From contig CAZVRT010000004.1 in NCBI GenBank assembly GCA_964630375.1, forward strand, positions 8,651 to 72,650: a stretch of 64,000 nt of DNA. Direction: 5' to 3'. The position numbers and the translations under genes were made by a program. Below, piece by piece: positions 1 through 64,000 of the stretch (the first letter of the stretch is position 1; each line of letters starts with the position of its first letter). The notes beneath the pieces are model-generated. The model worked only from the letters and a program-made list of their open reading frames with translations, had not been told where the DNA came from and did not search any database. The stretch is from an uncultured Candidatus Saccharibacteria bacterium. Its GTDB lineage: Bacteria; Patescibacteriota; Minisyncoccia; Phycocordibacterales; JAACPR01.

Positions 1-295
1 AATAAATGACACAATCGCTGAAGCTTCAAAGTTGGTAAACATGGCAATTCCTCCTGTGGTTTCTCTTGGAATTCTTTTGTTTATTTGGGGAGTCTTGAAA
101 TACATCACGACAGAAAATTCAAAGAAAAAAGCCGAGGCTTCCGCTTTTATTATGTGGGGTATAATTGTTCTTTTAATTATGGGGGTGACTTGGGGTTTTG
201 TTAATATGATTGCTCAATCTGTTGGAGTTTCGGCAACTCAGCAGCCAAACATTGGAACGCAATCAGTAAGTCCTCAGGAGTTAATAAAATATTAA
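1..295 (+). CDS. Small two-TM pilin-like membrane protein, 5'-truncated by the window edge (reading frame open to position 1)
   Basis: Paralogous to the ORFs at 757..1122 and 1128..1370; shares the 'LFIWGVLKY' and 'WG..V' motifs and two hydrophobic helices. The frame stays open upstream of the TTG/ATG at 32/41, so the 5' end is probably outside the window. Confidence 0.6.
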   Translation, partial: INDTIAEASKLVNMAIPPVVSLGILLFIWGVLKYITTENSKKKAEASAFIMWGIIVLLIMGVTWGFVNMIAQSVGVSATQQPNIGTQSVSPQELIKY

Positions 296-296
296 A

Positions 297-676
297 ATGA
301 AAAATTTTTTCACAAAACTAAATATACTAATCGGATTGGTTTTTGCACCATTGGTTTCTTTTGCGCAGCCTTTCAGACCAGAATATGGGGGACTAGGCGG
401 AAGTGGAGGAAGCGAATCTTACGCAGGACTGTTTTAAAAATTATTGAAAACTTAACTGTACTTGGTTCCGGAGTCGCTTTGTTTTTGTTTTTGTGGGGAG
501 TTGTAAAATATTTTACAAACAGTGATAGTGCTGCAAAACGAAGTGAAAGTGTTCAGACTATCACTTATGGATTAATTGCTCTGTTTGTGTTGGTGGCAGT
601 ATGGGGCTTGGTCAAGTTGCTTCAAGAATCATTGTTACCAGGTTCTTCTGGTGGGTTAAATATTCCACAATTCTAG
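297..676 (+). pseudogene. Frameshifted copy of the pilin-like gene: a signal-peptide ORF (297..437, frame 0) and a mature two-TM part (479..676, frame 2)
   Basis: 297..437 encodes MKNFFTKLNILIGLVFAPLVSFAQP..., a signal peptide like that of the gene at 757. 479..676 encodes the paralogous mature domain (FLWGVVKY...WGLVKLL) with no start context of its own and in a different frame. Confidence 0.5.
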
Positions 677-756
677 ATTTGCTTTGTTTTTTAAGTGGTA
701 TAATTAGCTTATGCCGTTTTATCCGGTTTATTGTAATAAAAATTTAAATTGATTTT

Positions 757-1122
757 ATGAAAAAAATTAACAGCAAAAAAGTACTTGGAATTTCTTCAGC
801 ACTTTTTGTTTTGCCTTTCGTAACTTTTGCTCAAAGCAGTGATGGTATTGGGCAATTGATTGGTATGGCAGGAGGTATTATTAGAGCTCTTATTCCGATT
901 GTTATTGGACTTGGAGTTTTGATTTTCCTTTGGGGAGTTTTGCAATATGTTTTGCGTTCAGATGATGCTGGAAAAGCACAAGGACGAACATTCATGCTTT
1001 GGGGAATTATTGCATTGTTTGTGATGGTTTCAGTTTGGGGATTGGTAAACATTTTGAGATCTTCACTACAACTAGACAACGCAACACCAACAGCTCCTGA
1101 TATTCCTCAACACGGACGATAA
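757..1122 (+). CDS. Small secreted/two-TM pilin-like protein (signal peptide + two hydrophobic helices); possibly TrbC/VirB2-like type IV secretion pilin
   Basis: Signal peptide ending ...FAQS, then IPIVIGLGVLIFLWGVLQY and WGIIALFVMVSVWGLV. Tandem paralogs lie alongside. Confidence 0.55.
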   Translation: MKKINSKKVLGISSALFVLPFVTFAQSSDGIGQLIGMAGGIIRALIPIVIGLGVLIFLWGVLQYVLRSDDAGKAQGRTFMLWGIIALFVMVSVWGLVNILRSSLQLDNATPTAPDIPQHGR

Positions 1123-1127
1123 TTTCT

Positions 1128-1370
1128 ATGGATGCATCTGGTTTAGTTTTAAAAATTGCTCAGACGATTATTAACCCGACAATTACACTTTTGTTTGGTG
1201 CAGCTATTTTGTTCTTTGTTTGGGGAATTGTTCAGTACATTAGAGGTGCTGACCAACCTGCTCAAAGAGCAACTGGTGCTAAGCATATGATGTGGGGTCT
1301 TGTTGGAATATTTATAATGATTTCAGCTGTGGCAATTCTAAAAGCATTTACAACCTCAATATTTGGGTAA
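1128..1370 (+). CDS. Small two-TM pilin-like membrane protein (paralog of the gene at 757, no signal peptide)
   Basis: LLFGAAILFFVWGIVQY ... MMWGLVGIFIMISAV. Starts 5 nt after the upstream stop. Confidence 0.55.
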   Translation: MDASGLVLKIAQTIINPTITLLFGAAILFFVWGIVQYIRGADQPAQRATGAKHMMWGLVGIFIMISAVAILKAFTTSIFG

Positions 1371-1430
1371 ATTCCGGATTAAAATAATAGTGAAAAGGGA
1401 AGTTAAAAGAATATATATAATGTAGAAAAG

Positions 1431-1465
1431 AAAAAAGGCCGGTCACGAAGTGACCGGCCTTTTGC
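1431..1465. terminator. Bidirectional rho-independent terminator
   Basis: AAAAAA-GGCCGGTCAC-GAAG-GTGACCGGCC-TTTT. Perfect 10-bp stem flanked by an A-run and a T-run, lying between convergent genes. Confidence 0.8.
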
Positions 1466-1476
1466 GCGAAAATACA

Positions 1477-1983
1477 TCATTTCTCCAACTGTGGAACAGT
1501 TGTTGAGATGACTCGTCGACCCCATCTCTGAAAGACTCCAGAGACAGTATCGTTTTCAAGGTTTTCTAGCCGAAGATAATGATTCTTCGGGTAGACATGC
1601 CATTTTTCTCCGGATCCCGGAGGTTGGCTTACATTGATGTGAGGATGAATGGTCCCTTGGCTAATTCTGTCAGCCCCGTCAGCCCCGTAGACTCCGTGGA
1701 TGGAACCTTTGATGTAGGAGTTTTTGTTGAATTGTGTCCACTTAACTGTGTACACAAATCCGACTCCATTTCTCCGAGTGCTGAAGATTTTTGACTCGCC
1801 AGCTTTGAGTGTGAAAGGAGTTTCCTCCAACACCTCTACAGGTCCGTATTTCACGACAGGCTGGGTTTGTTTGATTCTTTCCTTTTCTTCGTTGAATGCT
1901 AAAGCGACGAAGATGGGGATCAAAACCACTGCAGCGATGCCAATGAAGCGCCCTCCTCTTTTTTTCTTCTTTTCTTCCTTCAT
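1477..1983 (-). CDS. Hypothetical secreted/membrane-anchored protein
   Basis: Lys-rich N-terminus followed by a TM helix (FIGIAAVVLIPIFVALAF). No recognisable domain. Confidence 0.5.
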   Translation of the reverse strand: MKEEKKKKRGGRFIGIAAVVLIPIFVALAFNEEKERIKQTQPVVKYGPVEVLEETPFTLKAGESKIFSTRRNGVGFVYTVKWTQFNKNSYIKGSIHGVYGADGADRISQGTIHPHINVSQPPGSGEKWHVYPKNHYLRLENLENDTVSGVFQRWGRRVISTTVPQLEK

Positions 1984-1999
1984 TAATTTTCAGGAGTGA

Positions 2000-3148
2000 T
2001 TATATGTTTCCGTCGGAGTCGACGACTGGTTTTGTGCCTTCAAGTCCGCGGTGAAGATTGACCTTCACATTTCCACCAGGGTTTGCTGTTCCGATGATCA
2101 ATTCCAAAGCCTTTTCGAAGGCTATGGTAGGCTCTTCGTTTTCTTTCGGTTTTGAGGCTTTAACAGCTTCTTGAGCCTGTTCAATCATCACATTGGTGAT
2201 GCCGCGAGCGTCAAGTGCGTTGTTGTAAGCTTGACTTGCGTTCAGGTTTGATACCTTGAACTCCTGAATGTGAATTCCATGACGAGTTTCCATATGATGG
2301 GCTTTGTTGTGGAATTCTTTGAATATATGACCGAAGGTTTTTGCAGGATCTGCAATTGCTTTCAAAAATGTAGTTTTTGAAGCAGCTGTTTCAACCATGT
2401 TCATCAAATAAGCACCCACGGTCTGTTCGACTTTTTTCTTGCGAAGTTCGTTGTTCGTGCCACCGGCTGCATAGGCATCAATGTCATTGATGTTGTAAGT
2501 CAAGATCATTTCTGCCGAACCTGTGACGTTTTGGAAGCTCAGTTGTTTGATTGGAATTTTCAAATTTTCCTGGCTTTCGGTATCGAACTCGCCTTGATTT
2601 TGGTCGAAGATGTTGATTATAGCCCAGATTGGACCGTGGTATTTAACAGTATTGTCCACCAGTCCTTGATCATCGGCAAGTTCGCGTTTCTTTGTGAAGA
2701 TTCGGTTGCTTGTACGGAAGACTGAGTTGGTGGTAGGGACGTAAAGTAGCTGTTGAGGCCACAAACGCCAAAACAGTATTGAACACAAAACCCAGATCGC
2801 ATCTATGTATTTGCTTTGAGGGAGTTTGCTTCCCATAAAAGTGATTAGGAATTCAAGACTGAACCCGATGAGCCACCCTAAAAAGGCAAAGAAGCTGATG
2901 TTGAACAATAAATTCCGAGAGTTTCGGATGTATTGTTCAGATGTGGTCATAGGTCTTGTGCTTGGTGTGTCCAAGACTTTGAAAACACTCATAAGGATTG
3001 CAATACCCAAAGGGGTAAGTACACCCATAATGAGATGAATGTCTCCGATATCTGCTTTCATTTCTTTCTTTATTTTTCGAGTTGAATTTTCGCGCATGGC
3101 CTTATGGCCTGTAAAAGAGCCACTTGGCTCAATACATTTTGAGCGCAA
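2000..3148 (-). CDS. Membrane protein, possibly SPFH/band-7-like (start codon uncertain; internal Met codons at residues 17 and 30)
   Basis: Two or three N-terminal TM helices, then a segment resembling SPFH (..GIHIQEFKVSNLNASQAYNNALDARGITNVMIEQAQEAVKA). The family assignment is weak. Confidence 0.4.
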   Translation of the reverse strand: MRSKCIEPSGSFTGHKAMRENSTRKIKKEMKADIGDIHLIMGVLTPLGIAILMSVFKVLDTPSTRPMTTSEQYIRNSRNLLFNISFFAFLGWLIGFSLEFLITFMGSKLPQSKYIDAIWVLCSILFWRLWPQQLLYVPTTNSVFRTSNRIFTKKRELADDQGLVDNTVKYHGPIWAIINIFDQNQGEFDTESQENLKIPIKQLSFQNVTGSAEMILTYNINDIDAYAAGGTNNELRKKKVEQTVGAYLMNMVETAASKTTFLKAIADPAKTFGHIFKEFHNKAHHMETRHGIHIQEFKVSNLNASQAYNNALDARGITNVMIEQAQEAVKASKPKENEEPTIAFEKALELIIGTANPGGNVKVNLHRGLEGTKPVVDSDGNI

Positions 3149-3257
3149 GTTTATCTAACTGCAATACTATCACATTTTTATGAAAAAGTCAAGTCAACAA
3201 TCAACAAAAAATGGCTTTGTTAAGCCATAAATTATCGTTTATTAAATACTTATTTTG

Positions 3258-3339
3258 TGCCGAGGAGAGGACTCGAACCTCCATGGGTCACCCCGCTTGC
3301 TCCTAAGGCAAGTGCGTCTACCAATTTCGCCACCTCGGC
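3258..3339 (-). tRNA. tRNA-Leu (anticodon TAG), long variable arm
   Basis: Reverse complement GCCGAGGTGGCGAAATTGGTAGACGCACTTGCCTTAGGAGCAAG...GGTTCGAGTCC...CCTCGGCA. Anticodon loop CTTAGGA. Confidence 0.85.
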
Positions 3340-3394
3340 ATACGGCAAATTCTATCAATAAAAAATAAAATTTACCAGCGAATTTCTCTCGCTT

Positions 3395-3467
3395 GTCCGC
3401 CTAGTAGGGCTCGAACCTACGACCGTTCGCTTAAGAGGCGACTGCTCTACCAGCTGAGCTATAGGCG
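3395..3467 (-). tRNA. tRNA-Lys (anticodon CTT)
   Basis: Reverse complement CCGCCTATAGCTCAGCTGGTAGAGCAGTCGCCTCTTAAGCGAACGGTCGTAGGTTCGAGCCCTACTAGGCGGA. Anticodon loop CTCTTAA. One G·A mismatch in the anticodon stem. Confidence 0.75.
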
Positions 3468-3522
3468 GAAGTTTTTAAATGCTAACAAAAAAATCTCTTA
3501 AAGGAAAGTAATTTTTTTGATG

Positions 3523-3604
3523 TGCCCGAAGCGGGACTCGAACCCACACATCTTGCGATACTCGATCTTAAGTCGAGGGCGTCTACCAATTCCGCCATTC
3601 GGGC
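3523..3604 (-). tRNA. tRNA-Leu (anticodon TAA), long variable arm
   Basis: Reverse complement GCCCGAATGGCGGAATTGGTAGACGCCCTCGACTTAAGATCGAG...GGTTCGAGTCCCGCTTCGGGCA. Confidence 0.85.
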
Positions 3605-3626
3605 AATTAGGTTTATGGAAACCTTG

Positions 3627-3698
3627 AGGCGTGGGCGGGAATCGAACCCGCGCATGGCGGTTTTGCAGACCGCAGCGTTACCACTTCGCCACCACGCC
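3627..3698 (-). tRNA. tRNA-Cys (anticodon GCA)
   Basis: Reverse complement GGCGTGGTGGCGAAGTGGTAACGCTGCGGTCTGCAAAACCGCCATGCGCGGGTTCGATTCCCGCCCACGCCT. Discriminator U. Confidence 0.85.
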
Positions 3699-3703
3699 TT
3701 ATT

Positions 3704-4039
3704 TTATAAATCCCGAGAGATCTCTTCAAGTCTTTGTCTGGCTTTTTCTCCTTTGTCGATTTCAAAATCCAGAAAAGGAATTCGTGCCAAACGAGAATGT
3801 TTTTTAAGATAATCCCGGGCTTCACTTCTTTGTCTTTTCAAAAAATCAAGCGCAGCTTTTTCGCTTTGCTCAGGAAATACTGTAACAAAAATAGTTGTTT
3901 TTTTAAAGTCTGATGTAAGGTGAACATTCGTGATTGTAATCATTGATTTTCGGTTTGAATTTTCCTCAATGAAATTACCAATAATTTCTTTTAGATTTTG
4001 ACTTATTTTTTCTGATCGGTGTTCCATATTATTTTTCAA
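3704..4039 (-). CDS. rbfA: Ribosome-binding factor A
   Basis: ~111 aa with the KH-like RbfA pattern (..ITITNVHLTSDFKKTTIFVTVF..). Lies immediately downstream of infB, the conserved arrangement. Confidence 0.8.
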   Translation of the reverse strand: MKNNMEHRSEKISQNLKEIIGNFIEENSNRKSMITITNVHLTSDFKKTTIFVTVFPEQSEKAALDFLKRQRSEARDYLKKHSRLARIPFLDFEIDKGEKARQRLEEISRDL

Positions 4040-5531
4040 CTTTAATTATTGCTTCGATTACATCACCAACTGCAATTTCAATATCAGCAGCAATAGAAGT
4101 TCCAAATTCATTTCCTTCATCGACTTGCTTTGCTACTACTCTTTGTTGTTGAAGTTCTTTTATCGTACCAGTTCCAATTTTTTCTCCTCTTCGCAAAATG
4201 TTTACAGTGTTTCCCAAACCTATAATTCCAGAAGTGACTTTTCCTCCAAGAACTTGATTCTTTTTAGTTTGATTAAACATTGCAAGAACTTTTGCACTTC
4301 CGGCAACTTCTTCAACCATTAATTTTGGGGTTCTTTCTTTTACAATTTCTTTTAGCCAATCAACCATTTCATAAATAATGTTGAAAGTCTTAACAATTGT
4401 TCCATTTCTTTCTCTCATTGCTTCAGCGCGCGGATCTATTCCGACTCCCATTCCTATAACAAGAGTTTGAGGATCTGAAAGGGCTTTTTTCATATCTGAT
4501 TCTCCAATTATTCCTGTCGAATTTTCAAGAATGTTAAAATTAACTCGTTCTGTTTTTATTTTTTCCAATTCAAATTTTACCGCTTCACCTGTACCTGAAA
4601 CATCGGTCTTTATAATAATTGGAATAACCGCCAAATCTGCACGACTTTGAATCTTTTCATTTTGCTTCTCGTCTTGAGTAACACAATTTTTGCAATATTC
4701 TTCCGCTTCTTTTTTAGTGTTAAAAGATTCAAGTAAAGTTCCAACAGGTGGGATTGAAGTCCAACCGTAAATCACAATCGGAGTTGATGCTGAAATTTCT
4801 TTATATTTTTTTCCTGAAGTGTCTTCAATACTTCGCACAGGAGAAAGGGAAGAACTTCCTGCTATAAAATCTCCAACTTTTAAAGTACCATCCTTAATAA
4901 TAATTGTGGCGCTAATACCTCTTTTTTCGTCTTTGTGAGCTTCAACTACAATTCCTTTAGCTTTGATTGATTTGTCAGTTTTCAAATCTTCAAGTTCACT
5001 AACAAGAAGAATCATAGAGAGAAGATCGTTTATGTTTTGTCCTGTTTTTGCAGAAATTGGAACAAAAGGCACATCACCTCCAAGTCCTTCCAAATAAACT
5101 TCATTTTCAATTAATGCATACTTTGTTTTTTCAATATCTGCTCGAGGAGAGTCAATTTTATTTATTGCAACAATAAAAGGAACTGCACTTTCTTTAATAC
5201 AGTTGATTGCTTCTAAAGTTTGAGGCATCACTCCGTCTTCTGCTGAAACAATCAAAATTGCAATATCAGCAATGTTTGCACCTCTTGATCGAACATCCCT
5301 AAAAGCTTCGTGTCCAGGTGTGTCGATAAAAGTGATTTTTTGTTCACCGTGTTCCTCATCTTTGTGAGTTATTTCATAAGTGCTGATGTGTTGTGTGATG
5401 CCTCCAACTTCTTTGGCAACGATGTTTGATTTCCTTATATAGTCAAGCAGGGTAGATTTACCGTGGTCGATATGACCAAGTATTGCTACAACAGGCGGCC
5501 TTTTGGCCATTTTTGAGGTTTCTGGCGACAT
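4029..5531 (-). CDS. infB: Translation initiation factor IF-2 (short form lacking the N-terminal domains)
   Basis: G1 motif AILGHIDHGKST, DTPGHEAF and NKID motifs; the C-terminal domains are conserved. 500 aa. Confidence 0.93.
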   Translation of the reverse strand: MSPETSKMAKRPPVVAILGHIDHGKSTLLDYIRKSNIVAKEVGGITQHISTYEITHKDEEHGEQKITFIDTPGHEAFRDVRSRGANIADIAILIVSAEDGVMPQTLEAINCIKESAVPFIVAINKIDSPRADIEKTKYALIENEVYLEGLGGDVPFVPISAKTGQNINDLLSMILLVSELEDLKTDKSIKAKGIVVEAHKDEKRGISATIIIKDGTLKVGDFIAGSSSLSPVRSIEDTSGKKYKEISASTPIVIYGWTSIPPVGTLLESFNTKKEAEEYCKNCVTQDEKQNEKIQSRADLAVIPIIIKTDVSGTGEAVKFELEKIKTERVNFNILENSTGIIGESDMKKALSDPQTLVIGMGVGIDPRAEAMRERNGTIVKTFNIIYEMVDWLKEIVKERTPKLMVEEVAGSAKVLAMFNQTKKNQVLGGKVTSGIIGLGNTVNILRRGEKIGTGTIKELQQQRVVAKQVDEGNEFGTSIAADIEIAVGDVIEAIIKVEK

Positions 5532-5547
5532 AAAAATAGTTTGTATA

Positions 5548-6030
5548 TTACAACTTGCACGATTCTTTGGCTTGTGTCAACGCTTGTTGTTCTTCTTCTG
5601 TTAAGGTAACGGTGGCAGAAAACTGCTTTATTTCTTTAGCAAATACATTAACGCGGTCTCGTGAGTGTAGTGTAGAGATGATTATTCCATCTCCGTTTTC
5701 ATTTAAAAAAGCCGTGGCAAAGCTTTGATGTCCACCTGAATCAAGACCTTGGAAAGCTTTGAAACCAACTAAAGATAAACCTCGAATACCTTTTTGTAGA
5801 CGAGCTTCAACTTTTTTCAGATATCTTTCAATGTTGTCTTTGAAAGTAAAAATATTATTTAAATCAGATTCAATTGAGTTAATTGATTTTTCAAAATCAA
5901 AACTGTTTTGTCCTCTTGTTAATTTTTTAATTCTTGATTCAATTCTGACAATCCATAACACTAATCCTGCAATCAAAATCAGAATTGCAGCGATTATGTA
6001 AATAACTGTATCTTGCGGTATAGTGAACAT
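5548..6030 (-). CDS. Membrane-anchored hypothetical protein (DUF4446-like)
   Basis: N-terminal TM; ..GFKAFQGLDSGGHQSFATAFLNENGDGIIISTLHSRDRVNVFAKEI.. matches my recollection of the DUF4446 signature. The family call is unverified. Confidence 0.4.
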   Translation of the reverse strand: MFTIPQDTVIYIIAAILILIAGLVLWIVRIESRIKKLTRGQNSFDFEKSINSIESDLNNIFTFKDNIERYLKKVEARLQKGIRGLSLVGFKAFQGLDSGGHQSFATAFLNENGDGIIISTLHSRDRVNVFAKEIKQFSATVTLTEEEQQALTQAKESCKL

Positions 6031-6044
6031 GCGATAATTTTAAC

Positions 6045-7247
6045 ATGAATGAAAAAATATATTTAGATTATGCTTCAACAACGCCGACTTCAAGAAGAGT
6101 GTTGAAAAAAATGAGACCTTTTTTAAAGGATGTATTTTTTAATCCATCATCAATTCATAAAGGGGGTGTAATTGCTAGAAAAGCAGTTGAAGAATCTCGT
6201 GAGAAAATTGCCAGAGGTCTTTCAGTTCGGACTCAAGATATTTATTTTGTTGGAAGTGGAACTGAGTCAATCAATCTTGCGCTGTGTGGTGTTGTTCGAA
6301 AATTTTTAAATGATGAAAATTTAAAAAAAGAATTGAAAGGAGAGAGACCGCATTTGATTATCACGGAAATAGAACATCCTGCAGTGATGGAGGCGGCGCG
6401 CAGATTGGAAAAAGAAGGTGCAGAGTTAACCATACTTTCGGTTTTGCAAAATGGCTTAATAAAACCACAGAGCGTGCGCGCCGCCTTAAAACCGAACACT
6501 GTCCTTATCTCTGTCATGTTTGCCAACAACGAAATCGGCACAATTCTGCCAATATCAAAAATCTCAAAAGAAATTCTAGAATTTAAGAAAGACGTTGGCA
6601 GAGAAAAAAATCAATTTCCGTTTTTTCATACTGATGCGTCTCAGGCGGTAAATTATTTTTCAGTTCAAGTTGAAAAACTTGGTGTCGATTTAATGACTAT
6701 TGATGCCGGAAAATTTTACGGGCCAAAAGGTGTAGGTGTTTTGTATAAAAAACATTTTGTGCCAATTGAACCAATAATTTTTGGCGGATCTCAGGAAGGG
6801 GGTTTACGAGCCGGTACAGAAAACGTCGCTGGAATTGTTGGTTGTGCTGAAGCTTTTATCGAAACGCAAGAAATGAGAGAAAAAGAGAGCTTGAGATTGC
6901 AAAAACTCCAACTGTTTTTTATAAAAGAAATTTTGAAGATTTTTCCAAACATAACTTTGAACGGAGATTTAAGAGAAAGACTTCCAAATAATGTAAATAT
7001 TTGCATACCAGAAAGCAATGCAGAATTTTTGGTTTTAGCTCTAGATGCAAAAAATATTCTTGTTAGTTCTACAACTGCTTGCAAAAGTCTAGGCGAAGAC
7101 TCTTTTTCTTATGTAGTTGATTCGCTTGGAAAGAAAGATTGTGCTGCTTCGTCTATCAGATTTTCATTTGGGCGCGACACAACCAAAAATAAATTGAAAA
7201 AAGTAATAAAAATTCTCCAAAAGATAAAACTTGATTTTAAGCTATAA
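6045..7247 (+). CDS. iscS: Cysteine desulfurase (class V aminotransferase, IscS/NifS family)
   Basis: IYLDYASTTP N-terminus; PLP-lysine context DAGKFYGPKGVGVLY; active-site Cys in SSTTACKS. Confidence 0.88.
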   Translation: MNEKIYLDYASTTPTSRRVLKKMRPFLKDVFFNPSSIHKGGVIARKAVEESREKIARGLSVRTQDIYFVGSGTESINLALCGVVRKFLNDENLKKELKGERPHLIITEIEHPAVMEAARRLEKEGAELTILSVLQNGLIKPQSVRAALKPNTVLISVMFANNEIGTILPISKISKEILEFKKDVGREKNQFPFFHTDASQAVNYFSVQVEKLGVDLMTIDAGKFYGPKGVGVLYKKHFVPIEPIIFGGSQEGGLRAGTENVAGIVGCAEAFIETQEMREKESLRLQKLQLFFIKEILKIFPNITLNGDLRERLPNNVNICIPESNAEFLVLALDAKNILVSSTTACKSLGEDSFSYVVDSLGKKDCAASSIRFSFGRDTTKNKLKKVIKILQKIKLDFKL

Positions 7248-7267
7248 AATCAGTATTATGTCTATGT

Positions 7268-8113
7268 ATGAATGATCTAAACACTCAACAAATAGTGCTT
7301 TTGTGTCTCTTGGTCAGTTTCGTCTCTTCTGTGGCGACAGGTATTACTACAGTTTCTTTGTTAGACCAAGCTCCTGAGCCAGTGTCTCAAACAATCAATA
7401 GGGTTGTTGAGAGAACCATTGAAAAAGTCGTTGACCCTGTTGTGGAAACAGTAACTAACGTTGGAGGAGGAACAAGAACTGAGAGAGTGGTTGAAACTGT
7501 AATTGTTAATCAAGAAGATTTGACGGTAGAAGCTGTAGAAAAAAATTCAAAAAGTTTGGTTCGCATTTACAATGCAGACAGAAATGGAGTAAAAACATTT
7601 GTCGGTCTGGGTGTGGTGATTTCAGACGATGGAAAAATTTTAACTTCATCTACTGTAATTGAAAGTCAAAATAATTTAGTTGCAGATTATCCAGATGGAT
7701 CAAACTATTCAGTTTCTTTATCGAAAGCGCCGCAAAGAGGATCAATTCTTTTAGAACCAAGTGGAGTTGAAGATGGAAAAACTTTTGTGCCTGCAGTGTT
7801 TGGGGATTCTCAAAATATAAAACTAGCACAATCAATAATTTCATTGGGAGGACAAAACAGAAATTCAGTTTCAACAGGGATTGTAACAAGTTTGGAATCT
7901 TCAACTGGAGTTATAAGTGAATCAGAAGTTACAGCAGGTTCGCAGCCATCAACAGATATTATTCAAATTGGAACTTCAATTTCAAATGATGCAATTACAA
8001 GAGGAGCTATTCTTATGACTCTAAAAGGAGAAATAATCGGAGTCAGAATAGCAGGTTCAAATCCAGGTTCATTTATTTCTTCAAAAATTATCAAGTCATC
8101 TATGGGAATTTAA
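7268..8113 (+). CDS. Membrane-anchored trypsin/HtrA-like fold protein with degenerate catalytic triad (pseudoprotease)
   Basis: N-terminal TM; VGLGVVISDDGKILTSSTVIE corresponds to GSGFII..G.ILTNAHVV (His lost); IQIGTSISNDAITRGAIL corresponds to IQTDAAINPGNSGGPL (Ser lost). Confidence 0.5.
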   Translation: MNDLNTQQIVLLCLLVSFVSSVATGITTVSLLDQAPEPVSQTINRVVERTIEKVVDPVVETVTNVGGGTRTERVVETVIVNQEDLTVEAVEKNSKSLVRIYNADRNGVKTFVGLGVVISDDGKILTSSTVIESQNNLVADYPDGSNYSVSLSKAPQRGSILLEPSGVEDGKTFVPAVFGDSQNIKLAQSIISLGGQNRNSVSTGIVTSLESSTGVISESEVTAGSQPSTDIIQIGTSISNDAITRGAILMTLKGEIIGVRIAGSNPGSFISSKIIKSSMGI

Positions 8114-8124
8114 TCTAAAAAATT

Positions 8125-10818
8125 ATGGAACAACAACCGCCTTTCAAAAATTTCACAACAAAAGCCAGAGAAGCGATTCGTCATGCGCACGAGTTGGCTG
8201 TTGAGCGTGGACAAAATCATGTGAATTCCGTTCACCTTCTGACTGCTCTTATTTTGCAAGAAGAGAGTGTGATTATTTCTGTTTTAGAAAAACTTCGAGT
8301 AGACATAATTTTGTTATCAGATTCTCTTTTAGATGAAATTGAATCTCCTGAAACAGCACAAACGCTTTCTCCTTCATACCAACTTTATTTATCACCTGAT
8401 TTAGCGCAAGTGATCGATTACTCAATTAAGGTTGCGACAGATTTGGGGGAAGAGTTTGTTTCAGTTGAACATTTGCTACTTTCTATTATAGATATAAAAA
8501 GTCCTGCGCGAGATATTTTACTGAAATTTAAAATCACTCGAGAAAATGTTGTAAATATTTTGGAAAGTTTGAAACATGAAAATAAAAATGGCGAAGTTCC
8601 GCAAGCTTCGACAAAGTCATTACAAAAATTTACAGTAAATCTAACTGATAAGGCTCGAGAAAAAGCTCTTGATCCTGTTATCGGAAGAGATCGAGAAATA
8701 AACAGAGTTATTCAGATTCTGTCACGAAGAACAAAAAATAATCCAATTTTGATTGGTGAAGCTGGAGTTGGAAAAACTGCAATTATCGAAGGTTTGGCGA
8801 ATAGAATTGCTTCAGGTGATGTGCCGGAATCTTTGAAAGATAAAGAATTGGTTTCTTTGGATTTAGGTTCTCTTATTGCCGGTACAAAATATCGAGGAGA
8901 ATTTGAGGATCGTTTGAAAAAGATTGTAAAGGAAATTAAGCAAGCGGAAGGAAGAATTATTCTTTTTATTGATGAAATTCATACGCTAGCTGGTGCTGGT
9001 GCCGCTGAAGGTTCTCTTGATGCTTCAAACATGTTGAAGCCGGCTCTTGCTCGTGGAGAATTGAAAGCTATTGGAGCAACGACAATTAAAGAATATCAAA
9101 GACATATTGAAAAAGACGCAGCTTTGACTCGAAGATTTCAACCTGTTCATGTTGCCGAGCCGACACTTGAAGATGCAACTGCAATCTTGAGAGGAATTAA
9201 GGAAAAATATGAGTTGTATCATGGTGTTAGAATTTCTGATGATGCGATTGTGGCTGCAGTTGAGCTTTCTTCTCGATATATTACCGACAGATTTCTGCCT
9301 GATAAGGCTGTAGATCTTATCGATGAAGCGGCATCAACTTTGAAAATTAGTTTGGAGAATATGCCAGAAGAACTTGAAGATTCACGAAGAAAAGTGATGC
9401 GTCTTGAGATTGAAAGAGAAGCTCTAAAAAAAGAAACAAAGCAAAATAAAAAAACTACTGACAGATTAAGTGAGATTGAAGAAAAGATTGCAGATTTGAA
9501 GTCTTCAACTGCCGAGCTTGAATTGAAATGGAAAAATGAAAAAGAAGCTATTGTTGCAATTAAAAATATAAAATCAAATCTAGAAAGTTTGAAAACAGAA
9601 GCTGATGTTGCTGAAACTCGTGCTGATTTATCTAGGGCAGCCGAAATTCGTTATGCCGAAATTCCTCAATTGGAAAAAGATTTGAAAGTTGAAGAAAAAC
9701 GTTTGCAACAACTTCAACGATCACGACAAATTTTGAAAGAAGTTATCACAGAAGAAGATATTGCGACTGTGGTTTCTCGTTGGACAGGTATTCCGGTTGA
9801 AAGAATGCTTGAAGAAGAAGCAGAAAAATTGGCGAGAATGGAAAGTGTTTTGAGAAAAAGACTTATAGGACAAGATGAAGCTGTGAGAAAAGTTGCTGAT
9901 ACGATTCGTCGCTCTCGTGCAGGAATTTCAGATCCAAATAAGCCAATTGGTTCATTTATTTTCCTTGGACCAACAGGAGTTGGAAAGACAGAGTTAACAA
10001 AAACTTTGGCGGAATTTTTGTTTGATGATGAAAAAGCATTGATTCGAGTTGATATGTCTGAGTTTATGGAAAGACATTCAGTTTCAAAATTGATCGGTTC
10101 GCCTCCTGGATATGTCGGACATGAAGAAGGTGGAAATCTAACAGAAATGATTCGACATCGACCGTATTCAGTAATTTTGTTTGATGAAATTGAAAAAGCT
10201 CACCCAGAAGTCTTCAATATTCTTCTTCAAGTTTTGGATAATGGACATCTAACAGATTCAAAAGGTAGAACAGTAAACTTTAAAAATACTGTAATTATCT
10301 TAACTTCAAATATTGGAGCGGAATATATCGATAGAATGGAGAAAATTGGTTTCGATGATGGTGCGACCGAAAGCGATCAATATAACGAAACAAAAACAAA
10401 TGTTGAAAAAGCTTTGAAGGAACATTTCCGACCAGAATTTTTGAACCGATTAGATGAAGTTGTGATATTCGATATTTTAAACAAAGAAGCAATTCAAAAA
10501 ATTGTTGAAATTCAAATTGATTTGGTGCGTCAAAGATTGGAACAAAAGGGAATTAAGCTGAAAACTTCTCCTGCTGTTTTGAAATATCTTGCAGATGAAG
10601 GATACGATCCTCATTATGGTGCGCGACCTTTGAAGCGAGTGATTCAAACAAAGATTTTGAATCCAGCTGCACAACTTATTATTGCTAGTGGTCTTGGTGA
10701 GGGAGATAATCTTTCAGTTGGAATTACCGGAAAAGAATTTACTTTTGGAATTTCAAAAGGCAAGCACCAAAGAATGTTTAAGGAGAGTGAGATTAATGAA
10801 GGAGCGCTTGTCGGATAA
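8125..10818 (+). CDS. clpB: ATP-dependent chaperone ClpB (Clp_N domain, two AAA+ modules, long coiled-coil M-domain)
   Basis: Walker A motifs GEAGVGKTA and GPTGVGKTE; ~130-aa coiled-coil middle domain; 897 aa. Confidence 0.92.
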
Positions 10819-10896
10819 ATAAAATATAAAATCCCCAAAATTTTGCCAGTCCTCGGCTTACGCCTGCGGAAGCAAAATTTTGGGGATTTTATATTT
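10819..10896. repeat. 78-bp palindromic element (26-bp perfect inverted arms with a 26-nt spacer); likely a bidirectional terminator between clpB and tRNA-Tyr
   Basis: AAAATATAAAATCCCCAAAATTTTGC ...spacer... GCAAAATTTTGGGGATTTTATATTTT. Confidence 0.7.
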
Positions 10897-10907
10897 TCTT
10901 TATTTTG

Positions 10908-10990
10908 TGCGCAGAGAGGGATTCGAACCCCCGTAGACCGAAGTCGGCGGATTTACAGTCCGCTGCAATTGACCGCTCTGCCATCTACGC
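10908..10990 (-). tRNA. tRNA-Tyr (anticodon GTA), long variable arm
   Basis: Reverse complement GCGTAGATGGCAGAGCGGTCAATTGCAGCGGACTGTAAATCCGCCGACTTCGGTCTACGGGGGTTCGAATCCCTCTCTGCGCA. Confidence 0.8.
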
Positions 10991-11079
10991 AGATACCCCA
11001 ACTCAATTTGAAAGAGGTTCATTTATCATAATTGTATTGATAATTTAAATCAAGTCCGACTTGTAGTATAATTTTTGTA

Positions 11080-11784
11080 ATGAAAAAAGAAGATAAAATC
11101 TTTTGGTTGCAGGCGGGCGGTATTTTTTTAGGTTCAGTTTTTATTTTTGCTGCTTTGGGATTATTGCCGACTAATTTGATTCCGGGGGAATTTATGATTG
11201 CTAAAAACAATCAGAAAGATCGAGTTGATTATTCAAAAGGTGCTTCAATTAGTGATCCTAATTTATTACAGGAAGTTACATATGTTAGAGATAGAAATGG
11301 CAACATTTTACGAAGTCCTGATAACTCAGAAACAGCTCAATCAACTGTTCAAACAACACTTTCAAAACCTTCTAGAATCGTAGTGCCATCAGTTGGAATT
11401 GATACCGTTGTTTTGCAGCCTCAAAGTCCGGCTGTTGATGTTTTGGACCAAGCTTTACAAAGTGGTGCTGTTTATTATCCGGGTTCTGGTTTTATAGAGC
11501 AGGGAAATATGTTTATTTTTGGACATAGTAGCCGTTTGCCTGTTGTTGTAAATCAAGCTTATAAAGCCTTCAATGACATTGAAAAGACTAAAATTGGTGA
11601 TGAAATCTATATCTATTCTGGTGGCCAAAAATATACGTATGTTGTGGAAAGAGTCTATCATGCAGACTCAGAATCAGCTTTTATTGACTTAAGTCGAAGT
11701 GGGCGAAGGCTGACTATTTCAACTTGTGATTCTTTTGGAAAAAAGACAGATCGATGGGTGGTGGATGCGGTGTTTAAGGGGTAA
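11080..11784 (+). CDS. Sortase family transpeptidase
   Basis: N-terminal TM anchor; catalytic His in IFGHSS; TLxTC-type motif RLTISTCDSF with the conserved Cys; Arg near the C-terminus. Confidence 0.75.
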   Translation: MKKEDKIFWLQAGGIFLGSVFIFAALGLLPTNLIPGEFMIAKNNQKDRVDYSKGASISDPNLLQEVTYVRDRNGNILRSPDNSETAQSTVQTTLSKPSRIVVPSVGIDTVVLQPQSPAVDVLDQALQSGAVYYPGSGFIEQGNMFIFGHSSRLPVVVNQAYKAFNDIEKTKIGDEIYIYSGGQKYTYVVERVYHADSESAFIDLSRSGRRLTISTCDSFGKKTDRWVVDAVFKG

Positions 11785-11899
11785 TTTCTGGATTTAAACT
11801 ATTTACAAGAGTGTATATATGTGAACTTGACTTTTTATAAAATTGTGCTAATATATACGCAGAAATAAGCTCACATTCGTTGAGTAAATTTCGTTCTTT

Positions 11900-11923
11900 C
11901 CAAACCAAACCAAACCCAAAAAC
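11900..11923. repeat. (CCAAA)3-CCCAAAAAC pentanucleotide microsatellite immediately upstream of the start codon of the GC-rich gene
   Basis: ccaaaccaaaccaaacccaaaaac at the left boundary of the compositional island. Confidence 0.8.
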
Positions 11924-11928
11924 AAAAA

Positions 11929-12789
11929 ATGAGTAACACCACCACTCCGGCCCCTGCGGCCACCACCGAAGAGCAAATCGCTCAACTCCGCGAATCCGTC
12001 AACCAGATCGCGGAAGCGGTCGCTACCCAGAACAAGTCGAAAGGCTTCTCTCTCAAGCTGAAATGGGGAGTCGCGGCGGGCCTCGTGCTCGCAGTGTTCC
12101 TCGCTCTGTGGGTCTTTCGCCCCACCAGCACTCCGACGGCAACCGCTCCTGTGGCTGCCACGCCTGAAAACGAAGAGCTCAAGGCTCTTCGGGTCGAGCT
12201 GGAAACAGCAAAGGTTGAACGTGAGGTGGCAGCGAAAGCTGCTGCTGAACAGGAAGAAGCCCAGAAGAAAGCCCAAGAGTCCGATGCTCTCCGAAAGGAG
12301 ATGTCGAGCATGAGGGAAGACTTCATGGCAGCCATCGCGGCTGCCTCGGCTTCTTCCAAGGCGACGGTATCCGCTGCTACTTCGAGTACTCCTGTCCAAT
12401 TGGAGGCTTCCACGAATAACGGCAGCAGCATTGCTGCCCAAATCAACGAAGGCCTCCGTCTTCAGTATGGGGTGGCCCATGCACACACCGGGGAAAGCAC
12501 CCCGCCTCCTGGCCTAACTTGGCTGGATCTTGGCGGGGTTCAGATTCCTATTTTCAGGAATCCTCGTATGAACAATCAGTGGGCCTTTGTTACCGGAGAT
12601 TTGCTCGATGGTGTCAAGACCCCTCCTCGTTCTAACGAAGTCCCTCTGCCCGAAGGGCGGACATGGATTCCTTTGACCGCGGCCAACATTCCGCCGACAG
12701 GGGCTATCAACCCTGATGGGCAAAATATGTCCATCGACCGGGCTTTGATGGACGGGGCACTCATTTACGGAACTGTTGCTGTAAGGTAG
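11929..12789 (+). CDS. Hypothetical membrane protein encoded on a high-GC (~58%) island; Thr/Pro/Ala-rich N-terminus, one TM, an Ala/Glu-rich coiled-coil and a C-terminal globular region
   Basis: Long ORF with an ATG start; an AT-rich promoter-like TTGACT-N16-TAATAT lies in the left flank; no Shine-Dalgarno sequence; composition is abruptly different from the flanks. Confidence 0.55.
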   Translation: MSNTTTPAPAATTEEQIAQLRESVNQIAEAVATQNKSKGFSLKLKWGVAAGLVLAVFLALWVFRPTSTPTATAPVAATPENEELKALRVELETAKVEREVAAKAAAEQEEAQKKAQESDALRKEMSSMREDFMAAIAAASASSKATVSAATSSTPVQLEASTNNGSSIAAQINEGLRLQYGVAHAHTGESTPPPGLTWLDLGGVQIPIFRNPRMNNQWAFVTGDLLDGVKTPPRSNEVPLPEGRTWIPLTAANIPPTGAINPDGQNMSIDRALMDGALIYGTVAVR

Positions 12790-12800
12790 CAGTTCTCACG

Positions 12801-12841
12801 AGCTTTTTGTTGGGTTCAATCCCCAGCAAAAAGCTTTTTTC
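12801..12841 (+). terminator. Hairpin terminator with a tRNA T-arm-like loop (minihelix-like) at the right edge of the GC island
   Basis: AGCTTTTTG-TTGGGTTCAATCCCCAG-CAAAAAGCT-TTTTT. The loop has a 'GGGTTCAATCCCC' core matching the tRNA T-stem/loop consensus. Confidence 0.6.
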
Positions 12842-12865
12842 TTTAAAAAGCAGTACCTATTGACT

Positions 12866-12894
12866 TAAATATAAAGATGTAGTATACTTGAAGG
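12866..12894 (+). promoter_or_regulatory. Sigma-70-like promoter for the repeat surface-protein gene
   Basis: TTGACT-17 nt-TATACT (approximate coordinates). Confidence 0.45.
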
Positions 12895-12919
12895 ATAGAT
12901 ATATAATTTAAGAAAAAAC

Positions 12920-14116
12920 ATGAAAAACATTTTATTAGAAACAAGAATAAAAAATATTTTGAAAAACATAACATTTGTTTTTGCCTTGATATTTTTCCCT
13001 GTAATGTCTGTACAAGCATATTCTTCATACACGCCTGATTATTCATCATCTCCAAGTTATTCATATTCTTCATATACCCCTAGCTACTCTTCTGGAAGTA
13101 ATTACAACTACTCTTCATATACTCCTAGTTATTCTAACTACGATTACAATTATTCTTCATACACACCAAGTTATAACTATGGATATAATGACTACAACTA
13201 CTCTTCATATACTCCTAGTTATTCTAACTACGATTACAATTGTTCAGATTGTTACAGCTACGGTGGATATTCTGACTACGGAAGTTACGGATACAACGAC
13301 TACTATGATTACACACCTTCATACGGAGGATGTTCAGGATCAAACTGTGGAGGTTCAACACCTTCATCAGGAGGAGCGTTGTCAGCACTGGGCTTTAACC
13401 TAAACTACAGCGACAATGACACAACTATTATCGACAACAGTAAAACAGATAATAGTGTAAGAATTAATATTCGAAACTCTTCAACTACAAATACAACTAA
13501 TAATCATTGTAGTAATAACACTGGTGACAATAACTGTAATAATACAACTACTATCATCACTTCAAATGACCAAGATAAAGACTATGATCTAGATGTTATC
13601 TGTCGAGTTTCAAAAACTAGAATTCGTGAAGGTGACACAGTAACATATGAAGTAGAAATCCGAGGTGGAAAACCTTCATATAGAATCGAATGGTCAGGTG
13701 ATATTTCAGGAGATGATGAAGAAGAGCGAGTACGTTATAACCGAAGAGGATCATACAGAGTTTCTGTAGAAGTTAGAGATTCAAAAGGTAATCGAGCTTC
13801 TGACGAATGTTCAATTGTTGTTGTTGATAGAGAAGACGAAGATGACGACGATGATGATAGACGAGTTACTGTAACAACAAATACAGGACTAGGAACACCA
13901 ACAGGAAATCTAGCATCTTTGGAATCAGTATTCTTGTCACAAGTCCCATATACAGGACCTGGAGATGTTGCGAAAGTTCTAGGAGTTGTTGCATTGATTG
14001 CAATTTGGAGTACGGCTATCGCTATGTATTTGAAAAAGCAACGAGCTGTAAAATCAGTATCAAATAAAATTGCAGACTTTAAAGAACAAAATAAAAACGC
14101 AAATAAAATTGCTTAA
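12920..14116 (+). CDS. Repeat-rich secreted surface protein: signal peptide, Tyr/Ser-rich (S)SYTPSY(S) repeats, Asn/Thr-rich region, poly-Asp/Glu tract, and a C-terminal 'VPYTG' motif followed by a TM helix and a basic tail (candidate sortase substrate)
   Basis: The repeats are visible in the translation. C-terminus ...SQVPYTGPGDVAKVLGVVALIAIWSTAIAMYLKKQR... A 47-bp perfect direct DNA repeat at 13105..13151 and 13195..13241. Confidence 0.6.
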   Translation: MKNILLETRIKNILKNITFVFALIFFPVMSVQAYSSYTPDYSSSPSYSYSSYTPSYSSGSNYNYSSYTPSYSNYDYNYSSYTPSYNYGYNDYNYSSYTPSYSNYDYNCSDCYSYGGYSDYGSYGYNDYYDYTPSYGGCSGSNCGGSTPSSGGALSALGFNLNYSDNDTTIIDNSKTDNSVRINIRNSSTTNTTNNHCSNNTGDNNCNNTTTIITSNDQDKDYDLDVICRVSKTRIREGDTVTYEVEIRGGKPSYRIEWSGDISGDDEEERVRYNRRGSYRVSVEVRDSKGNRASDECSIVVVDREDEDDDDDDRRVTVTTNTGLGTPTGNLASLESVFLSQVPYTGPGDVAKVLGVVALIAIWSTAIAMYLKKQRAVKSVSNKIADFKEQNKNANKIA

Positions 14117-14212
14117 CATTGGCGACCTTAGAGTTGACTTTTTGGGAAAGTTTATATAGGATATAGGTGTTTAGGGCATGCCCAGCGATCCGAGACTAGT
14201 CTCGGTGATTAT

Positions 14213-14620
14213 TTAGAAAAAACCAAGCACATGCTTGGTTTTTTCTTTTACGCTCGAAAATTCTTCTTGAGTAATTGTACCAATGTGCCTCTGCAGTCTT
14301 TTGGTGCTAAACATTCTAATTTGATGTAAAGATACGTATTGTATTTCACCGTTAATTTTAATTGGATGGAACCAACTTCCAACTCTTGGAGTTCTGGAGA
14401 TGGATAAACCAATAAAATGTTTATTAGATAATTTTTGTAAAATCAAAACTGGTCTACGAAAATAATCTCCTTTTCCACAAGATTCTTTTGCAATATTTAT
14501 GCCTATTGAACACCACCAAATCTCCGCAATTTTAAATAATAATTCTTTGTTCTTGTATATTTTTAATTCTAGTGTTTTCTTGATTAAATTCCAGTTGTCA
14601 AAATCTTTTTCCATCTCCAT
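14213..14620 (-). CDS. PemK/MazF-family toxin-like protein (Kid/CcdB fold) with an N-terminal extension; no cognate antitoxin gene recognised
   Basis: IWWCSIGINIAKESCGKGDYFRRPVLIL ... YVSLHQIRMFSTKRLQRHIGTITQEEF matches the MazF/PemK pattern Gxi..v.f.P..G.E..g.RPvlvl ... dqirtidk.Rl...iG.l..e. Confidence 0.55.
   Translation of the reverse strand: MEMEKDFDNWNLIKKTLELKIYKNKELLFKIAEIWWCSIGINIAKESCGKGDYFRRPVLILQKLSNKHFIGLSISRTPRVGSWFHPIKINGEIQYVSLHQIRMFSTKRLQRHIGTITQEEFSSVKEKTKHVLGFF
14217..14244. terminator. Bidirectional terminator hairpin (AAAAAA-CCAAGC-ACAT-GCTTGG-TTTTTT)
   Basis: Perfect 6-bp stem flanked by A and T runs. Nearby palindromes: CCGAGACTAGTCTCGG at 14190..14205 and GGGCATGCCC at 14174..14183. 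Confidence 0.6.
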
Positions 14621-14795
14621 AAAAACAAAGTATATGTGTTTTTGGAAAATCTTAAAGACAAGACTTTATGTAATCTTTAGTATTTTTTCATTTAATTTTC
14701 AGAATAAATATTAATTAATAAAACAAAAAAGCTTTACATAAGTCAATTAATAAATTAATGTTTGCTTGAAAGTAACTTTAAAAAGGAGGTATAAA

Positions 14796-15629
14796 ATGAT
14801 TTTGTTAGATGGAAAAAAGTGTGCAAAAGAAATTCGACGTGAAATCTCAACTCAAGTTTTGAGTATGTCCAGAAAGCCTTGTTTGGCAGTAGTTCTGGTA
14901 GGAGACAATCTTGCGAGCAGTCTATATGTTTCAAACAAAGAAAGGTTCGCTCAAGAAGTTGGTTTTAGAAGCATAACCAAAAAACTACCGAAAACCATAA
15001 CACAACGAGAGCTTGTTGATGTGGTGGTGAAGTTGAATCAAGATCAGGAAGTTGATGGATATATTATTCAACTACCTTTGCCAGAACACATTGATGTTGA
15101 GATGATTGTGAATCTTATAGATCCACGAAAAGATGTCGACGGATTCACACCGTTCAACCAAGGACTTCTTTTAAGAGGTTTTCCAAAGATTGTACCAGCA
15201 ACACCGAGAGGTGTTGTTGAATTGCTTAGGAGAAACGATATTCAATTTTCTGGAAAAGAAGTTGTTATTGTTGGTCGAAGCTCAATTGTTGGAAAGCCAT
15301 TGGCAAATCTGCTTTTACTTAAAGGATTGCTGGGAGATGCAACTGTTACGGTCGCGCACTCATCTACCAATAACTTAAGTGAAGTATGCAGGAGAGCTGA
15401 TATCTTGATTTCGGCAATTGGCAGGTCAAAATTTATTACAACAGAATTTGTTAAACCAAACTCTGTTGTGGTGGATGTTGGGATTAATGCTTTTGGTGAT
15501 GAGTTGTGTGGCGACGTAGATTTTAATTCTGTGAAAAATGTGGTTCACGCAATAACCCCAGTTCCCGGAGGTGTTGGTCCTATGACTATTGCTATGCTAC
15601 TGCAAAACACATTAGAAACCTTGGCGTGA
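14796..15629 (+). CDS. folD: Bifunctional methylenetetrahydrofolate dehydrogenase/cyclohydrolase FolD
   Basis: MILLDGKK...; NAD(P)-binding GRSSIVGKPLANLL; C-terminal PVPGGVGPMT. RBS AAAGGAGG 7 nt upstream of the ATG at 14796 (the track ORF starts at an upstream TTG at 14766). Confidence 0.9.
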   Translation: MILLDGKKCAKEIRREISTQVLSMSRKPCLAVVLVGDNLASSLYVSNKERFAQEVGFRSITKKLPKTITQRELVDVVVKLNQDQEVDGYIIQLPLPEHIDVEMIVNLIDPRKDVDGFTPFNQGLLLRGFPKIVPATPRGVVELLRRNDIQFSGKEVVIVGRSSIVGKPLANLLLLKGLLGDATVTVAHSSTNNLSEVCRRADILISAIGRSKFITTEFVKPNSVVVDVGINAFGDELCGDVDFNSVKNVVHAITPVPGGVGPMTIAMLLQNTLETLA

Positions 15630-15643
15630 AAGCGCCTTTTTAT

Positions 15644-17383
15644 TTAGCTTTCCGACTTTAATTTTTCTACAAGCTCAGCAATACTTAATTGTCCAATTTT
15701 GCCTTCGTCACGAGATTCAAGAGTTGATGTTTTTGACTCCATTTCTGAATCACCAATAATTACAAAATAAGGAGTCTTTTCTGTTTTTGCTTTTCTAACT
15801 TTTTTTCCAAAACCTTCATCGCTGTTATCAAAATCAACTCTGAATCCGTTTGATTTTAATTCCTCAACAACTTCACTTGCATATTGATTGTGTTTTTCGT
15901 TGATTGTAATAACAGAAATTTGCACGGGCGACATCCAGAATGGAAAGTCTCCAGCAAAGTGTTCAATCATCACAGACAAAAATCTTTCAATAGAACCTGC
16001 AATTGCTCGGTGAATCATCACAGGATGTTTTTTTGTTCCATCTTTATCTGTGTACTCTAAACCAAATCGAGTTGGCATATTAAAGTCCAATTGAACTGTA
16101 GCAAGTTGCCATTCTCGTCCGATTGCATCTTTAAACATAAAGTCTAATTTTGGACCGTAAAAAGCAGCTTCGCCTTCGCCGACTTTATAGTTCAAATTTT
16201 CTTTCTCAGAAATCTTTTTTAAGATGTCTTCAGAATGATTCCAAATTGAATCATCACCCAAATATTTTTCTGGAGTTTTTGGATCTCGCACTGAAAGACG
16301 AACCCAATATTTACTCTCATCAAACATTCCAAGTTTTGTATAGAAAGTTTTAATAATTTCAACCATTTGAGAAATTTCTTGCTCGATTTGTTCAGGAGTA
16401 CAAAAAATATGTCCGTCATCTTGCGTTAAAGACCGCACTCTTGAAAGCCCAAGCAATTCACCTGATTGTTCATCACGATAACAAGTTGTGGCTTCAACAA
16501 ATCGAACAGGCAAGTCACGATAGCTTTTTGGAGAGCTGGCATAAATCTGAGTGTGATGAGGACAATTCATTGGCTTCATTACAAATTCTGATTCCATTCC
16601 TTGAACTTTGAAAAGTTCATCACCAAATTTTTCCCAGTGACCAGATGTTTTATAAAGTTCTGGTTTTGTAATGTGCGGAATCCAAACTTGTTTGAAATTG
16701 TATTTTGATTGAATTTCGTAAATTTTATCTACGACAGCATTTCGCAAAGCTGTACCTTTTGGAGTGAAAAGAGGAAGTCCGGCACCAACCAAGTCAGAAA
16801 AAGCAAACAAATCTAATTCTTTTCCAAGTTTTCGATGGTCGCGTAAAGCAGCTTCTTCAATTTGTTTTTTATAATCCGCCAATTCTTGTTCTGTTTCAAA
16901 AGCTATCCCATAAATTCTAGTTAGCATCGGATTTTTTTCATCTCCACGCCAATATGCTCCAGCAACTTTGCTCAACTCAAAACTTTTTTTGTCGATTGAT
17001 GAAAGATTTTCAATGTGTCCACCTTTGCATAAATCGGTAAAACCTCCAGAAGTGTAGAAAGTAATTTTTTCGCCTTTGTCGGCAATTTCATTTATCAACT
17101 CAAGTTTAAATTCATTTCCAGAATAAAAATCTCGAGCTTCATCTGCTGAAACTTCTTTGCTTGTAAATTCTGTCCAATTTGGCAAAAGCTCCAACATTTT
17201 CTTTTGGATTTTTTGCAAATCGTCGTTTGAAACTGGATAAGAGAATTGAAAGTCATAATAAAATCCATTATCAATAGGAGGGCCCAACGTCGGCTTTGCA
17301 TCAGGATAGATTTCTAATACCGCTGCTGCTAAAAGATGAGAAAGAGAATGCCTCTGATTCATCAAATTCTGTTCATTTTTCAT
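15644..17383 (-). CDS. thrS: Threonyl-tRNA synthetase (short form without the N-terminal TGS domain)
   Basis: Class II aaRS core plus anticodon-binding domain; editing-domain zinc-binding HxxxH context (HSLSHLLAAA) at the N-terminus. 579 aa. Confidence 0.88.
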   Translation of the reverse strand: MKNEQNLMNQRHSLSHLLAAAVLEIYPDAKPTLGPPIDNGFYYDFQFSYPVSNDDLQKIQKKMLELLPNWTEFTSKEVSADEARDFYSGNEFKLELINEIADKGEKITFYTSGGFTDLCKGGHIENLSSIDKKSFELSKVAGAYWRGDEKNPMLTRIYGIAFETEQELADYKKQIEEAALRDHRKLGKELDLFAFSDLVGAGLPLFTPKGTALRNAVVDKIYEIQSKYNFKQVWIPHITKPELYKTSGHWEKFGDELFKVQGMESEFVMKPMNCPHHTQIYASSPKSYRDLPVRFVEATTCYRDEQSGELLGLSRVRSLTQDDGHIFCTPEQIEQEISQMVEIIKTFYTKLGMFDESKYWVRLSVRDPKTPEKYLGDDSIWNHSEDILKKISEKENLNYKVGEGEAAFYGPKLDFMFKDAIGREWQLATVQLDFNMPTRFGLEYTDKDGTKKHPVMIHRAIAGSIERFLSVMIEHFAGDFPFWMSPVQISVITINEKHNQYASEVVEELKSNGFRVDFDNSDEGFGKKVRKAKTEKTPYFVIIGDSEMESKTSTLESRDEGKIGQLSIAELVEKLKSES

Positions 17384-17393
17384 AGCTAGAATA

Positions 17394-20300
17394 CTAGCAT
17401 AATCGCTTAATTTTATCGATAATCAAGCTCGGAATATCATTTCTCATTGAAACTTTACCTTCGACCACTAAAACAGAGTCTGTTGTAATGGCATTTTTGT
17501 GTGTTGCAAAAAGTTTGGGAAAAACAACTCCTTCCAAAGTGTCATTTAAATCTGCCAATTTTAAGAAAGCCATATCGTCACCTTTTTTTGTTTTAATTAT
17601 TTTTACTTCTTCAACTGTTCCTACGACAGTTATTGTCACTGTTTCCTTCGGTGGATTTTCTTTTATTTTTGAAATTTTTACAGAATTCTTTTCTATTTTG
17701 TCTTTAAATTGCTCAAGCGGATTTCCAGAAACATAAAGTCCCAACAATTCTTTTTCCCAAGAAAGTTGTTGTGTTGAAGAAAAAATTTCACATTCTTCAA
17801 GTCTTAGTGGCGGCGCAGCAAGCATATCTCCAAAAAGAGAATCTTGATTTTTAGGACCTCGAGCAACTTCTTTGTTGTATGCGATTATTCCTTCTATATT
17901 TCCAAACATCTTGCTTCTATCACCAAGCTTATCCATGGCACCGGATTTTATAAGAGCTTCCAAAGATTTTTTATTTAAATTTCTGTCAGTAATTCGAGTC
18001 AAAAAATCTTCCAAAGAAGAGAATTTTCCATTTACTTTTCTTTCTTCAATAATTGCGTGTGCAATTCCTTCTCCAAAGTTTTTAATTGTTGAAAGTCCGA
18101 AACGAATTCTTTCAGCTCCGTTTTCATCTTTTGTTACGGTGAACCCTTCGAAACTTTCATTGATATCAGGAGGCAAAACTTCAATTCCCATTCTTTTACA
18201 CTCTGCAACCATTTCCGCAATCTTTTCTGTGTTTCCTGAGTCGGCATCCAACACGGCAGACATGTACAAGACAGGGAAGTTGGCTTTCAAGTATGATGTT
18301 AAATATGCAACACGACCATAGCTGGCGGCGTGGGCTTTGTTAAAACCGTAAGCGGCGAAAGTTTCAATCATTTCCCAAAGCTTCTTTGTGTTTTCAGGAG
18401 TGAATCCACCAATTTCAATACAACCTTTTGTAAATTTTTCCTTCTGTTTTGCCATTTCTTCAGGAATTTTCTTTCCAATCGCTTTTCGGAATTTGTCGGC
18501 TTCTCCCCAAGAATATCCCGCAAGATTAACAGCAATCAAAAGAACATCATCTTGATAAATCAAAATTCCATATGTTCTGTTTAGAAAAGGTTCAAGTTTA
18601 GGGTCAAAGTATTCAACTTTTGATGGGTCGTGTTTTCTTTCAATATAGTCAGGAATGAAAGCCATCGGGCCCGGTCGATAAAGAGCAACCATCGCGTTAA
18701 TATCATCGACAACTGTTGGTCGAAGTTCTTTCAAAAATCTTGTCATACCGTCTCCGTTTAGTTGAAAAGTTGCAGCAGTTTCTCCTCGCGCCAACATTTC
18801 GTAAGTTTTTTTATCATCTAAAGGAACGTTATCAATATCAACTTCAACATTGTAAAGTTTTTTTGCTAGCTTCACTGTGTCCGCCATGATTGTTAGGTTT
18901 TTCAAACCAAGAAAATCAAACTTCAAAAGCCCGGCATCTTCAACCGCATGCATATCAAATTGAGTAATAGTTTTATCAGGATTTTTAGGATCTAATTGAA
19001 GAGGTGTGAAGTCGGTTAGTTTAGTTGGTGCGATAACAACTCCTGCAGCGTGAACGGAAATATGTCTAGCACAACCTTCAATTTTTTTTGCCATGTCAAT
19101 TATCCTTTGAGTATCTTCATCTGTGTCGTACATTTCTTGTAGTTCAGGAGTTTCTTTCAAAGCTCTATCAATAGACATGGGGAAACCTTGTGATCCCATC
19201 GGAATTAATTTTGCGATTTCATCTCCTTTTGAATACTCATATCCTAGAGCACGGGCAACATCTCTCACAGACCCTCGAGCAAGCATCGTACCGAAAGTAC
19301 CGATTTGTGCGACAGCATCTTTTCCATATTTTCTTCTAGCGTACTCAATAACTTCATCTCTTCGTGAATCGGCAAAGTCCATATCGATATCGGGAGCTGA
19401 AGGTCTTTCTGGGTTTAGAAAACGCTCAAAGGGAAGTTCATAGTCAATCGGATTAACTGTTGTGATACCAACAAGATAAGAGACCATTGATCCCGCAGCT
19501 GAACCTCTTGTGTTCGAAAATATACCGTTATCTTTTGCAAATTTAAGCAAATCACTTACGGCCAAAAAGTACGGAGAGTATCCTTTTGTTTGAATAATAT
19601 CCAATTCATATTCAATTCTTTCTTTTATTTCCGGAGTTTCTTCAAGATTTCTTTTGCTGATTCCTTCATAAGTTCTTTTGCGAAGTTCTCCATCGTATGT
19701 TGTTCCTTCTGGAATATCGATGTCAGGGAATACCCACTTTCCAAGTTCGATTTCAACATTACATTCATCAACTATTTTTTGATTATTTTCTAGTGCCTCA
19801 GGATAATTTGCAAAATATTCATTTGCTGTCTTTGTATTAATGAAAGAAAAATCTTCATTTGGTGATTGAAGTCCACCTCCACCAAAAGTTCCTTGAACAG
19901 AAAGGAGGGTTTGTCTTGCCTCGCGATCTTCTATTTTTATATAGTAAACATCATGAGTTGCGACTAATTTTGCATTGTGTTTTTTCGCAAAATTAACAAG
20001 ATTTTCCATAAGTTGATGGTGACCATCAACTTCTGGGTGATGAGTTAATTCAAGATAAACATTTTCTTCACCATAAGTTTCGTTGTAAAAATCTAAAAAT
20101 TCTTTTGCTTTTTGTTCGTCGCCAAGTCGGAGTGCATTTATTAATTCACTATTGAAAGACGGAACAATACAAATTAAATCTTGATTCCAAGTTTGAAGAG
20201 ATTCTTTATCAACTCTGGGTTTGTAGTAGTAGCCAACCAGGTTTGCGTCTGTGATAAGTTCGATTAATGTTTTATATCCATTTTGATTTTTGGCTAAAAC

Positions 20301-20576
20301 CACTAATCTAGACCGCTTGCTGTCTATACGACCTTCTTTATCTTTTCTTGTTCTTGCAGCGACATATAAATCTATACCAATTATTGGCTTTATTTCTGCT
20401 TCCAGACATTTTTTGTAGAATTCAATAACTCCATAAAGATTACCGTTATCTGTAAGAGCTAAGGCTTTCATTCCGTCATCTTTGGCTGCTGCAACAAGCT
20501 CTTTTATCTTTGGAACAGCAGCAAGAAGACTGTAATGACTGTGGGTGTGAAGGTGTGTAAAGGGTTTTAGACTCAT
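17394..20576 (-). CDS. dnaE: DNA polymerase III alpha subunit
   Basis: PHP domain HLHTHSHYS at the N-terminus; 1060 aa; polymerase core motifs. Confidence 0.92.
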   Translation of the reverse strand: MSLKPFTHLHTHSHYSLLAAVPKIKELVAAAKDDGMKALALTDNGNLYGVIEFYKKCLEAEIKPIIGIDLYVAARTRKDKEGRIDSKRSRLVVLAKNQNGYKTLIELITDANLVGYYYKPRVDKESLQTWNQDLICIVPSFNSELINALRLGDEQKAKEFLDFYNETYGEENVYLELTHHPEVDGHHQLMENLVNFAKKHNAKLVATHDVYYIKIEDREARQTLLSVQGTFGGGGLQSPNEDFSFINTKTANEYFANYPEALENNQKIVDECNVEIELGKWVFPDIDIPEGTTYDGELRKRTYEGISKRNLEETPEIKERIEYELDIIQTKGYSPYFLAVSDLLKFAKDNGIFSNTRGSAAGSMVSYLVGITTVNPIDYELPFERFLNPERPSAPDIDMDFADSRRDEVIEYARRKYGKDAVAQIGTFGTMLARGSVRDVARALGYEYSKGDEIAKLIPMGSQGFPMSIDRALKETPELQEMYDTDEDTQRIIDMAKKIEGCARHISVHAAGVVIAPTKLTDFTPLQLDPKNPDKTITQFDMHAVEDAGLLKFDFLGLKNLTIMADTVKLAKKLYNVEVDIDNVPLDDKKTYEMLARGETAATFQLNGDGMTRFLKELRPTVVDDINAMVALYRPGPMAFIPDYIERKHDPSKVEYFDPKLEPFLNRTYGILIYQDDVLLIAVNLAGYSWGEADKFRKAIGKKIPEEMAKQKEKFTKGCIEIGGFTPENTKKLWEMIETFAAYGFNKAHAASYGRVAYLTSYLKANFPVLYMSAVLDADSGNTEKIAEMVAECKRMGIEVLPPDINESFEGFTVTKDENGAERIRFGLSTIKNFGEGIAHAIIEERKVNGKFSSLEDFLTRITDRNLNKKSLEALIKSGAMDKLGDRSKMFGNIEGIIAYNKEVARGPKNQDSLFGDMLAAPPLRLEECEIFSSTQQLSWEKELLGLYVSGNPLEQFKDKIEKNSVKISKIKENPPKETVTITVVGTVEEVKIIKTKKGDDMAFLKLADLNDTLEGVVFPKLFATHKNAITTDSVLVVEGKVSMRNDIPSLIIDKIKRLC

Positions 20577-20631
20577 TGTAGGGGAATTATAACAAAAAGT
20601 TTTTTAATTTGTTCTGGGGTAAAATGGTGCA

Positions 20632-21273
20632 ATGAAAAAACCTAAAACAGTCAAATATTTAATAGGAATTGACGAAGTTGGGCGAGGACCTTTGGCTGGA
20701 CCTGTTTGTGTGGGATTGGTAGCTATTGAAAAGAACAAAGCTCATAAAATTTTGAAAAAATTTCATAAATTAAATGATTCAAAGAAGATGAAGGTAAAAG
20801 ATAGAGAAAATATTTCGAAAGAATGTTTTGCAAAAAATTCAGAAATAAATTCAAAAATCAAAGAAGGAGAAATACTTTTTGAAATTAAAAAATGTTCGGC
20901 AAAAGAAATTGATAAAATCGGAATTTCAAAATGTATAAAGAAATGCATTGAAAGTGGTTTGAGGAGTTTTGAGAAAAAGGGAATTAATTGTGATAATTGT
21001 GAGGTTTGTTTAGACGGCGCGCTCCGCGCGCCGTCTAAATATCTCCACCAAACTACCATAATCCGTGGCGACTCCTCCGAGCCGATAATTTCTCTAGCTT
21101 CCGTTCTCGCCAAAGTCTATCGAGACAACCTAATGATAAAACTTCACAAAAAAATTCCAGACTACGGTTTTGATAAACACAAAGGGTATGGAACAAAAAC
21201 TCACATCCAAGCAATAAAAAAATGCGGTCTATCTTCAGAACACAGAAAATATTTCTGTACAAAAATTAAATAA
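20632..21273 (+). CDS. rnhB: Ribonuclease HII
   Basis: IGIDEVGRGPLAGPV at the N-terminus; DGALRAP...GDSSEPIISLASVLAKVYRD; C-terminal GYGT..H..AI. Confidence 0.85.
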   Translation: MKKPKTVKYLIGIDEVGRGPLAGPVCVGLVAIEKNKAHKILKKFHKLNDSKKMKVKDRENISKECFAKNSEINSKIKEGEILFEIKKCSAKEIDKIGISKCIKKCIESGLRSFEKKGINCDNCEVCLDGALRAPSKYLHQTTIIRGDSSEPIISLASVLAKVYRDNLMIKLHKKIPDYGFDKHKGYGTKTHIQAIKKCGLSSEHRKYFCTKIK

Positions 21274-21274
21274 G

Positions 21275-22102
21275 CTATTCTTTTCGCACCGCTTTATTCC
21301 AAAAATTAAACTTGTCATATTTTTCCGCAAATGGACCAAGTGTTTCTTTCCAATCAGAGACAGGAGTCATGATAGTGTTTTTGATTGTGTGCAAATCCGT
21401 AAAGCCGTGAAATAAGTCATCTTCCTTTGTCGTTTGCTCTATATTTTTAAAATCATGCTCAAAAGGTTCTTCTCCTAAAAATTTATAAATATCATCAATA
21501 ACTTTCTTAGGGTTTGTAGTTAATTCCTCAAAGAAAACAAAATGCATCTTTTTCCCGAAACCTCTTCTTAGAGCGTCTTTTATCGTGTTGTATGCGCTAC
21601 CAACAGGTTGATTGGCTTTCATAAACACCTCGCACCTACCTTCAACAGTTTGAAATTCAACCGGAAAAGCTTTTTCTTGACTGATTTGATGGCCTTTTTT
21701 AGTTTCTTTTCTGTATAGCTTTTCAAAACTAGCCAAAATATCTCTGATGTCTCTTACTGTTATCAATATTTTCACATCATTTTCCACCAAAGATTCTAAA
21801 AGTTCAAATTGTCCAGGCCAACCTCGACATTTATCAAAAATCACAGGCTTCTCTACGTCAGAATAAAAAGACTGAAGCATTGATTTTAATACTCTTAGTT
21901 TTGCAGGTTCATTTCTGACAGCTTTAAATTCTTGAATATTGTTCCAAGTGTTTCGTGTGTTTATTATCATTTGTAAAACACCTGAAGTAGCTGTCGCATG
22001 AAAGCGAGGATTTTGATTTAGAATATTGCAAAGCAAAGTAGAACCGCTTCGTGGTAATCCGGAGATAAAATAAAATTTTTTTGGATTTATATTATTTTTC
22101 AT
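21275..22102 (-). CDS. PAPS-dependent sulfotransferase family protein (Stf0/Sulfotransfer_3-like)
   Basis: 5'-PSB motif FISGLPRSGSTLL; 3'-PB-like ITVRDIRDILASFEKLY. The likely start is the internal Met (MKNNINP). Confidence 0.65.
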   Translation of the reverse strand: MKNNINPKKFYFISGLPRSGSTLLCNILNQNPRFHATATSGVLQMIINTRNTWNNIQEFKAVRNEPAKLRVLKSMLQSFYSDVEKPVIFDKCRGWPGQFELLESLVENDVKILITVRDIRDILASFEKLYRKETKKGHQISQEKAFPVEFQTVEGRCEVFMKANQPVGSAYNTIKDALRRGFGKKMHFVFFEELTTNPKKVIDDIYKFLGEEPFEHDFKNIEQTTKEDDLFHGFTDLHTIKNTIMTPVSDWKETLGPFAEKYDKFNFWNKAVRKE

Positions 22103-22185
22103 AAATAATTTTTTAATAATTTGTATTTGCAAACTGTGTATAAATACTGCGGGGGTGGGGGGTAACTCAATGTATAATACACTTC

Positions 22186-23904
22186 ATGAATAAATACATC
22201 AAACTAACAGGTGTTGGCCTTATGCTGTACCTTGCAATCATTATCAAAGAAACACCCGTAGCATATGCAGCTATAATCACAGATTGTTCTACCGCCTTGG
22301 ATCAAGAAAATGAAACTTATGAGCTATCCGCCAACACATCAAACAACTGTGTAATTGCCGCCAACAACATTACCTTGGATGGGAAGGGGTTTGAATTGAA
22401 TGGATACATTCAGACTATGAGCAATTCTTTTGAAGTTAAAAATATAACAATTAATTCATCTTACTATTCTGTGTATGCGACTGGCATAGGAGCTGATGCT
22501 ATATTTACAGATGTGAATATGTCCGGGTACACTTATGGGATATTTGGAGATATTTCTATTTCAGGTTCAACAATCAACGGAAATTTACATGAAAATAGAT
22601 CCTTAATCTCTCAGGGTGGCATTAATATTGTTGATTCGGTTGTTAAATTGTTTAAAGTATCAGGTGATGGTGTGAATATTACAAACTCTACAGTGGGTAA
22701 TGGGTATGAAGAAAGTCCATCATATGGTTATACTTACAATTCAAGTGTTTTGGCAAATGAAATATCAATTAATGATTCCACCATTAATGCATATATTCGA
22801 AATGATTACTATACTAATGGTACATGGCTTGCTGATACTATATTAATCACCAATTCTGCTGTAGTTGGAGGTTTAAGGGCTAAAATAACAGAGATTAACG
22901 ACTCTTCGGTCTCGGGATATATTAGTATTAGGAGTGGTGATTACTATAGTAGCGACGGTAGTTTAAAAATAATTGGTTCTACTATTACAGGATTAAAAGT
23001 TGGGGGATTGATAGAATCCGTAAATACTCCTTTAATAATAACAAACTCTACTGTTTCTTTTGTTGGAGGGTATGGTATATGGGCTACAAACAATAATAAT
23101 ATTTATTTAACTGATTCATTAGTTTCAGCTAAAATTAGTAATGACATAGATAATGTCCACATCCTCAACACCCCACCCTCCCTAACAGTAACCCCTCTAT
23201 CCCTAGAAATAGACGAAGATGAAGTATTCAATCCACAAACAGGTACAGTAACAGCCTTTGATCAAATAGGACCAGATCTTGTAGATGTATCAGACAATAT
23301 ACAAGTAACAGGTACTGTAGAGGTAACACCAGGGGAATATGAACTGATATACAGCATAGAAGATCAACCGCTAATATATACAGTTAAAGGAGAAGAGGTA
23401 ATTGTAGGTCCTAACACTTCAACAACCACCAGAACCATCACAAGACTATCTGGAGGTAGTAATAACAACGAAGAACCCCAACCTTCTGAAGAACCATCTC
23501 GTCGTTCTAGCTCAAGAAGACAAGTACCACAATCTCTATCTTCTAACACCCAACTAACACAAATAATCACACAATACGCACAATTCCTTAAAACCCTACT
23601 ATCCATAGGCATAGAACTACCAAAACAGGTAACAGATATACTAAACACAATACCTAACACCACAACACCTAATACAACCACTACAACATTCACTAGAGAC
23701 TTAACACTAGGATCTACAGGTGAAGATGTATCTACCTTACAACAACTACTAATCTCTAAAGGTTACTCTATACCACAAGGTGCTACAGGATACTTTGGTA
23801 CACAAACACAACAGGCAGTGGCACAGTATCAGAGGGATAATGGGATAGAGCCTGCGGAGGGGTGGTTTGGACCTGTTACAAGAGATGTGGTGAATAGTTT
23901 TTAG
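22186..23904 (+). CDS. Large secreted protein: signal peptide, Asn/Ser/Thr-rich parallel-beta-helix-like repeats, Ser/Arg linker, C-terminal peptidoglycan-binding (PG_binding_1-like) domain
   Basis: N-terminal signal peptide; repeated (I/V)TNSTV-type motifs; C-terminus TGEDVSTLQQLLISKGYSIPQGATGYFGTQTQQAVAQYQRDNGIEPAEGWFGPVT. Confidence 0.6.
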   Translation: MNKYIKLTGVGLMLYLAIIIKETPVAYAAIITDCSTALDQENETYELSANTSNNCVIAANNITLDGKGFELNGYIQTMSNSFEVKNITINSSYYSVYATGIGADAIFTDVNMSGYTYGIFGDISISGSTINGNLHENRSLISQGGINIVDSVVKLFKVSGDGVNITNSTVGNGYEESPSYGYTYNSSVLANEISINDSTINAYIRNDYYTNGTWLADTILITNSAVVGGLRAKITEINDSSVSGYISIRSGDYYSSDGSLKIIGSTITGLKVGGLIESVNTPLIITNSTVSFVGGYGIWATNNNNIYLTDSLVSAKISNDIDNVHILNTPPSLTVTPLSLEIDEDEVFNPQTGTVTAFDQIGPDLVDVSDNIQVTGTVEVTPGEYELIYSIEDQPLIYTVKGEEVIVGPNTSTTTRTITRLSGGSNNNEEPQPSEEPSRRSSSRRQVPQSLSSNTQLTQIITQYAQFLKTLLSIGIELPKQVTDILNTIPNTTTPNTTTTTFTRDLTLGSTGEDVSTLQQLLISKGYSIPQGATGYFGTQTQQAVAQYQRDNGIEPAEGWFGPVTRDVVNSF

Positions 23905-23918
23905 AAGACATTGACTTA

Positions 23919-23940
23919 AAGTTTATCTTAAGATAAACTT
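23919..23940. promoter_or_regulatory. 22-bp perfect palindrome (candidate operator) in the promoter region of the Phd/RelE operon
   Basis: AAGTTTATCTTAAGATAAACTT directly upstream of the antitoxin start; TTGACT just 5' of it. Confidence 0.5.
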
Positions 23941-23945
23941 TAAAT

Positions 23946-24188
23946 ATGTCTACAAAATCAACAATAATTGGTCTAAAAGAATTGAGAGAAAATACCGAAA
24001 CCTATATTAAGCGTGTTGAAAAAGGTGAGTCTATTACTATTATTCGTCGTTCTGTTCCTATTTTTAGACTAACACCAGTAGATAGCGAAGAATCAAATTG
24101 GGAACCCATAGCAGACTTCACCCTAATAAATAAAAATGGTATTTCAGCTAAAGATATTTTGTCTAAGTTAAACAAAATTGATGGATAA
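23946..24188 (+). CDS. Phd/YefM-family antitoxin
   Basis: IIGLKELRENTETYIKRVEKGESITIIRRSVPIFRLTPVD matches the Phd/YefM N-terminal pattern. Overlaps the downstream toxin gene by 11 nt. Confidence 0.6.
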   Translation: MSTKSTIIGLKELRENTETYIKRVEKGESITIIRRSVPIFRLTPVDSEESNWEPIADFTLINKNGISAKDILSKLNKIDG

Positions 24189-24438
24189 AATATCAAAATT
24201 TCTAAAAAAATTATCAAAGAAAGAACGCAAACAAATTCAAAAAATTTTGTTATTAATTTTGGAAAATAAAACAAAAGATTTAGATATAAATAAATTAAAA
24301 GGTTCAGATAATATATACAGGATCAGGGCTGGTAGTATAAGAATTATTTTTTCTAAATCTATAAATACAAATAATCAAGCAGAAATTATGATTTTGAGAA
24401 TAGATAGAAGAAATGAAAAAACTTACAAAGACTTTTAA
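24178..24438 (+). CDS. RelE/ParE-family toxin
   Basis: ..KFLKKLSKKERKQIQKIL...KLKGSDNIYRIRAGSIRIIFS... matches the RelE/ParE pattern (l..l....R.RvGdyRiiy). Confidence 0.6.
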   Translation: MMDKISKFLKKLSKKERKQIQKILLLILENKTKDLDINKLKGSDNIYRIRAGSIRIIFSKSINTNNQAEIMILRIDRRNEKTYKDF

Positions 24439-24447
24439 ATAGAAATA

Positions 24448-24475
24448 TTGCCAAAATCTGATAATCGTGTATAAT
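24448..24475 (+). promoter_or_regulatory. Sigma-70-like promoter upstream of rpmF
   Basis: TTGCCA-16 nt-TATAAT. Confidence 0.5.
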
Positions 24476-24485
24476 TTACACCACT

Positions 24486-24704
24486 ATGACAGTAAGAATG
24501 CGACATACAAGAGGGCACTCAAATAACCGCCGAGCACATCACGCTTTAGAAAAGCCGGCTGTTAGTCTTGAAGGAGAAGCAAAAGTTCCTCACTTGAGAC
24601 ACCGAGCCAACCCAGTTACAGGAACATATAAAGGACGACAAGTTATCAATGTAGCTAAAAAAATTCAAAAAGCAGCAGCGAAAAAGAATTCACAGGCAAA
24701 ATAA
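24486..24704 (+). CDS. rpmF: 50S ribosomal protein L32-like
   Basis: N-terminal ..RMRHTRGHSNNRRAHHAL.. bL32 signature; small basic protein. Confidence 0.65.
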   Translation: MTVRMRHTRGHSNNRRAHHALEKPAVSLEGEAKVPHLRHRANPVTGTYKGRQVINVAKKIQKAAAKKNSQAK

Positions 24705-24748
24705 AAAAACTGTTCACTCTTAAGTTCTTTATGATAAAATAAAAAAGT

Positions 24749-25657
24749 ATGGCAAATAGGCACCTTGCAAGATCGATTGTTCTTCAAACATTGTTTGAGT
24801 GGGACTTTAATGGAAACAATAATAACGAGGCAGAAAATATTCTGTTAAGAAACATTGAGGAATTCGCTCCAGGTGTGTCTGATATTCATTTTATGCAAAC
24901 TCTTTTGCGTGGTGTTATTGAAAAGAAACCAGAAATTGATTCTATTATTGAGAAGGCTGCGCCAGATTGGCCGCTAGAAAAAATAGCAACTGTTGATAGA
25001 AACATTTTAAGAATGGGTCTTTTTGAGCTTTTGTTTGTAGACCGATCAGAAGTTCCTTCAAAGGTGGCTATTAATGAAGCTATTGAATTGGGAAAAGCTT
25101 TTGGAGGTGATACTTCTGGAAAATTTATCAACGGAGTTTTGGGTGCTGTTTATAAAGAACTTGGTGAGCCTGGAAAAGAAGATGAATCTCCAAAAAAGAA
25201 AAAAGATATTCCTTTTGAAGAAATGCCTATTGAAGAAAAAGTTGGAGCTGTTGTTTTCGCAGAAGATAGTGGAGAAATTTATTTTGGTTTAGTTCACGAT
25301 GTTTTTGGTCACTGGACTCTTTCTAAAGGTGGTTTACAAGAGGGAGAAGATGATGAAGCTGGTTTGAAAAGAGTTATAAAAGAAGAAATGAATTTGGATT
25401 TGAAAGGTATAAATTCTTTGCTTGGAGAAACTGAATATGTTGCTAATCATCCGGAAAAAGGAAAACATCGAAAACAAGTTAGATATTATCTCGTAGAATC
25501 TGATTACGGAGATATTAAATTGCAAGAAGGAAAAAGCGGTTTAGATGCTGCACAGTGGTTTAAAGTAAAGGATGTTGCAGATTTAAATTTTTATAATGAT
25601 ATCGTGCCGTTAATAACGCAATCAATCACAACTTTGATTCAAAAAAACAACGCATAA
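24749..25657 (+). CDS. nusB: NusB (transcription antitermination factor) fused to a C-terminal NUDIX-hydrolase-like domain
   Basis: N-terminal ~140 aa ARSIVLQTLFEWDF...VAINEAIELGKAFGGDTSGKFINGVLGAV is NusB. The C-terminal GGLQEGEDDEAGLKRVIKEEMNL is a (degenerate) Nudix box. Confidence 0.7.
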   Translation: MANRHLARSIVLQTLFEWDFNGNNNNEAENILLRNIEEFAPGVSDIHFMQTLLRGVIEKKPEIDSIIEKAAPDWPLEKIATVDRNILRMGLFELLFVDRSEVPSKVAINEAIELGKAFGGDTSGKFINGVLGAVYKELGEPGKEDESPKKKKDIPFEEMPIEEKVGAVVFAEDSGEIYFGLVHDVFGHWTLSKGGLQEGEDDEAGLKRVIKEEMNLDLKGINSLLGETEYVANHPEKGKHRKQVRYYLVESDYGDIKLQEGKSGLDAAQWFKVKDVADLNFYNDIVPLITQSITTLIQKNNA

Positions 25658-25660
25658 TTC

Positions 25661-26350
25661 ATGGAACCAAAAAATAAAGAGAGACTTATAGGTGTAAAGT
25701 TTGATAACAAGAATTTATTGATTCAAGCTTTTACTCACCGTTCCTATATCAACGAAAATAGAGAAACAAAATTGAAGCACAATGAAAGATTGGAGTTTTT
25801 AGGAGATGCTGTTTTGGAACTTGTAACAACAGAATTTTTGTATGAAAAATTTCCTGAAAGAAATGAAGGTGAACTGACTGCTATTCGTGCAGCACTTGTA
25901 AATACAATTACAATTTCTGAAGTATCAAGTGAACTTGGTTTCAATAAAGAATTGCTTCTTTCAAAAGGTGAAGCAAAAGATACTGGTCGAGCTCGACAAG
26001 CAATTTTGGCAAATACATTTGAAGCTGTTATTGGTGCAATTTATTTGGATCAAGGTTATGAAGCAGCGAAAGTTTTTATTTCAAAAAATCTTTTGCCAAG
26101 AACAGAAAGAATAATTGACGAAGCTTTGTGGGTGGATGCAAAAAGTAAGTTCCAAGAAAAGGCTCAAGAACACATGAGTACAACTCCATCATACAGAACT
26201 TTAGAAGAAACGGGACCGGATCACGACAAGCAATTTAAAGTTGGAGTTTTTCTTGGAGAGAAACAAATTGCTACTGGAATAGGAAAATCAAAGCAAGATG
26301 CTGAGCAACAATCTGCTAGAAACGGCCTAAAAATCAAAAAGTGGTTGTAA
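25661..26350 (+). CDS. rnc: Ribonuclease III
   Basis: RNase III signature ERLEFLGDAVLELVTTEFLY; C-terminal dsRBD. Confidence 0.92.
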   Translation: MEPKNKERLIGVKFDNKNLLIQAFTHRSYINENRETKLKHNERLEFLGDAVLELVTTEFLYEKFPERNEGELTAIRAALVNTITISEVSSELGFNKELLLSKGEAKDTGRARQAILANTFEAVIGAIYLDQGYEAAKVFISKNLLPRTERIIDEALWVDAKSKFQEKAQEHMSTTPSYRTLEETGPDHDKQFKVGVFLGEKQIATGIGKSKQDAEQQSARNGLKIKKWL

Positions 26351-26372
26351 TATTTCTGCTATAATTACCTTT

Positions 26373-28604
26373 ATGAAATTAAAGTCTTTAGAAATTTCGG
26401 GATTTAAGTCTTTTGCGAAAAAAAGTAAATTAGATTTTGATGCTCCTATTACTTCAATTGTTGGGCCAAATGGTTCAGGGAAATCAAACGTTGCTGAATC
26501 TTTTCGTTTTGTTTTAGGAGAACAATCTATTAAATCAATGAGAGGAAAAAAGGGAGAGGATTTGATTTTTAATGGGACAACAGCTCTTGGAAGACAAAAC
26601 AAAGCAAGTGTAAAAATAATTTTAGATAACTTAGATAGAGCTTTGGATATTGATTTTGATGAAGTGGTGATTGAGCGTGTAGTACACAGAGACGGGGTGA
26701 ATGATTATTTTATCAATGGATCTTCTGTTCGTTTGAAAGATATTTCAGAACTTCTTGCGAAAGCAAATATTGGTTCTACTGGACATCATATTATTTCTCA
26801 AGGTGAAGCTGACCGAATTTTAAATTCAACTCCTAAAGAAAGGCGAGCAATGCTTGAGGACGCACTTGGTTTGCGAGTTTTTCAATATAAAAAAGTTGAA
26901 AGCGAAAGGAGATTGCAAAAGACAGAAGAAAACGTCGCACAAGTTCAATCTTTGAGAAAAGAAATTGCTCCGCATATAAAATATTTGAAAAAACAAGTTG
27001 AGAAAATTCAACAAACGGAAGAATTGAAAGAAAAATTGCGAATTGCTTATAAAGATTATTTGGCAATAGAAAAAAAATATATTGATACTGCACAAAAAAA
27101 TATTTTAAATGCAAAAGCAGAACCAAAAAATCAGTTAGGGGAAATTGAAACACAGTTGGTTTCTTTGAAAGAAGAATTGAGTAAATCAAAACAAGGTGAT
27201 ACTCGAACAAGTGAATTGTCTGATTTGAATAATCAAATTTCAAATATCAGAAATGAAAAAAATAATTCTGTAAGAGAAGTTGGTCAAATTGAAGGAGAGC
27301 TGCGTTCTTTGGAAAGAATTGCTGAGAGAGAAAAGAAAGAAGAGCAATCCGTGAGCATTCCTTTGAGTGATGTTGAAAATTTGAAAATGGAAATCGAAAA
27401 ATTTTCACAAGATATGGAAAGTGGAGATGTTTCTGTTTTGAGAAATATTTTAATAAAAATTCGTGAGTCTTTGACTTTGTTTATTTCAGAAAGAAAAAAA
27501 GCTCCGCAAGAGTCTGATTTTGATATTTTGAAAGACGTTGAATCTTTGAAAGAAAAAATTGAAGAAGCTCAATTGAAAGTGAAAAAAATGGAAGAAAAAG
27601 AGCGAGCTTTGGAAAATATGATTTTCAATTTAAGAAAAGAAATTGAAGCTTCTCAAACTACAATGTTGGATGCTGAAAGAAAAATTTTTGAACTAGAAAC
27701 AAAAAAAGGACATTTGCAAAGCGAATTGAATCGTTTGAACATCGAAGAATCATCTTTAATTAGAATTGACGAAGATTTTAAAAGAGAAGTTTCTGAAGCG
27801 CTTGTTTTGGCCGGAAGAGAGGCTGTTGATTATGAGTCAGTTGAAGTTTCTGATGAAAAAGTAAAAAACCGTGATGAACAAAACCAAAGACGAAGAGACT
27901 TGGAAAAAATGAAAATTCGAATTGAAGAACTTGGCGGTGGAAACTCAAATGATGTTTTGAAAGAATATGAAGAAGTTACAGAACGAGATGAATTTTTGAT
28001 AAAAGAAATTGCAGATTTGGAAACTTCAGCAGAGTCTTTGAAACAATTAATTGTTGAACTGGAAACTGAAATCACAAAAAAATTCAAAGAAGGAGTTGAT
28101 TTAATAAATTCAGAATTTAATAAATTTTTTGGCTTGATGTTTGGAGGAGGAGAAGCTGCTTTGAAATTGGTAAAGCCAGAAATTCGCAGAAAGAAAACCG
28201 ATACAGATATCGATTTTGATGGAAACGGAATTCCGGACGATATTGACCAAGAAGAGGGAATTGATATTGATATTGCTTTGCCTCGAAAGAAAGTTCGCGG
28301 ACTGATGATGCTTTCTGGAGGAGAACGAGCTTTGACTTCTATCGCACTTATTTTTGCAATGTCTGCTGTAAATCCGCCGCCTTTTATTATTCTTGATGAA
28401 ACAGATGCAGCGCTCGATGAAGCAAACTCAAAAAAATATGCAGACATGATTGAAAGACTTTCAGATCGTTCTCAATTGATTTTGATTACTCATAATCGAG
28501 AAACAATGTCTCGAGCAAGTGTGCTTTATGGAGTAACAATGATGCAAGGGGTTTCAGAATTGCTTTCAATTAAATTTGAAGAAGGTGTGCAATATGCTAA
28601 ATAG
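26373..28604 (+). CDS. smc: SMC-family ABC ATPase (compact, 743 aa; no recognisable hinge)
   Basis: Walker A GPNGSGKSN; long coiled-coil; C-terminal LSGGERALTSIALIFAM and Walker B ILDETDAALD. Confidence 0.7.
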   Translation: MKLKSLEISGFKSFAKKSKLDFDAPITSIVGPNGSGKSNVAESFRFVLGEQSIKSMRGKKGEDLIFNGTTALGRQNKASVKIILDNLDRALDIDFDEVVIERVVHRDGVNDYFINGSSVRLKDISELLAKANIGSTGHHIISQGEADRILNSTPKERRAMLEDALGLRVFQYKKVESERRLQKTEENVAQVQSLRKEIAPHIKYLKKQVEKIQQTEELKEKLRIAYKDYLAIEKKYIDTAQKNILNAKAEPKNQLGEIETQLVSLKEELSKSKQGDTRTSELSDLNNQISNIRNEKNNSVREVGQIEGELRSLERIAEREKKEEQSVSIPLSDVENLKMEIEKFSQDMESGDVSVLRNILIKIRESLTLFISERKKAPQESDFDILKDVESLKEKIEEAQLKVKKMEEKERALENMIFNLRKEIEASQTTMLDAERKIFELETKKGHLQSELNRLNIEESSLIRIDEDFKREVSEALVLAGREAVDYESVEVSDEKVKNRDEQNQRRRDLEKMKIRIEELGGGNSNDVLKEYEEVTERDEFLIKEIADLETSAESLKQLIVELETEITKKFKEGVDLINSEFNKFFGLMFGGGEAALKLVKPEIRRKKTDTDIDFDGNGIPDDIDQEEGIDIDIALPRKKVRGLMMLSGGERALTSIALIFAMSAVNPPPFIILDETDAALDEANSKKYADMIERLSDRSQLILITHNRETMSRASVLYGVTMMQGVSELLSIKFEEGVQYAK

Positions 28605-28609
28605 TTTGT

Positions 28610-29293
28610 ATGACTCGTATTAATAAATATTTAGCTGATAATCAATATGCGTCGCGTCGTGAAGCGGATAAGCTGATTAAAAAAGGAAAAGTTTTAATAA
28701 ATGGGAAAGTTGCAAAACTTGGTGATTCGGTTTCTGAAAAAGATAAAGTTGAAGTTGTCGGTGTTGAGAAAAGTAAAAAAGTTTATTACGCATATTACAA
28801 ACCAAGAGGAGTTGTGACTGTGAATGCACAATATAAAAATGAAAAGGAAATAAAAGATGTAACAAAATTTCCTGAAAAAGTTTACCCGATTGGAAGACTT
28901 GATAAAGATTCTGAAGGTTTAATTATTATGACAAATGATGGCAGATTGACTGACTTGCTTTTGAATCCAAAACATTATCATGAAAAAGAATATTCTGTTG
29001 AACTCGATAAATCAATTTCTCACCAACAAATTGGTCTTTTGCAAAAAGGTGTAAACATAGGAAATGTTGGAAGTACAAAAAATTATATTACAAAACCAAC
29101 TTTAGTTCGCCGAACTGGCTCAAAATCTTTTGATATCGTGCTTACAGAAGGTAAAAATCGCCAAATTAGACGTATGTGCGGAGCGCTCGGGTTGTCAGTT
29201 GTAAAACTAAAAAGATTTAGAATTTTAGATATAAATATCGGAAATTTAAAACCTGGGCAGTTTAAAGAAATAAAAAATATTTTGAAAAAATAA
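28610..29293 (+). CDS. Pseudouridine synthase, RsuA/RluB family (S4 domain + catalytic domain)
   Basis: S4 domain MTRINKYLADNQYASRREADKLIKKGKVLINGKV; catalytic Asp in PIGRLDKDSEGLIIMTNDG. Confidence 0.85.
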   Translation: MTRINKYLADNQYASRREADKLIKKGKVLINGKVAKLGDSVSEKDKVEVVGVEKSKKVYYAYYKPRGVVTVNAQYKNEKEIKDVTKFPEKVYPIGRLDKDSEGLIIMTNDGRLTDLLLNPKHYHEKEYSVELDKSISHQQIGLLQKGVNIGNVGSTKNYITKPTLVRRTGSKSFDIVLTEGKNRQIRRMCGALGLSVVKLKRFRILDINIGNLKPGQFKEIKNILKK

Positions 29294-29319
29294 AAATGGC
29301 AATTACGTGCCATAAACCT

Positions 29320-29625
29320 CTAAATCCGTCTAAACATACTTGAAAATATGTCATATGGTAATGTAAGGGGTGCCAATAGAATGTTGGGAATCCAGCAAAA
29401 CCAAAAAGACAGATAATTTGAATAAGTTACTTCAGAAATAAATAGTGTTGATATCATTTGTGCTATCCAAAGTACAAATGCAGTGCTAACAACATCTACG
29501 CCATCTTTTGCCACAAGAAAACCAATGATAAAAGGGAGAATAAAAGACATTAATCCCATCGAAGAAGGCTCTGAATCAAAAACAAAATCTCTGACAGCTT
29601 TCGTGGTGCGGAATTCAATTTTCAT
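29320..29625 (-). CDS. Hypothetical small membrane protein
   Basis: Hydrophobic helices only. Confidence 0.35.
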   Translation of the reverse strand: MKIEFRTTKAVRDFVFDSEPSSMGLMSFILPFIIGFLVAKDGVDVVSTAFVLWIAQMISTLFISEVTYSNYLSFWFCWIPNILLAPLTLPYDIFSSMFRRI

Positions 29626-29706
29626 TTTAAGTAATGTGCGTTGTTTATTGCAAATTACTATTAAAATCAGCCACTGTCAATTTGTGCAAATTTTAAAAAC
29701 AGACTG

Positions 29707-31638
29707 TTAAACAAGCCTCATTTCTAATTTTCGATTGTCTAAATCAACAGATTCGATTTTTACTTTAACTTTATCTCCAAGTGTAAAAGCTTTTTTTGTT
29801 CGCTCACCAACAATACAATATTTTTTTTCATTTAAATTCCAATAGTCTTCACCAAGTTTTGAAATATGAACCATTCCTTCTGCGCCCGTATCATCTAAAA
29901 CAACAAACAATCCAAAAGGAGCGACACCTGAGATAATTCCTTCGAATTTTTCTCCAATATGATTCAACATAAATTCTGTTTGCTTGTATTTAATTGAAGA
30001 TCGTTCTGCTTCTTGAGCTGCAACTTCTTGCATTGATGCGTGCTTTGCAACTTGTTCAAAAAATATTTGATCTGTTTCGTTGATCTGTTCGTTTGCTAAA
30101 AGTTTTGCCAAAATTCTGTGTACAACTAAGTCGGGATAACGTCGAATCGGTGAAGTGAAGTGTGTGTAATGTTCAAATGCCAAACCAAAATGCCCGTTAT
30201 TTTCAGTTGAATAAATAGCTTTTGCCATAGTTTTAATTGCGGCAGATGTAATTAAAGATTCCTCAGCTTTTCCAGCAACTTGTGCAAAAAGTGCGTTCAA
30301 ATCTTTTGCAGTCACAGAACCGTCTTTTGCTACATTCAAAATATAACCAAGTGCTTTTGTGAACACTGATAATTCTGAAATTTTATCCTTATCAGGAAGG
30401 TTGTGAACTCTGTACATAAGTCCACACCCACCGGAAAGACTTTTACATTTATCAAAAATAAATTTAGCAACTCGTCGGTTTGCAAGAAGCATAAAATCTT
30501 CAACTAAAGAGTGAGTTTCTAAATGAGGTTTTTTGTGAATTGCAATCGGCACGCCTTTTTCATCTAATTCAAATTTAAATTCTTCAGAAGTAAATCTAAT
30601 TGCGCCAGCTGCAAATTTTTCATCAGCAAGTTTTTTTGAAATTGTATTTAAAACATTCAGCTCTTCAAAATATTCTCCAGATTTTTTGTCCAAAGTTTCT
30701 TGAGCGTTTTCGTAAGTAAATCTTTTGTTGGATTTTATTATTGTTCTTCCAAACCAGTCATTTACTATTTCCGCATTTTTTGTAATTTCAAAAACAGCAC
30801 TAAAAGCTAATTTTTCTTCATTTGGATTCAAGCTACACAAATCGTTAGATAAAACTTCAGGAAGCATAGGAATTGTTCTATCAACAAGATAAACAGAGAA
30901 TTGTCTTTCAAAGGCCTCTTTATCTATAATTGTTCCTGGAGTTACATAATGAGCAACGTCGGCAATGTGAATTCCAATTTCATAATTTCCATTTTCTAAA
31001 TATTTAAGAGAAATTGCATCGTCGAAATCTTTTGCATCAACAGGGTCTATTGTAAAAGTTAGCGTGTCTCGAAAATCTTTTCTTTTTTCAAATTCTGATT
31101 TTGGAATAGGTGACCATTCTTTTTTTAATTCATCAGCAGCACGCAAAACTTGTTCTGGGAATTCTGCATCAAATCCTTTTTCTAAAATAATAGAACGAAT
31201 CTCAACTTCATGAACACCTTTTTTTCCAATCACTTGTAAAACTTTTACATCAGGTCTTTCTTTTGTATCTTCCCATTTATCCAACTGAACATAAACTTTG
31301 TCATTGTGTTCAACTTTCGCAGCTTCCGAACTATCTAAATTGAAATAAACATAAATTTTTTGACTATCTGGAATTACAAAACAATCTTTTGACTTTTGAA
31401 CTGTTCCGACAAATTTTGTTTTTGCTCTTTTAATAAGTTCGACAACCACACCTTGTTGCATTTCATCAATCTTTCTGTCCATCAATTGCACAGCAACTGT
31501 ATCTCCCGGAAGGGCGTGTCTGATGTCATCAAATCTAATAGCGATGTCTTCTTCTGTAGCTGGATTCTTTACAAAACCCAGTTTTCTGGCCTTGCTTACA
31601 GCAATAGTCCCTTCAATCCTTTTGTTGGTATTTTCCAT
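29707..31638 (-). CDS. rnr: Ribonuclease R / RNase II-family 3'-5' exoribonuclease (cold-shock/OB, RNB and S1 domains)
   Basis: RNB motif region VDAKDFDDAISL; C-terminal S1 domain. Confidence 0.88.
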   Translation of the reverse strand: MENTNKRIEGTIAVSKARKLGFVKNPATEEDIAIRFDDIRHALPGDTVAVQLMDRKIDEMQQGVVVELIKRAKTKFVGTVQKSKDCFVIPDSQKIYVYFNLDSSEAAKVEHNDKVYVQLDKWEDTKERPDVKVLQVIGKKGVHEVEIRSIILEKGFDAEFPEQVLRAADELKKEWSPIPKSEFEKRKDFRDTLTFTIDPVDAKDFDDAISLKYLENGNYEIGIHIADVAHYVTPGTIIDKEAFERQFSVYLVDRTIPMLPEVLSNDLCSLNPNEEKLAFSAVFEITKNAEIVNDWFGRTIIKSNKRFTYENAQETLDKKSGEYFEELNVLNTISKKLADEKFAAGAIRFTSEEFKFELDEKGVPIAIHKKPHLETHSLVEDFMLLANRRVAKFIFDKCKSLSGGCGLMYRVHNLPDKDKISELSVFTKALGYILNVAKDGSVTAKDLNALFAQVAGKAEESLITSAAIKTMAKAIYSTENNGHFGLAFEHYTHFTSPIRRYPDLVVHRILAKLLANEQINETDQIFFEQVAKHASMQEVAAQEAERSSIKYKQTEFMLNHIGEKFEGIISGVAPFGLFVVLDDTGAEGMVHISKLGEDYWNLNEKKYCIVGERTKKAFTLGDKVKVKIESVDLDNRKLEMRLV

Positions 31639-31708
31639 ATATATTTATGGACTTTATACTACCTTGACCATTGACTTTAATCAAATATTTGATATTCTCA
31701 TTTCCACT

Positions 31709-32116
31709 ATGTTAAAGATTAGATTACAAAGAACAGGGCGAAAACACGAACCAACTTTCCGTGTTGTTTTAACAGATTCAAAAAATGGTCCAAAGAGCGG
31801 TAAATTTATTGAAATTCTAGGTTCTTACGACGCTAGAAGAAACCAAGATACACGTTTGAAGAAAGACAGAATTCAATACTGGATTGGACAAGGTGCACAA
31901 GTTTCTGACACTGTTCACAATCTTTTGATTACTCACGAAGTTATTGCTGGAGAAAAGAAAAATGTTCTTCCACAAAAAACTCCTATTCGAAAAGAGCAAC
32001 CTGCTGAAGAAGTTGCAGCACCTGCGACTGAAACACCAACAGAAGCACCAGCTGAAACTCCTGCAGAAGAAGTTAATTTAGAAGCAACACCTGCTGAAGA
32101 ACCAACTTCAGAATAG
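31709..32116 (+). CDS. rpsP: 30S ribosomal protein S16 with a ~55-aa Pro/Ala/Glu/Thr-rich C-terminal extension
   Basis: MLKIRLQRTGRKHEPTFRVVLTDS... The track ORF starts further upstream, overlapping rnr; the ATG at 31709 is the homology-supported start. Confidence 0.85.
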   Translation: MLKIRLQRTGRKHEPTFRVVLTDSKNGPKSGKFIEILGSYDARRNQDTRLKKDRIQYWIGQGAQVSDTVHNLLITHEVIAGEKKNVLPQKTPIRKEQPAEEVAAPATETPTEAPAETPAEEVNLEATPAEEPTSE

Positions 32117-32224
32117 TTTTCTCTAATAACTTTATTGACATAAACCTTTTATTTTGGCACGATTTTTATATAGCAGTTTTTAATCCACTGCTTTTTTAAT
32201 ACTATTTAATATAAAGCTATTATT

Positions 32225-32536
32225 ATGGCAGATTCAGATCAACAATTTTTAGAGTATGTAGTTAAGTCACTGGTTGATAAACCAGAAAAAGTTTCAGTAA
32301 AAAGAAGCGTAGACGACATGGGTGTCCTTCTTACTCTTTCAGTGGACCCAGAAGATATGGGAAAGGTAATTGGACGACAGGGGAATACTGCTAAGGCTAT
32401 CAGAGTTTTGTTAAGAATTGTCGGAATGAAAAACAATGCACGAGTGAATCTAAGAATTCCTGAACCGGAAGGAAGCACAAGATATCAAGATATGAATCAA
32501 AGCATTGACGATGCTATTGATGAATTGAAAATCTAG
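32225..32536 (+). CDS. KH-domain RNA-binding protein (UPF0109/YlqC-like)
   Basis: GKVIGRQGNTAKAIRVLL KH signature. Conserved position in the rpsP-KH-trmD cluster. Confidence 0.75.
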   Translation: MADSDQQFLEYVVKSLVDKPEKVSVKRSVDDMGVLLTLSVDPEDMGKVIGRQGNTAKAIRVLLRIVGMKNNARVNLRIPEPEGSTRYQDMNQSIDDAIDELKI

Positions 32537-32541
32537 AAGTT

Positions 32542-33192
32542 ATGAATTTTCATATAGTTACTATTTTTCCAGAAAGCTTCGAATCTTATTTTTCTACATC
32601 AATTATTGGTAGGGCAATTAAAGATAAAAAAATAAAAGTTAAATTTTATAATCCAAGAGATTTTGCAAAAGATAAACATAATCGCATTGATCAAAAACCG
32701 TATGGCGGTGGTCCTGGAATGGTTATGGAAGCCTTACCGGTTATAAGAGCAATTGAAAAAGCGAAAGGAAAAAAGAGAGCTGTGAAAATTTATTTCTTAT
32801 CTCCAGGCGGAAAGCAGTTTGATACAGAAACAGCTTCGAAAGTTACAAAGCGAAATAAAGATATAATAATTGTTTGTGGAAGATACGAGGGTATTGATGC
32901 AAGAATTAAAAAAGTTTTTCGAATGGAGGAGATTTCAATCGGACCATACGTTGTGACGGGTGGTGAACTTGGCGCAATGATTTTGGTTGATGTGATTTCT
33001 AGACAAATAAAAGGAGTGTTGGGAGATTTTGATTCTCGAGAAGAAGCGAGAATTTCTTCGCACGATGTTTATACGCGACCGGAAGTTTTTGAGTATAAAG
33101 GAAAGAAATACAAGGTCCCACCAATCCTTTTATCCGGAAATCACAAGCAAATAGACGAATTTAGGGCTAAAAATAATAAGATTTTAGAATAA
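32542..33192 (+). CDS. trmD: tRNA (guanine37-N1)-methyltransferase
   Basis: MNFHIVTIFPESF...; SPOUT-fold motifs; GGELGAMILVD. Confidence 0.9.
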   Translation: MNFHIVTIFPESFESYFSTSIIGRAIKDKKIKVKFYNPRDFAKDKHNRIDQKPYGGGPGMVMEALPVIRAIEKAKGKKRAVKIYFLSPGGKQFDTETASKVTKRNKDIIIVCGRYEGIDARIKKVFRMEEISIGPYVVTGGELGAMILVDVISRQIKGVLGDFDSREEARISSHDVYTRPEVFEYKGKKYKVPPILLSGNHKQIDEFRAKNNKILE

Positions 33193-33204
33193 TTTTAGGT
33201 TTTC

Positions 33205-33233
33205 TTGACCGAAATTTTATCTTGGGTTATTAT
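33205..33233 (+). promoter_or_regulatory. Sigma-70-like promoter for rpoBC
   Basis: TTGACC-17 nt-TATTAT. The leader contains the hairpin CCCTTTTTGAAGGGG at ~33350. Confidence 0.55.
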
Positions 33234-33431
33234 ATAGATTGCGGATTGAGTTAGGGAGGAAACGCGCGTTTTTAAATTTTTATTACAAGCTCAGATAATT
33301 TTCTAAAATTTTGGGTACTATAAATTAAGTAGAGAGTAATTTTCGTGTACTCCCTTTTTGAAGGGGTCATTTTTGCTTACTCTGAAATTTTAGCGAGTTT
33401 ATATTTGAAAAAATAAATACAGATACAGTTT

Positions 33432-36400
33432 ATGGCACAAAAAGATAAGTATCAACCAGATACAGTGGGTTCAATGCCCAAAAAATATTTTTCAAAATAC
33501 AAAAAACCCATGATTGAGATGCCTGATTTGTTTGCTGGTCAAACAGAATCTTTCAATTGGCTGATCAAAGAAGGGGTTCAAGAAGTATTTAAAGAATTTT
33601 CACCAATAAGAGATTATTCTGAAAAGAAATTTGATTTGGAATTTGTTGGTTTTGAGTTTGAATCTCCAAAGTATACAGAAGCGTATGCAAAGGAGAACAG
33701 ACTTACTTACGAAGCTCCATTCAAAGTTAGAGCTAAGTTAACAAACAAGACAGTTGCTTCTGAAAAAGAACAAGAAATTTTCATGGCTGATTTCCCAATC
33801 ATGACAAAACATGGAACTTTCATTATCAATGGTATTGAAAGAGTAATTGTTCCGCAGCTAGCAAGATCATTTGGAGTTATTTTTACAACAAATCTTTTGA
33901 GAGGAAGAAAATATTTTGGTGCAAAAATTATTCCAGCAAGAGGAGCTTGGATTGAATTGGAAACAGATGCCGACGATATCGTTTACATCAAAATTGATAA
34001 AAACCGAAAGTTTCCAGTTACAGCTTTCTTGCGTGTAATGGGTGCAACAACAGATGAAGAAATTGTTAAGTTGTTTGACAAATACCCAAGAACAAAAGAA
34101 GCGATTCAAAAAACTTTAAAGAAAGATGATATTAAAGATATCAATACTGCTTATCTAGATATTTATAAAAGATTGCGAGATGGTGATCTTGTAAATCTTG
34201 ATAATGCAAAAGAATTTGTTAATTCTATTCTTGCTGAAGATCGTTACGATTTCTCAAAGGTTGGACGATTTAAGTTCAATAATAGATTTGGACTTCCAAC
34301 TGGAAAGAAAGATTTGGAAAACAAAACAATTTCTCTTGGTGATATGACACTTATCATCAATCACGTGATTGATTTGAACCATACACCTGGCGCAGTTGAA
34401 GATGATATTGATCATCTAGGTTCTAGACGAGTTCGTTTTGTTGGAGAGCTTTTGCAACAAAAAATTCGAACTGGTATGGCGCAAATGAAAAGAAACATTC
34501 AAAACAGAATGTCTACAATCGACGCTGACTCAACACTCCCTGTAAACTTCATTTCTCCAAGACCTCTACAAGCTAGAATTAAAGAATTCTTTTCAACAAA
34601 CCAATTGTCTCAATTCATGCAACAAGACAACTTGCTACAAGAAATTGAACACTTAAGAACAATTTCTGCTCTTGGTCCCGGAGGACTTACAAAAGAAAGA
34701 GCTGGTCTTGATGTTCGAGACGTACACTCATCACACTACGGAAGAGTTTGTCCTATTCAAACTCCTGAAGGTCCAAACATTGGATTGATTTTGCGCTTCA
34801 CAAATTATGCAAGAACAAATGACTTTGGAATGATTGAAACTCCTTACATAAAAGTTGAAAAAGGAAAGATCACAAAAGAAGTTGTTTACTTGAATGCACT
34901 TGAAGAAGAACAATACAAAATTACACACGCCGCGACTCCTTTCGATGAAAATGGAAACATTACAGAAGATCAAGTTGATGTTCGAATAGGAGGACACCCA
35001 AGCGTTGTAAGTAAAAACGAAGTTGATTTTATCGATGTTGCAACAAACCAAGCATTTTCAATCGCTACTTCTATGATTCCTTTCTTGAATCACAACGAAG
35101 CAGGACGTGCACTTATGGCATCAAACATGCAGAAGCAAGCCGTACCTTGTGTACGAGCTGAAGCTCCACTTGTTGGAACAGGTGCAGAAGAAATGGCACT
35201 AAGAAATTCAAGTCGACTTATTCGAGCTGAAGAAGACGGTGTTATCAAATCTGCTGATGCGCGAAAAATTGTTCTTGAAACTTCAAAGGGAAAAGATATT
35301 GAATACACACTTATCAATTTTCAAAGAACAAACAGCTTTACATGTTTCGGACATCGACCGGTTGTTGTGCCTGGACAAAAAGTAAAGAAAGGTGAATTGC
35401 TTGCTGATGTTTCTTCATCAGATAATGGACAAATCGCTCTAGGTCAAAACCTGCGAGTAGCTTTCTTGTCTTGGGCTGGAGCAAACTACGAAGATGCGAT
35501 TATTATTTCTGAAAGATTGGTTAAAGATAACACTTTGACATCTATTCACATGGAAGAAGTTGTAATCAATGTTCGAGACACAAAACTTGGTCCAGAAGTT
35601 ACAACTCCTGATATTCCAAATGTATCTGAAGCAAAACTAAAAAATCTAGACGAAGAAGGAATTATTCGAATCGGTGCTGAAATCAGACCGGGCGATATTC
35701 TAGTTGGAAAAATTACACCAAGAGGAGAAACTCAACTAACTCCTGAAGAAAGATTGCTAAGATCTATTTTTGGTGACAAAGCACGAGATGTGAAAGACAC
35801 TTCAAAAAGAGTTGAGGCGGGCCAAAGAGGAAGAATTATCGGAATCAAAATTTTCTCAAGAGAAAATGGTGACAGACTAGAATCTGGAATCATTAAAAGA
35901 ATTCACATTGAAATCGCTCAACTAAGAAACATCTCAGTTGGAGATAAAATGGCGGGACGACACGGAAACAAGGGTGTTATCTCAAGAGTTCTTCCGGTAG
36001 AAGATATGCCATACGACAAAGATGGTGTTCCAGTGGATATTATTCTTACACCACTTGGAGTTCCGAGCCGTATGAACCTTGGACAGATTTTGGAATTGCA
36101 CTTAGGAATGGCAGCAAATACACTTGGCTACCAAGCTATTGTTCCTTCTTTCGCGAGTGCGACTGACAAAGAAATTCAAGAAGAACTTGAAAAAGCTGGA
36201 TTTTCTAAATCAGGAAAAATGCCACTATTCGATGGACGAACAGGAGAAAAGTTTGAACAAGATGTTGCTGTTGGATACATGTACATGTTGAAGCTTCACC
36301 ACATGGTTGAAGATAAAATCCACATGCGATCAATTGGTCCATACTCACTTATTACACAACAACCACTTGGAGGACGTTCACAAAACGGAGGACAAAGATT

Positions 36401-36650
36401 TGGAGAAATGGAAGTCTGGGCTCTTCTTGGACACGGAGCAGCTCATACTTTGAGAGAAATTTTGACTTACAAATCTGACGATATCCAAGGACGTTCAGCT
36501 GCTTTCGACTCAATTGTTAAAGGTCAGCCGATCAGACAAGTTGGAACACCTGCATCATTCAATGTACTTATGGCAAACATGAGAGGTCTTGCATTGGACG
36601 CAGAGCTTCATTCTGAAATTGAAGAAGACGATAATAAAAATAACGAATAG
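33432..36650 (+). CDS. rpoB: DNA-directed RNA polymerase subunit beta
   Basis: 1072 aa with conserved RpoB motifs throughout. Confidence 0.97.
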   Translation: MAQKDKYQPDTVGSMPKKYFSKYKKPMIEMPDLFAGQTESFNWLIKEGVQEVFKEFSPIRDYSEKKFDLEFVGFEFESPKYTEAYAKENRLTYEAPFKVRAKLTNKTVASEKEQEIFMADFPIMTKHGTFIINGIERVIVPQLARSFGVIFTTNLLRGRKYFGAKIIPARGAWIELETDADDIVYIKIDKNRKFPVTAFLRVMGATTDEEIVKLFDKYPRTKEAIQKTLKKDDIKDINTAYLDIYKRLRDGDLVNLDNAKEFVNSILAEDRYDFSKVGRFKFNNRFGLPTGKKDLENKTISLGDMTLIINHVIDLNHTPGAVEDDIDHLGSRRVRFVGELLQQKIRTGMAQMKRNIQNRMSTIDADSTLPVNFISPRPLQARIKEFFSTNQLSQFMQQDNLLQEIEHLRTISALGPGGLTKERAGLDVRDVHSSHYGRVCPIQTPEGPNIGLILRFTNYARTNDFGMIETPYIKVEKGKITKEVVYLNALEEEQYKITHAATPFDENGNITEDQVDVRIGGHPSVVSKNEVDFIDVATNQAFSIATSMIPFLNHNEAGRALMASNMQKQAVPCVRAEAPLVGTGAEEMALRNSSRLIRAEEDGVIKSADARKIVLETSKGKDIEYTLINFQRTNSFTCFGHRPVVVPGQKVKKGELLADVSSSDNGQIALGQNLRVAFLSWAGANYEDAIIISERLVKDNTLTSIHMEEVVINVRDTKLGPEVTTPDIPNVSEAKLKNLDEEGIIRIGAEIRPGDILVGKITPRGETQLTPEERLLRSIFGDKARDVKDTSKRVEAGQRGRIIGIKIFSRENGDRLESGIIKRIHIEIAQLRNISVGDKMAGRHGNKGVISRVLPVEDMPYDKDGVPVDIILTPLGVPSRMNLGQILELHLGMAANTLGYQAIVPSFASATDKEIQEELEKAGFSKSGKMPLFDGRTGEKFEQDVAVGYMYMLKLHHMVEDKIHMRSIGPYSLITQQPLGGRSQNGGQRFGEMEVWALLGHGAAHTLREILTYKSDDIQGRSAAFDSIVKGQPIRQVGTPASFNVLMANMRGLALDAELHSEIEEDDNKNNE

Positions 36651-36654
36651 GCTT

Positions 36655-39600
36655 ATGTATAAGAAACGAAATCAAAAAACATTTAATAAAATGACACTGA
36701 AAGTTGCTTCGCCAGAGCGAATCAAAGAGTGGTCATATGGAGAGGTTTTGAAACCTGAAACAATGAACTATCGTACTCAAAGATCTGAGAAGCATGGTCT
36801 ATTTGACGAGAAAATTTTTGGTCCGGACAAAGATTACGAATGTTACTGTGGAAAATACAAAGGTATTCGATACAAGGGAATTATTTGTGAAAAATGTGGA
36901 GTTGAACTAACAAGAAGTATTGTTCGACGAGAAAGAATGGGACATATCGAACTTGCGACACCTGTGTCACATATTTGGTTTTTAAGATCAATGCCATCAC
37001 GAATCGGTTTGGTTCTTGGAATGTCTATGGCAGAACTTGAGAAGGTTATTTACTTCGCAGGTTATCTTGTAACTGAAGTTCATGAAGATGAAAGAAGAAG
37101 ATTTTTGAAAGAACTTGAATCAGAATTTAAATCAAAAACAGCTTCTTCACAAGACAAAAAAACTAAAGATGCAATTAAAAATCTTTATACAGAAACAAAG
37201 AAAGACATTGATAGTTTGCGACCTGGAATGGTTTTGGACGAAGTTGCTTTCCATAAGTACTCAATGAAATATTCAACATTGTTTGAAGCAAAAATTGGTG
37301 CTGAAGCTGTATATGATATTTGTCGATCAATCGACATGGAAAAATTGTTGGCAAAGTTAAAAGAAGAAAGAACTACTGCTACAAGTCTTGCAAAGGATAA
37401 ATTGAACAGACGAATTAGTGTTGTGAATAATATGATCAACGCAAAAATTAGACCTGAATGGATGTTCCTAACAAGAATCCCAGTTATCCCTCCAGGACTT
37501 CGACCAATGGTTGCTCTTGAAGGAGGACGACAAGCTACATCAGATGTAAACGATTTGTATCGAAGAGTAATCAATAGAAATAATCGATTGAAAAAACTTT
37601 TGGATATTCACGCACCTGACGTTATTTTGAGAAATGAAAAAAGAATTTTGCAAGAAGCTGTTGATGCTTTAATTGATAACTCAATTAGACATGGAAACCA
37701 ACTTTTTGCAGGTGCTGCTCAAGCTCAAAAGCGACCTCTAAAATCAATTGCTGATAACCTAAAAAGTAAGAGAGGAATTTTCCGAAACAACTTGCTTGGT
37801 AAGCGAGTGGACTACTCAGGTCGTTCTGTAATTGTTGTTGGTCCGGAATTGAAACTAAATCAATGTGGTCTTCCAAAACACATGGCTCTTGAATTGTTCA
37901 AACCTTTCGTTATTTCTGGTTTGATTCAAAGAGAACTTGCTTTCAACATTCGAGGGGCAGGAAGATTGATTGATGAAGGTGTTCCAGAAGTTTGGGAAGT
38001 TCTTGAAGAAGTTATTAAAGGAAAATACATTCTTCTAAACCGAGCGCCAACTCTTCACCGACTTGGTATTCAAGCTTTCCAACCAATTCTAATTGAAGGT
38101 AATGCTATTCAAGTTCATCCGCTTGTATGTACAGCTTTCAACGCTGACTTCGACGGAGACCAAATGGCGGTTCACGTTCCGCTTTCAGAAGTTGCACAAT
38201 ACGAAGCTAGAGAAATTATGGCTTCTGACAAAAACATTCTAAAGCCTGGAAACGGAGATCCTATTATTGCTGCAAGACAAGATATTACTCTTGGAGTTTA
38301 CTGGATGACAAAAATCGTAGAAGGAGAAAAAGGTGAAGGAATGGTTTTTGCCGGACCTAACACAGCAATCCTTTCTCATGATTACGGTGCAGTAGATTTG
38401 CGAGCAAAAGTGAAAGTAAAAGGTAAGAAAGATACAAAACTTGCTGCTTATGAAGATTCAACAATTGAAACTTCTGTAGGACGATTGTTGTTCAACTCAA
38501 TTTTGCCGGAAGATTATCCATTTGTTAATGAGCACGTTGATAAAAACGTGATGTCACGAATCTTGGACGAAGTCGTTATCAAGTACGGTCCACAACGAGC
38601 TGTTGAATTGTTGGATGAAATCAAAAAGTTTGGTTTCACTTACACAACAAAAGCCGGAATTACTTTCGGTATCGATGACATTATTGTTCCAGAAGGAAAA
38701 TGGGATGTGATTGCAAAAGGACAAGAAGAAGTAAACAAAATTGTTGATCTATACAATGAAGGACTTCTTTCTGAAGAAGAAAAACTTCGAAAAGTTGTAG
38801 AAGTTTGGCACGGTGTAAAAAACAGTGTTGAAAAAATGATTCCTGAAGTTATGGATACACTTGGTTCTGTTTATGACATGTTCAAATCTGGAGCCAGAGG
38901 ATCTCTTTCACAAATTACACAAATGGCAGGTATGAAAGGTCTTATCCAAAACTCAAAAGGAGAAACTATTGAGTATCCTGTGCTTTCATCTTCTAAGGAA
39001 GGTTTGTCACCGATTGAATATTTCACCACAACTCACGGTTCTCGAAAAGGTCTTGCCGATACGGCTTTGAACACAGCGAAAGCTGGTTATCTAACTCGAA
39101 AATTGTTCTCAGTTGCTCAAGATGTGATTATTTCTGAAAAAGATTGTGGAACAAACAAGTTTATCGAAATAAAACAAAACAGCGATTCGGGAATTGATAT
39201 TCCACTTTCAAAGAAAATTCGAGGAAGAATTTTGGCGAAAGATATCGATGGATACAAAAAAGGTCATTTGATTACAAAAGCTGATGCTTTGGAGATCGAA
39301 AAAAAAGCACCGGAAATTGTTTCAGTTTACTCACCTTTGACTTGTGAATCTAGAAGAGGTGTTTGTGCAAAATGTTACGGACTTGATTTAGGAAAAGATA
39401 AATTGGTAGATATCGGAGAATCAGTTGGAACAGTTGCTGCTCAAGCGATTGGAGAACCAGGAACACAGTTGACTATGCGTACATTCCACGCCGGAGGTAC
39501 AGCGTCAGTTGGAGGAGACATCGTTGCAGGTTTGCCGCGAGTTGAAGAAGTGTTTGAAAGACGAAAGCCAAAGACACCCGCTGTTATTGCAAGAGTTTCT

Positions 39601-40293
39601 GGTACAATCAGCGATATTTTGGATCAAGGAAAAGAAAAAACAATTATCTTGATGCCAGACAACGGAACTGCGAAGAAAAGTAAAAAAGATACAGAGTATG
39701 TATTTTCATCAATCAGAACTCCGCTTGTAAAAGTTGGTGATCACGTTGAAAAAGGTGAAATGATTACAGATGGTTCTGCTGATTTGCAAGAATTATTTGA
39801 GTACGCAGGAAAAGAAAAAGCTCAAGACTACATCATTAGCCAAGTAAACAAGATTTACGAACTTCAAGGAGAAGCAGTTTCTCGAAAGCATATCGAAATT
39901 ATTATTCGACAAATGTTCTCTCGAATGAAAGTTGTTTCACCTGGTGATACAAAATTCTCAGAAGGAGAAATTGTTGAAACAGTTGCTTTTGAAGAAGAAA
40001 ATGAAAACTTTGAAAATAAAGCGGTTGCAAATCAATTGATTATGGGAATCACAGAAGTTTCTCTAACAAGAGACAGCTTCTTGTCAGCTGCTTCATTCCA
40101 ACACACACCAAGAATTTTGATTGCTGGTGCTGTGAGAGGTGCTGAAGACCGACTGGAAGGATTGAAAGAAAACGTTATTATCGGACGATTGATTCCAGCT
40201 GGAACAGGATTTGAAGGAAGTGAAAAGAATCTTGAAGCGAAAGCTATTGAAGAAGAAATCGAAGAGAAATTCGCAGATTCAAGAGAAGGGTAG
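36655..40293 (+). CDS. rpoC: DNA-directed RNA polymerase subunit beta' (start ambiguous: ATG at 36655 or 36691)
   Basis: Zn-finger CYCGKYKGIRYKGIICEKCGVE; catalytic NADFDGDQMAVH. The track ORF begins at 36589, overlapping rpoB; the ATG at 36655 lies 4 nt after the rpoB stop. Confidence 0.93.
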   Translation: MYKKRNQKTFNKMTLKVASPERIKEWSYGEVLKPETMNYRTQRSEKHGLFDEKIFGPDKDYECYCGKYKGIRYKGIICEKCGVELTRSIVRRERMGHIELATPVSHIWFLRSMPSRIGLVLGMSMAELEKVIYFAGYLVTEVHEDERRRFLKELESEFKSKTASSQDKKTKDAIKNLYTETKKDIDSLRPGMVLDEVAFHKYSMKYSTLFEAKIGAEAVYDICRSIDMEKLLAKLKEERTTATSLAKDKLNRRISVVNNMINAKIRPEWMFLTRIPVIPPGLRPMVALEGGRQATSDVNDLYRRVINRNNRLKKLLDIHAPDVILRNEKRILQEAVDALIDNSIRHGNQLFAGAAQAQKRPLKSIADNLKSKRGIFRNNLLGKRVDYSGRSVIVVGPELKLNQCGLPKHMALELFKPFVISGLIQRELAFNIRGAGRLIDEGVPEVWEVLEEVIKGKYILLNRAPTLHRLGIQAFQPILIEGNAIQVHPLVCTAFNADFDGDQMAVHVPLSEVAQYEAREIMASDKNILKPGNGDPIIAARQDITLGVYWMTKIVEGEKGEGMVFAGPNTAILSHDYGAVDLRAKVKVKGKKDTKLAAYEDSTIETSVGRLLFNSILPEDYPFVNEHVDKNVMSRILDEVVIKYGPQRAVELLDEIKKFGFTYTTKAGITFGIDDIIVPEGKWDVIAKGQEEVNKIVDLYNEGLLSEEEKLRKVVEVWHGVKNSVEKMIPEVMDTLGSVYDMFKSGARGSLSQITQMAGMKGLIQNSKGETIEYPVLSSSKEGLSPIEYFTTTHGSRKGLADTALNTAKAGYLTRKLFSVAQDVIISEKDCGTNKFIEIKQNSDSGIDIPLSKKIRGRILAKDIDGYKKGHLITKADALEIEKKAPEIVSVYSPLTCESRRGVCAKCYGLDLGKDKLVDIGESVGTVAAQAIGEPGTQLTMRTFHAGGTASVGGDIVAGLPRVEEVFERRKPKTPAVIARVSGTISDILDQGKEKTIILMPDNGTAKKSKKDTEYVFSSIRTPLVKVGDHVEKGEMITDGSADLQELFEYAGKEKAQDYIISQVNKIYELQGEAVSRKHIEIIIRQMFSRMKVVSPGDTKFSEGEIVETVAFEEENENFENKAVANQLIMGITEVSLTRDSFLSAASFQHTPRILIAGAVRGAEDRLEGLKENVIIGRLIPAGTGFEGSEKNLEAKAIEEEIEEKFADSREG

Positions 40294-40314
40294 TATAGTA
40301 CGGGAACAAACCGT

Positions 40315-42009
40315 ATGAATTCTGATGTTGAAAAAATAAAATCAAAGATAGATATTGTTGAATTGATATCTTCTTACATAAAGGTTGATAAGTCTGGAAA
40401 AAACTTCAAGGCTTGTTGCCCTTTTCACAACGAAAAAACACCGTCATTTTATATCTCACCGGACAGAGGAACATTCTATTGTTTCGGTTGTGGTAAAAAA
40501 GGCGATGTTTTTTCGTTTGTGGAGGAATTTGAAGGATTGGATTTTGTGGAAGCTTTAAAAATGTTAGCCGATAAAGCAGGGATAATTCTTTCAAATACTA
40601 GATCATCAACTAATCGAGATGAAAAAGAAAAAGGATTTCAAATTCTGGATGCGGCAACAGATTTTTTTGAATTAAATATTCAGAAAAACGAAGAAGTAAA
40701 AAATTATTTGAAAGAAAGAAGTGTTGCGGATGAGACTTTGAAAAAATGGAGATTAGGAAGTATTGGAAATAATTGGTCTGATCTGCATAATCATTTAAAA
40801 AAAGTTGGATTTGAAGACAGAGAAATCGAACAAGTTGGTTTGATAAAAAAAGGAGATAAAGGAAATTATTACGATCGTTTTCGAGAAAGATTAATGTTTC
40901 CGATATTTAACGCTTCCGGAAAGGTTATTGGATTTACAGGAAGGATTTTAGTTTCTGACAATAAGCAAGCGAAATATATAAATAGTCCGGAAACTCCTTT
41001 GTTTAACAAATCAAATGTTTTGTATGGTTTGAATTTTGCAAAAACTTCTATCAGAAAAAATAATTTCAGTATTTTGGTGGAAGGGCAATTTGATGTGATT
41101 ATGTCTCAGCAAATTGGGTATACAAACACTGTTGCAACTTCCGGAACTGCTTTGACCGATGACCAACTGACTCAACTTTCAAGACTTTCATCTCGACTTG
41201 TTATTGCGCTTGATGCAGATGGAGCAGGTTTCCGAGCTTCTGAAAAAGCTTGGCAATTGGCTCTGAATAAAGGTATGGATGTGAAAATTGCAAAGTTGCC
41301 ACCAGGAAAAGATCCAGCTGATTTAGTCAAAGAAAACCCTGACCTTTGGAAAAGAGCGATTCGTGAAGCAACTCATATAATTGATTGTTTGATAGAACAA
41401 GTTGATTTAAAAAAATTGGACGCGCGATCTTTGGCAATTGAAATTCACCATGTTTTGATTCCATATGTAAATAAATTGGAAAGTGCGATTGAGCAATCAC
41501 ATTTCATCGAAAAAATTTCTCGTAAATTTAACATTCATCAAGATGTTTTGTGGAGAGAAGTTTCTGAAGTAAAAAGCTCAGCAAATGAAATTGTTGTGAA
41601 TTCTAAAGAAAAAAAAGAAGAAATTAAATCAGTCAAAGAACAATTGTTTGGAATATTCTTTTGGCAGAAATCAAAACAGGAAAAAGATTTTTCAATAGAA
41701 AAATTGGAGGAAAAAATTATTGAAATTTTAGGAAAAGATGAATTGGAGTTGGCGGAAAGAAACCCAAATCTAGAATCAGTAATTTTTACAACAGAGTCAA
41801 TTTATTCTGATGAGAAAATTCTAAAACAAACTGTAAAAGAATTGTTGGCCAGAATCAAAAAGAATTCTTTGGAAGACAGAAGAGCTGAGATAAAGAAAGA
41901 ATTGGAATTTTCATCTGATAATTCAATTCATGAAGAATTGTTAAAAGAGTTGCAATATATTTCAAAAAATATAGAATCTTTACACACTGAAGATATGGAC
42001 ATATTTTAA
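40315..42009 (+). CDS. dnaG: DNA primase
   Basis: Zn-ribbon CPFHNEKTPSFYISPDRGTFYCFGCGKKGD; TOPRIM region. Confidence 0.9.
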   Translation: MNSDVEKIKSKIDIVELISSYIKVDKSGKNFKACCPFHNEKTPSFYISPDRGTFYCFGCGKKGDVFSFVEEFEGLDFVEALKMLADKAGIILSNTRSSTNRDEKEKGFQILDAATDFFELNIQKNEEVKNYLKERSVADETLKKWRLGSIGNNWSDLHNHLKKVGFEDREIEQVGLIKKGDKGNYYDRFRERLMFPIFNASGKVIGFTGRILVSDNKQAKYINSPETPLFNKSNVLYGLNFAKTSIRKNNFSILVEGQFDVIMSQQIGYTNTVATSGTALTDDQLTQLSRLSSRLVIALDADGAGFRASEKAWQLALNKGMDVKIAKLPPGKDPADLVKENPDLWKRAIREATHIIDCLIEQVDLKKLDARSLAIEIHHVLIPYVNKLESAIEQSHFIEKISRKFNIHQDVLWREVSEVKSSANEIVVNSKEKKEEIKSVKEQLFGIFFWQKSKQEKDFSIEKLEEKIIEILGKDELELAERNPNLESVIFTTESIYSDEKILKQTVKELLARIKKNSLEDRRAEIKKELEFSSDNSIHEELLKELQYISKNIESLHTEDMDIF

Positions 42010-42038
42010 GAGTATTGTAATATTAACGCTACCATTTT

Positions 42039-43316
42039 ATGGCAAAAAGTACTGCAAAAAAAGTACAAAAATCAATAAAGAAAAAAACAGTAAAATCTGT
42101 TAAAACAAATAAAACGAAAGTCGCTAAAAAAGAAACAAAGCGAAAGGTTGGTGTTGCCAAAAAGAACATAGCCACGAAGAAAACAAAAGTAGTTGCAAAG
42201 AAAACTACTAAACCTACAAAAAAAGTTTCTGAGAAAGTTGCAAAGCAATCTCAAGAAATGGAAAAAAAATTATCAAAACTTCTTACAAAAGGAAAAGAAA
42301 GAGGTTATGTTACTTATGATGAAATTTTGCGAGAGTTTCCAAACATTGAAACAGATGTTTTATTTTTGGATGAAATGTATGCAAGGTTCAATCAAATGGG
42401 AATTGACGTTCTTGAAGGAGGAGGGCTTTTGAGCATTGAACCAGATCCGGAATTAAATAAATATGCCGGAAAACAATCTTCTTCACAATACGATTCTATT
42501 CAAATTTATTTGAAAGAAATCGGACAATATCCTTTGATTCATGCTGCCGAAGAAAAAGAATTGGCAAAAAGAATTGAAAACGGAGATGATGAAGCGAGAA
42601 AACTTTTAGCTCGAGCAAACTTGAGATTGGTTGTTTCTATTGCCAAAAAATATGTGGGAAGAAGCCCTGATCTAACACTTTTGGATTTAATTCAAGAAGG
42701 AAACTTGGGATTATTTAAAGCTGTTGATAAATTCGATCAATCAAAAGGATTTAAATTTTCTACATACGCAACTTGGTGGATTCGTCAGGCTATCACAAGA
42801 GCGCTTGCTGATCAGTCTCGAACAATTCGTGTGCCTGTTCACATGGTTGAAACAATTGCAAAATACAAACAAATTCACAGAAGATTGAGCCAAGATTTGG
42901 GCCGAGATCCTATGCCGGAAGAGATTGCGGTAGAAATGGGAGTTGAAGTAGATAAAATTTATACTATCGAAAAAATTGACCAAAGTACTGTTAGTTTGGA
43001 AAATCCAATTGGTGATGATGGAGATGAAAAATCTACGTTAGGAGACTTTTTGGCTGATGATAAAATTTTATCTCCAGATCAAGAAGCTTCACGAAGAATT
43101 TTATCTGATCAAGTTCAAGAAATTTTGAATGATCTTTCTGAAAAAGAAAGAAGAATTTTGGAAATGCGACATGGTCTAAATGATGGTATTCAACATACTC
43201 TTGAAGAAGTAGGAAAGAAATTTGGTGTAACTCGAGAAAGAATTCGACAAATTGAAGCTAAAGCTCACGAAAAAATTCGACAACACGATAAGGCAAACCG
43301 TTTGAAGAATTATTAA
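42039..43316 (+). CDS. rpoD: RNA polymerase sigma factor RpoD (sigma-70) with a Lys-rich N-terminal region
   Basis: Conserved regions 2 to 4 (..[13 protein letters not shown].. ; ..[23 protein letters not shown]..). Confidence 0.92.
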
Positions 43317-43389
43317 TACACAGCTAAATATTTAATGTTTTTGTTGAAAACCCTCTTGCGGGGGGTACTCTTATACAATTAAGTACGAT

Positions 43390-45207
43390 ATGAAAAACAA
43401 AATCAAAAATAAAATCACCGCACTTATACTTTTACTTACCTTAACAATCCTTTCTTACTCACCTTTAATAATCAAACCTCAAACTGCAGAAGCAGCTGGG
43501 ACTTGGGTGTGGGAGGAGTTGACTGGGGCTGGACAAAGAAACTGGATGGGCATTACCTCATCAGATGATGGAATGAATCTGGCCGCTATTACTCAAAACG
43601 GATATATCTACACTTCGACAGATGGTGGTGATAATTGGGTTGAAAGGACTGGTGCTGGTTCAAGAGAGTGGATGGATATTGCTTCATCGGCTGATGGTTC
43701 TAAATTATTTGCTGTTCCACAATATGAACTGGTTATATGGATTTCAACTAACTTTGGTTTAACGTGGGACTCTGTGCTGCTTGATAATAATCCAGAGATA
43801 GAGTCTTTGGATCTTCAGTCTATCGCAGTTTCTGCTAATGGAGAAAAAATTGTAGTTATAAGTTCTGAGACTTATGGCGGAGGTTCGTATATTTCAAATA
43901 ACGCAGGTGAATCTTGGTCGGAAATAGAGGATTTTGATTACGATTATTTAGAACTTACTCCTTCAGTTTCTATGTCGTCAGACGGAATGAAAATAATAGC
44001 TGCTGCGCATCCTGATGGAGACTCTTCTAGTCATAGAGGGTATTTTATAACAACTAATGGTGGGGAGAGTTGGAATTATTCTGTGTCAAATGATCCGTAT
44101 CCGCACTATATACGAGCAAAATATTCAAAAGATGGTAATACGATATTGATGGCGGGACCAGAGGTTGGTTATGTTAGGGTGTCCGACAATAACGGAATCT
44201 CATGGAGAGATGTTGAAGGAGAAGTGTTTTGTGTGGAGGATGAGTGGGAGAATGAGACTTGTTATAATGATATAATTGGAGCTGATATTGCTTTATCATC
44301 AAATGCTCAAATACAAGTATTACTTTTGAACGAAGTCGGTCTTAGAGATGTACTAAATCCAGAACTGGATTTTTTAATTTCAACAGATGGAGGTCTGACT
44401 TTTTCAGCACATGAGACTGGATATCATTATCCTTATAATTCCAACATGTCTCAAAACATGATAACAATCTCTGCCCCCGGCACCACCATATACGCTGCAG
44501 AACCCTCAGGTCACATCTGGAAAGGAACATACATCCCCGAAACCTTCACCCTCTCCTTCAACACCCAAGGAGCATCTCCCATACCAGACATAACAGAAGA
44601 TGAAGGAACCTCTGTAACACTCCCACCCTCACCAACATACGAAGGATACACCTTCTTAAACTGGAACACACAAGCAGATGGTGAAGGAGACTCATACCAA
44701 CCAGGTGACTCATTCACACTAAACTCTGATACAACACTGTATGCTATATGGGAGGAAAACCCTATTGAAGAACAACCAGAAGAACAAACCCCCTCAGAAG
44801 AACCCTCACGTCGTTCTTCTTCACGTCGCTCAGTCCCTTCTAGCCTCCAAGCTAAAAACAACACCCTAAACTCTATTGTACTCCAATACAAAGACTCCCT
44901 AACAACACTACACACTCTAGGTATCATATCTCTCCCACAAAACATACTAGATATACTAAACATACAACCAACCAATACAACAAATACAACCTTCCTAAGA
45001 GACCTAACCCTAGGTGACACAGGTACAGATGTATCTACCTTGCAATCTATCCTAATATCTAAAGGATACTCTATACCAGCAGGACCAACAGGATACTTTG
45101 GTGAACAGACAAGACAAGCGGTGGCACAGTTCCAGAGAGACAACAACATTACACCTGCAGAGGGGTGGTTTGGGGTGGTGACTAGGGGGAAGATGAGGGG
45201 GTTTTAA
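43390..45207 (+). CDS. Secreted BNR-repeat (sialidase/Ycf48-like beta-propeller) protein with a Listeria-Bacteroides 'Flg_new' repeat domain and a C-terminal peptidoglycan-binding domain
   Basis: Signal peptide; BNR motifs STDGGDNW, TNGGESW, SDNNGISW, STDGGLTF; EGYTFLNWNTQADGEGDSYQPGDSFTLNSDTTLYAIWE; C-terminus TGTDVSTLQSILISKGYSIPAGPTGYFGEQTRQAVAQFQRDN. Confidence 0.6.
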   Translation: MKNKIKNKITALILLLTLTILSYSPLIIKPQTAEAAGTWVWEELTGAGQRNWMGITSSDDGMNLAAITQNGYIYTSTDGGDNWVERTGAGSREWMDIASSADGSKLFAVPQYELVIWISTNFGLTWDSVLLDNNPEIESLDLQSIAVSANGEKIVVISSETYGGGSYISNNAGESWSEIEDFDYDYLELTPSVSMSSDGMKIIAAAHPDGDSSSHRGYFITTNGGESWNYSVSNDPYPHYIRAKYSKDGNTILMAGPEVGYVRVSDNNGISWRDVEGEVFCVEDEWENETCYNDIIGADIALSSNAQIQVLLLNEVGLRDVLNPELDFLISTDGGLTFSAHETGYHYPYNSNMSQNMITISAPGTTIYAAEPSGHIWKGTYIPETFTLSFNTQGASPIPDITEDEGTSVTLPPSPTYEGYTFLNWNTQADGEGDSYQPGDSFTLNSDTTLYAIWEENPIEEQPEEQTPSEEPSRRSSSRRSVPSSLQAKNNTLNSIVLQYKDSLTTLHTLGIISLPQNILDILNIQPTNTTNTTFLRDLTLGDTGTDVSTLQSILISKGYSIPAGPTGYFGEQTRQAVAQFQRDNNITPAEGWFGVVTRGKMRGF

Positions 45208-45239
45208 ACTAGAAAATATGCTAAAATTAACCATAATTT

Positions 45240-46916
45240 ATGGTTAAAAGATTAATCTCATTATTTTCCAAAGAAATTTCAAACATTCACCAGGCAGCAT
45301 ATCTTATTGCTGCTTTTGCATTAATTTCCCAATTTTTAGGACTAATTCGAGATCGTCTATTAGCAGGAAAATTTGGTACAGGTATTGAACTTGATATTTA
45401 CTATTCTGCTTTTCGAATTCCAGATTTTATTTTCACAATGATAATTTCTCTGGTTTCTGCCGCTGTTCTTGTACCGTTTATTATCAAAGCGCTTGAGAAA
45501 GACGAAAATTATTTAAAGAAATTTTCAGATAGCATTTTCACAGGATTATTTTTTGTTTCTTTTATAATCGGAATAATAACTTTTTCTTTTGCGCCAAAAA
45601 TTTTAATAACAATTTTTCCAGAATATTTTAACTTGGGTTATGGAGAAACTTTAATTTTACTTACAAGAATTCTTTTATTCCAAACAATACTACTTTCTTT
45701 TTCTGGATTTTACATGAGTTACGTTCAAGTTTTTCAAAAGTTTTTGATTTATGCTTTGAGTCCGGTTTTGTACAACTTTGGAATTATTGTCGGAATTGTT
45801 TTCTTCTATGACAAAATTGGTGTTGCAGGGTTGGCTTGGGGAGTTGTTTTGGGAGCATTGCTTCATCTTATTGTTACGTTGCCGACAGTTTTTGCAAAAG
45901 GAATTATTCCAAAATTTGTTTGGAAACCAGATTGGAAAATTATCAAAGAAGTACTTTTACTTTCTTTACCAAGAACTGTTGCTTTGGCAGGAAATCAAAT
46001 CTCAATGTTGATTATGGTTACTTTAGCTGCTTTGATGAGCGCTGGTTCAGTTGCAATTTTCACATTTGCTTTTAACTTACAATCAATACCTCTTGCAATT
46101 ATTGGAGCGAGTTATTCGATGGCTGCTTTTCCAACATTGGCGAAACTTTTTGCAAAAGGAGAAACAAAAATTTTTACAGAATATGTTGTGAAAGCCGCGA
46201 GACACATTATTTTTTGGTCGATTCCGATTACGGTCTTGTTTATCGTTTTGCGGGCACAAGTTGTCAGAACTATTTTGGGAACAGGAAAATTTAGTTGGGA
46301 TGATACGAGACTTGTTGCAGCTTCTTTAGCATTGTTTGTTATCTCTGCGGTTGCTCAAAGTTTGATTCTGCTTTTCGTTCGAGGTTATTACTCAACAGGA
46401 GAAACTGTTAAGCCGTTGTTTTTCTCTTTAATTTCAATTGCGTTTACTGTCGCTTCAGTTTTTGGTTTGTTTTTCCTTTATGAAATTTCGCCGCAGTTTG
46501 TTATTTTTCTAGAAAATATGATGCGCGTTTCTAGTGGTCCAGGAAGTATGGTTTTGATTTTGCCAATTGCGTTTTCTTTGGGGCAAATATTAAATTTGAT
46601 TATGCTCTGGTCTTCTTTTGATAGAAAATTCTGTTGCTTCTCTGATATTTTGTGGCGATCAATTTTTCATACAACAGCCAGTTCGATTGTAATGGGATTT
46701 GTTACATATTATATGCTGAGAGTTTTCGATGATATTTTCAACATGTCGACAACTGCTGGAGTTTTTGCTCAAGGATTTTTCTCTGGAATTTTCGGAATCC
46801 TAGTTGGAATCTTGGTGCTGATAATTTTGGATAACCAAGAAATTAAAACAGTAGGAAAAACTCTTCATTCTCGATTCTGGAAAGCAAAAGTTGTGGTAGT
46901 GGAAGAAGAGGTTTAA
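45240..46916 (+). CDS. murJ: Lipid II flippase MurJ (MviN)
   Basis: ~14 TM segments; LIRDRLLAGKFGTGIELDIYYSAFRIPDF MurJ N-terminal signature. Confidence 0.85.
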   Translation: MVKRLISLFSKEISNIHQAAYLIAAFALISQFLGLIRDRLLAGKFGTGIELDIYYSAFRIPDFIFTMIISLVSAAVLVPFIIKALEKDENYLKKFSDSIFTGLFFVSFIIGIITFSFAPKILITIFPEYFNLGYGETLILLTRILLFQTILLSFSGFYMSYVQVFQKFLIYALSPVLYNFGIIVGIVFFYDKIGVAGLAWGVVLGALLHLIVTLPTVFAKGIIPKFVWKPDWKIIKEVLLLSLPRTVALAGNQISMLIMVTLAALMSAGSVAIFTFAFNLQSIPLAIIGASYSMAAFPTLAKLFAKGETKIFTEYVVKAARHIIFWSIPITVLFIVLRAQVVRTILGTGKFSWDDTRLVAASLALFVISAVAQSLILLFVRGYYSTGETVKPLFFSLISIAFTVASVFGLFFLYEISPQFVIFLENMMRVSSGPGSMVLILPIAFSLGQILNLIMLWSSFDRKFCCFSDILWRSIFHTTASSIVMGFVTYYMLRVFDDIFNMSTTAGVFAQGFFSGIFGILVGILVLIILDNQEIKTVGKTLHSRFWKAKVVVVEEEV

Positions 46917-46939
46917 TTCTGATACTATGCACTGCACTT

Positions 46940-48739
46940 ATGGATTTAAAACATATTAGAAACTTTTCAATAATCGCTCACATTGACCACGGGAAGTCTA
47001 CGCTTGCTGATAGAATGCTTGAGGTTACAAAAACAGTTGATAAGCGAAAAATGCAAGATCGTGTTTTGGATAATATGGAGCTTGAAAAAGAACGAGGTAT
47101 TACTATCAAAATGCGACCAGTTCGGATGGAGTATGCATTTGAAAATCAAGACTATATTTTAAATCTTATCGATACACCTGGGCACATCGATTTTTCATAC
47201 GAAGTTTCTCGTGCGTTGAAGGCTGTTGAAGGTTCAATTCTTTTAGTTGATGCAACTCAAGGCGTGCAAGCACAAACTTTAACTACTTTAGAAACAGCAA
47301 AGCAAATGGGAGTAAAAATTATTCCTGTACTTTCAAAAGTTGATTCTCCTTTGGCAAGAATTGATGACGTTGTTAGTGAAGTTTGTGATTTGTTGGAATG
47401 TGAGCCAGATGAAGTTGTTTTGACTTCTGGAAAAACAGGTGAAGGTGTGCCGGGTTTGTTGGATGAAATTATTAAAAGAGTTCCTGCGCCGGAATCAAAT
47501 AGTTCAGATGAAAAAGATTTGCGAGCTTTGATTTTTGATTTTCAATATTCAAATCACAAAGGTGTTGTTGTTTTTGTGAGAGTGGTTGATGGTTGCGCAA
47601 AAAAGGGAATGACAATGGATTTCAAAATTGCCGGAAAGGATTTTTCAGCACTGGAAGTTGGTTTTTTCAAGCCTACAGAAGTGGCTTCAGATTCGATTCA
47701 AGCAGGGGAAATTGGCTATATAGTGACCGGTATTAAAGAGCCAGGTATTGCTTCTGTCGGAGATACAATTGTGCGTTCAGGGAGCAATTCTGAGGCAATT
47801 TCGGGGTATTCTGCGCCAAAACCGGTAGTTTGGGCTAGTATTTTCCCAGAAAGTCAGGATGATTTTGATGCTCTGAGACAAGCACTTTTAAGACTGAAAC
47901 TTTCTGACGCTTCATACACTTTTGAAGAAGAATCTTCTGGAACTTTAGGACGAGGTTTTAGATGTGGATTTTTGGGAATGCTTCACTTGGAAATTATTAC
48001 CGAAAGGCTACGAAGAGAATTTCGGTTGGAATTAATTGTGACTTTGCCTTCAATTACTTATCGAGTTTTAACAAAAAGAGGAGATTTGAAAACAATTTAT
48101 TCACCGGCACTTTTTCCGGATCATGGAGATGTTGCGGAAGTTGAAGAGCCTTGGATTTTTATGCGAATAATTACTCCGCCGGATTATGTTGGAGATATTA
48201 TGCAAATTCTTTTCAAACACGAAGCGGTGATTGGTGCGACAGAAAATTTAGGAAACAGTCGAAATGCGTTGAATGTTGAAATGCCACTTCGAGAGTTGAT
48301 GAGAAACTTTTTTGATGAAATTAAAAGTGCATCTTCTGGATACGCTTCTATTTCTTATGAGCTTGGAGAATTTAAATCCGCAAATGTGACAAAAATGGAA
48401 TTGCTTGTTGCCGAAGAACCAGTAACTGCTTTTACAAGGGTTGTGTCTGTGATGAGAATGCAAGAAGAAGCTGAGGCTATGGTTGAGCGGCTTTCAAAAA
48501 TTTTACCGAGACAAATGTTTGTGACAAAAATTCAAGCAAAAGCGATGGGAAGAATTATTTCATCAAAAACACTTTCTGCTTTAAAGAAAAACGTAACAGC
48601 TCATATGTACGGAGGAGATATTACTCGAAAAATGAAATTGCGAGAAAAGCAAAAGAAAGGAAAGAAGAAAATGCAAGAACGAGGAAAAGTGCATATCGGG
48701 CAAGATATTTTTCTAAAAATGATGAGAAACAGCGACTAG
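46940..48739 (+). CDS. lepA: Elongation factor 4 (LepA)
   Basis: IRNFSIIAHIDHGKSTLADRMLE; DTPGHIDF; unique C-terminal domain. Confidence 0.95.
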   Translation: MDLKHIRNFSIIAHIDHGKSTLADRMLEVTKTVDKRKMQDRVLDNMELEKERGITIKMRPVRMEYAFENQDYILNLIDTPGHIDFSYEVSRALKAVEGSILLVDATQGVQAQTLTTLETAKQMGVKIIPVLSKVDSPLARIDDVVSEVCDLLECEPDEVVLTSGKTGEGVPGLLDEIIKRVPAPESNSSDEKDLRALIFDFQYSNHKGVVVFVRVVDGCAKKGMTMDFKIAGKDFSALEVGFFKPTEVASDSIQAGEIGYIVTGIKEPGIASVGDTIVRSGSNSEAISGYSAPKPVVWASIFPESQDDFDALRQALLRLKLSDASYTFEEESSGTLGRGFRCGFLGMLHLEIITERLRREFRLELIVTLPSITYRVLTKRGDLKTIYSPALFPDHGDVAEVEEPWIFMRIITPPDYVGDIMQILFKHEAVIGATENLGNSRNALNVEMPLRELMRNFFDEIKSASSGYASISYELGEFKSANVTKMELLVAEEPVTAFTRVVSVMRMQEEAEAMVERLSKILPRQMFVTKIQAKAMGRIISSKTLSALKKNVTAHMYGGDITRKMKLREKQKKGKKKMQERGKVHIGQDIFLKMMRNSD

Positions 48740-48889
48740 ATTACGCTGTGTTTGTTACATGAAGAATCCAGGAGCGTAAGCAACTACCATAGAAATAATA
48801 ATCAGAATTGAAATAATTCCAAAGATTATTTTGATAGCTTTCTTGCTTTTTGGGTGAAATAAAACTGACATAGATGATATAATGCACCA

Positions 48890-49273
48890 GTGAGAGAATT
48901 TAGTCAAAAGCGGAAAATAAAGAGAATTCTTTACTCTCCTTTGGTTTTAATCATATTGTTTATTATTTTATTTTTTATCGCCAAGGGCTCTTTGGGTGTT
49001 TATAAAAAGTATTCTTTGAGTAAGGATCGATTGGAAACTTCACAAGGTGAATTAGGTGTTTTGGAAGATAAAAAAGACAACATTGTAAATAAAATTGATC
49101 GTTTGCAAACAGAAACGGGAATTGAAAAAGAAATTAGATCAAAATTTAGCGTGGCGAGAGAAGGGGAAAAGGTTATTGTAATTGTTGACGACAAGGAAAA
49201 AGAGGAGGTTGTTGTAGAAGAAGAGACAATGATGGGGAATTTTTTGACCACGATAAAAGGTTGGTTTCAATAG
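48890..49273 (+). CDS. Cell-division protein FtsB/DivIC-like (septum formation initiator family)
   Basis: N-terminal TM, coiled-coil, ...ARE.GEKVIVIVDD. C-terminal pattern. Confidence 0.5.
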   Translation: MREFSQKRKIKRILYSPLVLIILFIILFFIAKGSLGVYKKYSLSKDRLETSQGELGVLEDKKDNIVNKIDRLQTETGIEKEIRSKFSVAREGEKVIVIVDDKEKEEVVVEEETMMGNFLTTIKGWFQ

Positions 49274-49333
49274 TTGAGGTATTTTTATTATGATAAAATT
49301 ATTTCTAGTTTATTAGATAAATTTTTATAGAAA

Positions 49334-49573
49334 ATGAAAACAGTTTTAGTTTATACAACTCCAACTTGTCAGTACTGTAAAATGGCAAAAGAGTTTTTTC
49401 AAGAAAAAGGTGTAGAGTACACAGAACTTGATGTGTCAGCCGATGAAGAAAAAAGAAGTGAAATGATTGAAAAAAGTGGGCAAATGGGAGTTCCTGTTAT
49501 CGATATTGAAAATCAAATCGTTATTGGGTTTGATGAACCGAAGCTTCGAGAGCTTCTTGAAATTCAAGACTAA
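49334..49573 (+). CDS. Glutaredoxin/NrdH-like thiol-disulfide redox protein
   Basis: CxxC motif TCQYC near the N-terminus; ~79 aa thioredoxin fold; GVPVI. Confidence 0.75.
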   Translation: MKTVLVYTTPTCQYCKMAKEFFQEKGVEYTELDVSADEEKRSEMIEKSGQMGVPVIDIENQIVIGFDEPKLRELLEIQD

Positions 49574-49614
49574 TTTTAAAAACGAAAATGTGTGTTTTTA
49601 ATACACGCTGTAAA

Positions 49615-49652
49615 GCAAAAATCAGAACTTTTAAGTTCTGATTTTTGCTTTC
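49615..49652 (+). terminator. Rho-independent terminator after the glutaredoxin gene
   Basis: GCAAAAATCAGAAC-TTTTAA-GTTCTGATTTTTGC then TTTC. Confidence 0.7.
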
Positions 49653-49746
49653 AGCTAACGCTCGCCGTTTGGGACGGCTCCGCGATGTATGTAAAATACA
49701 CATTTTTATTTTTAACATTAAGTGTTAAATTACTTAAATAAAATAA

Positions 49747-49818
49747 GCCCCCGTAGTTAAATGGATATAACAATCCCGTCCTAAGGGATTATTCTGGGTT
49801 CGATTCCTGGCGAGGGCA
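49747..49818 (+). tRNA. tRNA-Arg (anticodon CCT), probable
   Basis: GCCCCCGTAGTTAAATGGATATAACAATCCCGTCCTAAGGGATTATTCTGGGTTCGATTCCTGGCGAGGGCA. T-loop GTTCGATTC. One acceptor-stem mismatch, so the identity call is tentative. Confidence 0.6.
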
Positions 49819-49863
49819 CAATTACAGATTATAGAAAGCTTAAATTTGTGTTATAATTTTGAA

Positions 49864-50187
49864 ATGTCACCAGAAGAAAAACGACTATTGGAAGAAGCAT
49901 TACTTCTTTCTCGAGAGAATAACAAAATCTTGAAAAAGATGCGGAGAGGTCAATTGATAGGAAATATTTTGGGTTCTTTAAAGTGGATTATTCTGATTAT
50001 AGTTACAATTTGGTCTTGGTTTTTGGTGCAACCATATTTCGAAAAGATGCTTCAAATGTATACACAAGTGCAAGAAGCTTCAAATTCAGTCAATAATTTA
50101 AAGCTAAATGTAGATTCTGCAATGGATGTCTCAGGGTTGCAGAAACTGATAGAAACGTTTAGAATTGGGAATCAGTCGACAGAATAG
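49864..50187 (+). CDS. Hypothetical membrane protein between two tRNA genes
   Basis: MSPEEKRLLEEALLLSRENN...; one TM (WIILIIVTIWSWFLV). Confidence 0.4.
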   Translation: MSPEEKRLLEEALLLSRENNKILKKMRRGQLIGNILGSLKWIILIIVTIWSWFLVQPYFEKMLQMYTQVQEASNSVNNLKLNVDSAMDVSGLQKLIETFRIGNQSTE

Positions 50188-50195
50188 GCTGAAAT

Positions 50196-50268
50196 GTCAG
50201 GATAGCTCAGTTGGTAGAGCATTCGCCTGAAGAGCGAAGGGTCGGCGGTTCGAGCCCGCCTCCTGACA
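50196..50268 (+). tRNA. tRNA-Phe (anticodon GAA)
   Basis: GTCAGGATAGCTCAGTTGGTAGAGCATTCGCCTGAAGAGCGAAGGGTCGGCGGTTCGAGCCCGCCTCCTGACA. Confidence 0.9.
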
Positions 50269-50335
50269 CATTTTTTAGAAAGCATGACAATTTGCAAATT
50301 GCGGAGCCGTTCCAAACGGCGAGCATTAGCGAAAA

Positions 50336-50372
50336 AGAAAAAGCGAGACGCTTGCGTCTCGCTTTTTCTTTT
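50336..50372. terminator. Bidirectional terminator (AAAAAGCGAGACGC-TTG-CGTCTCGCTTTTT)
   Basis: Lies between tRNA-Phe (+) and hsp20 (-). Confidence 0.75.
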
Positions 50373-50405
50373 ATCGCGTGTACTTACAAAATGTATTTAT
50401 TTGCA

Positions 50406-50933
50406 TTACGCTTTTTTAACAACAACCTTCGCCTTTCGATTTTTATCTAACTTAGGCAATTTCAAAGTAAGCAATCCATTTTTTTCTACTGCTTCTGCTT
50501 GATCAACATCAATTTCTTCAGGTAACAAAATATTTCTTGAAAAAGCACCCCAGAAAAGTTCTTTGTGGTAATAATTATCTTCTGTTACTTCGTATTCTTC
50601 TTCACGAGTTCCGCGGATTGTTACCATATCCCTTGAGATATCAATATCGATATCATTTGGTTTAACACCTGCAAGCATTGCTTTTACAATAATAGAATCA
50701 TCGGCATTCAAAACATCGACAGCAAGTTGTCCATCTTGTGGTGCAACTGGTCTTTCTTCAACTTCCTCAATTTCATCTTCTTCAAACTCGTCTTCGTAGA
50801 ATTTTCTCACAGGCTGTCTGTAAGATTGTCTATTGTCTCTTTCTTCAAATTCAAAATCATCAAATTCATCCGCCGGAATAACTCCAGTTAATTTTTCAAA
50901 AAATGATCTTTTTTTGTTGTTTTTTCTAAGCAT
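50406..50933 (-). CDS. Small heat-shock protein (Hsp20/alpha-crystallin domain) with an acidic N-terminal region
   Basis: Alpha-crystallin domain ..AVDVLNADDSIIVKAMLAGVKPNDIDIDISRDMVTIRG...GAFSRNILLPEEIDVDQAEAVEKNGLLTLKLPK. Confidence 0.8.
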   Translation of the reverse strand: MLRKNNKKRSFFEKLTGVIPADEFDDFEFEERDNRQSYRQPVRKFYEDEFEEDEIEEVEERPVAPQDGQLAVDVLNADDSIIVKAMLAGVKPNDIDIDISRDMVTIRGTREEEYEVTEDNYYHKELFWGAFSRNILLPEEIDVDQAEAVEKNGLLTLKLPKLDKNRKAKVVVKKA

Positions 50934-50948
50934 ATTTTAAAGAAGAAC

Positions 50949-51692
50949 TTATTGGATTTTTTCTACGAATATTTTTTTCACTCGTTCAAAAATCAAAATT
51001 ATAATTATGATAATAATCCAAACTATAGAGAAAGCTAAGAATGCGCTTTCAGCACTTTTAATTATAATTAAATTAAAGGCGGTATGCAATGCAACAGCTA
51101 GGATAAAGCTTGAGAAAACGTATATTTTTTTGACTTTGTCGCTTTTGAAATGAGAAAAAGCACGTGCTGCTCCAATAATTGAGACTGATGCGACATGAAG
51201 AAGTGTTGCGCCGATAAATCTCAGGTTTCCGGTTGTGATTGCGAGCTCTGTATCTCCAGTTAGAAGCGGACCAAAAATAAACAAAGCATTTTCAACTGCA
51301 GAAAATCCTAAAGCGGCAGTGATTAAATAAATCATGTCATCAATAGCTTCATCATTTTCGTCTCTGTTTAGTCCGCCATTTCGTGCTGCTAAATATTTGC
51401 TTAACTCTTCAATGAAAGCCCACAATAAAATCATTGTAATTCCTGCAACGGGCACTCCAATTGAATTTTCAAATAAATGATCAATATCAGCATTACCAAA
51501 AAAGAAATGATTTATAAATAATTGAATTGTTAGAGCTACTGGTGCAGCCAGCATTCCAAAAAAGAAAGTCAAAAATATCAACCTGCTAGGTTCAGGGTTT
51601 CTGCTGTCTTGTTTTAACCAAAAGAAAAGCCAAATTAAAGCGGGAATTACTCCACCTGAGATTGCAAATAATATAGTTGTTGCGTCAATCAT
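50949..51692 (-). CDS. PrsW-family intramembrane metalloprotease
   Basis: Multi-TM protein with EELSKY (EExxK), FSAVEN and HxxxN-type motifs characteristic of PrsW/CPBP proteases. Confidence 0.6.
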   Translation of the reverse strand: MIDATTILFAISGGVIPALIWLFFWLKQDSRNPEPSRLIFLTFFFGMLAAPVALTIQLFINHFFFGNADIDHLFENSIGVPVAGITMILLWAFIEELSKYLAARNGGLNRDENDEAIDDMIYLITAALGFSAVENALFIFGPLLTGDTELAITTGNLRFIGATLLHVASVSIIGAARAFSHFKSDKVKKIYVFSSFILAVALHTAFNLIIIKSAESAFLAFSIVWIIIIIIILIFERVKKIFVEKIQ

Positions 51693-53890
51693 TAGTTATC
51701 AGACAGCGGCCATTTTTTAACCATCAGCGGTGTCTTGTCTCTATTGTACGACAAAGATTGATTTATTTCTTCAGTTATAAACGGAATAAAAGGATGCAAA
51801 GCTTTCAAAAGATAATCAAACATTCGCATTAAAAGTTGCTTTCGAGATTCAATTTCAGCTTCAATATCTGTTTTGAAAATTTCTTTACTTTCCTCAAGAA
51901 TTTGATCGGCGAAAGTGTGCCATGTGAAATGATAAAGTTTTTCGCTCGCCATATATAGACGGTAGTTTTCAATATCTGTTTTTATGTCGGCAAGCGTGGC
52001 TGTAAGTTCATCAAACGGAATTTTATCTGTATCTGTCAAAGTGTAATTTTCATCATAAAGAGAATCGCCAACATTTTCTTGAACAAATCGTGCGATGTTC
52101 CAGATTTTGTTTGAGAATTTTTTATAAGCTTTGATTTTACTTTCGCTCATGTTTGAGTCAGCACCAGGACCAACGCCAACAATTAGTGCCATTCGCACCG
52201 CATCAGCTCCGTATTCCTTTGTAACATCAACTGGGTCGATAATATTTCCCAGAGACTTGCTCATTTTTCGTCCTTTTTCATCACGAATCAAACCGTGAAG
52301 ATAAACTGTTTCAAAAGGAATTTGTCCCAGATGATATGTTGTCATCAAAATCATTCGAGCAACCCAGAAGAAAATAATATCGTAACCAGTCTCAAGAACA
52401 TTTGTCGGATGATAAATTTTTAAATCTTCAGTTTCGTCTGGCCAGCCGAGTGTTGAAAAAGTCCACAATCCAGAAGAAAACCAAGTGTCTAAAGTGTCTT
52501 CGTCTTGAATCCAGTCATCGGCAGGCGCTTCAAAACCAACGAAAATTTCTTCGCCTTTATACCAAACAGGGATTCGATGTCCGTACCAAATTTGTCGTGA
52601 GATACACCAGTCATGAAGATTATCAATCCAGTTTCGGTAAATTTTTTCAAATCGGTTCGGTAAAATTTCAATTTGCTGATTTTCAACAACTTGATGCATT
52701 AGTTTTTTCAGAGTTACAGTTCCGCCGGTTGGAATTCCTTTGATTTCTGAATGTTTGATTTTGAATTCTTTATTAACATCAATCCACCATTGAAGTTTTG
52801 GAAGTGGTTCGATAATTGCGCCGGTTCTTTCAGCTGTTGAAACATTTTGTTTTACAACTTCTTCTTTTTCGATAAGACCTGCTTCGCGTAATTTTTCAAC
52901 AACAAGATTTCGAGCGTCTAAAACTTTCAGTCCTGCAAACGGAGCTGGAATTTTGTCGGTGATTTTTGCAAATTCATTTATGACTTGGATGAGTGGCAGA
53001 GAATTTTTCTTTGCAATATCAAAGTCGACGTGACTGTGAGCTGGAGTTACGCCAAGTGCACCAGTTCCAAATTCTGGATCAACATTTTCATCAGCAACAA
53101 TTTTAATTTTTAAATCAACACCAACAAAATTTACATCAAAAGTTTGATCGATGTATTGTTGATATCTCGCGTCGTCTGGATGAACTGCAACAGCTGTATC
53201 GCCAAGTTTTGTTTCAGGACGAGTTGTTGAGATTGAAATAGGGAAGTCTTGCGAATATTTAAAAGTATAAAGAGTTGCATCTCTTTCTTCGTAAATTATT
53301 TCATCATCAGAAATTGTTGTTTGACCTTTTGGATCCCAATTTACAATTCTTTCGCCGCGATAAATCAAACCGTCTTCGTACATATTTTTGAAAGCGGTAT
53401 AAACTGCACGTTCGCGAGGTTTGTCTAAAGTATATGCTTCGCGCGACCAGTCCAAAGAAGCTCCCATAGCTTTGAGTTGAGTGATGATTGTATCGTGACT
53501 TTCTTGTGCAAATTGTTCAACTCTTTTCAAAAATTCTTCACGACCCAAATCTTGTTTTCGGATTTTTTCTTTTTCCAAAATTTTTTCAACTTTTGATTGA
53601 GTGGCGATAGCGGCATGGTCTGTTCCAGGAATCCAAAGGGTTCGATAGCCATTCATTCTTTTGTATCGAATTAAAATATCTTCGATTGCAAGCATTGCCG
53701 CGTGTCCAAGGTGGAGTGTTCCGGTTACATTCGGTGGAGGAAGAACAATTGTGAAAGGCTCAGCTTCTGGGTCAGTGTATCCTTCAGCAATACATTTTTC
53801 AGGATTAAAAAGCCCTGATTCTTCCCATAATTTGTAAATTTTTTCCTCCGTTGACCCAGGTTCATATGGGCTAAGAAATTTCTCATGCAT
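51692..53890 (-). CDS. valS: Valyl-tRNA synthetase (compact, 732 aa)
   Basis: PPPNVTGTLHLGHA (HIGH), KMSKSLGN; editing CP1 region (GTDHAAIATQ). Confidence 0.9.
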   Translation of the reverse strand: MHEKFLSPYEPGSTEEKIYKLWEESGLFNPEKCIAEGYTDPEAEPFTIVLPPPNVTGTLHLGHAAMLAIEDILIRYKRMNGYRTLWIPGTDHAAIATQSKVEKILEKEKIRKQDLGREEFLKRVEQFAQESHDTIITQLKAMGASLDWSREAYTLDKPRERAVYTAFKNMYEDGLIYRGERIVNWDPKGQTTISDDEIIYEERDATLYTFKYSQDFPISISTTRPETKLGDTAVAVHPDDARYQQYIDQTFDVNFVGVDLKIKIVADENVDPEFGTGALGVTPAHSHVDFDIAKKNSLPLIQVINEFAKITDKIPAPFAGLKVLDARNLVVEKLREAGLIEKEEVVKQNVSTAERTGAIIEPLPKLQWWIDVNKEFKIKHSEIKGIPTGGTVTLKKLMHQVVENQQIEILPNRFEKIYRNWIDNLHDWCISRQIWYGHRIPVWYKGEEIFVGFEAPADDWIQDEDTLDTWFSSGLWTFSTLGWPDETEDLKIYHPTNVLETGYDIIFFWVARMILMTTYHLGQIPFETVYLHGLIRDEKGRKMSKSLGNIIDPVDVTKEYGADAVRMALIVGVGPGADSNMSESKIKAYKKFSNKIWNIARFVQENVGDSLYDENYTLTDTDKIPFDELTATLADIKTDIENYRLYMASEKLYHFTWHTFADQILEESKEIFKTDIEAEIESRKQLLMRMFDYLLKALHPFIPFITEEINQSLSYNRDKTPLMVKKWPLSDN

Positions 53891-53914
53891 TGGCTGATTT
53901 TAGCAGAAAAACCC

Positions 53915-55108
53915 TTAATTTAGAAGCATGTTTCCTTCAGCTTTTATTTCAGGACAAATTTGCGGAGTTTGGCGGAAAGATTTTATGTATCCGGCGATTG
54001 AAATCATTACTGCGTTATCGGTTGAAAGTTCGGTGGTTGGGAAGTGAGCAGATATATTTTTTTCGGTAGCGATTTGCGAAAGATTTTCTCTGATGTATTT
54101 GTTTGCAATAACTCCACCACCGACAATCAAAGAATTTGCACCAGTTTGTTCAAGAGCTTTTTTTGTTTTTGCGTTTATCACATCTACCACAGCTTGTTCG
54201 AATTCCTTTGCGATTATTTGTTTCTGTCTCTCAGTGATTTTGGCAGAAATTTTGCCGGAAGTTGCATCAGAATTTTCTTCAAGTTCTTTTATTTTATAAA
54301 GCACGGCAGTTTTCAATCCGGAAAGAGAAAAATTTAAATCAGGAGAGTGAAGCATTGGTCGAGGAAATGTGATTTGTTCGTCGGAAAGGTTTTGGTCGCG
54401 CGCAGTAAGTGCCAAACGTGAGATTTGTGGTCCTCCAGGATATTCCAAACCAATCATGCGCGCGACCTTATCATACGCTTCACCTATCGCATCATCTAAA
54501 GTCTCGCCAATCTTTTTATATTTTCCCCAAGATTCAATTTCGATTATTTCTGTGTGTCCACCAGAAATCAAAAGTGCAAGAGAAGGGAATCCCGGTTTTT
54601 CTTTTTCTGTTAATACAGAAACAATGTGTCCTTCCATGTGATTCACTGGCATAACTGGAATTTGAAAAATTTCTGAAATCGCTCGCGCAAAATTTATTCC
54701 AACCCAAAGTGCTGGCTCAAGTCCTGGTCCGCTTGTAACTGCAATCATTTCAAAATCTGGTCGTAGATTTTTTGAAACAAAGTTTTCTTCAATATAATTT
54801 TTTAAATTTTCAAAAAGTTCATATTCTCGATTTAAAATTTCTTCAATTTTTTGCCAGTTTATTTGCGGATTTTGCCACTCGATTTGCACCTGATTCTCAA
54901 AAATTTTTGCAAAAAGCGGAACTAAATTTTTTGCATGTTCTCTTTTTGCTAAAGCAGGGAAGACACCTCCATATTCTTTATGAATATCAATTTGCGAAAT
55001 TAAAGCAGTTTCTAAAACTTCAAATTTTGGTGCATCAATACCGCCATTTGCATCTAGCAAACACAAAGCCGTTTCATCGCAAGAAGTTTCAATACCTAAT
55101 ATTTTCAT
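53915..55108 (-). CDS. tsaD: tRNA N6-threonylcarbamoyladenosine synthase TsaD (Kae1/Gcp family) with an internal insertion
   Basis: MKILGIETSCDETALCLLD; HxxxH metal-binding (HMEGH). 397 aa. Confidence 0.85.
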   Translation of the reverse strand: MKILGIETSCDETALCLLDANGGIDAPKFEVLETALISQIDIHKEYGGVFPALAKREHAKNLVPLFAKIFENQVQIEWQNPQINWQKIEEILNREYELFENLKNYIEENFVSKNLRPDFEMIAVTSGPGLEPALWVGINFARAISEIFQIPVMPVNHMEGHIVSVLTEKEKPGFPSLALLISGGHTEIIEIESWGKYKKIGETLDDAIGEAYDKVARMIGLEYPGGPQISRLALTARDQNLSDEQITFPRPMLHSPDLNFSLSGLKTAVLYKIKELEENSDATSGKISAKITERQKQIIAKEFEQAVVDVINAKTKKALEQTGANSLIVGGGVIANKYIRENLSQIATEKNISAHFPTTELSTDNAVMISIAGYIKSFRQTPQICPEIKAEGNMLLN

Positions 55109-55148
55109 AGAAATGACTTTACAATTTTTTTAAATAAAAAACCACACA

Positions 55149-55613
55149 TCAGTGCGGTGGAGTCCCGAGCCTTTTCAGTCCGAGTGAATTGAGCCAGTTG
55201 TCGATGTGTTGCAGGATTTTGTTTCCGGTATTTCGAGTTCTTCGCCAACTTGAATCAACGTCGTTTGCATCTCCGTAGTACACCACATCTCTGACTTTTG
55301 GTCTCGTGTTGTAAGCTCCAAGGCAATGCTTCACAGAGTTTAATACACGGGTGATTGTTCCTTTTTCTGAGCCCATCTCTTCCAGATATCCTTGAAGCAT
55401 GCGATATGCATCACCATCCATAATTTTGGATTCCAAAACTTCTGGATCAGCCTCGCCAAATTTGTACGGTTCTTGAGAGACGAAAACTTCTCTCTTGGGT
55501 CTGAATGAAATTGAAACGCAGATTTCTTGCTTACGGGGAATCAAGTCGTGTTTCGAGCAGTAATGTTCTACCATTTCTTCAATGGCTCGCAGATGTTTTT
55601 GGTCTATATTCAT
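55149..55613 (-). CDS. Hypothetical protein in a locally GC-elevated patch
   Basis: Long ORF with a likely start at the internal Met (MNIDQKHLRAI). No recognisable domain. Confidence 0.4.
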   Translation of the reverse strand: MNIDQKHLRAIEEMVEHYCSKHDLIPRKQEICVSISFRPKREVFVSQEPYKFGEADPEVLESKIMDGDAYRMLQGYLEEMGSEKGTITRVLNSVKHCLGAYNTRPKVRDVVYYGDANDVDSSWRRTRNTGNKILQHIDNWLNSLGLKRLGTPPH

Positions 55614-55732
55614 AGTAAAGATTTCTTCAATACAATAAAACAAAAAATAAAAATGTCAAATAAAATTTGCTAGAATATTTTCTAAATCATGATAAGGTTC
55701 ATTTGAAAACAAGAACCCAAAAACATTAAATA

Positions 55733-56542
55733 ATGAAACCAAGACCCTATATCGGAATTACAGATTTCCCTACGTGGGAAACAACTCAAAGAATGATTGA
55801 TTGTTTCAAGAAAAATCAATCTGGAATACCTCACGCTTTGCACATCGGAATAATGTGCAGCTACAAAAGCTTGAATGGGCATGCAACTAAATACGACGAT
55901 GTTTGGCCTGAGTCAAAATATCTTTCAAACATTTTTCCAGTAACTGGTAGCGAGCCCGTGTTCAATTGTCTGCATTATGCCGACTATGGAACCACGCCGT
56001 ACAAAGAAACTGTAAAAACGATTGTAAAAGGATTGAATGCCTGCGGCGCTCAGTTGCACGGTCTTCAGCTGGACATGATCTGGCCCGACTTTGCAGCTAT
56101 TTGGTCAGCCTTGAGGTTGAGTTTTAACAATTCTCCGTTAAAAGTGATTCTGCAAATCAATTCTCGGGCTTTCGAAATGATGGACAACGATCCTAAAAAA
56201 GTCGTTGAAAAACTTCGCGAGTATCGAGATCTGGGACTTCTCAACTATGTTTTGCTGGATAAAAGCATGGGTAAAGGACAGCCTTTGGACGCACGGTTCA
56301 TGTTGCCATTTCTTCGGGAAATTCAGGAGCAGTTTCCGGATGTTGGGTTGGTTGTTGCTGGAGGACTTGGTCCTGATACTCTGGATTTGCTTTGTCCAAT
56401 TTTGGAGGAGTTTCCGGGTATAAGTATTGATGCGCAGGGAAGACTTCGCCCGAGCTTTGATTCCACGAAACCGATTGATTGGAATATGGCGGAAAGGTAT
56501 GTGAAAAATGCAACTGATCTTTTCCGAAAATATATTCGCTGA
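55733..56542 (+). CDS. TIM-barrel protein resembling phosphoribosylanthranilate isomerase (TrpF-like), divergent
   Basis: ..NACGAQLHGLQLD.. (compare LDAVQLHGDE) and ..LVVAGGLGPDTL...GISIDAQG.. (compare ILAGGLNPENV...GVDVSSGVE). Confidence 0.4.
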   Translation: MKPRPYIGITDFPTWETTQRMIDCFKKNQSGIPHALHIGIMCSYKSLNGHATKYDDVWPESKYLSNIFPVTGSEPVFNCLHYADYGTTPYKETVKTIVKGLNACGAQLHGLQLDMIWPDFAAIWSALRLSFNNSPLKVILQINSRAFEMMDNDPKKVVEKLREYRDLGLLNYVLLDKSMGKGQPLDARFMLPFLREIQEQFPDVGLVVAGGLGPDTLDLLCPILEEFPGISIDAQGRLRPSFDSTKPIDWNMAERYVKNATDLFRKYIR

Positions 56543-56579
56543 TTTTTGCGCTCTCTGAAATATGGGAGTTTTTATTTTA

Positions 56580-57332
56580 TTAAAATATCTGTCGTATTTT
56601 CAAAAGGACTCTTTTAGTAATGAAAAAAGCTGGTACTTTTCCGTAGTTATTTTTCCATGATTGTCGCAATTCTTGCCAACCTTTGATTCTTTGAGAAAAA
56701 CTTTTTGAGCTATGTCCCTTGTGTCTCATAATAGTAAAAACTTTTGGAATGTATTTCATTTTTGTATCGTCTGATTTTATTAAGCGAATCATAAAGTCGT
56801 AATCGCTGGCAATAGAAAAATTAGTCGAATAATATCCGTATTTATTGTGCAAATCTCTTTTATAAAAAAACGCTGGATGTGGAGGACACCAACCTCTAAA
56901 AATATTCTTTTTTGAAAATTGACCTGATTTCCATTTTCTTTTTATTTTGTTTGTGTCGTTACGATCAACAATAACTATGTCTCCATAACACACATCACAA
57001 TTTGTTTTTTCAAAAGTATCTACTACTTCTTGTATAAGATTTGGTGAGATATAAAAATCGTCGGAGTTAAGAACTGCCACTATATCTCCGGTTGCTATTT
57101 TGACACCATTATTTGTGGCGTCATAAATACCGAGGTCGGATTGAGAATGCAACTTAACCAGATTTGTGGTGGAATCTTGATATTTTTTAATCATTTGAAC
57201 CGTTTCGTCTGTCGACAGATTATCAATGAAAACATGTTCGATATTTCCGTATGTTTGTTTTTGGACACTTGCCAAAGTGTCGCCAAGAGTTTGAGAGCTA
57301 TTATATGTTGGTGTGATAATTGAAACTCTCAT
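56580..57332 (-). CDS. Family 2 glycosyltransferase (GT-A fold)
   Basis: MRVSIITPTYNSSQTLGDTLASVQKQTY; DxD-type motif LNSDDFY. Confidence 0.8.
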   Translation of the reverse strand: MRVSIITPTYNSSQTLGDTLASVQKQTYGNIEHVFIDNLSTDETVQMIKKYQDSTTNLVKLHSQSDLGIYDATNNGVKIATGDIVAVLNSDDFYISPNLIQEVVDTFEKTNCDVCYGDIVIVDRNDTNKIKRKWKSGQFSKKNIFRGWCPPHPAFFYKRDLHNKYGYYSTNFSIASDYDFMIRLIKSDDTKMKYIPKVFTIMRHKGHSSKSFSQRIKGWQELRQSWKNNYGKVPAFFITKRVLLKIRQIF

Positions 57333-58351
57333 GATTTTTTGGAATTCAGTAATTTATGAATTTTAAAATAAATCTTTTTCAGCGCAGACGACAGCATTTT
57401 ATTTTTCTTGATAATCTTCTTTATTTGAAATAGTAACTTGGATTTTTGATGATAAACTCCGAAGACTTTTTTGTCTATGTTTGGGTTGTATGAAATGGAA
57501 AGGCTATTATCGAGGATTCTATTTTCAGTCAAACTTCGCTTAATATTACCTAATTTATTCGACAAAACTGTGTGAGTTGCATCATGATGTCCAATTCCAA
57601 TATTTTCTATCAAATTATATTTGGGTTTAATTACTATACTTTCATGAAAAAAATGTGAAAAAACAAATTGAAAGTCCCAAGTATCAACCACACCAATTTC
57701 GCCGTTATTATAATACACATTATCAAAATCTCGTTCAAATTGATTGGACATACGAAACTCGCTTAGGTGTTCATAAAGTTTTTGTGATTCTTTATATTTT
57801 GGCCATTCTGTCATTTTAAAATCATAATGCTGCCAAGCTCTTTTCCAGGTTGCCCATCCCCACATCCAAAATAATTTTGAGAAATAATAATCTTCGGATA
57901 AATTCCGCAAATCTTTTATAGGTGGAGAGAAACCAGAAACACTCATAATTTGAGAATCATTTTTATATAGGTCGAGCATTGCTTCACAAAATTTAAAAAA
58001 ATTAGCGGAAGGCAAACAATCATCTTCTAAAATTATAGCTTGTTCGCACTGTGAAAAAACCCAATCTAGTCCGCTCGAAACTCTTTTGCCACATCCAAGA
58101 TTTATTTCTGAATAATTACGGTGCACTTCACACGGCCAATCAATTTTTTCCACAATTGCGCGAGTTTGTTTGCACAATTCGGCATCTTGAATTTTGTGTG
58201 GACGTGGGCCGTCGGCAATAATAAAAAGTATTTCCGGTCGTGCTCTTCTAATTTCCTCAAAAACTCGTTGAGTTAATTCCGGACGGTTGAATATTATAAA
58301 TACTATGGGAGTTTTCATTTGCAGTGTATATTTTACCAGAATTTCTGTCAC
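57329..58351 (-). CDS. GT-A-fold glycosyltransferase with GnT-I/GT13-like motifs
   Basis: PIVFIIFNRPELTQRVFEEI (compare GnT-I CNRP..YL..TL) and ILEDDCL (EDD). Overlaps the downstream GT2 gene by 4 nt. Confidence 0.5.
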   Translation of the reverse strand: MTEILVKYTLQMKTPIVFIIFNRPELTQRVFEEIRRARPEILFIIADGPRPHKIQDAELCKQTRAIVEKIDWPCEVHRNYSEINLGCGKRVSSGLDWVFSQCEQAIILEDDCLPSANFFKFCEAMLDLYKNDSQIMSVSGFSPPIKDLRNLSEDYYFSKLFWMWGWATWKRAWQHYDFKMTEWPKYKESQKLYEHLSEFRMSNQFERDFDNVYYNNGEIGVVDTWDFQFVFSHFFHESIVIKPKYNLIENIGIGHHDATHTVLSNKLGNIKRSLTENRILDNSLSISYNPNIDKKVFGVYHQKSKLLFQIKKIIKKNKMLSSALKKIYFKIHKLLNSKKS

Positions 58352-58401
58352 TTAGAGGTTTAGATTTAAATTAGCATTTTCATGGGTTATTAGAGAATGT
58401 G

Positions 58402-59085
58402 TTAGTAAGATCTCTCTCTCTCTCTCTCTCTCGTGCTTTGGCTCAATAGTTGAGTTTGTACAAACCTCAACAACTGATTTTTGTCTTCTACGGTTTTTGT
58501 CCAGTTGGCATGAAATATTTTCATACCTCGAGGTAGTCTAAAAGGTTTTTGATTCCAGACGCCGTTGCTAATTTTATTGAAAAAATGTCGGACACACGCA
58601 TATTTTTTACGCTTCAAAATTTTTACTTTGATTGGAAAATCTCGTAATACTGCATTAAGTGCGGCTTGATCTTCTGGTTCATGTTCCATATATTTCAGGG
58701 TCAAAGAAAGTAAATTTTCCAACTCTTCAGATCCTCTCATAATCATAAAACCACAACAGGCTTGAACCACGTCATTTTGCAGAGCTATAAAATTCTGACC
58801 CAAATCTTTCTTTGCTATCTCTGGTGAAAAATTATCCGGGTTAAACAAAACATCACAATCGCTATATAAATAAATTTCTCCTCTATGAGTTTTTGATATT
58901 TCTAGGAGAATCTCGATTTTTTGTTGCATAGTTTCTTTCCAGCCTGGTTGATAGTAAGAGCCGTCTTTGCAGAGTTGTGGTACATCTTTTTTTACAACAC
59001 AAAATCCGCTTTCTTTCGCCGAAGGTTCGAGATATTTTTCAAATAAGCCCTTATGACTTAATGTGCAGACGGTAAATACATTCAT
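58402..59085 (-). CDS. Hypothetical nucleotide-diphospho-sugar transferase-like protein (DxD: SDCDVLF)
   Basis: Weak GT-A/'Nucleotid_trans'-like pattern; C-terminus encoded by the GA repeat. Confidence 0.35.
   Translation of the reverse strand: MNVFTVCTLSHKGLFEKYLEPSAKESGFCVVKKDVPQLCKDGSYYQPGWKETMQQKIEILLEISKTHRGEIYLYSDCDVLFNPDNFSPEIAKKDLGQNFIALQNDVVQACCGFMIMRGSEELENLLSLTLKYMEHEPEDQAALNAVLRDFPIKVKILKRKKYACVRHFFNKISNGVWNQKPFRLPRGMKIFHANWTKTVEDKNQLLRFVQTQLLSQSTRERERERSY
58409..58432. repeat. (TC)11 dinucleotide microsatellite, in frame at the 3' end of the gene at 58402..59085 (encodes a C-terminal RERERER tail) and ~50 bp upstream of the start of the next minus-strand gene
   Basis: ga-tctctctctctctctctctctc, 22 nt of uninterrupted TC. 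Confidence 0.95.
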
Positions 59086-59110
59086 TGAGAATTATTATAT
59101 ACTAATTGCC

Positions 59111-59842
59111 ATGAAAGTTTGTGTTGTAACACTCCATAAATCTGCTTCCATGTTCTTGCATCGATATTTCCAAGCTTATGCCAATTCCAAAAATTTGCCT
59201 TATTTTTCAGCAAATTCTGAGCCAGCAAATGAAGATGGCTGGAAACATCTCATCAATGGAGATTATGTAGTTTGCCCAGTTCGTATAAAAGACAGCCTTG
59301 ATTTATTACCGTCAGATGCTCAGTACATAATTCACTTCCGTAACCCAATTGATATTTTGATATCGGAGTATTTTTCTTTTGGTTGGACTCATCCTGTTAT
59401 ATCAGAAAAGCAAAAAGTTCGTAGAGAAAGTATTCAAAGTCAGACTATTGACGAGTATTGTATTGCGCATGCTCAGTCTTTACATAAAAGATATGGTCTT
59501 CTGATTTCCTTATATCAATCATCTTCTCAAGTGATCCTTTCTGATTATTCTTTGATGAGGCAAAGTTTTAAAAAATGGAATAAATCTATACTTGAAAGTA
59601 TTGAGCAAGAAGATAGTCAGAAAATATCTGAATTTTTATATAGTCAATTTAAAGGAGATTTTAGGTTTTTTAGGAATTTGTTTAGAAATGTAAACTCACA
59701 TCGTCGAGACGGACGAGACAATCAAGCTCGTGTTTATCTTAAGCCAGAAACTGTTGGGGTTTTGGAAAGTGAGCTTCAGGATATTATTGGATTTTATAAT
59801 GACATGCATCAGAGATTGCAAAAAAAATATGCCAAAACCTGA
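59111..59842 (+). CDS. Sulfotransferase-like protein (Stf0/Sulfotransfer_3-like), tentative
   Basis: N-terminal VVTLHKSASMFL (P-loop-like 5'-PSB position) and FRNPIDILISEY (3'-PB-like). The start is taken at the internal Met (MKVCVV) to avoid overlapping the divergent gene. Confidence 0.4.
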   Translation: MKVCVVTLHKSASMFLHRYFQAYANSKNLPYFSANSEPANEDGWKHLINGDYVVCPVRIKDSLDLLPSDAQYIIHFRNPIDILISEYFSFGWTHPVISEKQKVRRESIQSQTIDEYCIAHAQSLHKRYGLLISLYQSSSQVILSDYSLMRQSFKKWNKSILESIEQEDSQKISEFLYSQFKGDFRFFRNLFRNVNSHRRDGRDNQARVYLKPETVGVLESELQDIIGFYNDMHQRLQKKYAKT

Positions 59843-60713
59843 TTTCTTTATAATCGGTGCGCCAAAGTGCGGAACAACTTCGCTCAGTAAATATTTAAGG
59901 TCGCACCCAAATGTTTGTATGTCTGCATTAAAAGAGCCAAATTATTTTGCATTCGATTTGCAGTTACCTGGACCAAATTCTCTTGAAGAGTATTTGGGTC
60001 TGTTTTCAAATTGTTCTGGCGATTCATTGTGGGGAGAAGCATCAACTCATTATTTGTGTTCTCAGGTAGCTGTGCCGGAAATTTTAAAACTTAATCCCAA
60101 TGCCAAGTTTATTGTTATGCTTCGTAATCCAGTTGAGATGGCGGAATCTTTATTTTTTGAGGCACGACACCACTTGGCTGAAAAAGAACGCAAATTTGAA
60201 AGAGCATGGAAAGAACGTGAAAGCAGGTCTCTTACTATAAGATACGATTATGTGTGTGATGTTGGAAATCAGTTGGAGAGGTTATACAACACTGTTTCTT
60301 CTAGGGACTTAGTACATGTTATTCATTTTGATAATTTTATAAAAAATACTGCTGTTGAATATCGCAAGGTTCTTAATTTTTTAAATTTGCCTGATGATGG
60401 TAAAATAGACTTCACTCAGTTCAATAAAAGAAAAGATATGAAAAGTCGTTTGGTCGGAGACATTTTAAGAGCTTTAGAGTCAAAGAGATTAAGGTATTAT
60501 TCTAAGAAGGTAAAAGATATTTTTGGCTTATCCCAGTGGCCGCTTCTGGGTTCTGTATGTAAGCGCATAAAAGTTTACAACCTGAAACGCACAGATGGTG
60601 TTACAACAATTCCAGATTATTTACAAATCGAATTATATGAACACTTTTTGCCGACAGTTAACAAAGTAAAGAATCTGACAAGCATAGATTTATATGGCAG
60701 AAAAAGAAATTAA
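59829..60713 (+). CDS. PAPS-dependent sulfotransferase (Sulfotransfer_1-like)
   Basis: 5'-PSB motif DFFIIGAPKCGTTSL; 3'-PB region VMLRNPVEMAESLF. 14-nt overlap with the upstream gene. Confidence 0.75.
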   Translation: MPKPDFFIIGAPKCGTTSLSKYLRSHPNVCMSALKEPNYFAFDLQLPGPNSLEEYLGLFSNCSGDSLWGEASTHYLCSQVAVPEILKLNPNAKFIVMLRNPVEMAESLFFEARHHLAEKERKFERAWKERESRSLTIRYDYVCDVGNQLERLYNTVSSRDLVHVIHFDNFIKNTAVEYRKVLNFLNLPDDGKIDFTQFNKRKDMKSRLVGDILRALESKRLRYYSKKVKDIFGLSQWPLLGSVCKRIKVYNLKRTDGVTTIPDYLQIELYEHFLPTVNKVKNLTSIDLYGRKRN

Positions 60714-61617
60714 AAAACCAAACTTTTTTATAATCGGCGCACCAAAATGTGGCACCACTTCTTTGAGTGAATATTTGCGTTTACATCCTGATATTTATTT
60801 TTCACAACCCAAAGAACCGATGTACTTTTCGTCGGATATACCAAATACCCGAGTTTATAGATATACATCATTGGATGACTATTTACAAAAATGTTTTGAC
60901 GGATCGTCAGGATATAAGTTTGTTGGTGAAGGATCAACCAGATATCTTACTTCAGAAGTTGCTGTTCCTGAGATTTTAAAGATGGACCCAAGCGCAAAGT
61001 TTATAGTTATGCTTCGCAATCCGGTCTATTTATGCCACTCACTTTATTATCAGTATCTGAAAGACGATAATGAGGATGCCGAAAGTTTTGAAAAAGCTTG
61101 GCGTCTTCAAGATGAAAGAAACAAAGGAAATGATTTACCAAAGAGAGTTGAATGTCCTGCTTTATTGCAATATAGACAAAGATGTATGCTCGGGGAGCAG
61201 TTAGAGAGATTGTTTACACAAGTGTCAAATCCTAAACAGGTACTTATTATATCATTTAATGATTTTATCTCTGATACGGAAGTCGTCTATAAAAAGGTGC
61301 TGAATTTTTTGGGTGCCGATTATGATGGACAGCAAGAATTTCCAATTCATAATGAATACGGCAAAATTAGGAGTAAATTCTTTGAAAGAGTTTTGTCTAT
61401 TCCTAAGCATTCTTTTTTACGACCAATTTCTAAAAAGCTAAAGAAGTTTTTGAATATTCAACACTGGGCGTTTTTTGTTTGGATGAATAAAATGAATTAC
61501 AGAAAAATAAAGAAGGAGCCGATGAGTAAAGAATTGCGTGAAGAACTAACCGAATATTTTCGTTCAGACGTAGAGAAAGTAAAACGTCTAACGGGAATAG
61601 ATTTATATGAAAATTAG
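60694..61617 (+). CDS. PAPS-dependent sulfotransferase (Sulfotransfer_1-like), paralog of the upstream gene
   Basis: NFFIIGAPKCGTTSLSEYL; VMLRNPVYLCHSLYY. 20-nt overlap with the upstream gene. Confidence 0.75.
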   Translation: MAEKEIKKPNFFIIGAPKCGTTSLSEYLRLHPDIYFSQPKEPMYFSSDIPNTRVYRYTSLDDYLQKCFDGSSGYKFVGEGSTRYLTSEVAVPEILKMDPSAKFIVMLRNPVYLCHSLYYQYLKDDNEDAESFEKAWRLQDERNKGNDLPKRVECPALLQYRQRCMLGEQLERLFTQVSNPKQVLIISFNDFISDTEVVYKKVLNFLGADYDGQQEFPIHNEYGKIRSKFFERVLSIPKHSFLRPISKKLKKFLNIQHWAFFVWMNKMNYRKIKKEPMSKELREELTEYFRSDVEKVKRLTGIDLYEN

Positions 61618-62515
61618 CGTCATAACAACATCTTTTAATCATGGTCAATTTTTGGAAGCGACATTACGTTCTGTGGGGGCGCAGACTTATCGGAATGTGG
61701 AACATGTTGTGATTGATGGAGGTTCTTCGGATAATACGATTGAGATTTTAGAAAAATATCAGTCGCAATATAATTTGAAATGGATTTCAGAGCTGGACAA
61801 TGGTCAGACTCATGCTTTGAACAAAGGGTTGGCGATGATTAGCGGAGACATTGTTGTGTGGCTAAATTCTGATGACGTTTTTCTTTATAAAGACACTCTT
61901 GAACAAGTTGCTCGAGTTTTTGAATCAGGAGAAACTGATGTTTTGATGGGTGATATGGCTTTTTTGGATAAAGAGGGAAGTATTATTCAGTTTTTCGGAT
62001 ATTCAAAGTTTTCATATCAAAAATTTTTGAGTGGTTTGCGAAGTGTTGGTCAGCCTTCTGTTTTTATTAAAAGCGATATTCTCAAGAAGAATAAATTTAG
62101 AGAAGATTTACATTACGCTTTTGATTTTGAATTTTGGTTGAGAATTTTGAGAGGTGATATAAAAATTAAATGCACACGTTTTGTTTTATCAGGATCAAGA
62201 ATGTATCCGGGAACTAAAAGTTCTGACGAAAGTAAATTGTCCGAAGAAAAGAATCAAATATTTCAAGAGTGTAATTTAAATCCACGACCTTTCTCAAGGC
62301 TCGACAGAAAAATTGACAATTTTATTTCACTGAAAGTTAGGGGATTGTGGCTGCTTATTAAGCACAGATATTTTTTACGCTCACCAATGACTTCGGATTT
62401 GGTTAAATATAAAAAATTTCCAATGGATATTATTTATCAGATTTTCCGAAAAATGCGCTCAAACTACGAGCAGTATTGGAGTAAATATTTTCCAACCAGT
62501 TTTTGGAGTGATTAG
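61607..62515 (+). CDS. Family 2 glycosyltransferase
   Basis: MKISVITTSFNHGQFLEATLRSVGAQTY; DxD LNSDDVF. 11-nt overlap with the upstream gene. Confidence 0.8.
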   Translation: MKISVITTSFNHGQFLEATLRSVGAQTYRNVEHVVIDGGSSDNTIEILEKYQSQYNLKWISELDNGQTHALNKGLAMISGDIVVWLNSDDVFLYKDTLEQVARVFESGETDVLMGDMAFLDKEGSIIQFFGYSKFSYQKFLSGLRSVGQPSVFIKSDILKKNKFREDLHYAFDFEFWLRILRGDIKIKCTRFVLSGSRMYPGTKSSDESKLSEEKNQIFQECNLNPRPFSRLDRKIDNFISLKVRGLWLLIKHRYFLRSPMTSDLVKYKKFPMDIIYQIFRKMRSNYEQYWSKYFPTSFWSD

Positions 62516-63163
62516 ATGATTTGTCTTCAAACTTATATCCAAACATTTTAATAGTATTTTTTGTAATTTAGCTATATGCATTTTAGATTCATAATCGTAG
62601 TAATATGAATAATGTTTATGCTTGCTTGTGTTTAAGTGTGGCAGACTTATTCTTTCTAAACCAATCACATCACAAATTGTGTCAAAATCTGGTTGTATGG
62701 TTTCAATTTTTCCAACAAAATCCAGAATTAGTTTCCCATTTTCGTCAAATAAGTAACAATCATATTTGTTATCAAATAAGTTTGGGTGAAATATACATTT
62801 TTTAAAATTTCCTAATTGGTCTACCTTTTGAGCTTTGTATGGGTCGTAAATTCGGACTTGAGGATTTTGCTTATAATAACTGTATTTAGATACAGCAATA
62901 TCCCAAGGATTTCGGACAAAGGTAAATTTGAAATAAGTATTCCATATTTCCGAGGAAACCATTTTCTTTTGTTCGATAATCGGTAGGTGGTGAGTCCATG
63001 ATCCGATATAATGTTTTGGGATGGAAAATAGTTCTGCCTCTTCGCAGGTAAGCTTCTGAGCGTGTTCAATTAATCCCTTTTTTAAAAACACATCCCGAAT
63101 GGATGTTCCCCCTGTTTTGGGGATGTGAATAAAGATAAATTTATGTTTATGTGATATCATCAT
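62459..63163 (-). CDS. Carbohydrate sulfotransferase-like protein (Sulfotransfer_2-like)
   Basis: FIFIHIPKTGGTS P-loop typical of the carbohydrate sulfotransferase family. Start taken at the internal MMISHKHKF. Confidence 0.5.
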   Translation of the reverse strand: MMISHKHKFIFIHIPKTGGTSIRDVFLKKGLIEHAQKLTCEEAELFSIPKHYIGSWTHHLPIIEQKKMVSSEIWNTYFKFTFVRNPWDIAVSKYSYYKQNPQVRIYDPYKAQKVDQLGNFKKCIFHPNLFDNKYDCYLFDENGKLILDFVGKIETIQPDFDTICDVIGLERISLPHLNTSKHKHYSYYYDYESKMHIAKLQKILLKCLDISLKTNHLITPKTGWKIFTPILLVV

Positions 63164-63164
63164 G

Positions 63165-63929
63165 TTAGTTTTCCAAAAAGCTCCATAAAACTTTTCCAAT
63201 TTCATTACCATTTTTTCTTTCTTTTTGTATGAAAGAAGAATAATTTTTGATAAGATTTAAATTATATTCAGATCGGGTATCGTTGAGGTGCAAATGGCAA
63301 GCTTGTATTTCCAAGCAAGGATTTAGGACTTTGATCCCAGCTTTCATAGCATGATGACTCAAAAAACTGTCACAGTGCCAAGTGCCAATTTTAAAATCAC
63401 AAGAGAAGTGGGTGTCAATGGGTGTTTGATATGCCCAAACATCTTGAGATGTACCCATGTTTATTCCTTGATGAAAAATTTGCAATGTCCCGTTTGGTAA
63501 TACATTCCAACGAGTTAAGGCTAAGAGTTTATCTTTCAAATCATATTTTACCAATACTTCAAGAGTTTGGTTAAAGTATATATCTCCATTGGCGATTATA
63601 ATTCTTTGTTTTGGAAATTTATTATTTGAAAATTCAAATAACTCTCTAAAAGTTGGTCGGTCTTTTATATATACAATCTCAATTCTAGGCTCACTTTCAA
63701 TAAATTCTTTTATTTGATTTTTAACCGAATCTTTACTGGTGTCATAAAATACCACAATCTTTTTTATCATTCGATGTTCAAGATTATTTTTTAGGCATTG
63801 TTTATATTCTTCAATCCGATCTGTTTGTGTTTCGTTGAATAAGCTGGTAATTAAAACAAACTTGTCTGATTCGGAAATATCAGTCGGCGAGTTTGTTTTT
63901 AGAATTTTGCGATATCTGTCGTGTACCAA
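63165..63929 (-). CDS. Hypothetical protein in the glycan-modification cluster
   Basis: Long ORF with no confident domain. Confidence 0.35.
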   Translation of the reverse strand: MVHDRYRKILKTNSPTDISESDKFVLITSLFNETQTDRIEEYKQCLKNNLEHRMIKKIVVFYDTSKDSVKNQIKEFIESEPRIEIVYIKDRPTFRELFEFSNNKFPKQRIIIANGDIYFNQTLEVLVKYDLKDKLLALTRWNVLPNGTLQIFHQGINMGTSQDVWAYQTPIDTHFSCDFKIGTWHCDSFLSHHAMKAGIKVLNPCLEIQACHLHLNDTRSEYNLNLIKNYSSFIQKERKNGNEIGKVLWSFLEN

Positions 63930-64000
63930 AAGCTGTGTTTCAAGTAAATTTTTATCAAGGATGGTAAATCGGTCCTCGATTATTTTGCATAGCTTCCGTA

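Follow-up and report, generated by a model that had tools for sequence, protein, structure and literature searches.

The nine back-to-back genes that run from position 56580 to the end of the window (the whole 64-kb stretch of DNA analysed) encode four PAPS-type sulfotransferases and five GT-A glycosyltransferases. With fair confidence, they are read as a locus for surface-glycan biosynthesis on the chromosome of a Candidatus Paceibacterota (CPR) bacterium, and the product of the locus is probably multiply O-sulfated. A heavily sulfated surface sugar polymer is probable because five sugar-adding and four sulfate-adding enzymes adjoin a glycan exporter. An earlier note on this DNA had proposed a candidate sulfated surface glycan system, with sulfotransferases interleaved with glycosyltransferases, and this central reading was supported by every test run. 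The features were as follows.

56580..57332, minus strand: GT2a, soluble GT2 glycosyltransferase (GT-A, inverting), WcaE/TuaG-like (Pfam Glycos_transf_2, 6.5e-31)
57329..58351, minus strand, likely start ATG at 58318: GT13/GnT-I-like GT-A glycosyltransferase (Pfam GNT-I, 1.1e-4)
58402..59085, minus strand: Nucleotid_trans (PF03407)/GT8-GT77-like GT-A glycosyltransferase, predicted retaining (Pfam matches of homologs, family profile)
59111..59842, plus strand: STc, predicted divergent SULT-like PAPS sulfotransferase (homologs, AlphaFold model, Foldseek)
59829..60713, plus strand: STa, heparan-sulfate-type (Sulfotransfer_1/3) carbohydrate sulfotransferase, predicted (Pfam, family profile)
60694..61617, plus strand: STb, paralog of STa (Pfam)
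61607..62515, plus strand: GT2b, second GT2 glycosyltransferase (Pfam Glycos_transf_2, 1.6e-23)
62459..63211, minus strand, start 63211 or 63163: ST2, Sulfotransfer_2-type sulfotransferase (Pfam Sulfotransfer_2, 2.6e-10)
63165..64000, minus strand, gene continuing to about 64181: P0141, predicted membrane-anchored orphan GT-A glycosyltransferase (AlphaFold and Foldseek)
21275..22132, minus strand, outside the cluster: separate fifth sulfotransferase, TPST/SULT-like (Pfam Sulfotransfer_1, 4.2e-18)

Gene order and conservation of the cluster

The genes form a compact pair of operons. The minus-strand operon begins with the Nucleotid_trans-like gene and ends with GT2a, which overlaps the GT13-like gene by 4 nt. 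The plus-strand operon holds STc, STa, STb and GT2b, with overlaps of 14, 20 and 11 nt (11 to 20 nt had been reported), and STc starts 25 nt from the divergent Nucleotid_trans-like gene. All nine cluster ORFs in the window are intact. The ORFs of the earlier note were all present at its coordinates, save that the gene listed as ending at 63929 actually leaves the window, the full P0141 being 338 aa and not 254.

A seven-gene core (GT2a, the GT13-like and Nucleotid_trans-like genes, and divergently STc, STa, STb and GT2b) is kept on two other contigs, L002 and L087. Amino-acid identity with L002 was 44-63% across the core (GT2a, 48%; GT2b, 47%; GT13-like, 47-63%), and the STb orthologs in L002 and L087 shared 57-62%. 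The gene overlaps recur in both, including the 11-nt STb/GT2b overlap; ST2 was not found in either syntenic locus. In L087 the Nucleotid_trans-like and GT13-like glycosyltransferases form a Rosetta-stone fusion, and the L002 counterparts of the GT13-like gene and of STc are broken into pieces, possibly by decay or sequencing error. The neighbourhood of the core differs among the three genomes, so the core could be an island that is mobile or variable. The density of sulfotransferases, previously called highly atypical, is not unique, as two or three such genes within 20 kb were counted in 27/80 loci from other genomes; clusters with several sulfotransferases occur in other phyla too.

Sulfotransferases and glycosyltransferases

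The four cluster sulfotransferases belong to three unrelated lineages: heparan-sulfate-type STa/STb, SULT-like STc and the Sulfotransfer_2 enzyme ST2. A 5'-phosphosulfate loop and an RNP...S 3'-phosphate motif were present in all four, and a 19-residue hydrophobic window was absent from all four, i.e. they lack membrane segments. These loops are sulfotransferase PAPS loops, and not those of unrelated P-loop NTPases, an outcome against which the earlier note had warned. Pfam confirmed both of the Sulfotransfer_1-type paralogs that it had named, STa (Sulfotransfer_3, 2.4e-14; Sulfotransfer_1, 1.3e-11) and STb (Sulfotransfer_3, 2.6e-15; Sulfotransfer_1, 3.4e-14). The two are 41% identical and carry the same motifs (PKCGTTSL, KEP and RNPVEMAES in STa), and the PAPS motifs are invariant in the family alignment. 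STb had 1913 homologs; in the tree, the STa orthologs of L002 and L087 form one clade and the STb orthologs a separate one. The IPKTGGTS gene was likewise borne out as Sulfotransfer_2-like (41.3 bits against a cut-off of 22), with RNPWDIAVS as its second motif; from start 63211 the ST2 protein is 250 aa, as called on a short contig of the same sample, L088.

For STc, the GT13-like and the Nucleotid_trans-like proteins, the window's own sequences fall under Pfam cut-offs, and assignments were made from homologs and models. STc (HKSASMFL as 5'-phosphosulfate loop, RNPIDILIS as 3'-phosphate motif) scored 17 bits for Sulfotransfer_1 (0.004), under the cut-off of 22, which its homologs P0139 and P0140 exceed. 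The eleven best PDB matches of its family profile were all sulfotransferases (best, 2.5e-4). Its AlphaFold model (pLDDT 82, pTM 0.80) was compared with the PDB by Foldseek, and among the matches listed 50/50 were PAP(S)-binding sulfotransferase-fold proteins. STc is thus predicted, from its homologs and model, to be a SULT-like sulfotransferase. The gene had been put forward as Stf0-like; the sulfotransferase part of that proposal holds, and the Stf0 label was rejected (no match to the Stf0 Pfam model, SULT-like structure model).

The note had counted four to five sulfotransferases in the cluster and a sixth at 21275. Four were found in the cluster, and the distant gene, a Sulfotransfer_1 member, is the fifth. 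It carries GLPRSGSTLL, and its PDB phmmer matches were TPST1 (2.2e-5) and SULT1E1 (5.1e-5); similarity to the cluster enzymes is marginal (best E 0.002, a short N-terminal stretch including the PAPS loop). Its divergent neighbour encodes a PG_binding_1 protein in which an Ig-like surface domain was weakly matched.

The five GT-A glycosyltransferases comprise two inverting GT2 enzymes, a GT13/GnT-I-like enzyme, a Nucleotid_trans/GT8-like enzyme and an orphan with a membrane anchor. Both GT2 genes of the earlier note were upheld by the Pfam matches listed above; in NCBIfam, part of GT2a resembles TuaG and WcaE, at scores far under their cut-offs, and no membrane segment was found in it. The GnT-I-like call was also sustained. 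The GNT-I score in the window was 21.6 bits, under the curated cut-off of 25.4, the fused L087 ortholog exceeds it (26.1 bits), and the sole PDB matches, which were weak, are the GT13 enzymes POMGNT1 and GnT-I. The protein has an EDD motif within AIILEDDCLPS. The gene described only as DxD transferase-like (58402..59085) had no match in a direct Pfam search, and was placed in a Nucleotid_trans/GT8-like family through homologs and family profile. Among 720 representative homologs, 38/40 of those aligned matched PF03407 (best, 2.3e-19), DxD (D76, D78) and H192-x-N194 are invariant, and the profile matches GT8 5gvv (7e-4), Skp1 alpha-galactosyltransferase and glycogenin. The four soluble glycosyltransferases lack a 19-residue hydrophobic window, which among the cluster proteins occurs in P0141 only (N-terminal membrane anchor; hydrophobic stretch, residues 13-68). 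P0141 has 165 homologs, some from Babeliales/Dependentiae, and a Pfam domain was found in none of the 120 listed. Its AlphaFold model (pLDDT 87) gave Foldseek matches against the PDB at about 1e-7, those listed being GT-A glycosyltransferases (WrtF, ppGalNAc-T, K4CP, heparosan synthase); on this model it is a predicted fifth GT-A glycosyltransferase of the cluster.

Export, the likely product and donor supply

The next gene past 64000, on L088, is a TagH/Wzt-type glycan-export ABC ATPase, whose C-terminal 181 residues were seen (best matches TagH, 2.7e-28, and Wzt/RfbE, 1.3e-27). A priming phosphoglycosyltransferase, ABC permease, polymerase, ligase or oligosaccharyltransferase was not visible in the 64-kb window. 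In L002 and L087 the core is followed by Polysacc_synt (Wzx), and L002 also has a Bac_transf priming enzyme. On other Paceibacterota contigs, a sulfotransferase of the same family sits within ABC-type or Wzx/Wzy-type glycan clusters. Genes for a sortase, a pilin and several surface proteins also lie in the window.

In the proposed pathway, the five GT-A enzymes would build an oligosaccharide or repeat unit at the cytoplasmic membrane face, probably on a polyprenyl-phosphate carrier, and the four soluble cytoplasmic sulfotransferases would move sulfate from PAPS onto different hydroxyls or different sugars. Sulfation in the cytoplasm would precede export of the finished anionic lipid-linked glycan, apparently by a TagH/Wzt-type ABC transporter in the source genome and by a Wzx flippase on the two related contigs. 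The end state would be a cell-surface wall-linked polymer, capsule-like layer or glycoconjugate. Lipid carrier, acceptor sugars, sulfation positions, PAPS source, final attachment and biological role are the parts of this scheme that we infer; host mimicry or adhesion as the role of sulfation is speculation.

The same enzymes could, with rather low probability, serve a sulfated protein-linked glycan, a lipid-linked oligosaccharide being built, sulfated, exported and then put on an S-layer protein, pilin or sortase-anchored protein. A set of five different glycosyltransferases, next to which neither a polymerase nor a chain-length regulator was seen, would suit a defined oligosaccharide just as well as a polymer, and the surface proteins, sortase and pilin of the window accord with this product. 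Archaeal S-layer glycoproteins are known to carry sulfated N-glycans. However, an oligosaccharyltransferase or O-glycosylation ligase was found in neither the window nor L002 and L087, and ATPases of the TagH/Wzt type typically serve polymer export.

It is less probable still, and distinctly unlikely, that the product is a sulfated small glycoconjugate (a glycolipid or oligosaccharide signal, as in rhizobial Nod-factor sulfation and mycobacterial sulfolipids) with no surface polymer. The earliest-characterised bacterial sulfotransferases act on such glycolipids and signal molecules, STa and the distant sulfotransferase are weakly NoeE-like (NCBIfam, P-loop only), and the ATPase fragment also matches NodI-type ABC models, although less well than TagH/Wzt. 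Against this, the ATPase matches glycan-polymer exporters best, no acyltransferase, polyketide synthase or chitin-synthase-type gene was found, STc is not Stf0-like, and the Wzx and Bac_transf of relatives are hallmarks of polyprenyl-linked glycan pathways.

A PAPS-synthesis domain was found in no window ORF of at least 100 aa, as the earlier note had stated, and no PAP-recycling gene within the 64 kb covered of the 92-kb contig. Supply of the sulfate donor by a host, suggested on that ground, is not required, because He et al. 2021 report sat, cysC and cysN from dozens of genomes of CPR and DPANN. The lack of PAPS genes in the window, mildly atypical codon usage and the fragmented L002 genes (decay or sequencing error) might also be expected if some or all of the sulfotransferase genes were non-functional remnants of an island gained by horizontal transfer, in a genome without PAPS synthesis and with an unsulfated glycan. 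This was judged very improbable: in addition to sat and cysC in CPR and DPANN genomes, the operon overlaps are conserved, and the nine ORFs are intact with catalytic and PAPS-binding motifs invariant across orthologs only 40-60% identical, which indicates purifying selection.

On the 92-kb contig, the cluster adjoins 56 kb of Paceibacterota housekeeping genes without a break. Outside the cluster, the window is CPR chromosome of housekeeping character (rpoB/C, dnaE, tsaD, leuS), and its rpoB clusters with Paceibacterota proteins. In the composition check for horizontal transfer, GC (0.335 in the cluster vs. 0.360) and per-gene codon distances were ordinary, within the range of small housekeeping genes, and pooled synonymous codon usage was mildly atypical (0.130 from housekeeping genes; control, 0.068 +/- 0.014), just outside the control distribution. 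That deviation, and the spread of the sulfotransferase family across many phyla, would suit a contaminant or chimeric piece foreign to the CPR genome, a risk raised earlier, but the chromosomal Paceibacterota setting and matching GC, the cluster-internal junctions repeated by independent Logan contigs from the same run, and same-family sulfotransferases in other Paceibacterota MAGs make it barely credible.

Comparison with known systems

No report of sulfated-glycan gene clusters was found for the CPR group; systems of this kind are known elsewhere. With the STa/STb family profile, the bacterial structure 3rnl, for which we know of no assigned function, was matched at full length (8.7e-52), followed by the NDST sulfotransferase domain and 3-OST at about 1e-12 over the PAPS-binding N-terminal half. 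The PKxGTT loop, the KE(P) putative base and RNPxxxxxS are conserved with these heparan-sulfate enzymes and 3RNL. Similarity to animal NDST/3-OST ends after roughly 120 N-terminal residues and does not reach the acceptor-binding half, which is unrelated; the likeness does not imply a glycosaminoglycan-like acceptor.

Rhizobial NodH, NoeE and LpsS and mycobacterial Stf0 are likewise bacterial enzymes that use PAPS to sulfate envelope or signal molecules containing carbohydrate. Nevertheless, significant similarity does not extend past the P-loop (NoeE, 17-18 bits where the cut-off is 500), STc gave no match to the Stf0 model, and the gene contexts differ.

The adjoining ATPase, with its best matches to TagH and Wzt/RfbE, resembles those of wall teichoic acid (TagGH) and O-antigen/galactan (Wzm/Wzt) export. 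All modifying enzymes are predicted to be cytoplasmic, as would be expected of a full glycan finished before export in ABC-type pathways, whereas the syntenic relatives L002 and L087 have a Wzx flippase instead. In the marine bacteria Vibrio sp. KMM 8419 and Cobetia marina, a sulfated capsular polysaccharide structure and a biosynthetic cluster with sulfotransferase genes are reported together (PMC11641403, PMC11766843); the likeness is by description only, and these are Gram-negative Proteobacteria, unlike the CPR host.

Cyanobacterial PF00685, PF03567 and PF13469 sulfotransferases mostly lie in Wzx/Wzy-type or ABC-type polysaccharide clusters, and the sulfated exopolysaccharide cluster for synechan (xss) of Synechocystis sp. 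PCC 6803 is the characterised analogue of the window cluster (Maeda et al. 2021, PMC8205485). Synechan sulfation is chemically demonstrated, whereas that of the window cluster's product is predicted from its genes. The xss cluster has 2 sulfotransferases to 8 glycosyltransferases, with Wzx, Wzy, PCP and dedicated regulators, on the megaplasmid of a diderm phototroph; the window cluster packs 4 sulfotransferases and 5 glycosyltransferases into about 7.6 kb, with no Wzy, PCP or regulator seen, an adjacent TagH/Wzt ABC ATPase and a small-genome CPR host. In both, several GT-A glycosyltransferases and PAPS-type sulfotransferases from different subfamilies (PF00685, PF13469, PF03567) are interleaved, and the glycan is proposed to be assembled and modified on a lipid carrier, on the cytoplasmic side of the membrane, and exported afterwards.

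Gene content and layout of the cluster

All ORFs that the earlier note had listed were present at the locus.

Genes of the glycan cluster, with window positions, strand and Pfam result
56580-57332, minus: glycosyltransferase gene GT2a; GT2, 6.5e-31
57329-58351, minus: GT13-like gene; GNT-I, 21.6 bits against a cut-off of 25.4
58402-59085, minus: Nucleotid_trans-like gene (the 'DxD' gene); no Pfam match
59111-59842, plus: sulfotransferase gene STc; Sulfotransfer_1, 17 bits against a cut-off of 22; no Stf0 match
59829-60713, plus: sulfotransferase gene STa; Sulfotransfer_3, 2.4e-14, and Sulfotransfer_1, 1.3e-11
60694-61617, plus: sulfotransferase gene STb; Sulfotransfer_3, 2.6e-15, and Sulfotransfer_1, 3.4e-14
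61607-62515, plus: glycosyltransferase gene GT2b; GT2, 1.6e-23
62459-63163, minus: sulfotransferase gene ST2; Sulfotransfer_2, 2.6e-10
63165-63929, minus: portion of P0141, the last gene of the cluster; no Pfam match

Overlaps of 11 to 20 nt had been claimed for the plus-strand genes and were measured at 14, 20 and 11 nt; on the minus strand, GT2a and the GT13-like gene overlapped by 4 nt (57329-57332). A gap of 25 nt (59086-59110) separated the start codon of the minus-strand gene at 58402-59085 from that of the plus-strand series beginning at 59111, and since it is this short, the promoters of both divergent operons must lie at least partly inside neighbouring coding sequence. The cluster was adjoined on the left by a 269-aa ORF (55733-56542, plus; GC 0.43 and GC3 0.42, vs. 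0.36 and 0.25 for housekeeping genes), which had no Pfam or NCBIfam match and was missing from the syntenic loci, and whose product, by eye, looks like a TrpF-like TIM barrel. A terminator-like hairpin was located between this ORF and the cluster (56550-56569), terminator and promoter scans being uninformative in AT-rich DNA.

Sulfotransferases and glycosyltransferases

STa and STb, paralogs with 41% identity, scored above the gathering cut-offs of PF13469 and PF00685 (54.6 and 44.9 bits for STa, 57.7 and 53.3 bits for STb; cut-offs 27 and 22). Both carried the 5'-phosphosulfate loop PKCGTTSL, with RNPVEMAES (STa) or RNPVYLCHS (STb) as the 3'-phosphate motif. In an alignment of 18 STa/STb sequences, P9, G20, T21, T22, K40-E41-P42, R108 and P110 were invariant, and K18 and S116 nearly so; by analogy with 3-OST and NDST, E41 is the putative catalytic base of the family. 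The nearest solved structure to the family profile was the bacterial structure 3rnl (8.7e-52), followed by the heparan-sulfate enzymes NDST and 3-OST in their PAPS-binding half. A homolog search returned 1913 matches for the family, and relatives were encoded in at least 590 stretches of GTDB genomes from many phyla, MAGs of Paceibacterota, Paceibacteria and Saccharibacteria included. ST2 scored 41.3 bits to Sulfotransfer_2 (PF03567, cut-off 22) and carried the motifs IPKTGGTS and RNPWDIAVS.

The label 'Stf0-like', attached to STc in the earlier note, was not upheld. PF09037 gave no match at E ≤ 0.1 and the nearest structures were cytosolic SULTs; the absent match, together with the SULT-like profile and fold, rules out Stf0 identity. 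Close homologs of STc were few, and two of them (P0139, 22.7 bits; P0140, 28.6 bits) exceeded the Sulfotransfer_1 cut-off. Family invariants were HK(S/T)(A/G)SMFL and R(N/D)PxDxL(I/V)SxY. When the family profile was searched against the PDB, the eleven top matches were all sulfotransferases (best 2.5e-4), and when the AlphaFold model (pLDDT 82, pTM 0.80) was searched with Foldseek, 50/50 listed PDB matches had the PAP(S)-binding sulfotransferase fold, with TM up to 0.61. Because homolog Pfam scores, conserved motifs, profile matches and modeled fold agree, STc is, as judged from its predicted structure, a real SULT-like sulfotransferase and not a Stf0-like one. PDB searches with single sequences were of no use for STc, the 'DxD' gene or ST2; family profiles and models had to be used instead.

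When the STc family was compared with the STa/STb family, profile against profile, the one match was weak and at the 3'-phosphate motif (probability 27%); the two are separate lineages. STc, ST2 and a distant sulfotransferase encoded elsewhere in the window had at most marginal similarity to STa/STb or to each other (best E 0.002), and only in short segments where the conserved motifs lie. An N-terminal PAPS-binding loop was found in 5/5 sulfotransferases and the RNP...S 3'-phosphate motif in the four cluster members. No membrane segment was found in any cluster sulfotransferase, and the predicted sulfation must therefore be cytoplasmic.

The distant protein (21275-22132, minus) was a clear Sulfotransfer_1 member (4.2e-18), with protein-tyrosine sulfotransferase TPST1 (2.2e-5) and also SULT1E1 as nearest matches. 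Its gene had been described as lying beside a surface-protein gene, which proved correct: it is isolated from the cluster and divergent to a gene at 22186-23904 (plus) whose product has a PG_binding_1 domain and a weak Ig-like match. The acceptor of this sulfotransferase may be either a protein or a sugar. That product and a second large predicted surface protein (43390-45207, plus), with BNR/Sortilin and Listeria-Bacteroides repeats, share the PG_binding_1 domain at the C-terminus. The window further encodes a sortase (11080-11784) as well as a T4SS-type pilin (757-1122).

For the glycosyltransferases, GT2a and GT2b scored 108 and 83.9 bits to PF00535 (cut-off 23.3). PDB matches of the GT13-like gene were weak (E 0.17-4) and exclusively GT13 enzymes, and its fused ortholog in L087, a related contig with a syntenic core, scored 26.1 bits to GNT-I (PF03071), over the cut-off of 25.4. 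The 'DxD' gene had 720 representative homologs, and 38/40 of those aligned matched PF03407 Nucleotid_trans (best 2.3e-19). Its family profile matched GT8 and GT77 structures, D76-x-D78 and H192-x-N194 were invariant, and the product of 58402-59085 is predicted to be a retaining GT8/GT77-like GT-A enzyme. In L087 the Nucleotid_trans-like and GT13-like glycosyltransferases were fused in one 541-aa protein (1721-3346, minus); a fusion of this Rosetta-stone kind suggests a joint function for the products of the two genes that are separate in the window.

P0141 (minus; 63165-64000 in the window) has a full length of 338 aa and a hydrophobic N-terminal anchor, the window ending within the gene. Its family comprised 165 homologs, several from Babeliales/Dependentiae, with no Pfam domain among the homologs listed. 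The AlphaFold model (pLDDT 87) matched GT-A glycosyltransferases, and on this model P0141 belongs to an orphan GT-A glycosyltransferase family without a Pfam model. P0141-like genes adjoin an STc-like sulfotransferase gene in two marine metagenome contigs (L112, 8356-9060; L137, 7594-8163).

Genomic context and conservation

The window lies on an NCBI contig of 92,007 bp. Its remaining genes were of housekeeping type (IF2, ClpB, ThrRS, DnaE, RNase HII, a NusB-NUDIX fusion, RNase III, SMC, RNase R, S16, TrmD, RpoB, RpoC, DnaG, RpoD, MurJ, LepA, LeuRS and TsaD), with seven tRNAs. At 90% identity, RpoB clustered with proteins that, where named, come from Candidatus Paceibacterota. The NusB-NUDIX fusion is a 302-aa ORF (24749-25657, plus) with a NusB domain (residues 7-136) and a NUDIX hydrolase domain (165-282). 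The SMC-type protein (26373-28604, plus; SMC_N match at residues 3-727) is 743 aa, much shorter than the approximately 1,180 aa of a typical bacterial SMC.

GC across the region was uniform (about 0.32-0.38), and GC, GC3 and per-gene codon distances of the cluster genes were inside the range of small housekeeping genes. Just the pooled synonymous codon usage of the cluster was mildly shifted (0.130, vs. a control of 0.068 ± 0.014 and a control maximum of 0.122), and with GC and per-gene codon distances ordinary, a contaminant or a recent transfer was rejected. Given the Paceibacterota housekeeping context, the uniform GC and the ordinary codon distances, the cluster does not stem from contamination; it may be an island that is expressed at a lower level or that was acquired longer ago.

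A seven-gene core (GT2a, GT13-like and Nucleotid_trans-like genes on one strand; STc, STa, STb and GT2b on the other) recurred, with the same short overlaps, in two related contigs: L002, a 181-kb JGI contig in which identity was 44-63%, and L087 (8.7 kb). A fourth contig had at least the STc and STb orthologs. Orthologs of STa and of STb fell in separate clades, so their duplication is older than these genomes. A Polysacc_synt (Wzx) gene came after the core in both L002 and L087; L002 also had a Bac_transf priming enzyme, further GT2 genes and one more sulfotransferase, and ST2 and P0141 were confined to the window version. Each of the three genomes has different genes on either side of the core, which suggests a variable glycan island. 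The GT13-like and STc genes of L002 (6778-7747 and 8401-9167) were each broken into two ORFs, either as frameshift pseudogenes or through sequencing errors.

In other Paceibacterota, a single sulfotransferase of the STa/STb family was found in the glycan clusters of contigs L083 (ABC-type) and L085 (Wzx/Wzy-type). Two or three sulfotransferase genes within 20 kb were found in 27/80 loci from other genomes, other phyla included. The STc family had 127 metagenome relatives, and the seven-gene module was in none of the best 80 loci examined (≤39% identity).

Proposed pathway, sulfate donor and known systems

The locus past position 64000 was traced for about 720 extra bases on Logan contigs (2.7-2.9 kb, run SRR16797977). 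On L088, a contig of the same sample, a further gene was found directly upstream of P0141 with a 4-nt overlap, and its C-terminal 181 residues had TagH (2.7e-28) and Wzt/RfbE (1.3e-27) as best NCBIfam matches. The locus thus continues past the window and adjoins a predicted glycan-export ABC transporter of TagH/Wzt type, whose ABC-2 permease, along with a priming phosphoglycosyltransferase and a ligase, would be encoded farther out, past the window. No Wzx flippase, Wzy polymerase or PCP was found in the window portion of the cluster; MurJ (45240-46916) is a lipid II flippase.

Most simply, the cluster would encode a lipid-linked glycan pathway, of which we infer the carrier and the acceptor, the positions that are sulfated, the mode of attachment and the role alike. 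At the cytoplasmic face, the five GT-A enzymes would assemble a repeat unit or an oligosaccharide, the four soluble sulfotransferases of different lineages would place PAPS-derived sulfate at different positions, and export would proceed via the ABC transporter in the window organism and via Wzx in its relatives. A more far-reaching version, which we hold to be improbable, is that a densely sulfated glycopolymer is the main anionic surface polymer of a monoderm-type CPR episymbiont, as a phosphate-free counterpart of teichoic/teichuronic acid or a glycosaminoglycan-like coat, and mediates host attachment, with PAPS supplied by a minimal sat/cysC kept for it alone, or by the host.

Bacteria of the CPR/Patescibacteria are ultra-small and for the most part episymbiotic, and to our knowledge almost nothing is known of their surface chemistry. 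For so reduced a genome, the presence of four sulfotransferase genes in a single pair of glycan operons, and of a fifth elsewhere in the window, suggests that sulfate esters are important at the cell surface and possibly in host contact. The earlier claim that the window lacks PAPS-synthesis genes held for sat, cysD, cysN and cysC, all absent from the 64 kb scanned; another 28 kb or so of contig, and the remaining genome, lie outside it. Because sat, cysC and cysN have been found in dozens of CPR and DPANN genomes (He et al., 2021), it is plausible that the organism makes PAPS itself, and supply from a host is only a possibility. Predicted glycan sulfation would give a concrete use for sat and cysC of CPR/DPANN, hitherto interpreted as sulfate reduction. 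A literature search for APS kinase in Parcubacteria returned no relevant literature, and a full-text search for a sulfotransferase in Patescibacteria or the candidate phyla radiation no relevant paper. The compact, soluble enzymes of three lineages could serve in making sulfated oligosaccharides.

Bacterial sulfated-polysaccharide clusters have already been described in cyanobacteria, in marine Vibrio and Cobetia, and in Pontiella and Actinoplanes. Cyanobacterial sulfotransferases of the three Pfam families PF00685, PF03567 and PF13469 are mostly in polysaccharide clusters of Wzx/Wzy or ABC type (Maeda et al., 2021; PMC8205485). The closest characterized analog of the window cluster is the synechan xss cluster of Synechocystis sp. 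PCC 6803, with 2 sulfotransferases, 8 glycosyltransferases and Wzx/Wzy/PCP (PMC8205485), and the window cluster is notable for having so many and such diverse sulfotransferases in a reduced genome.
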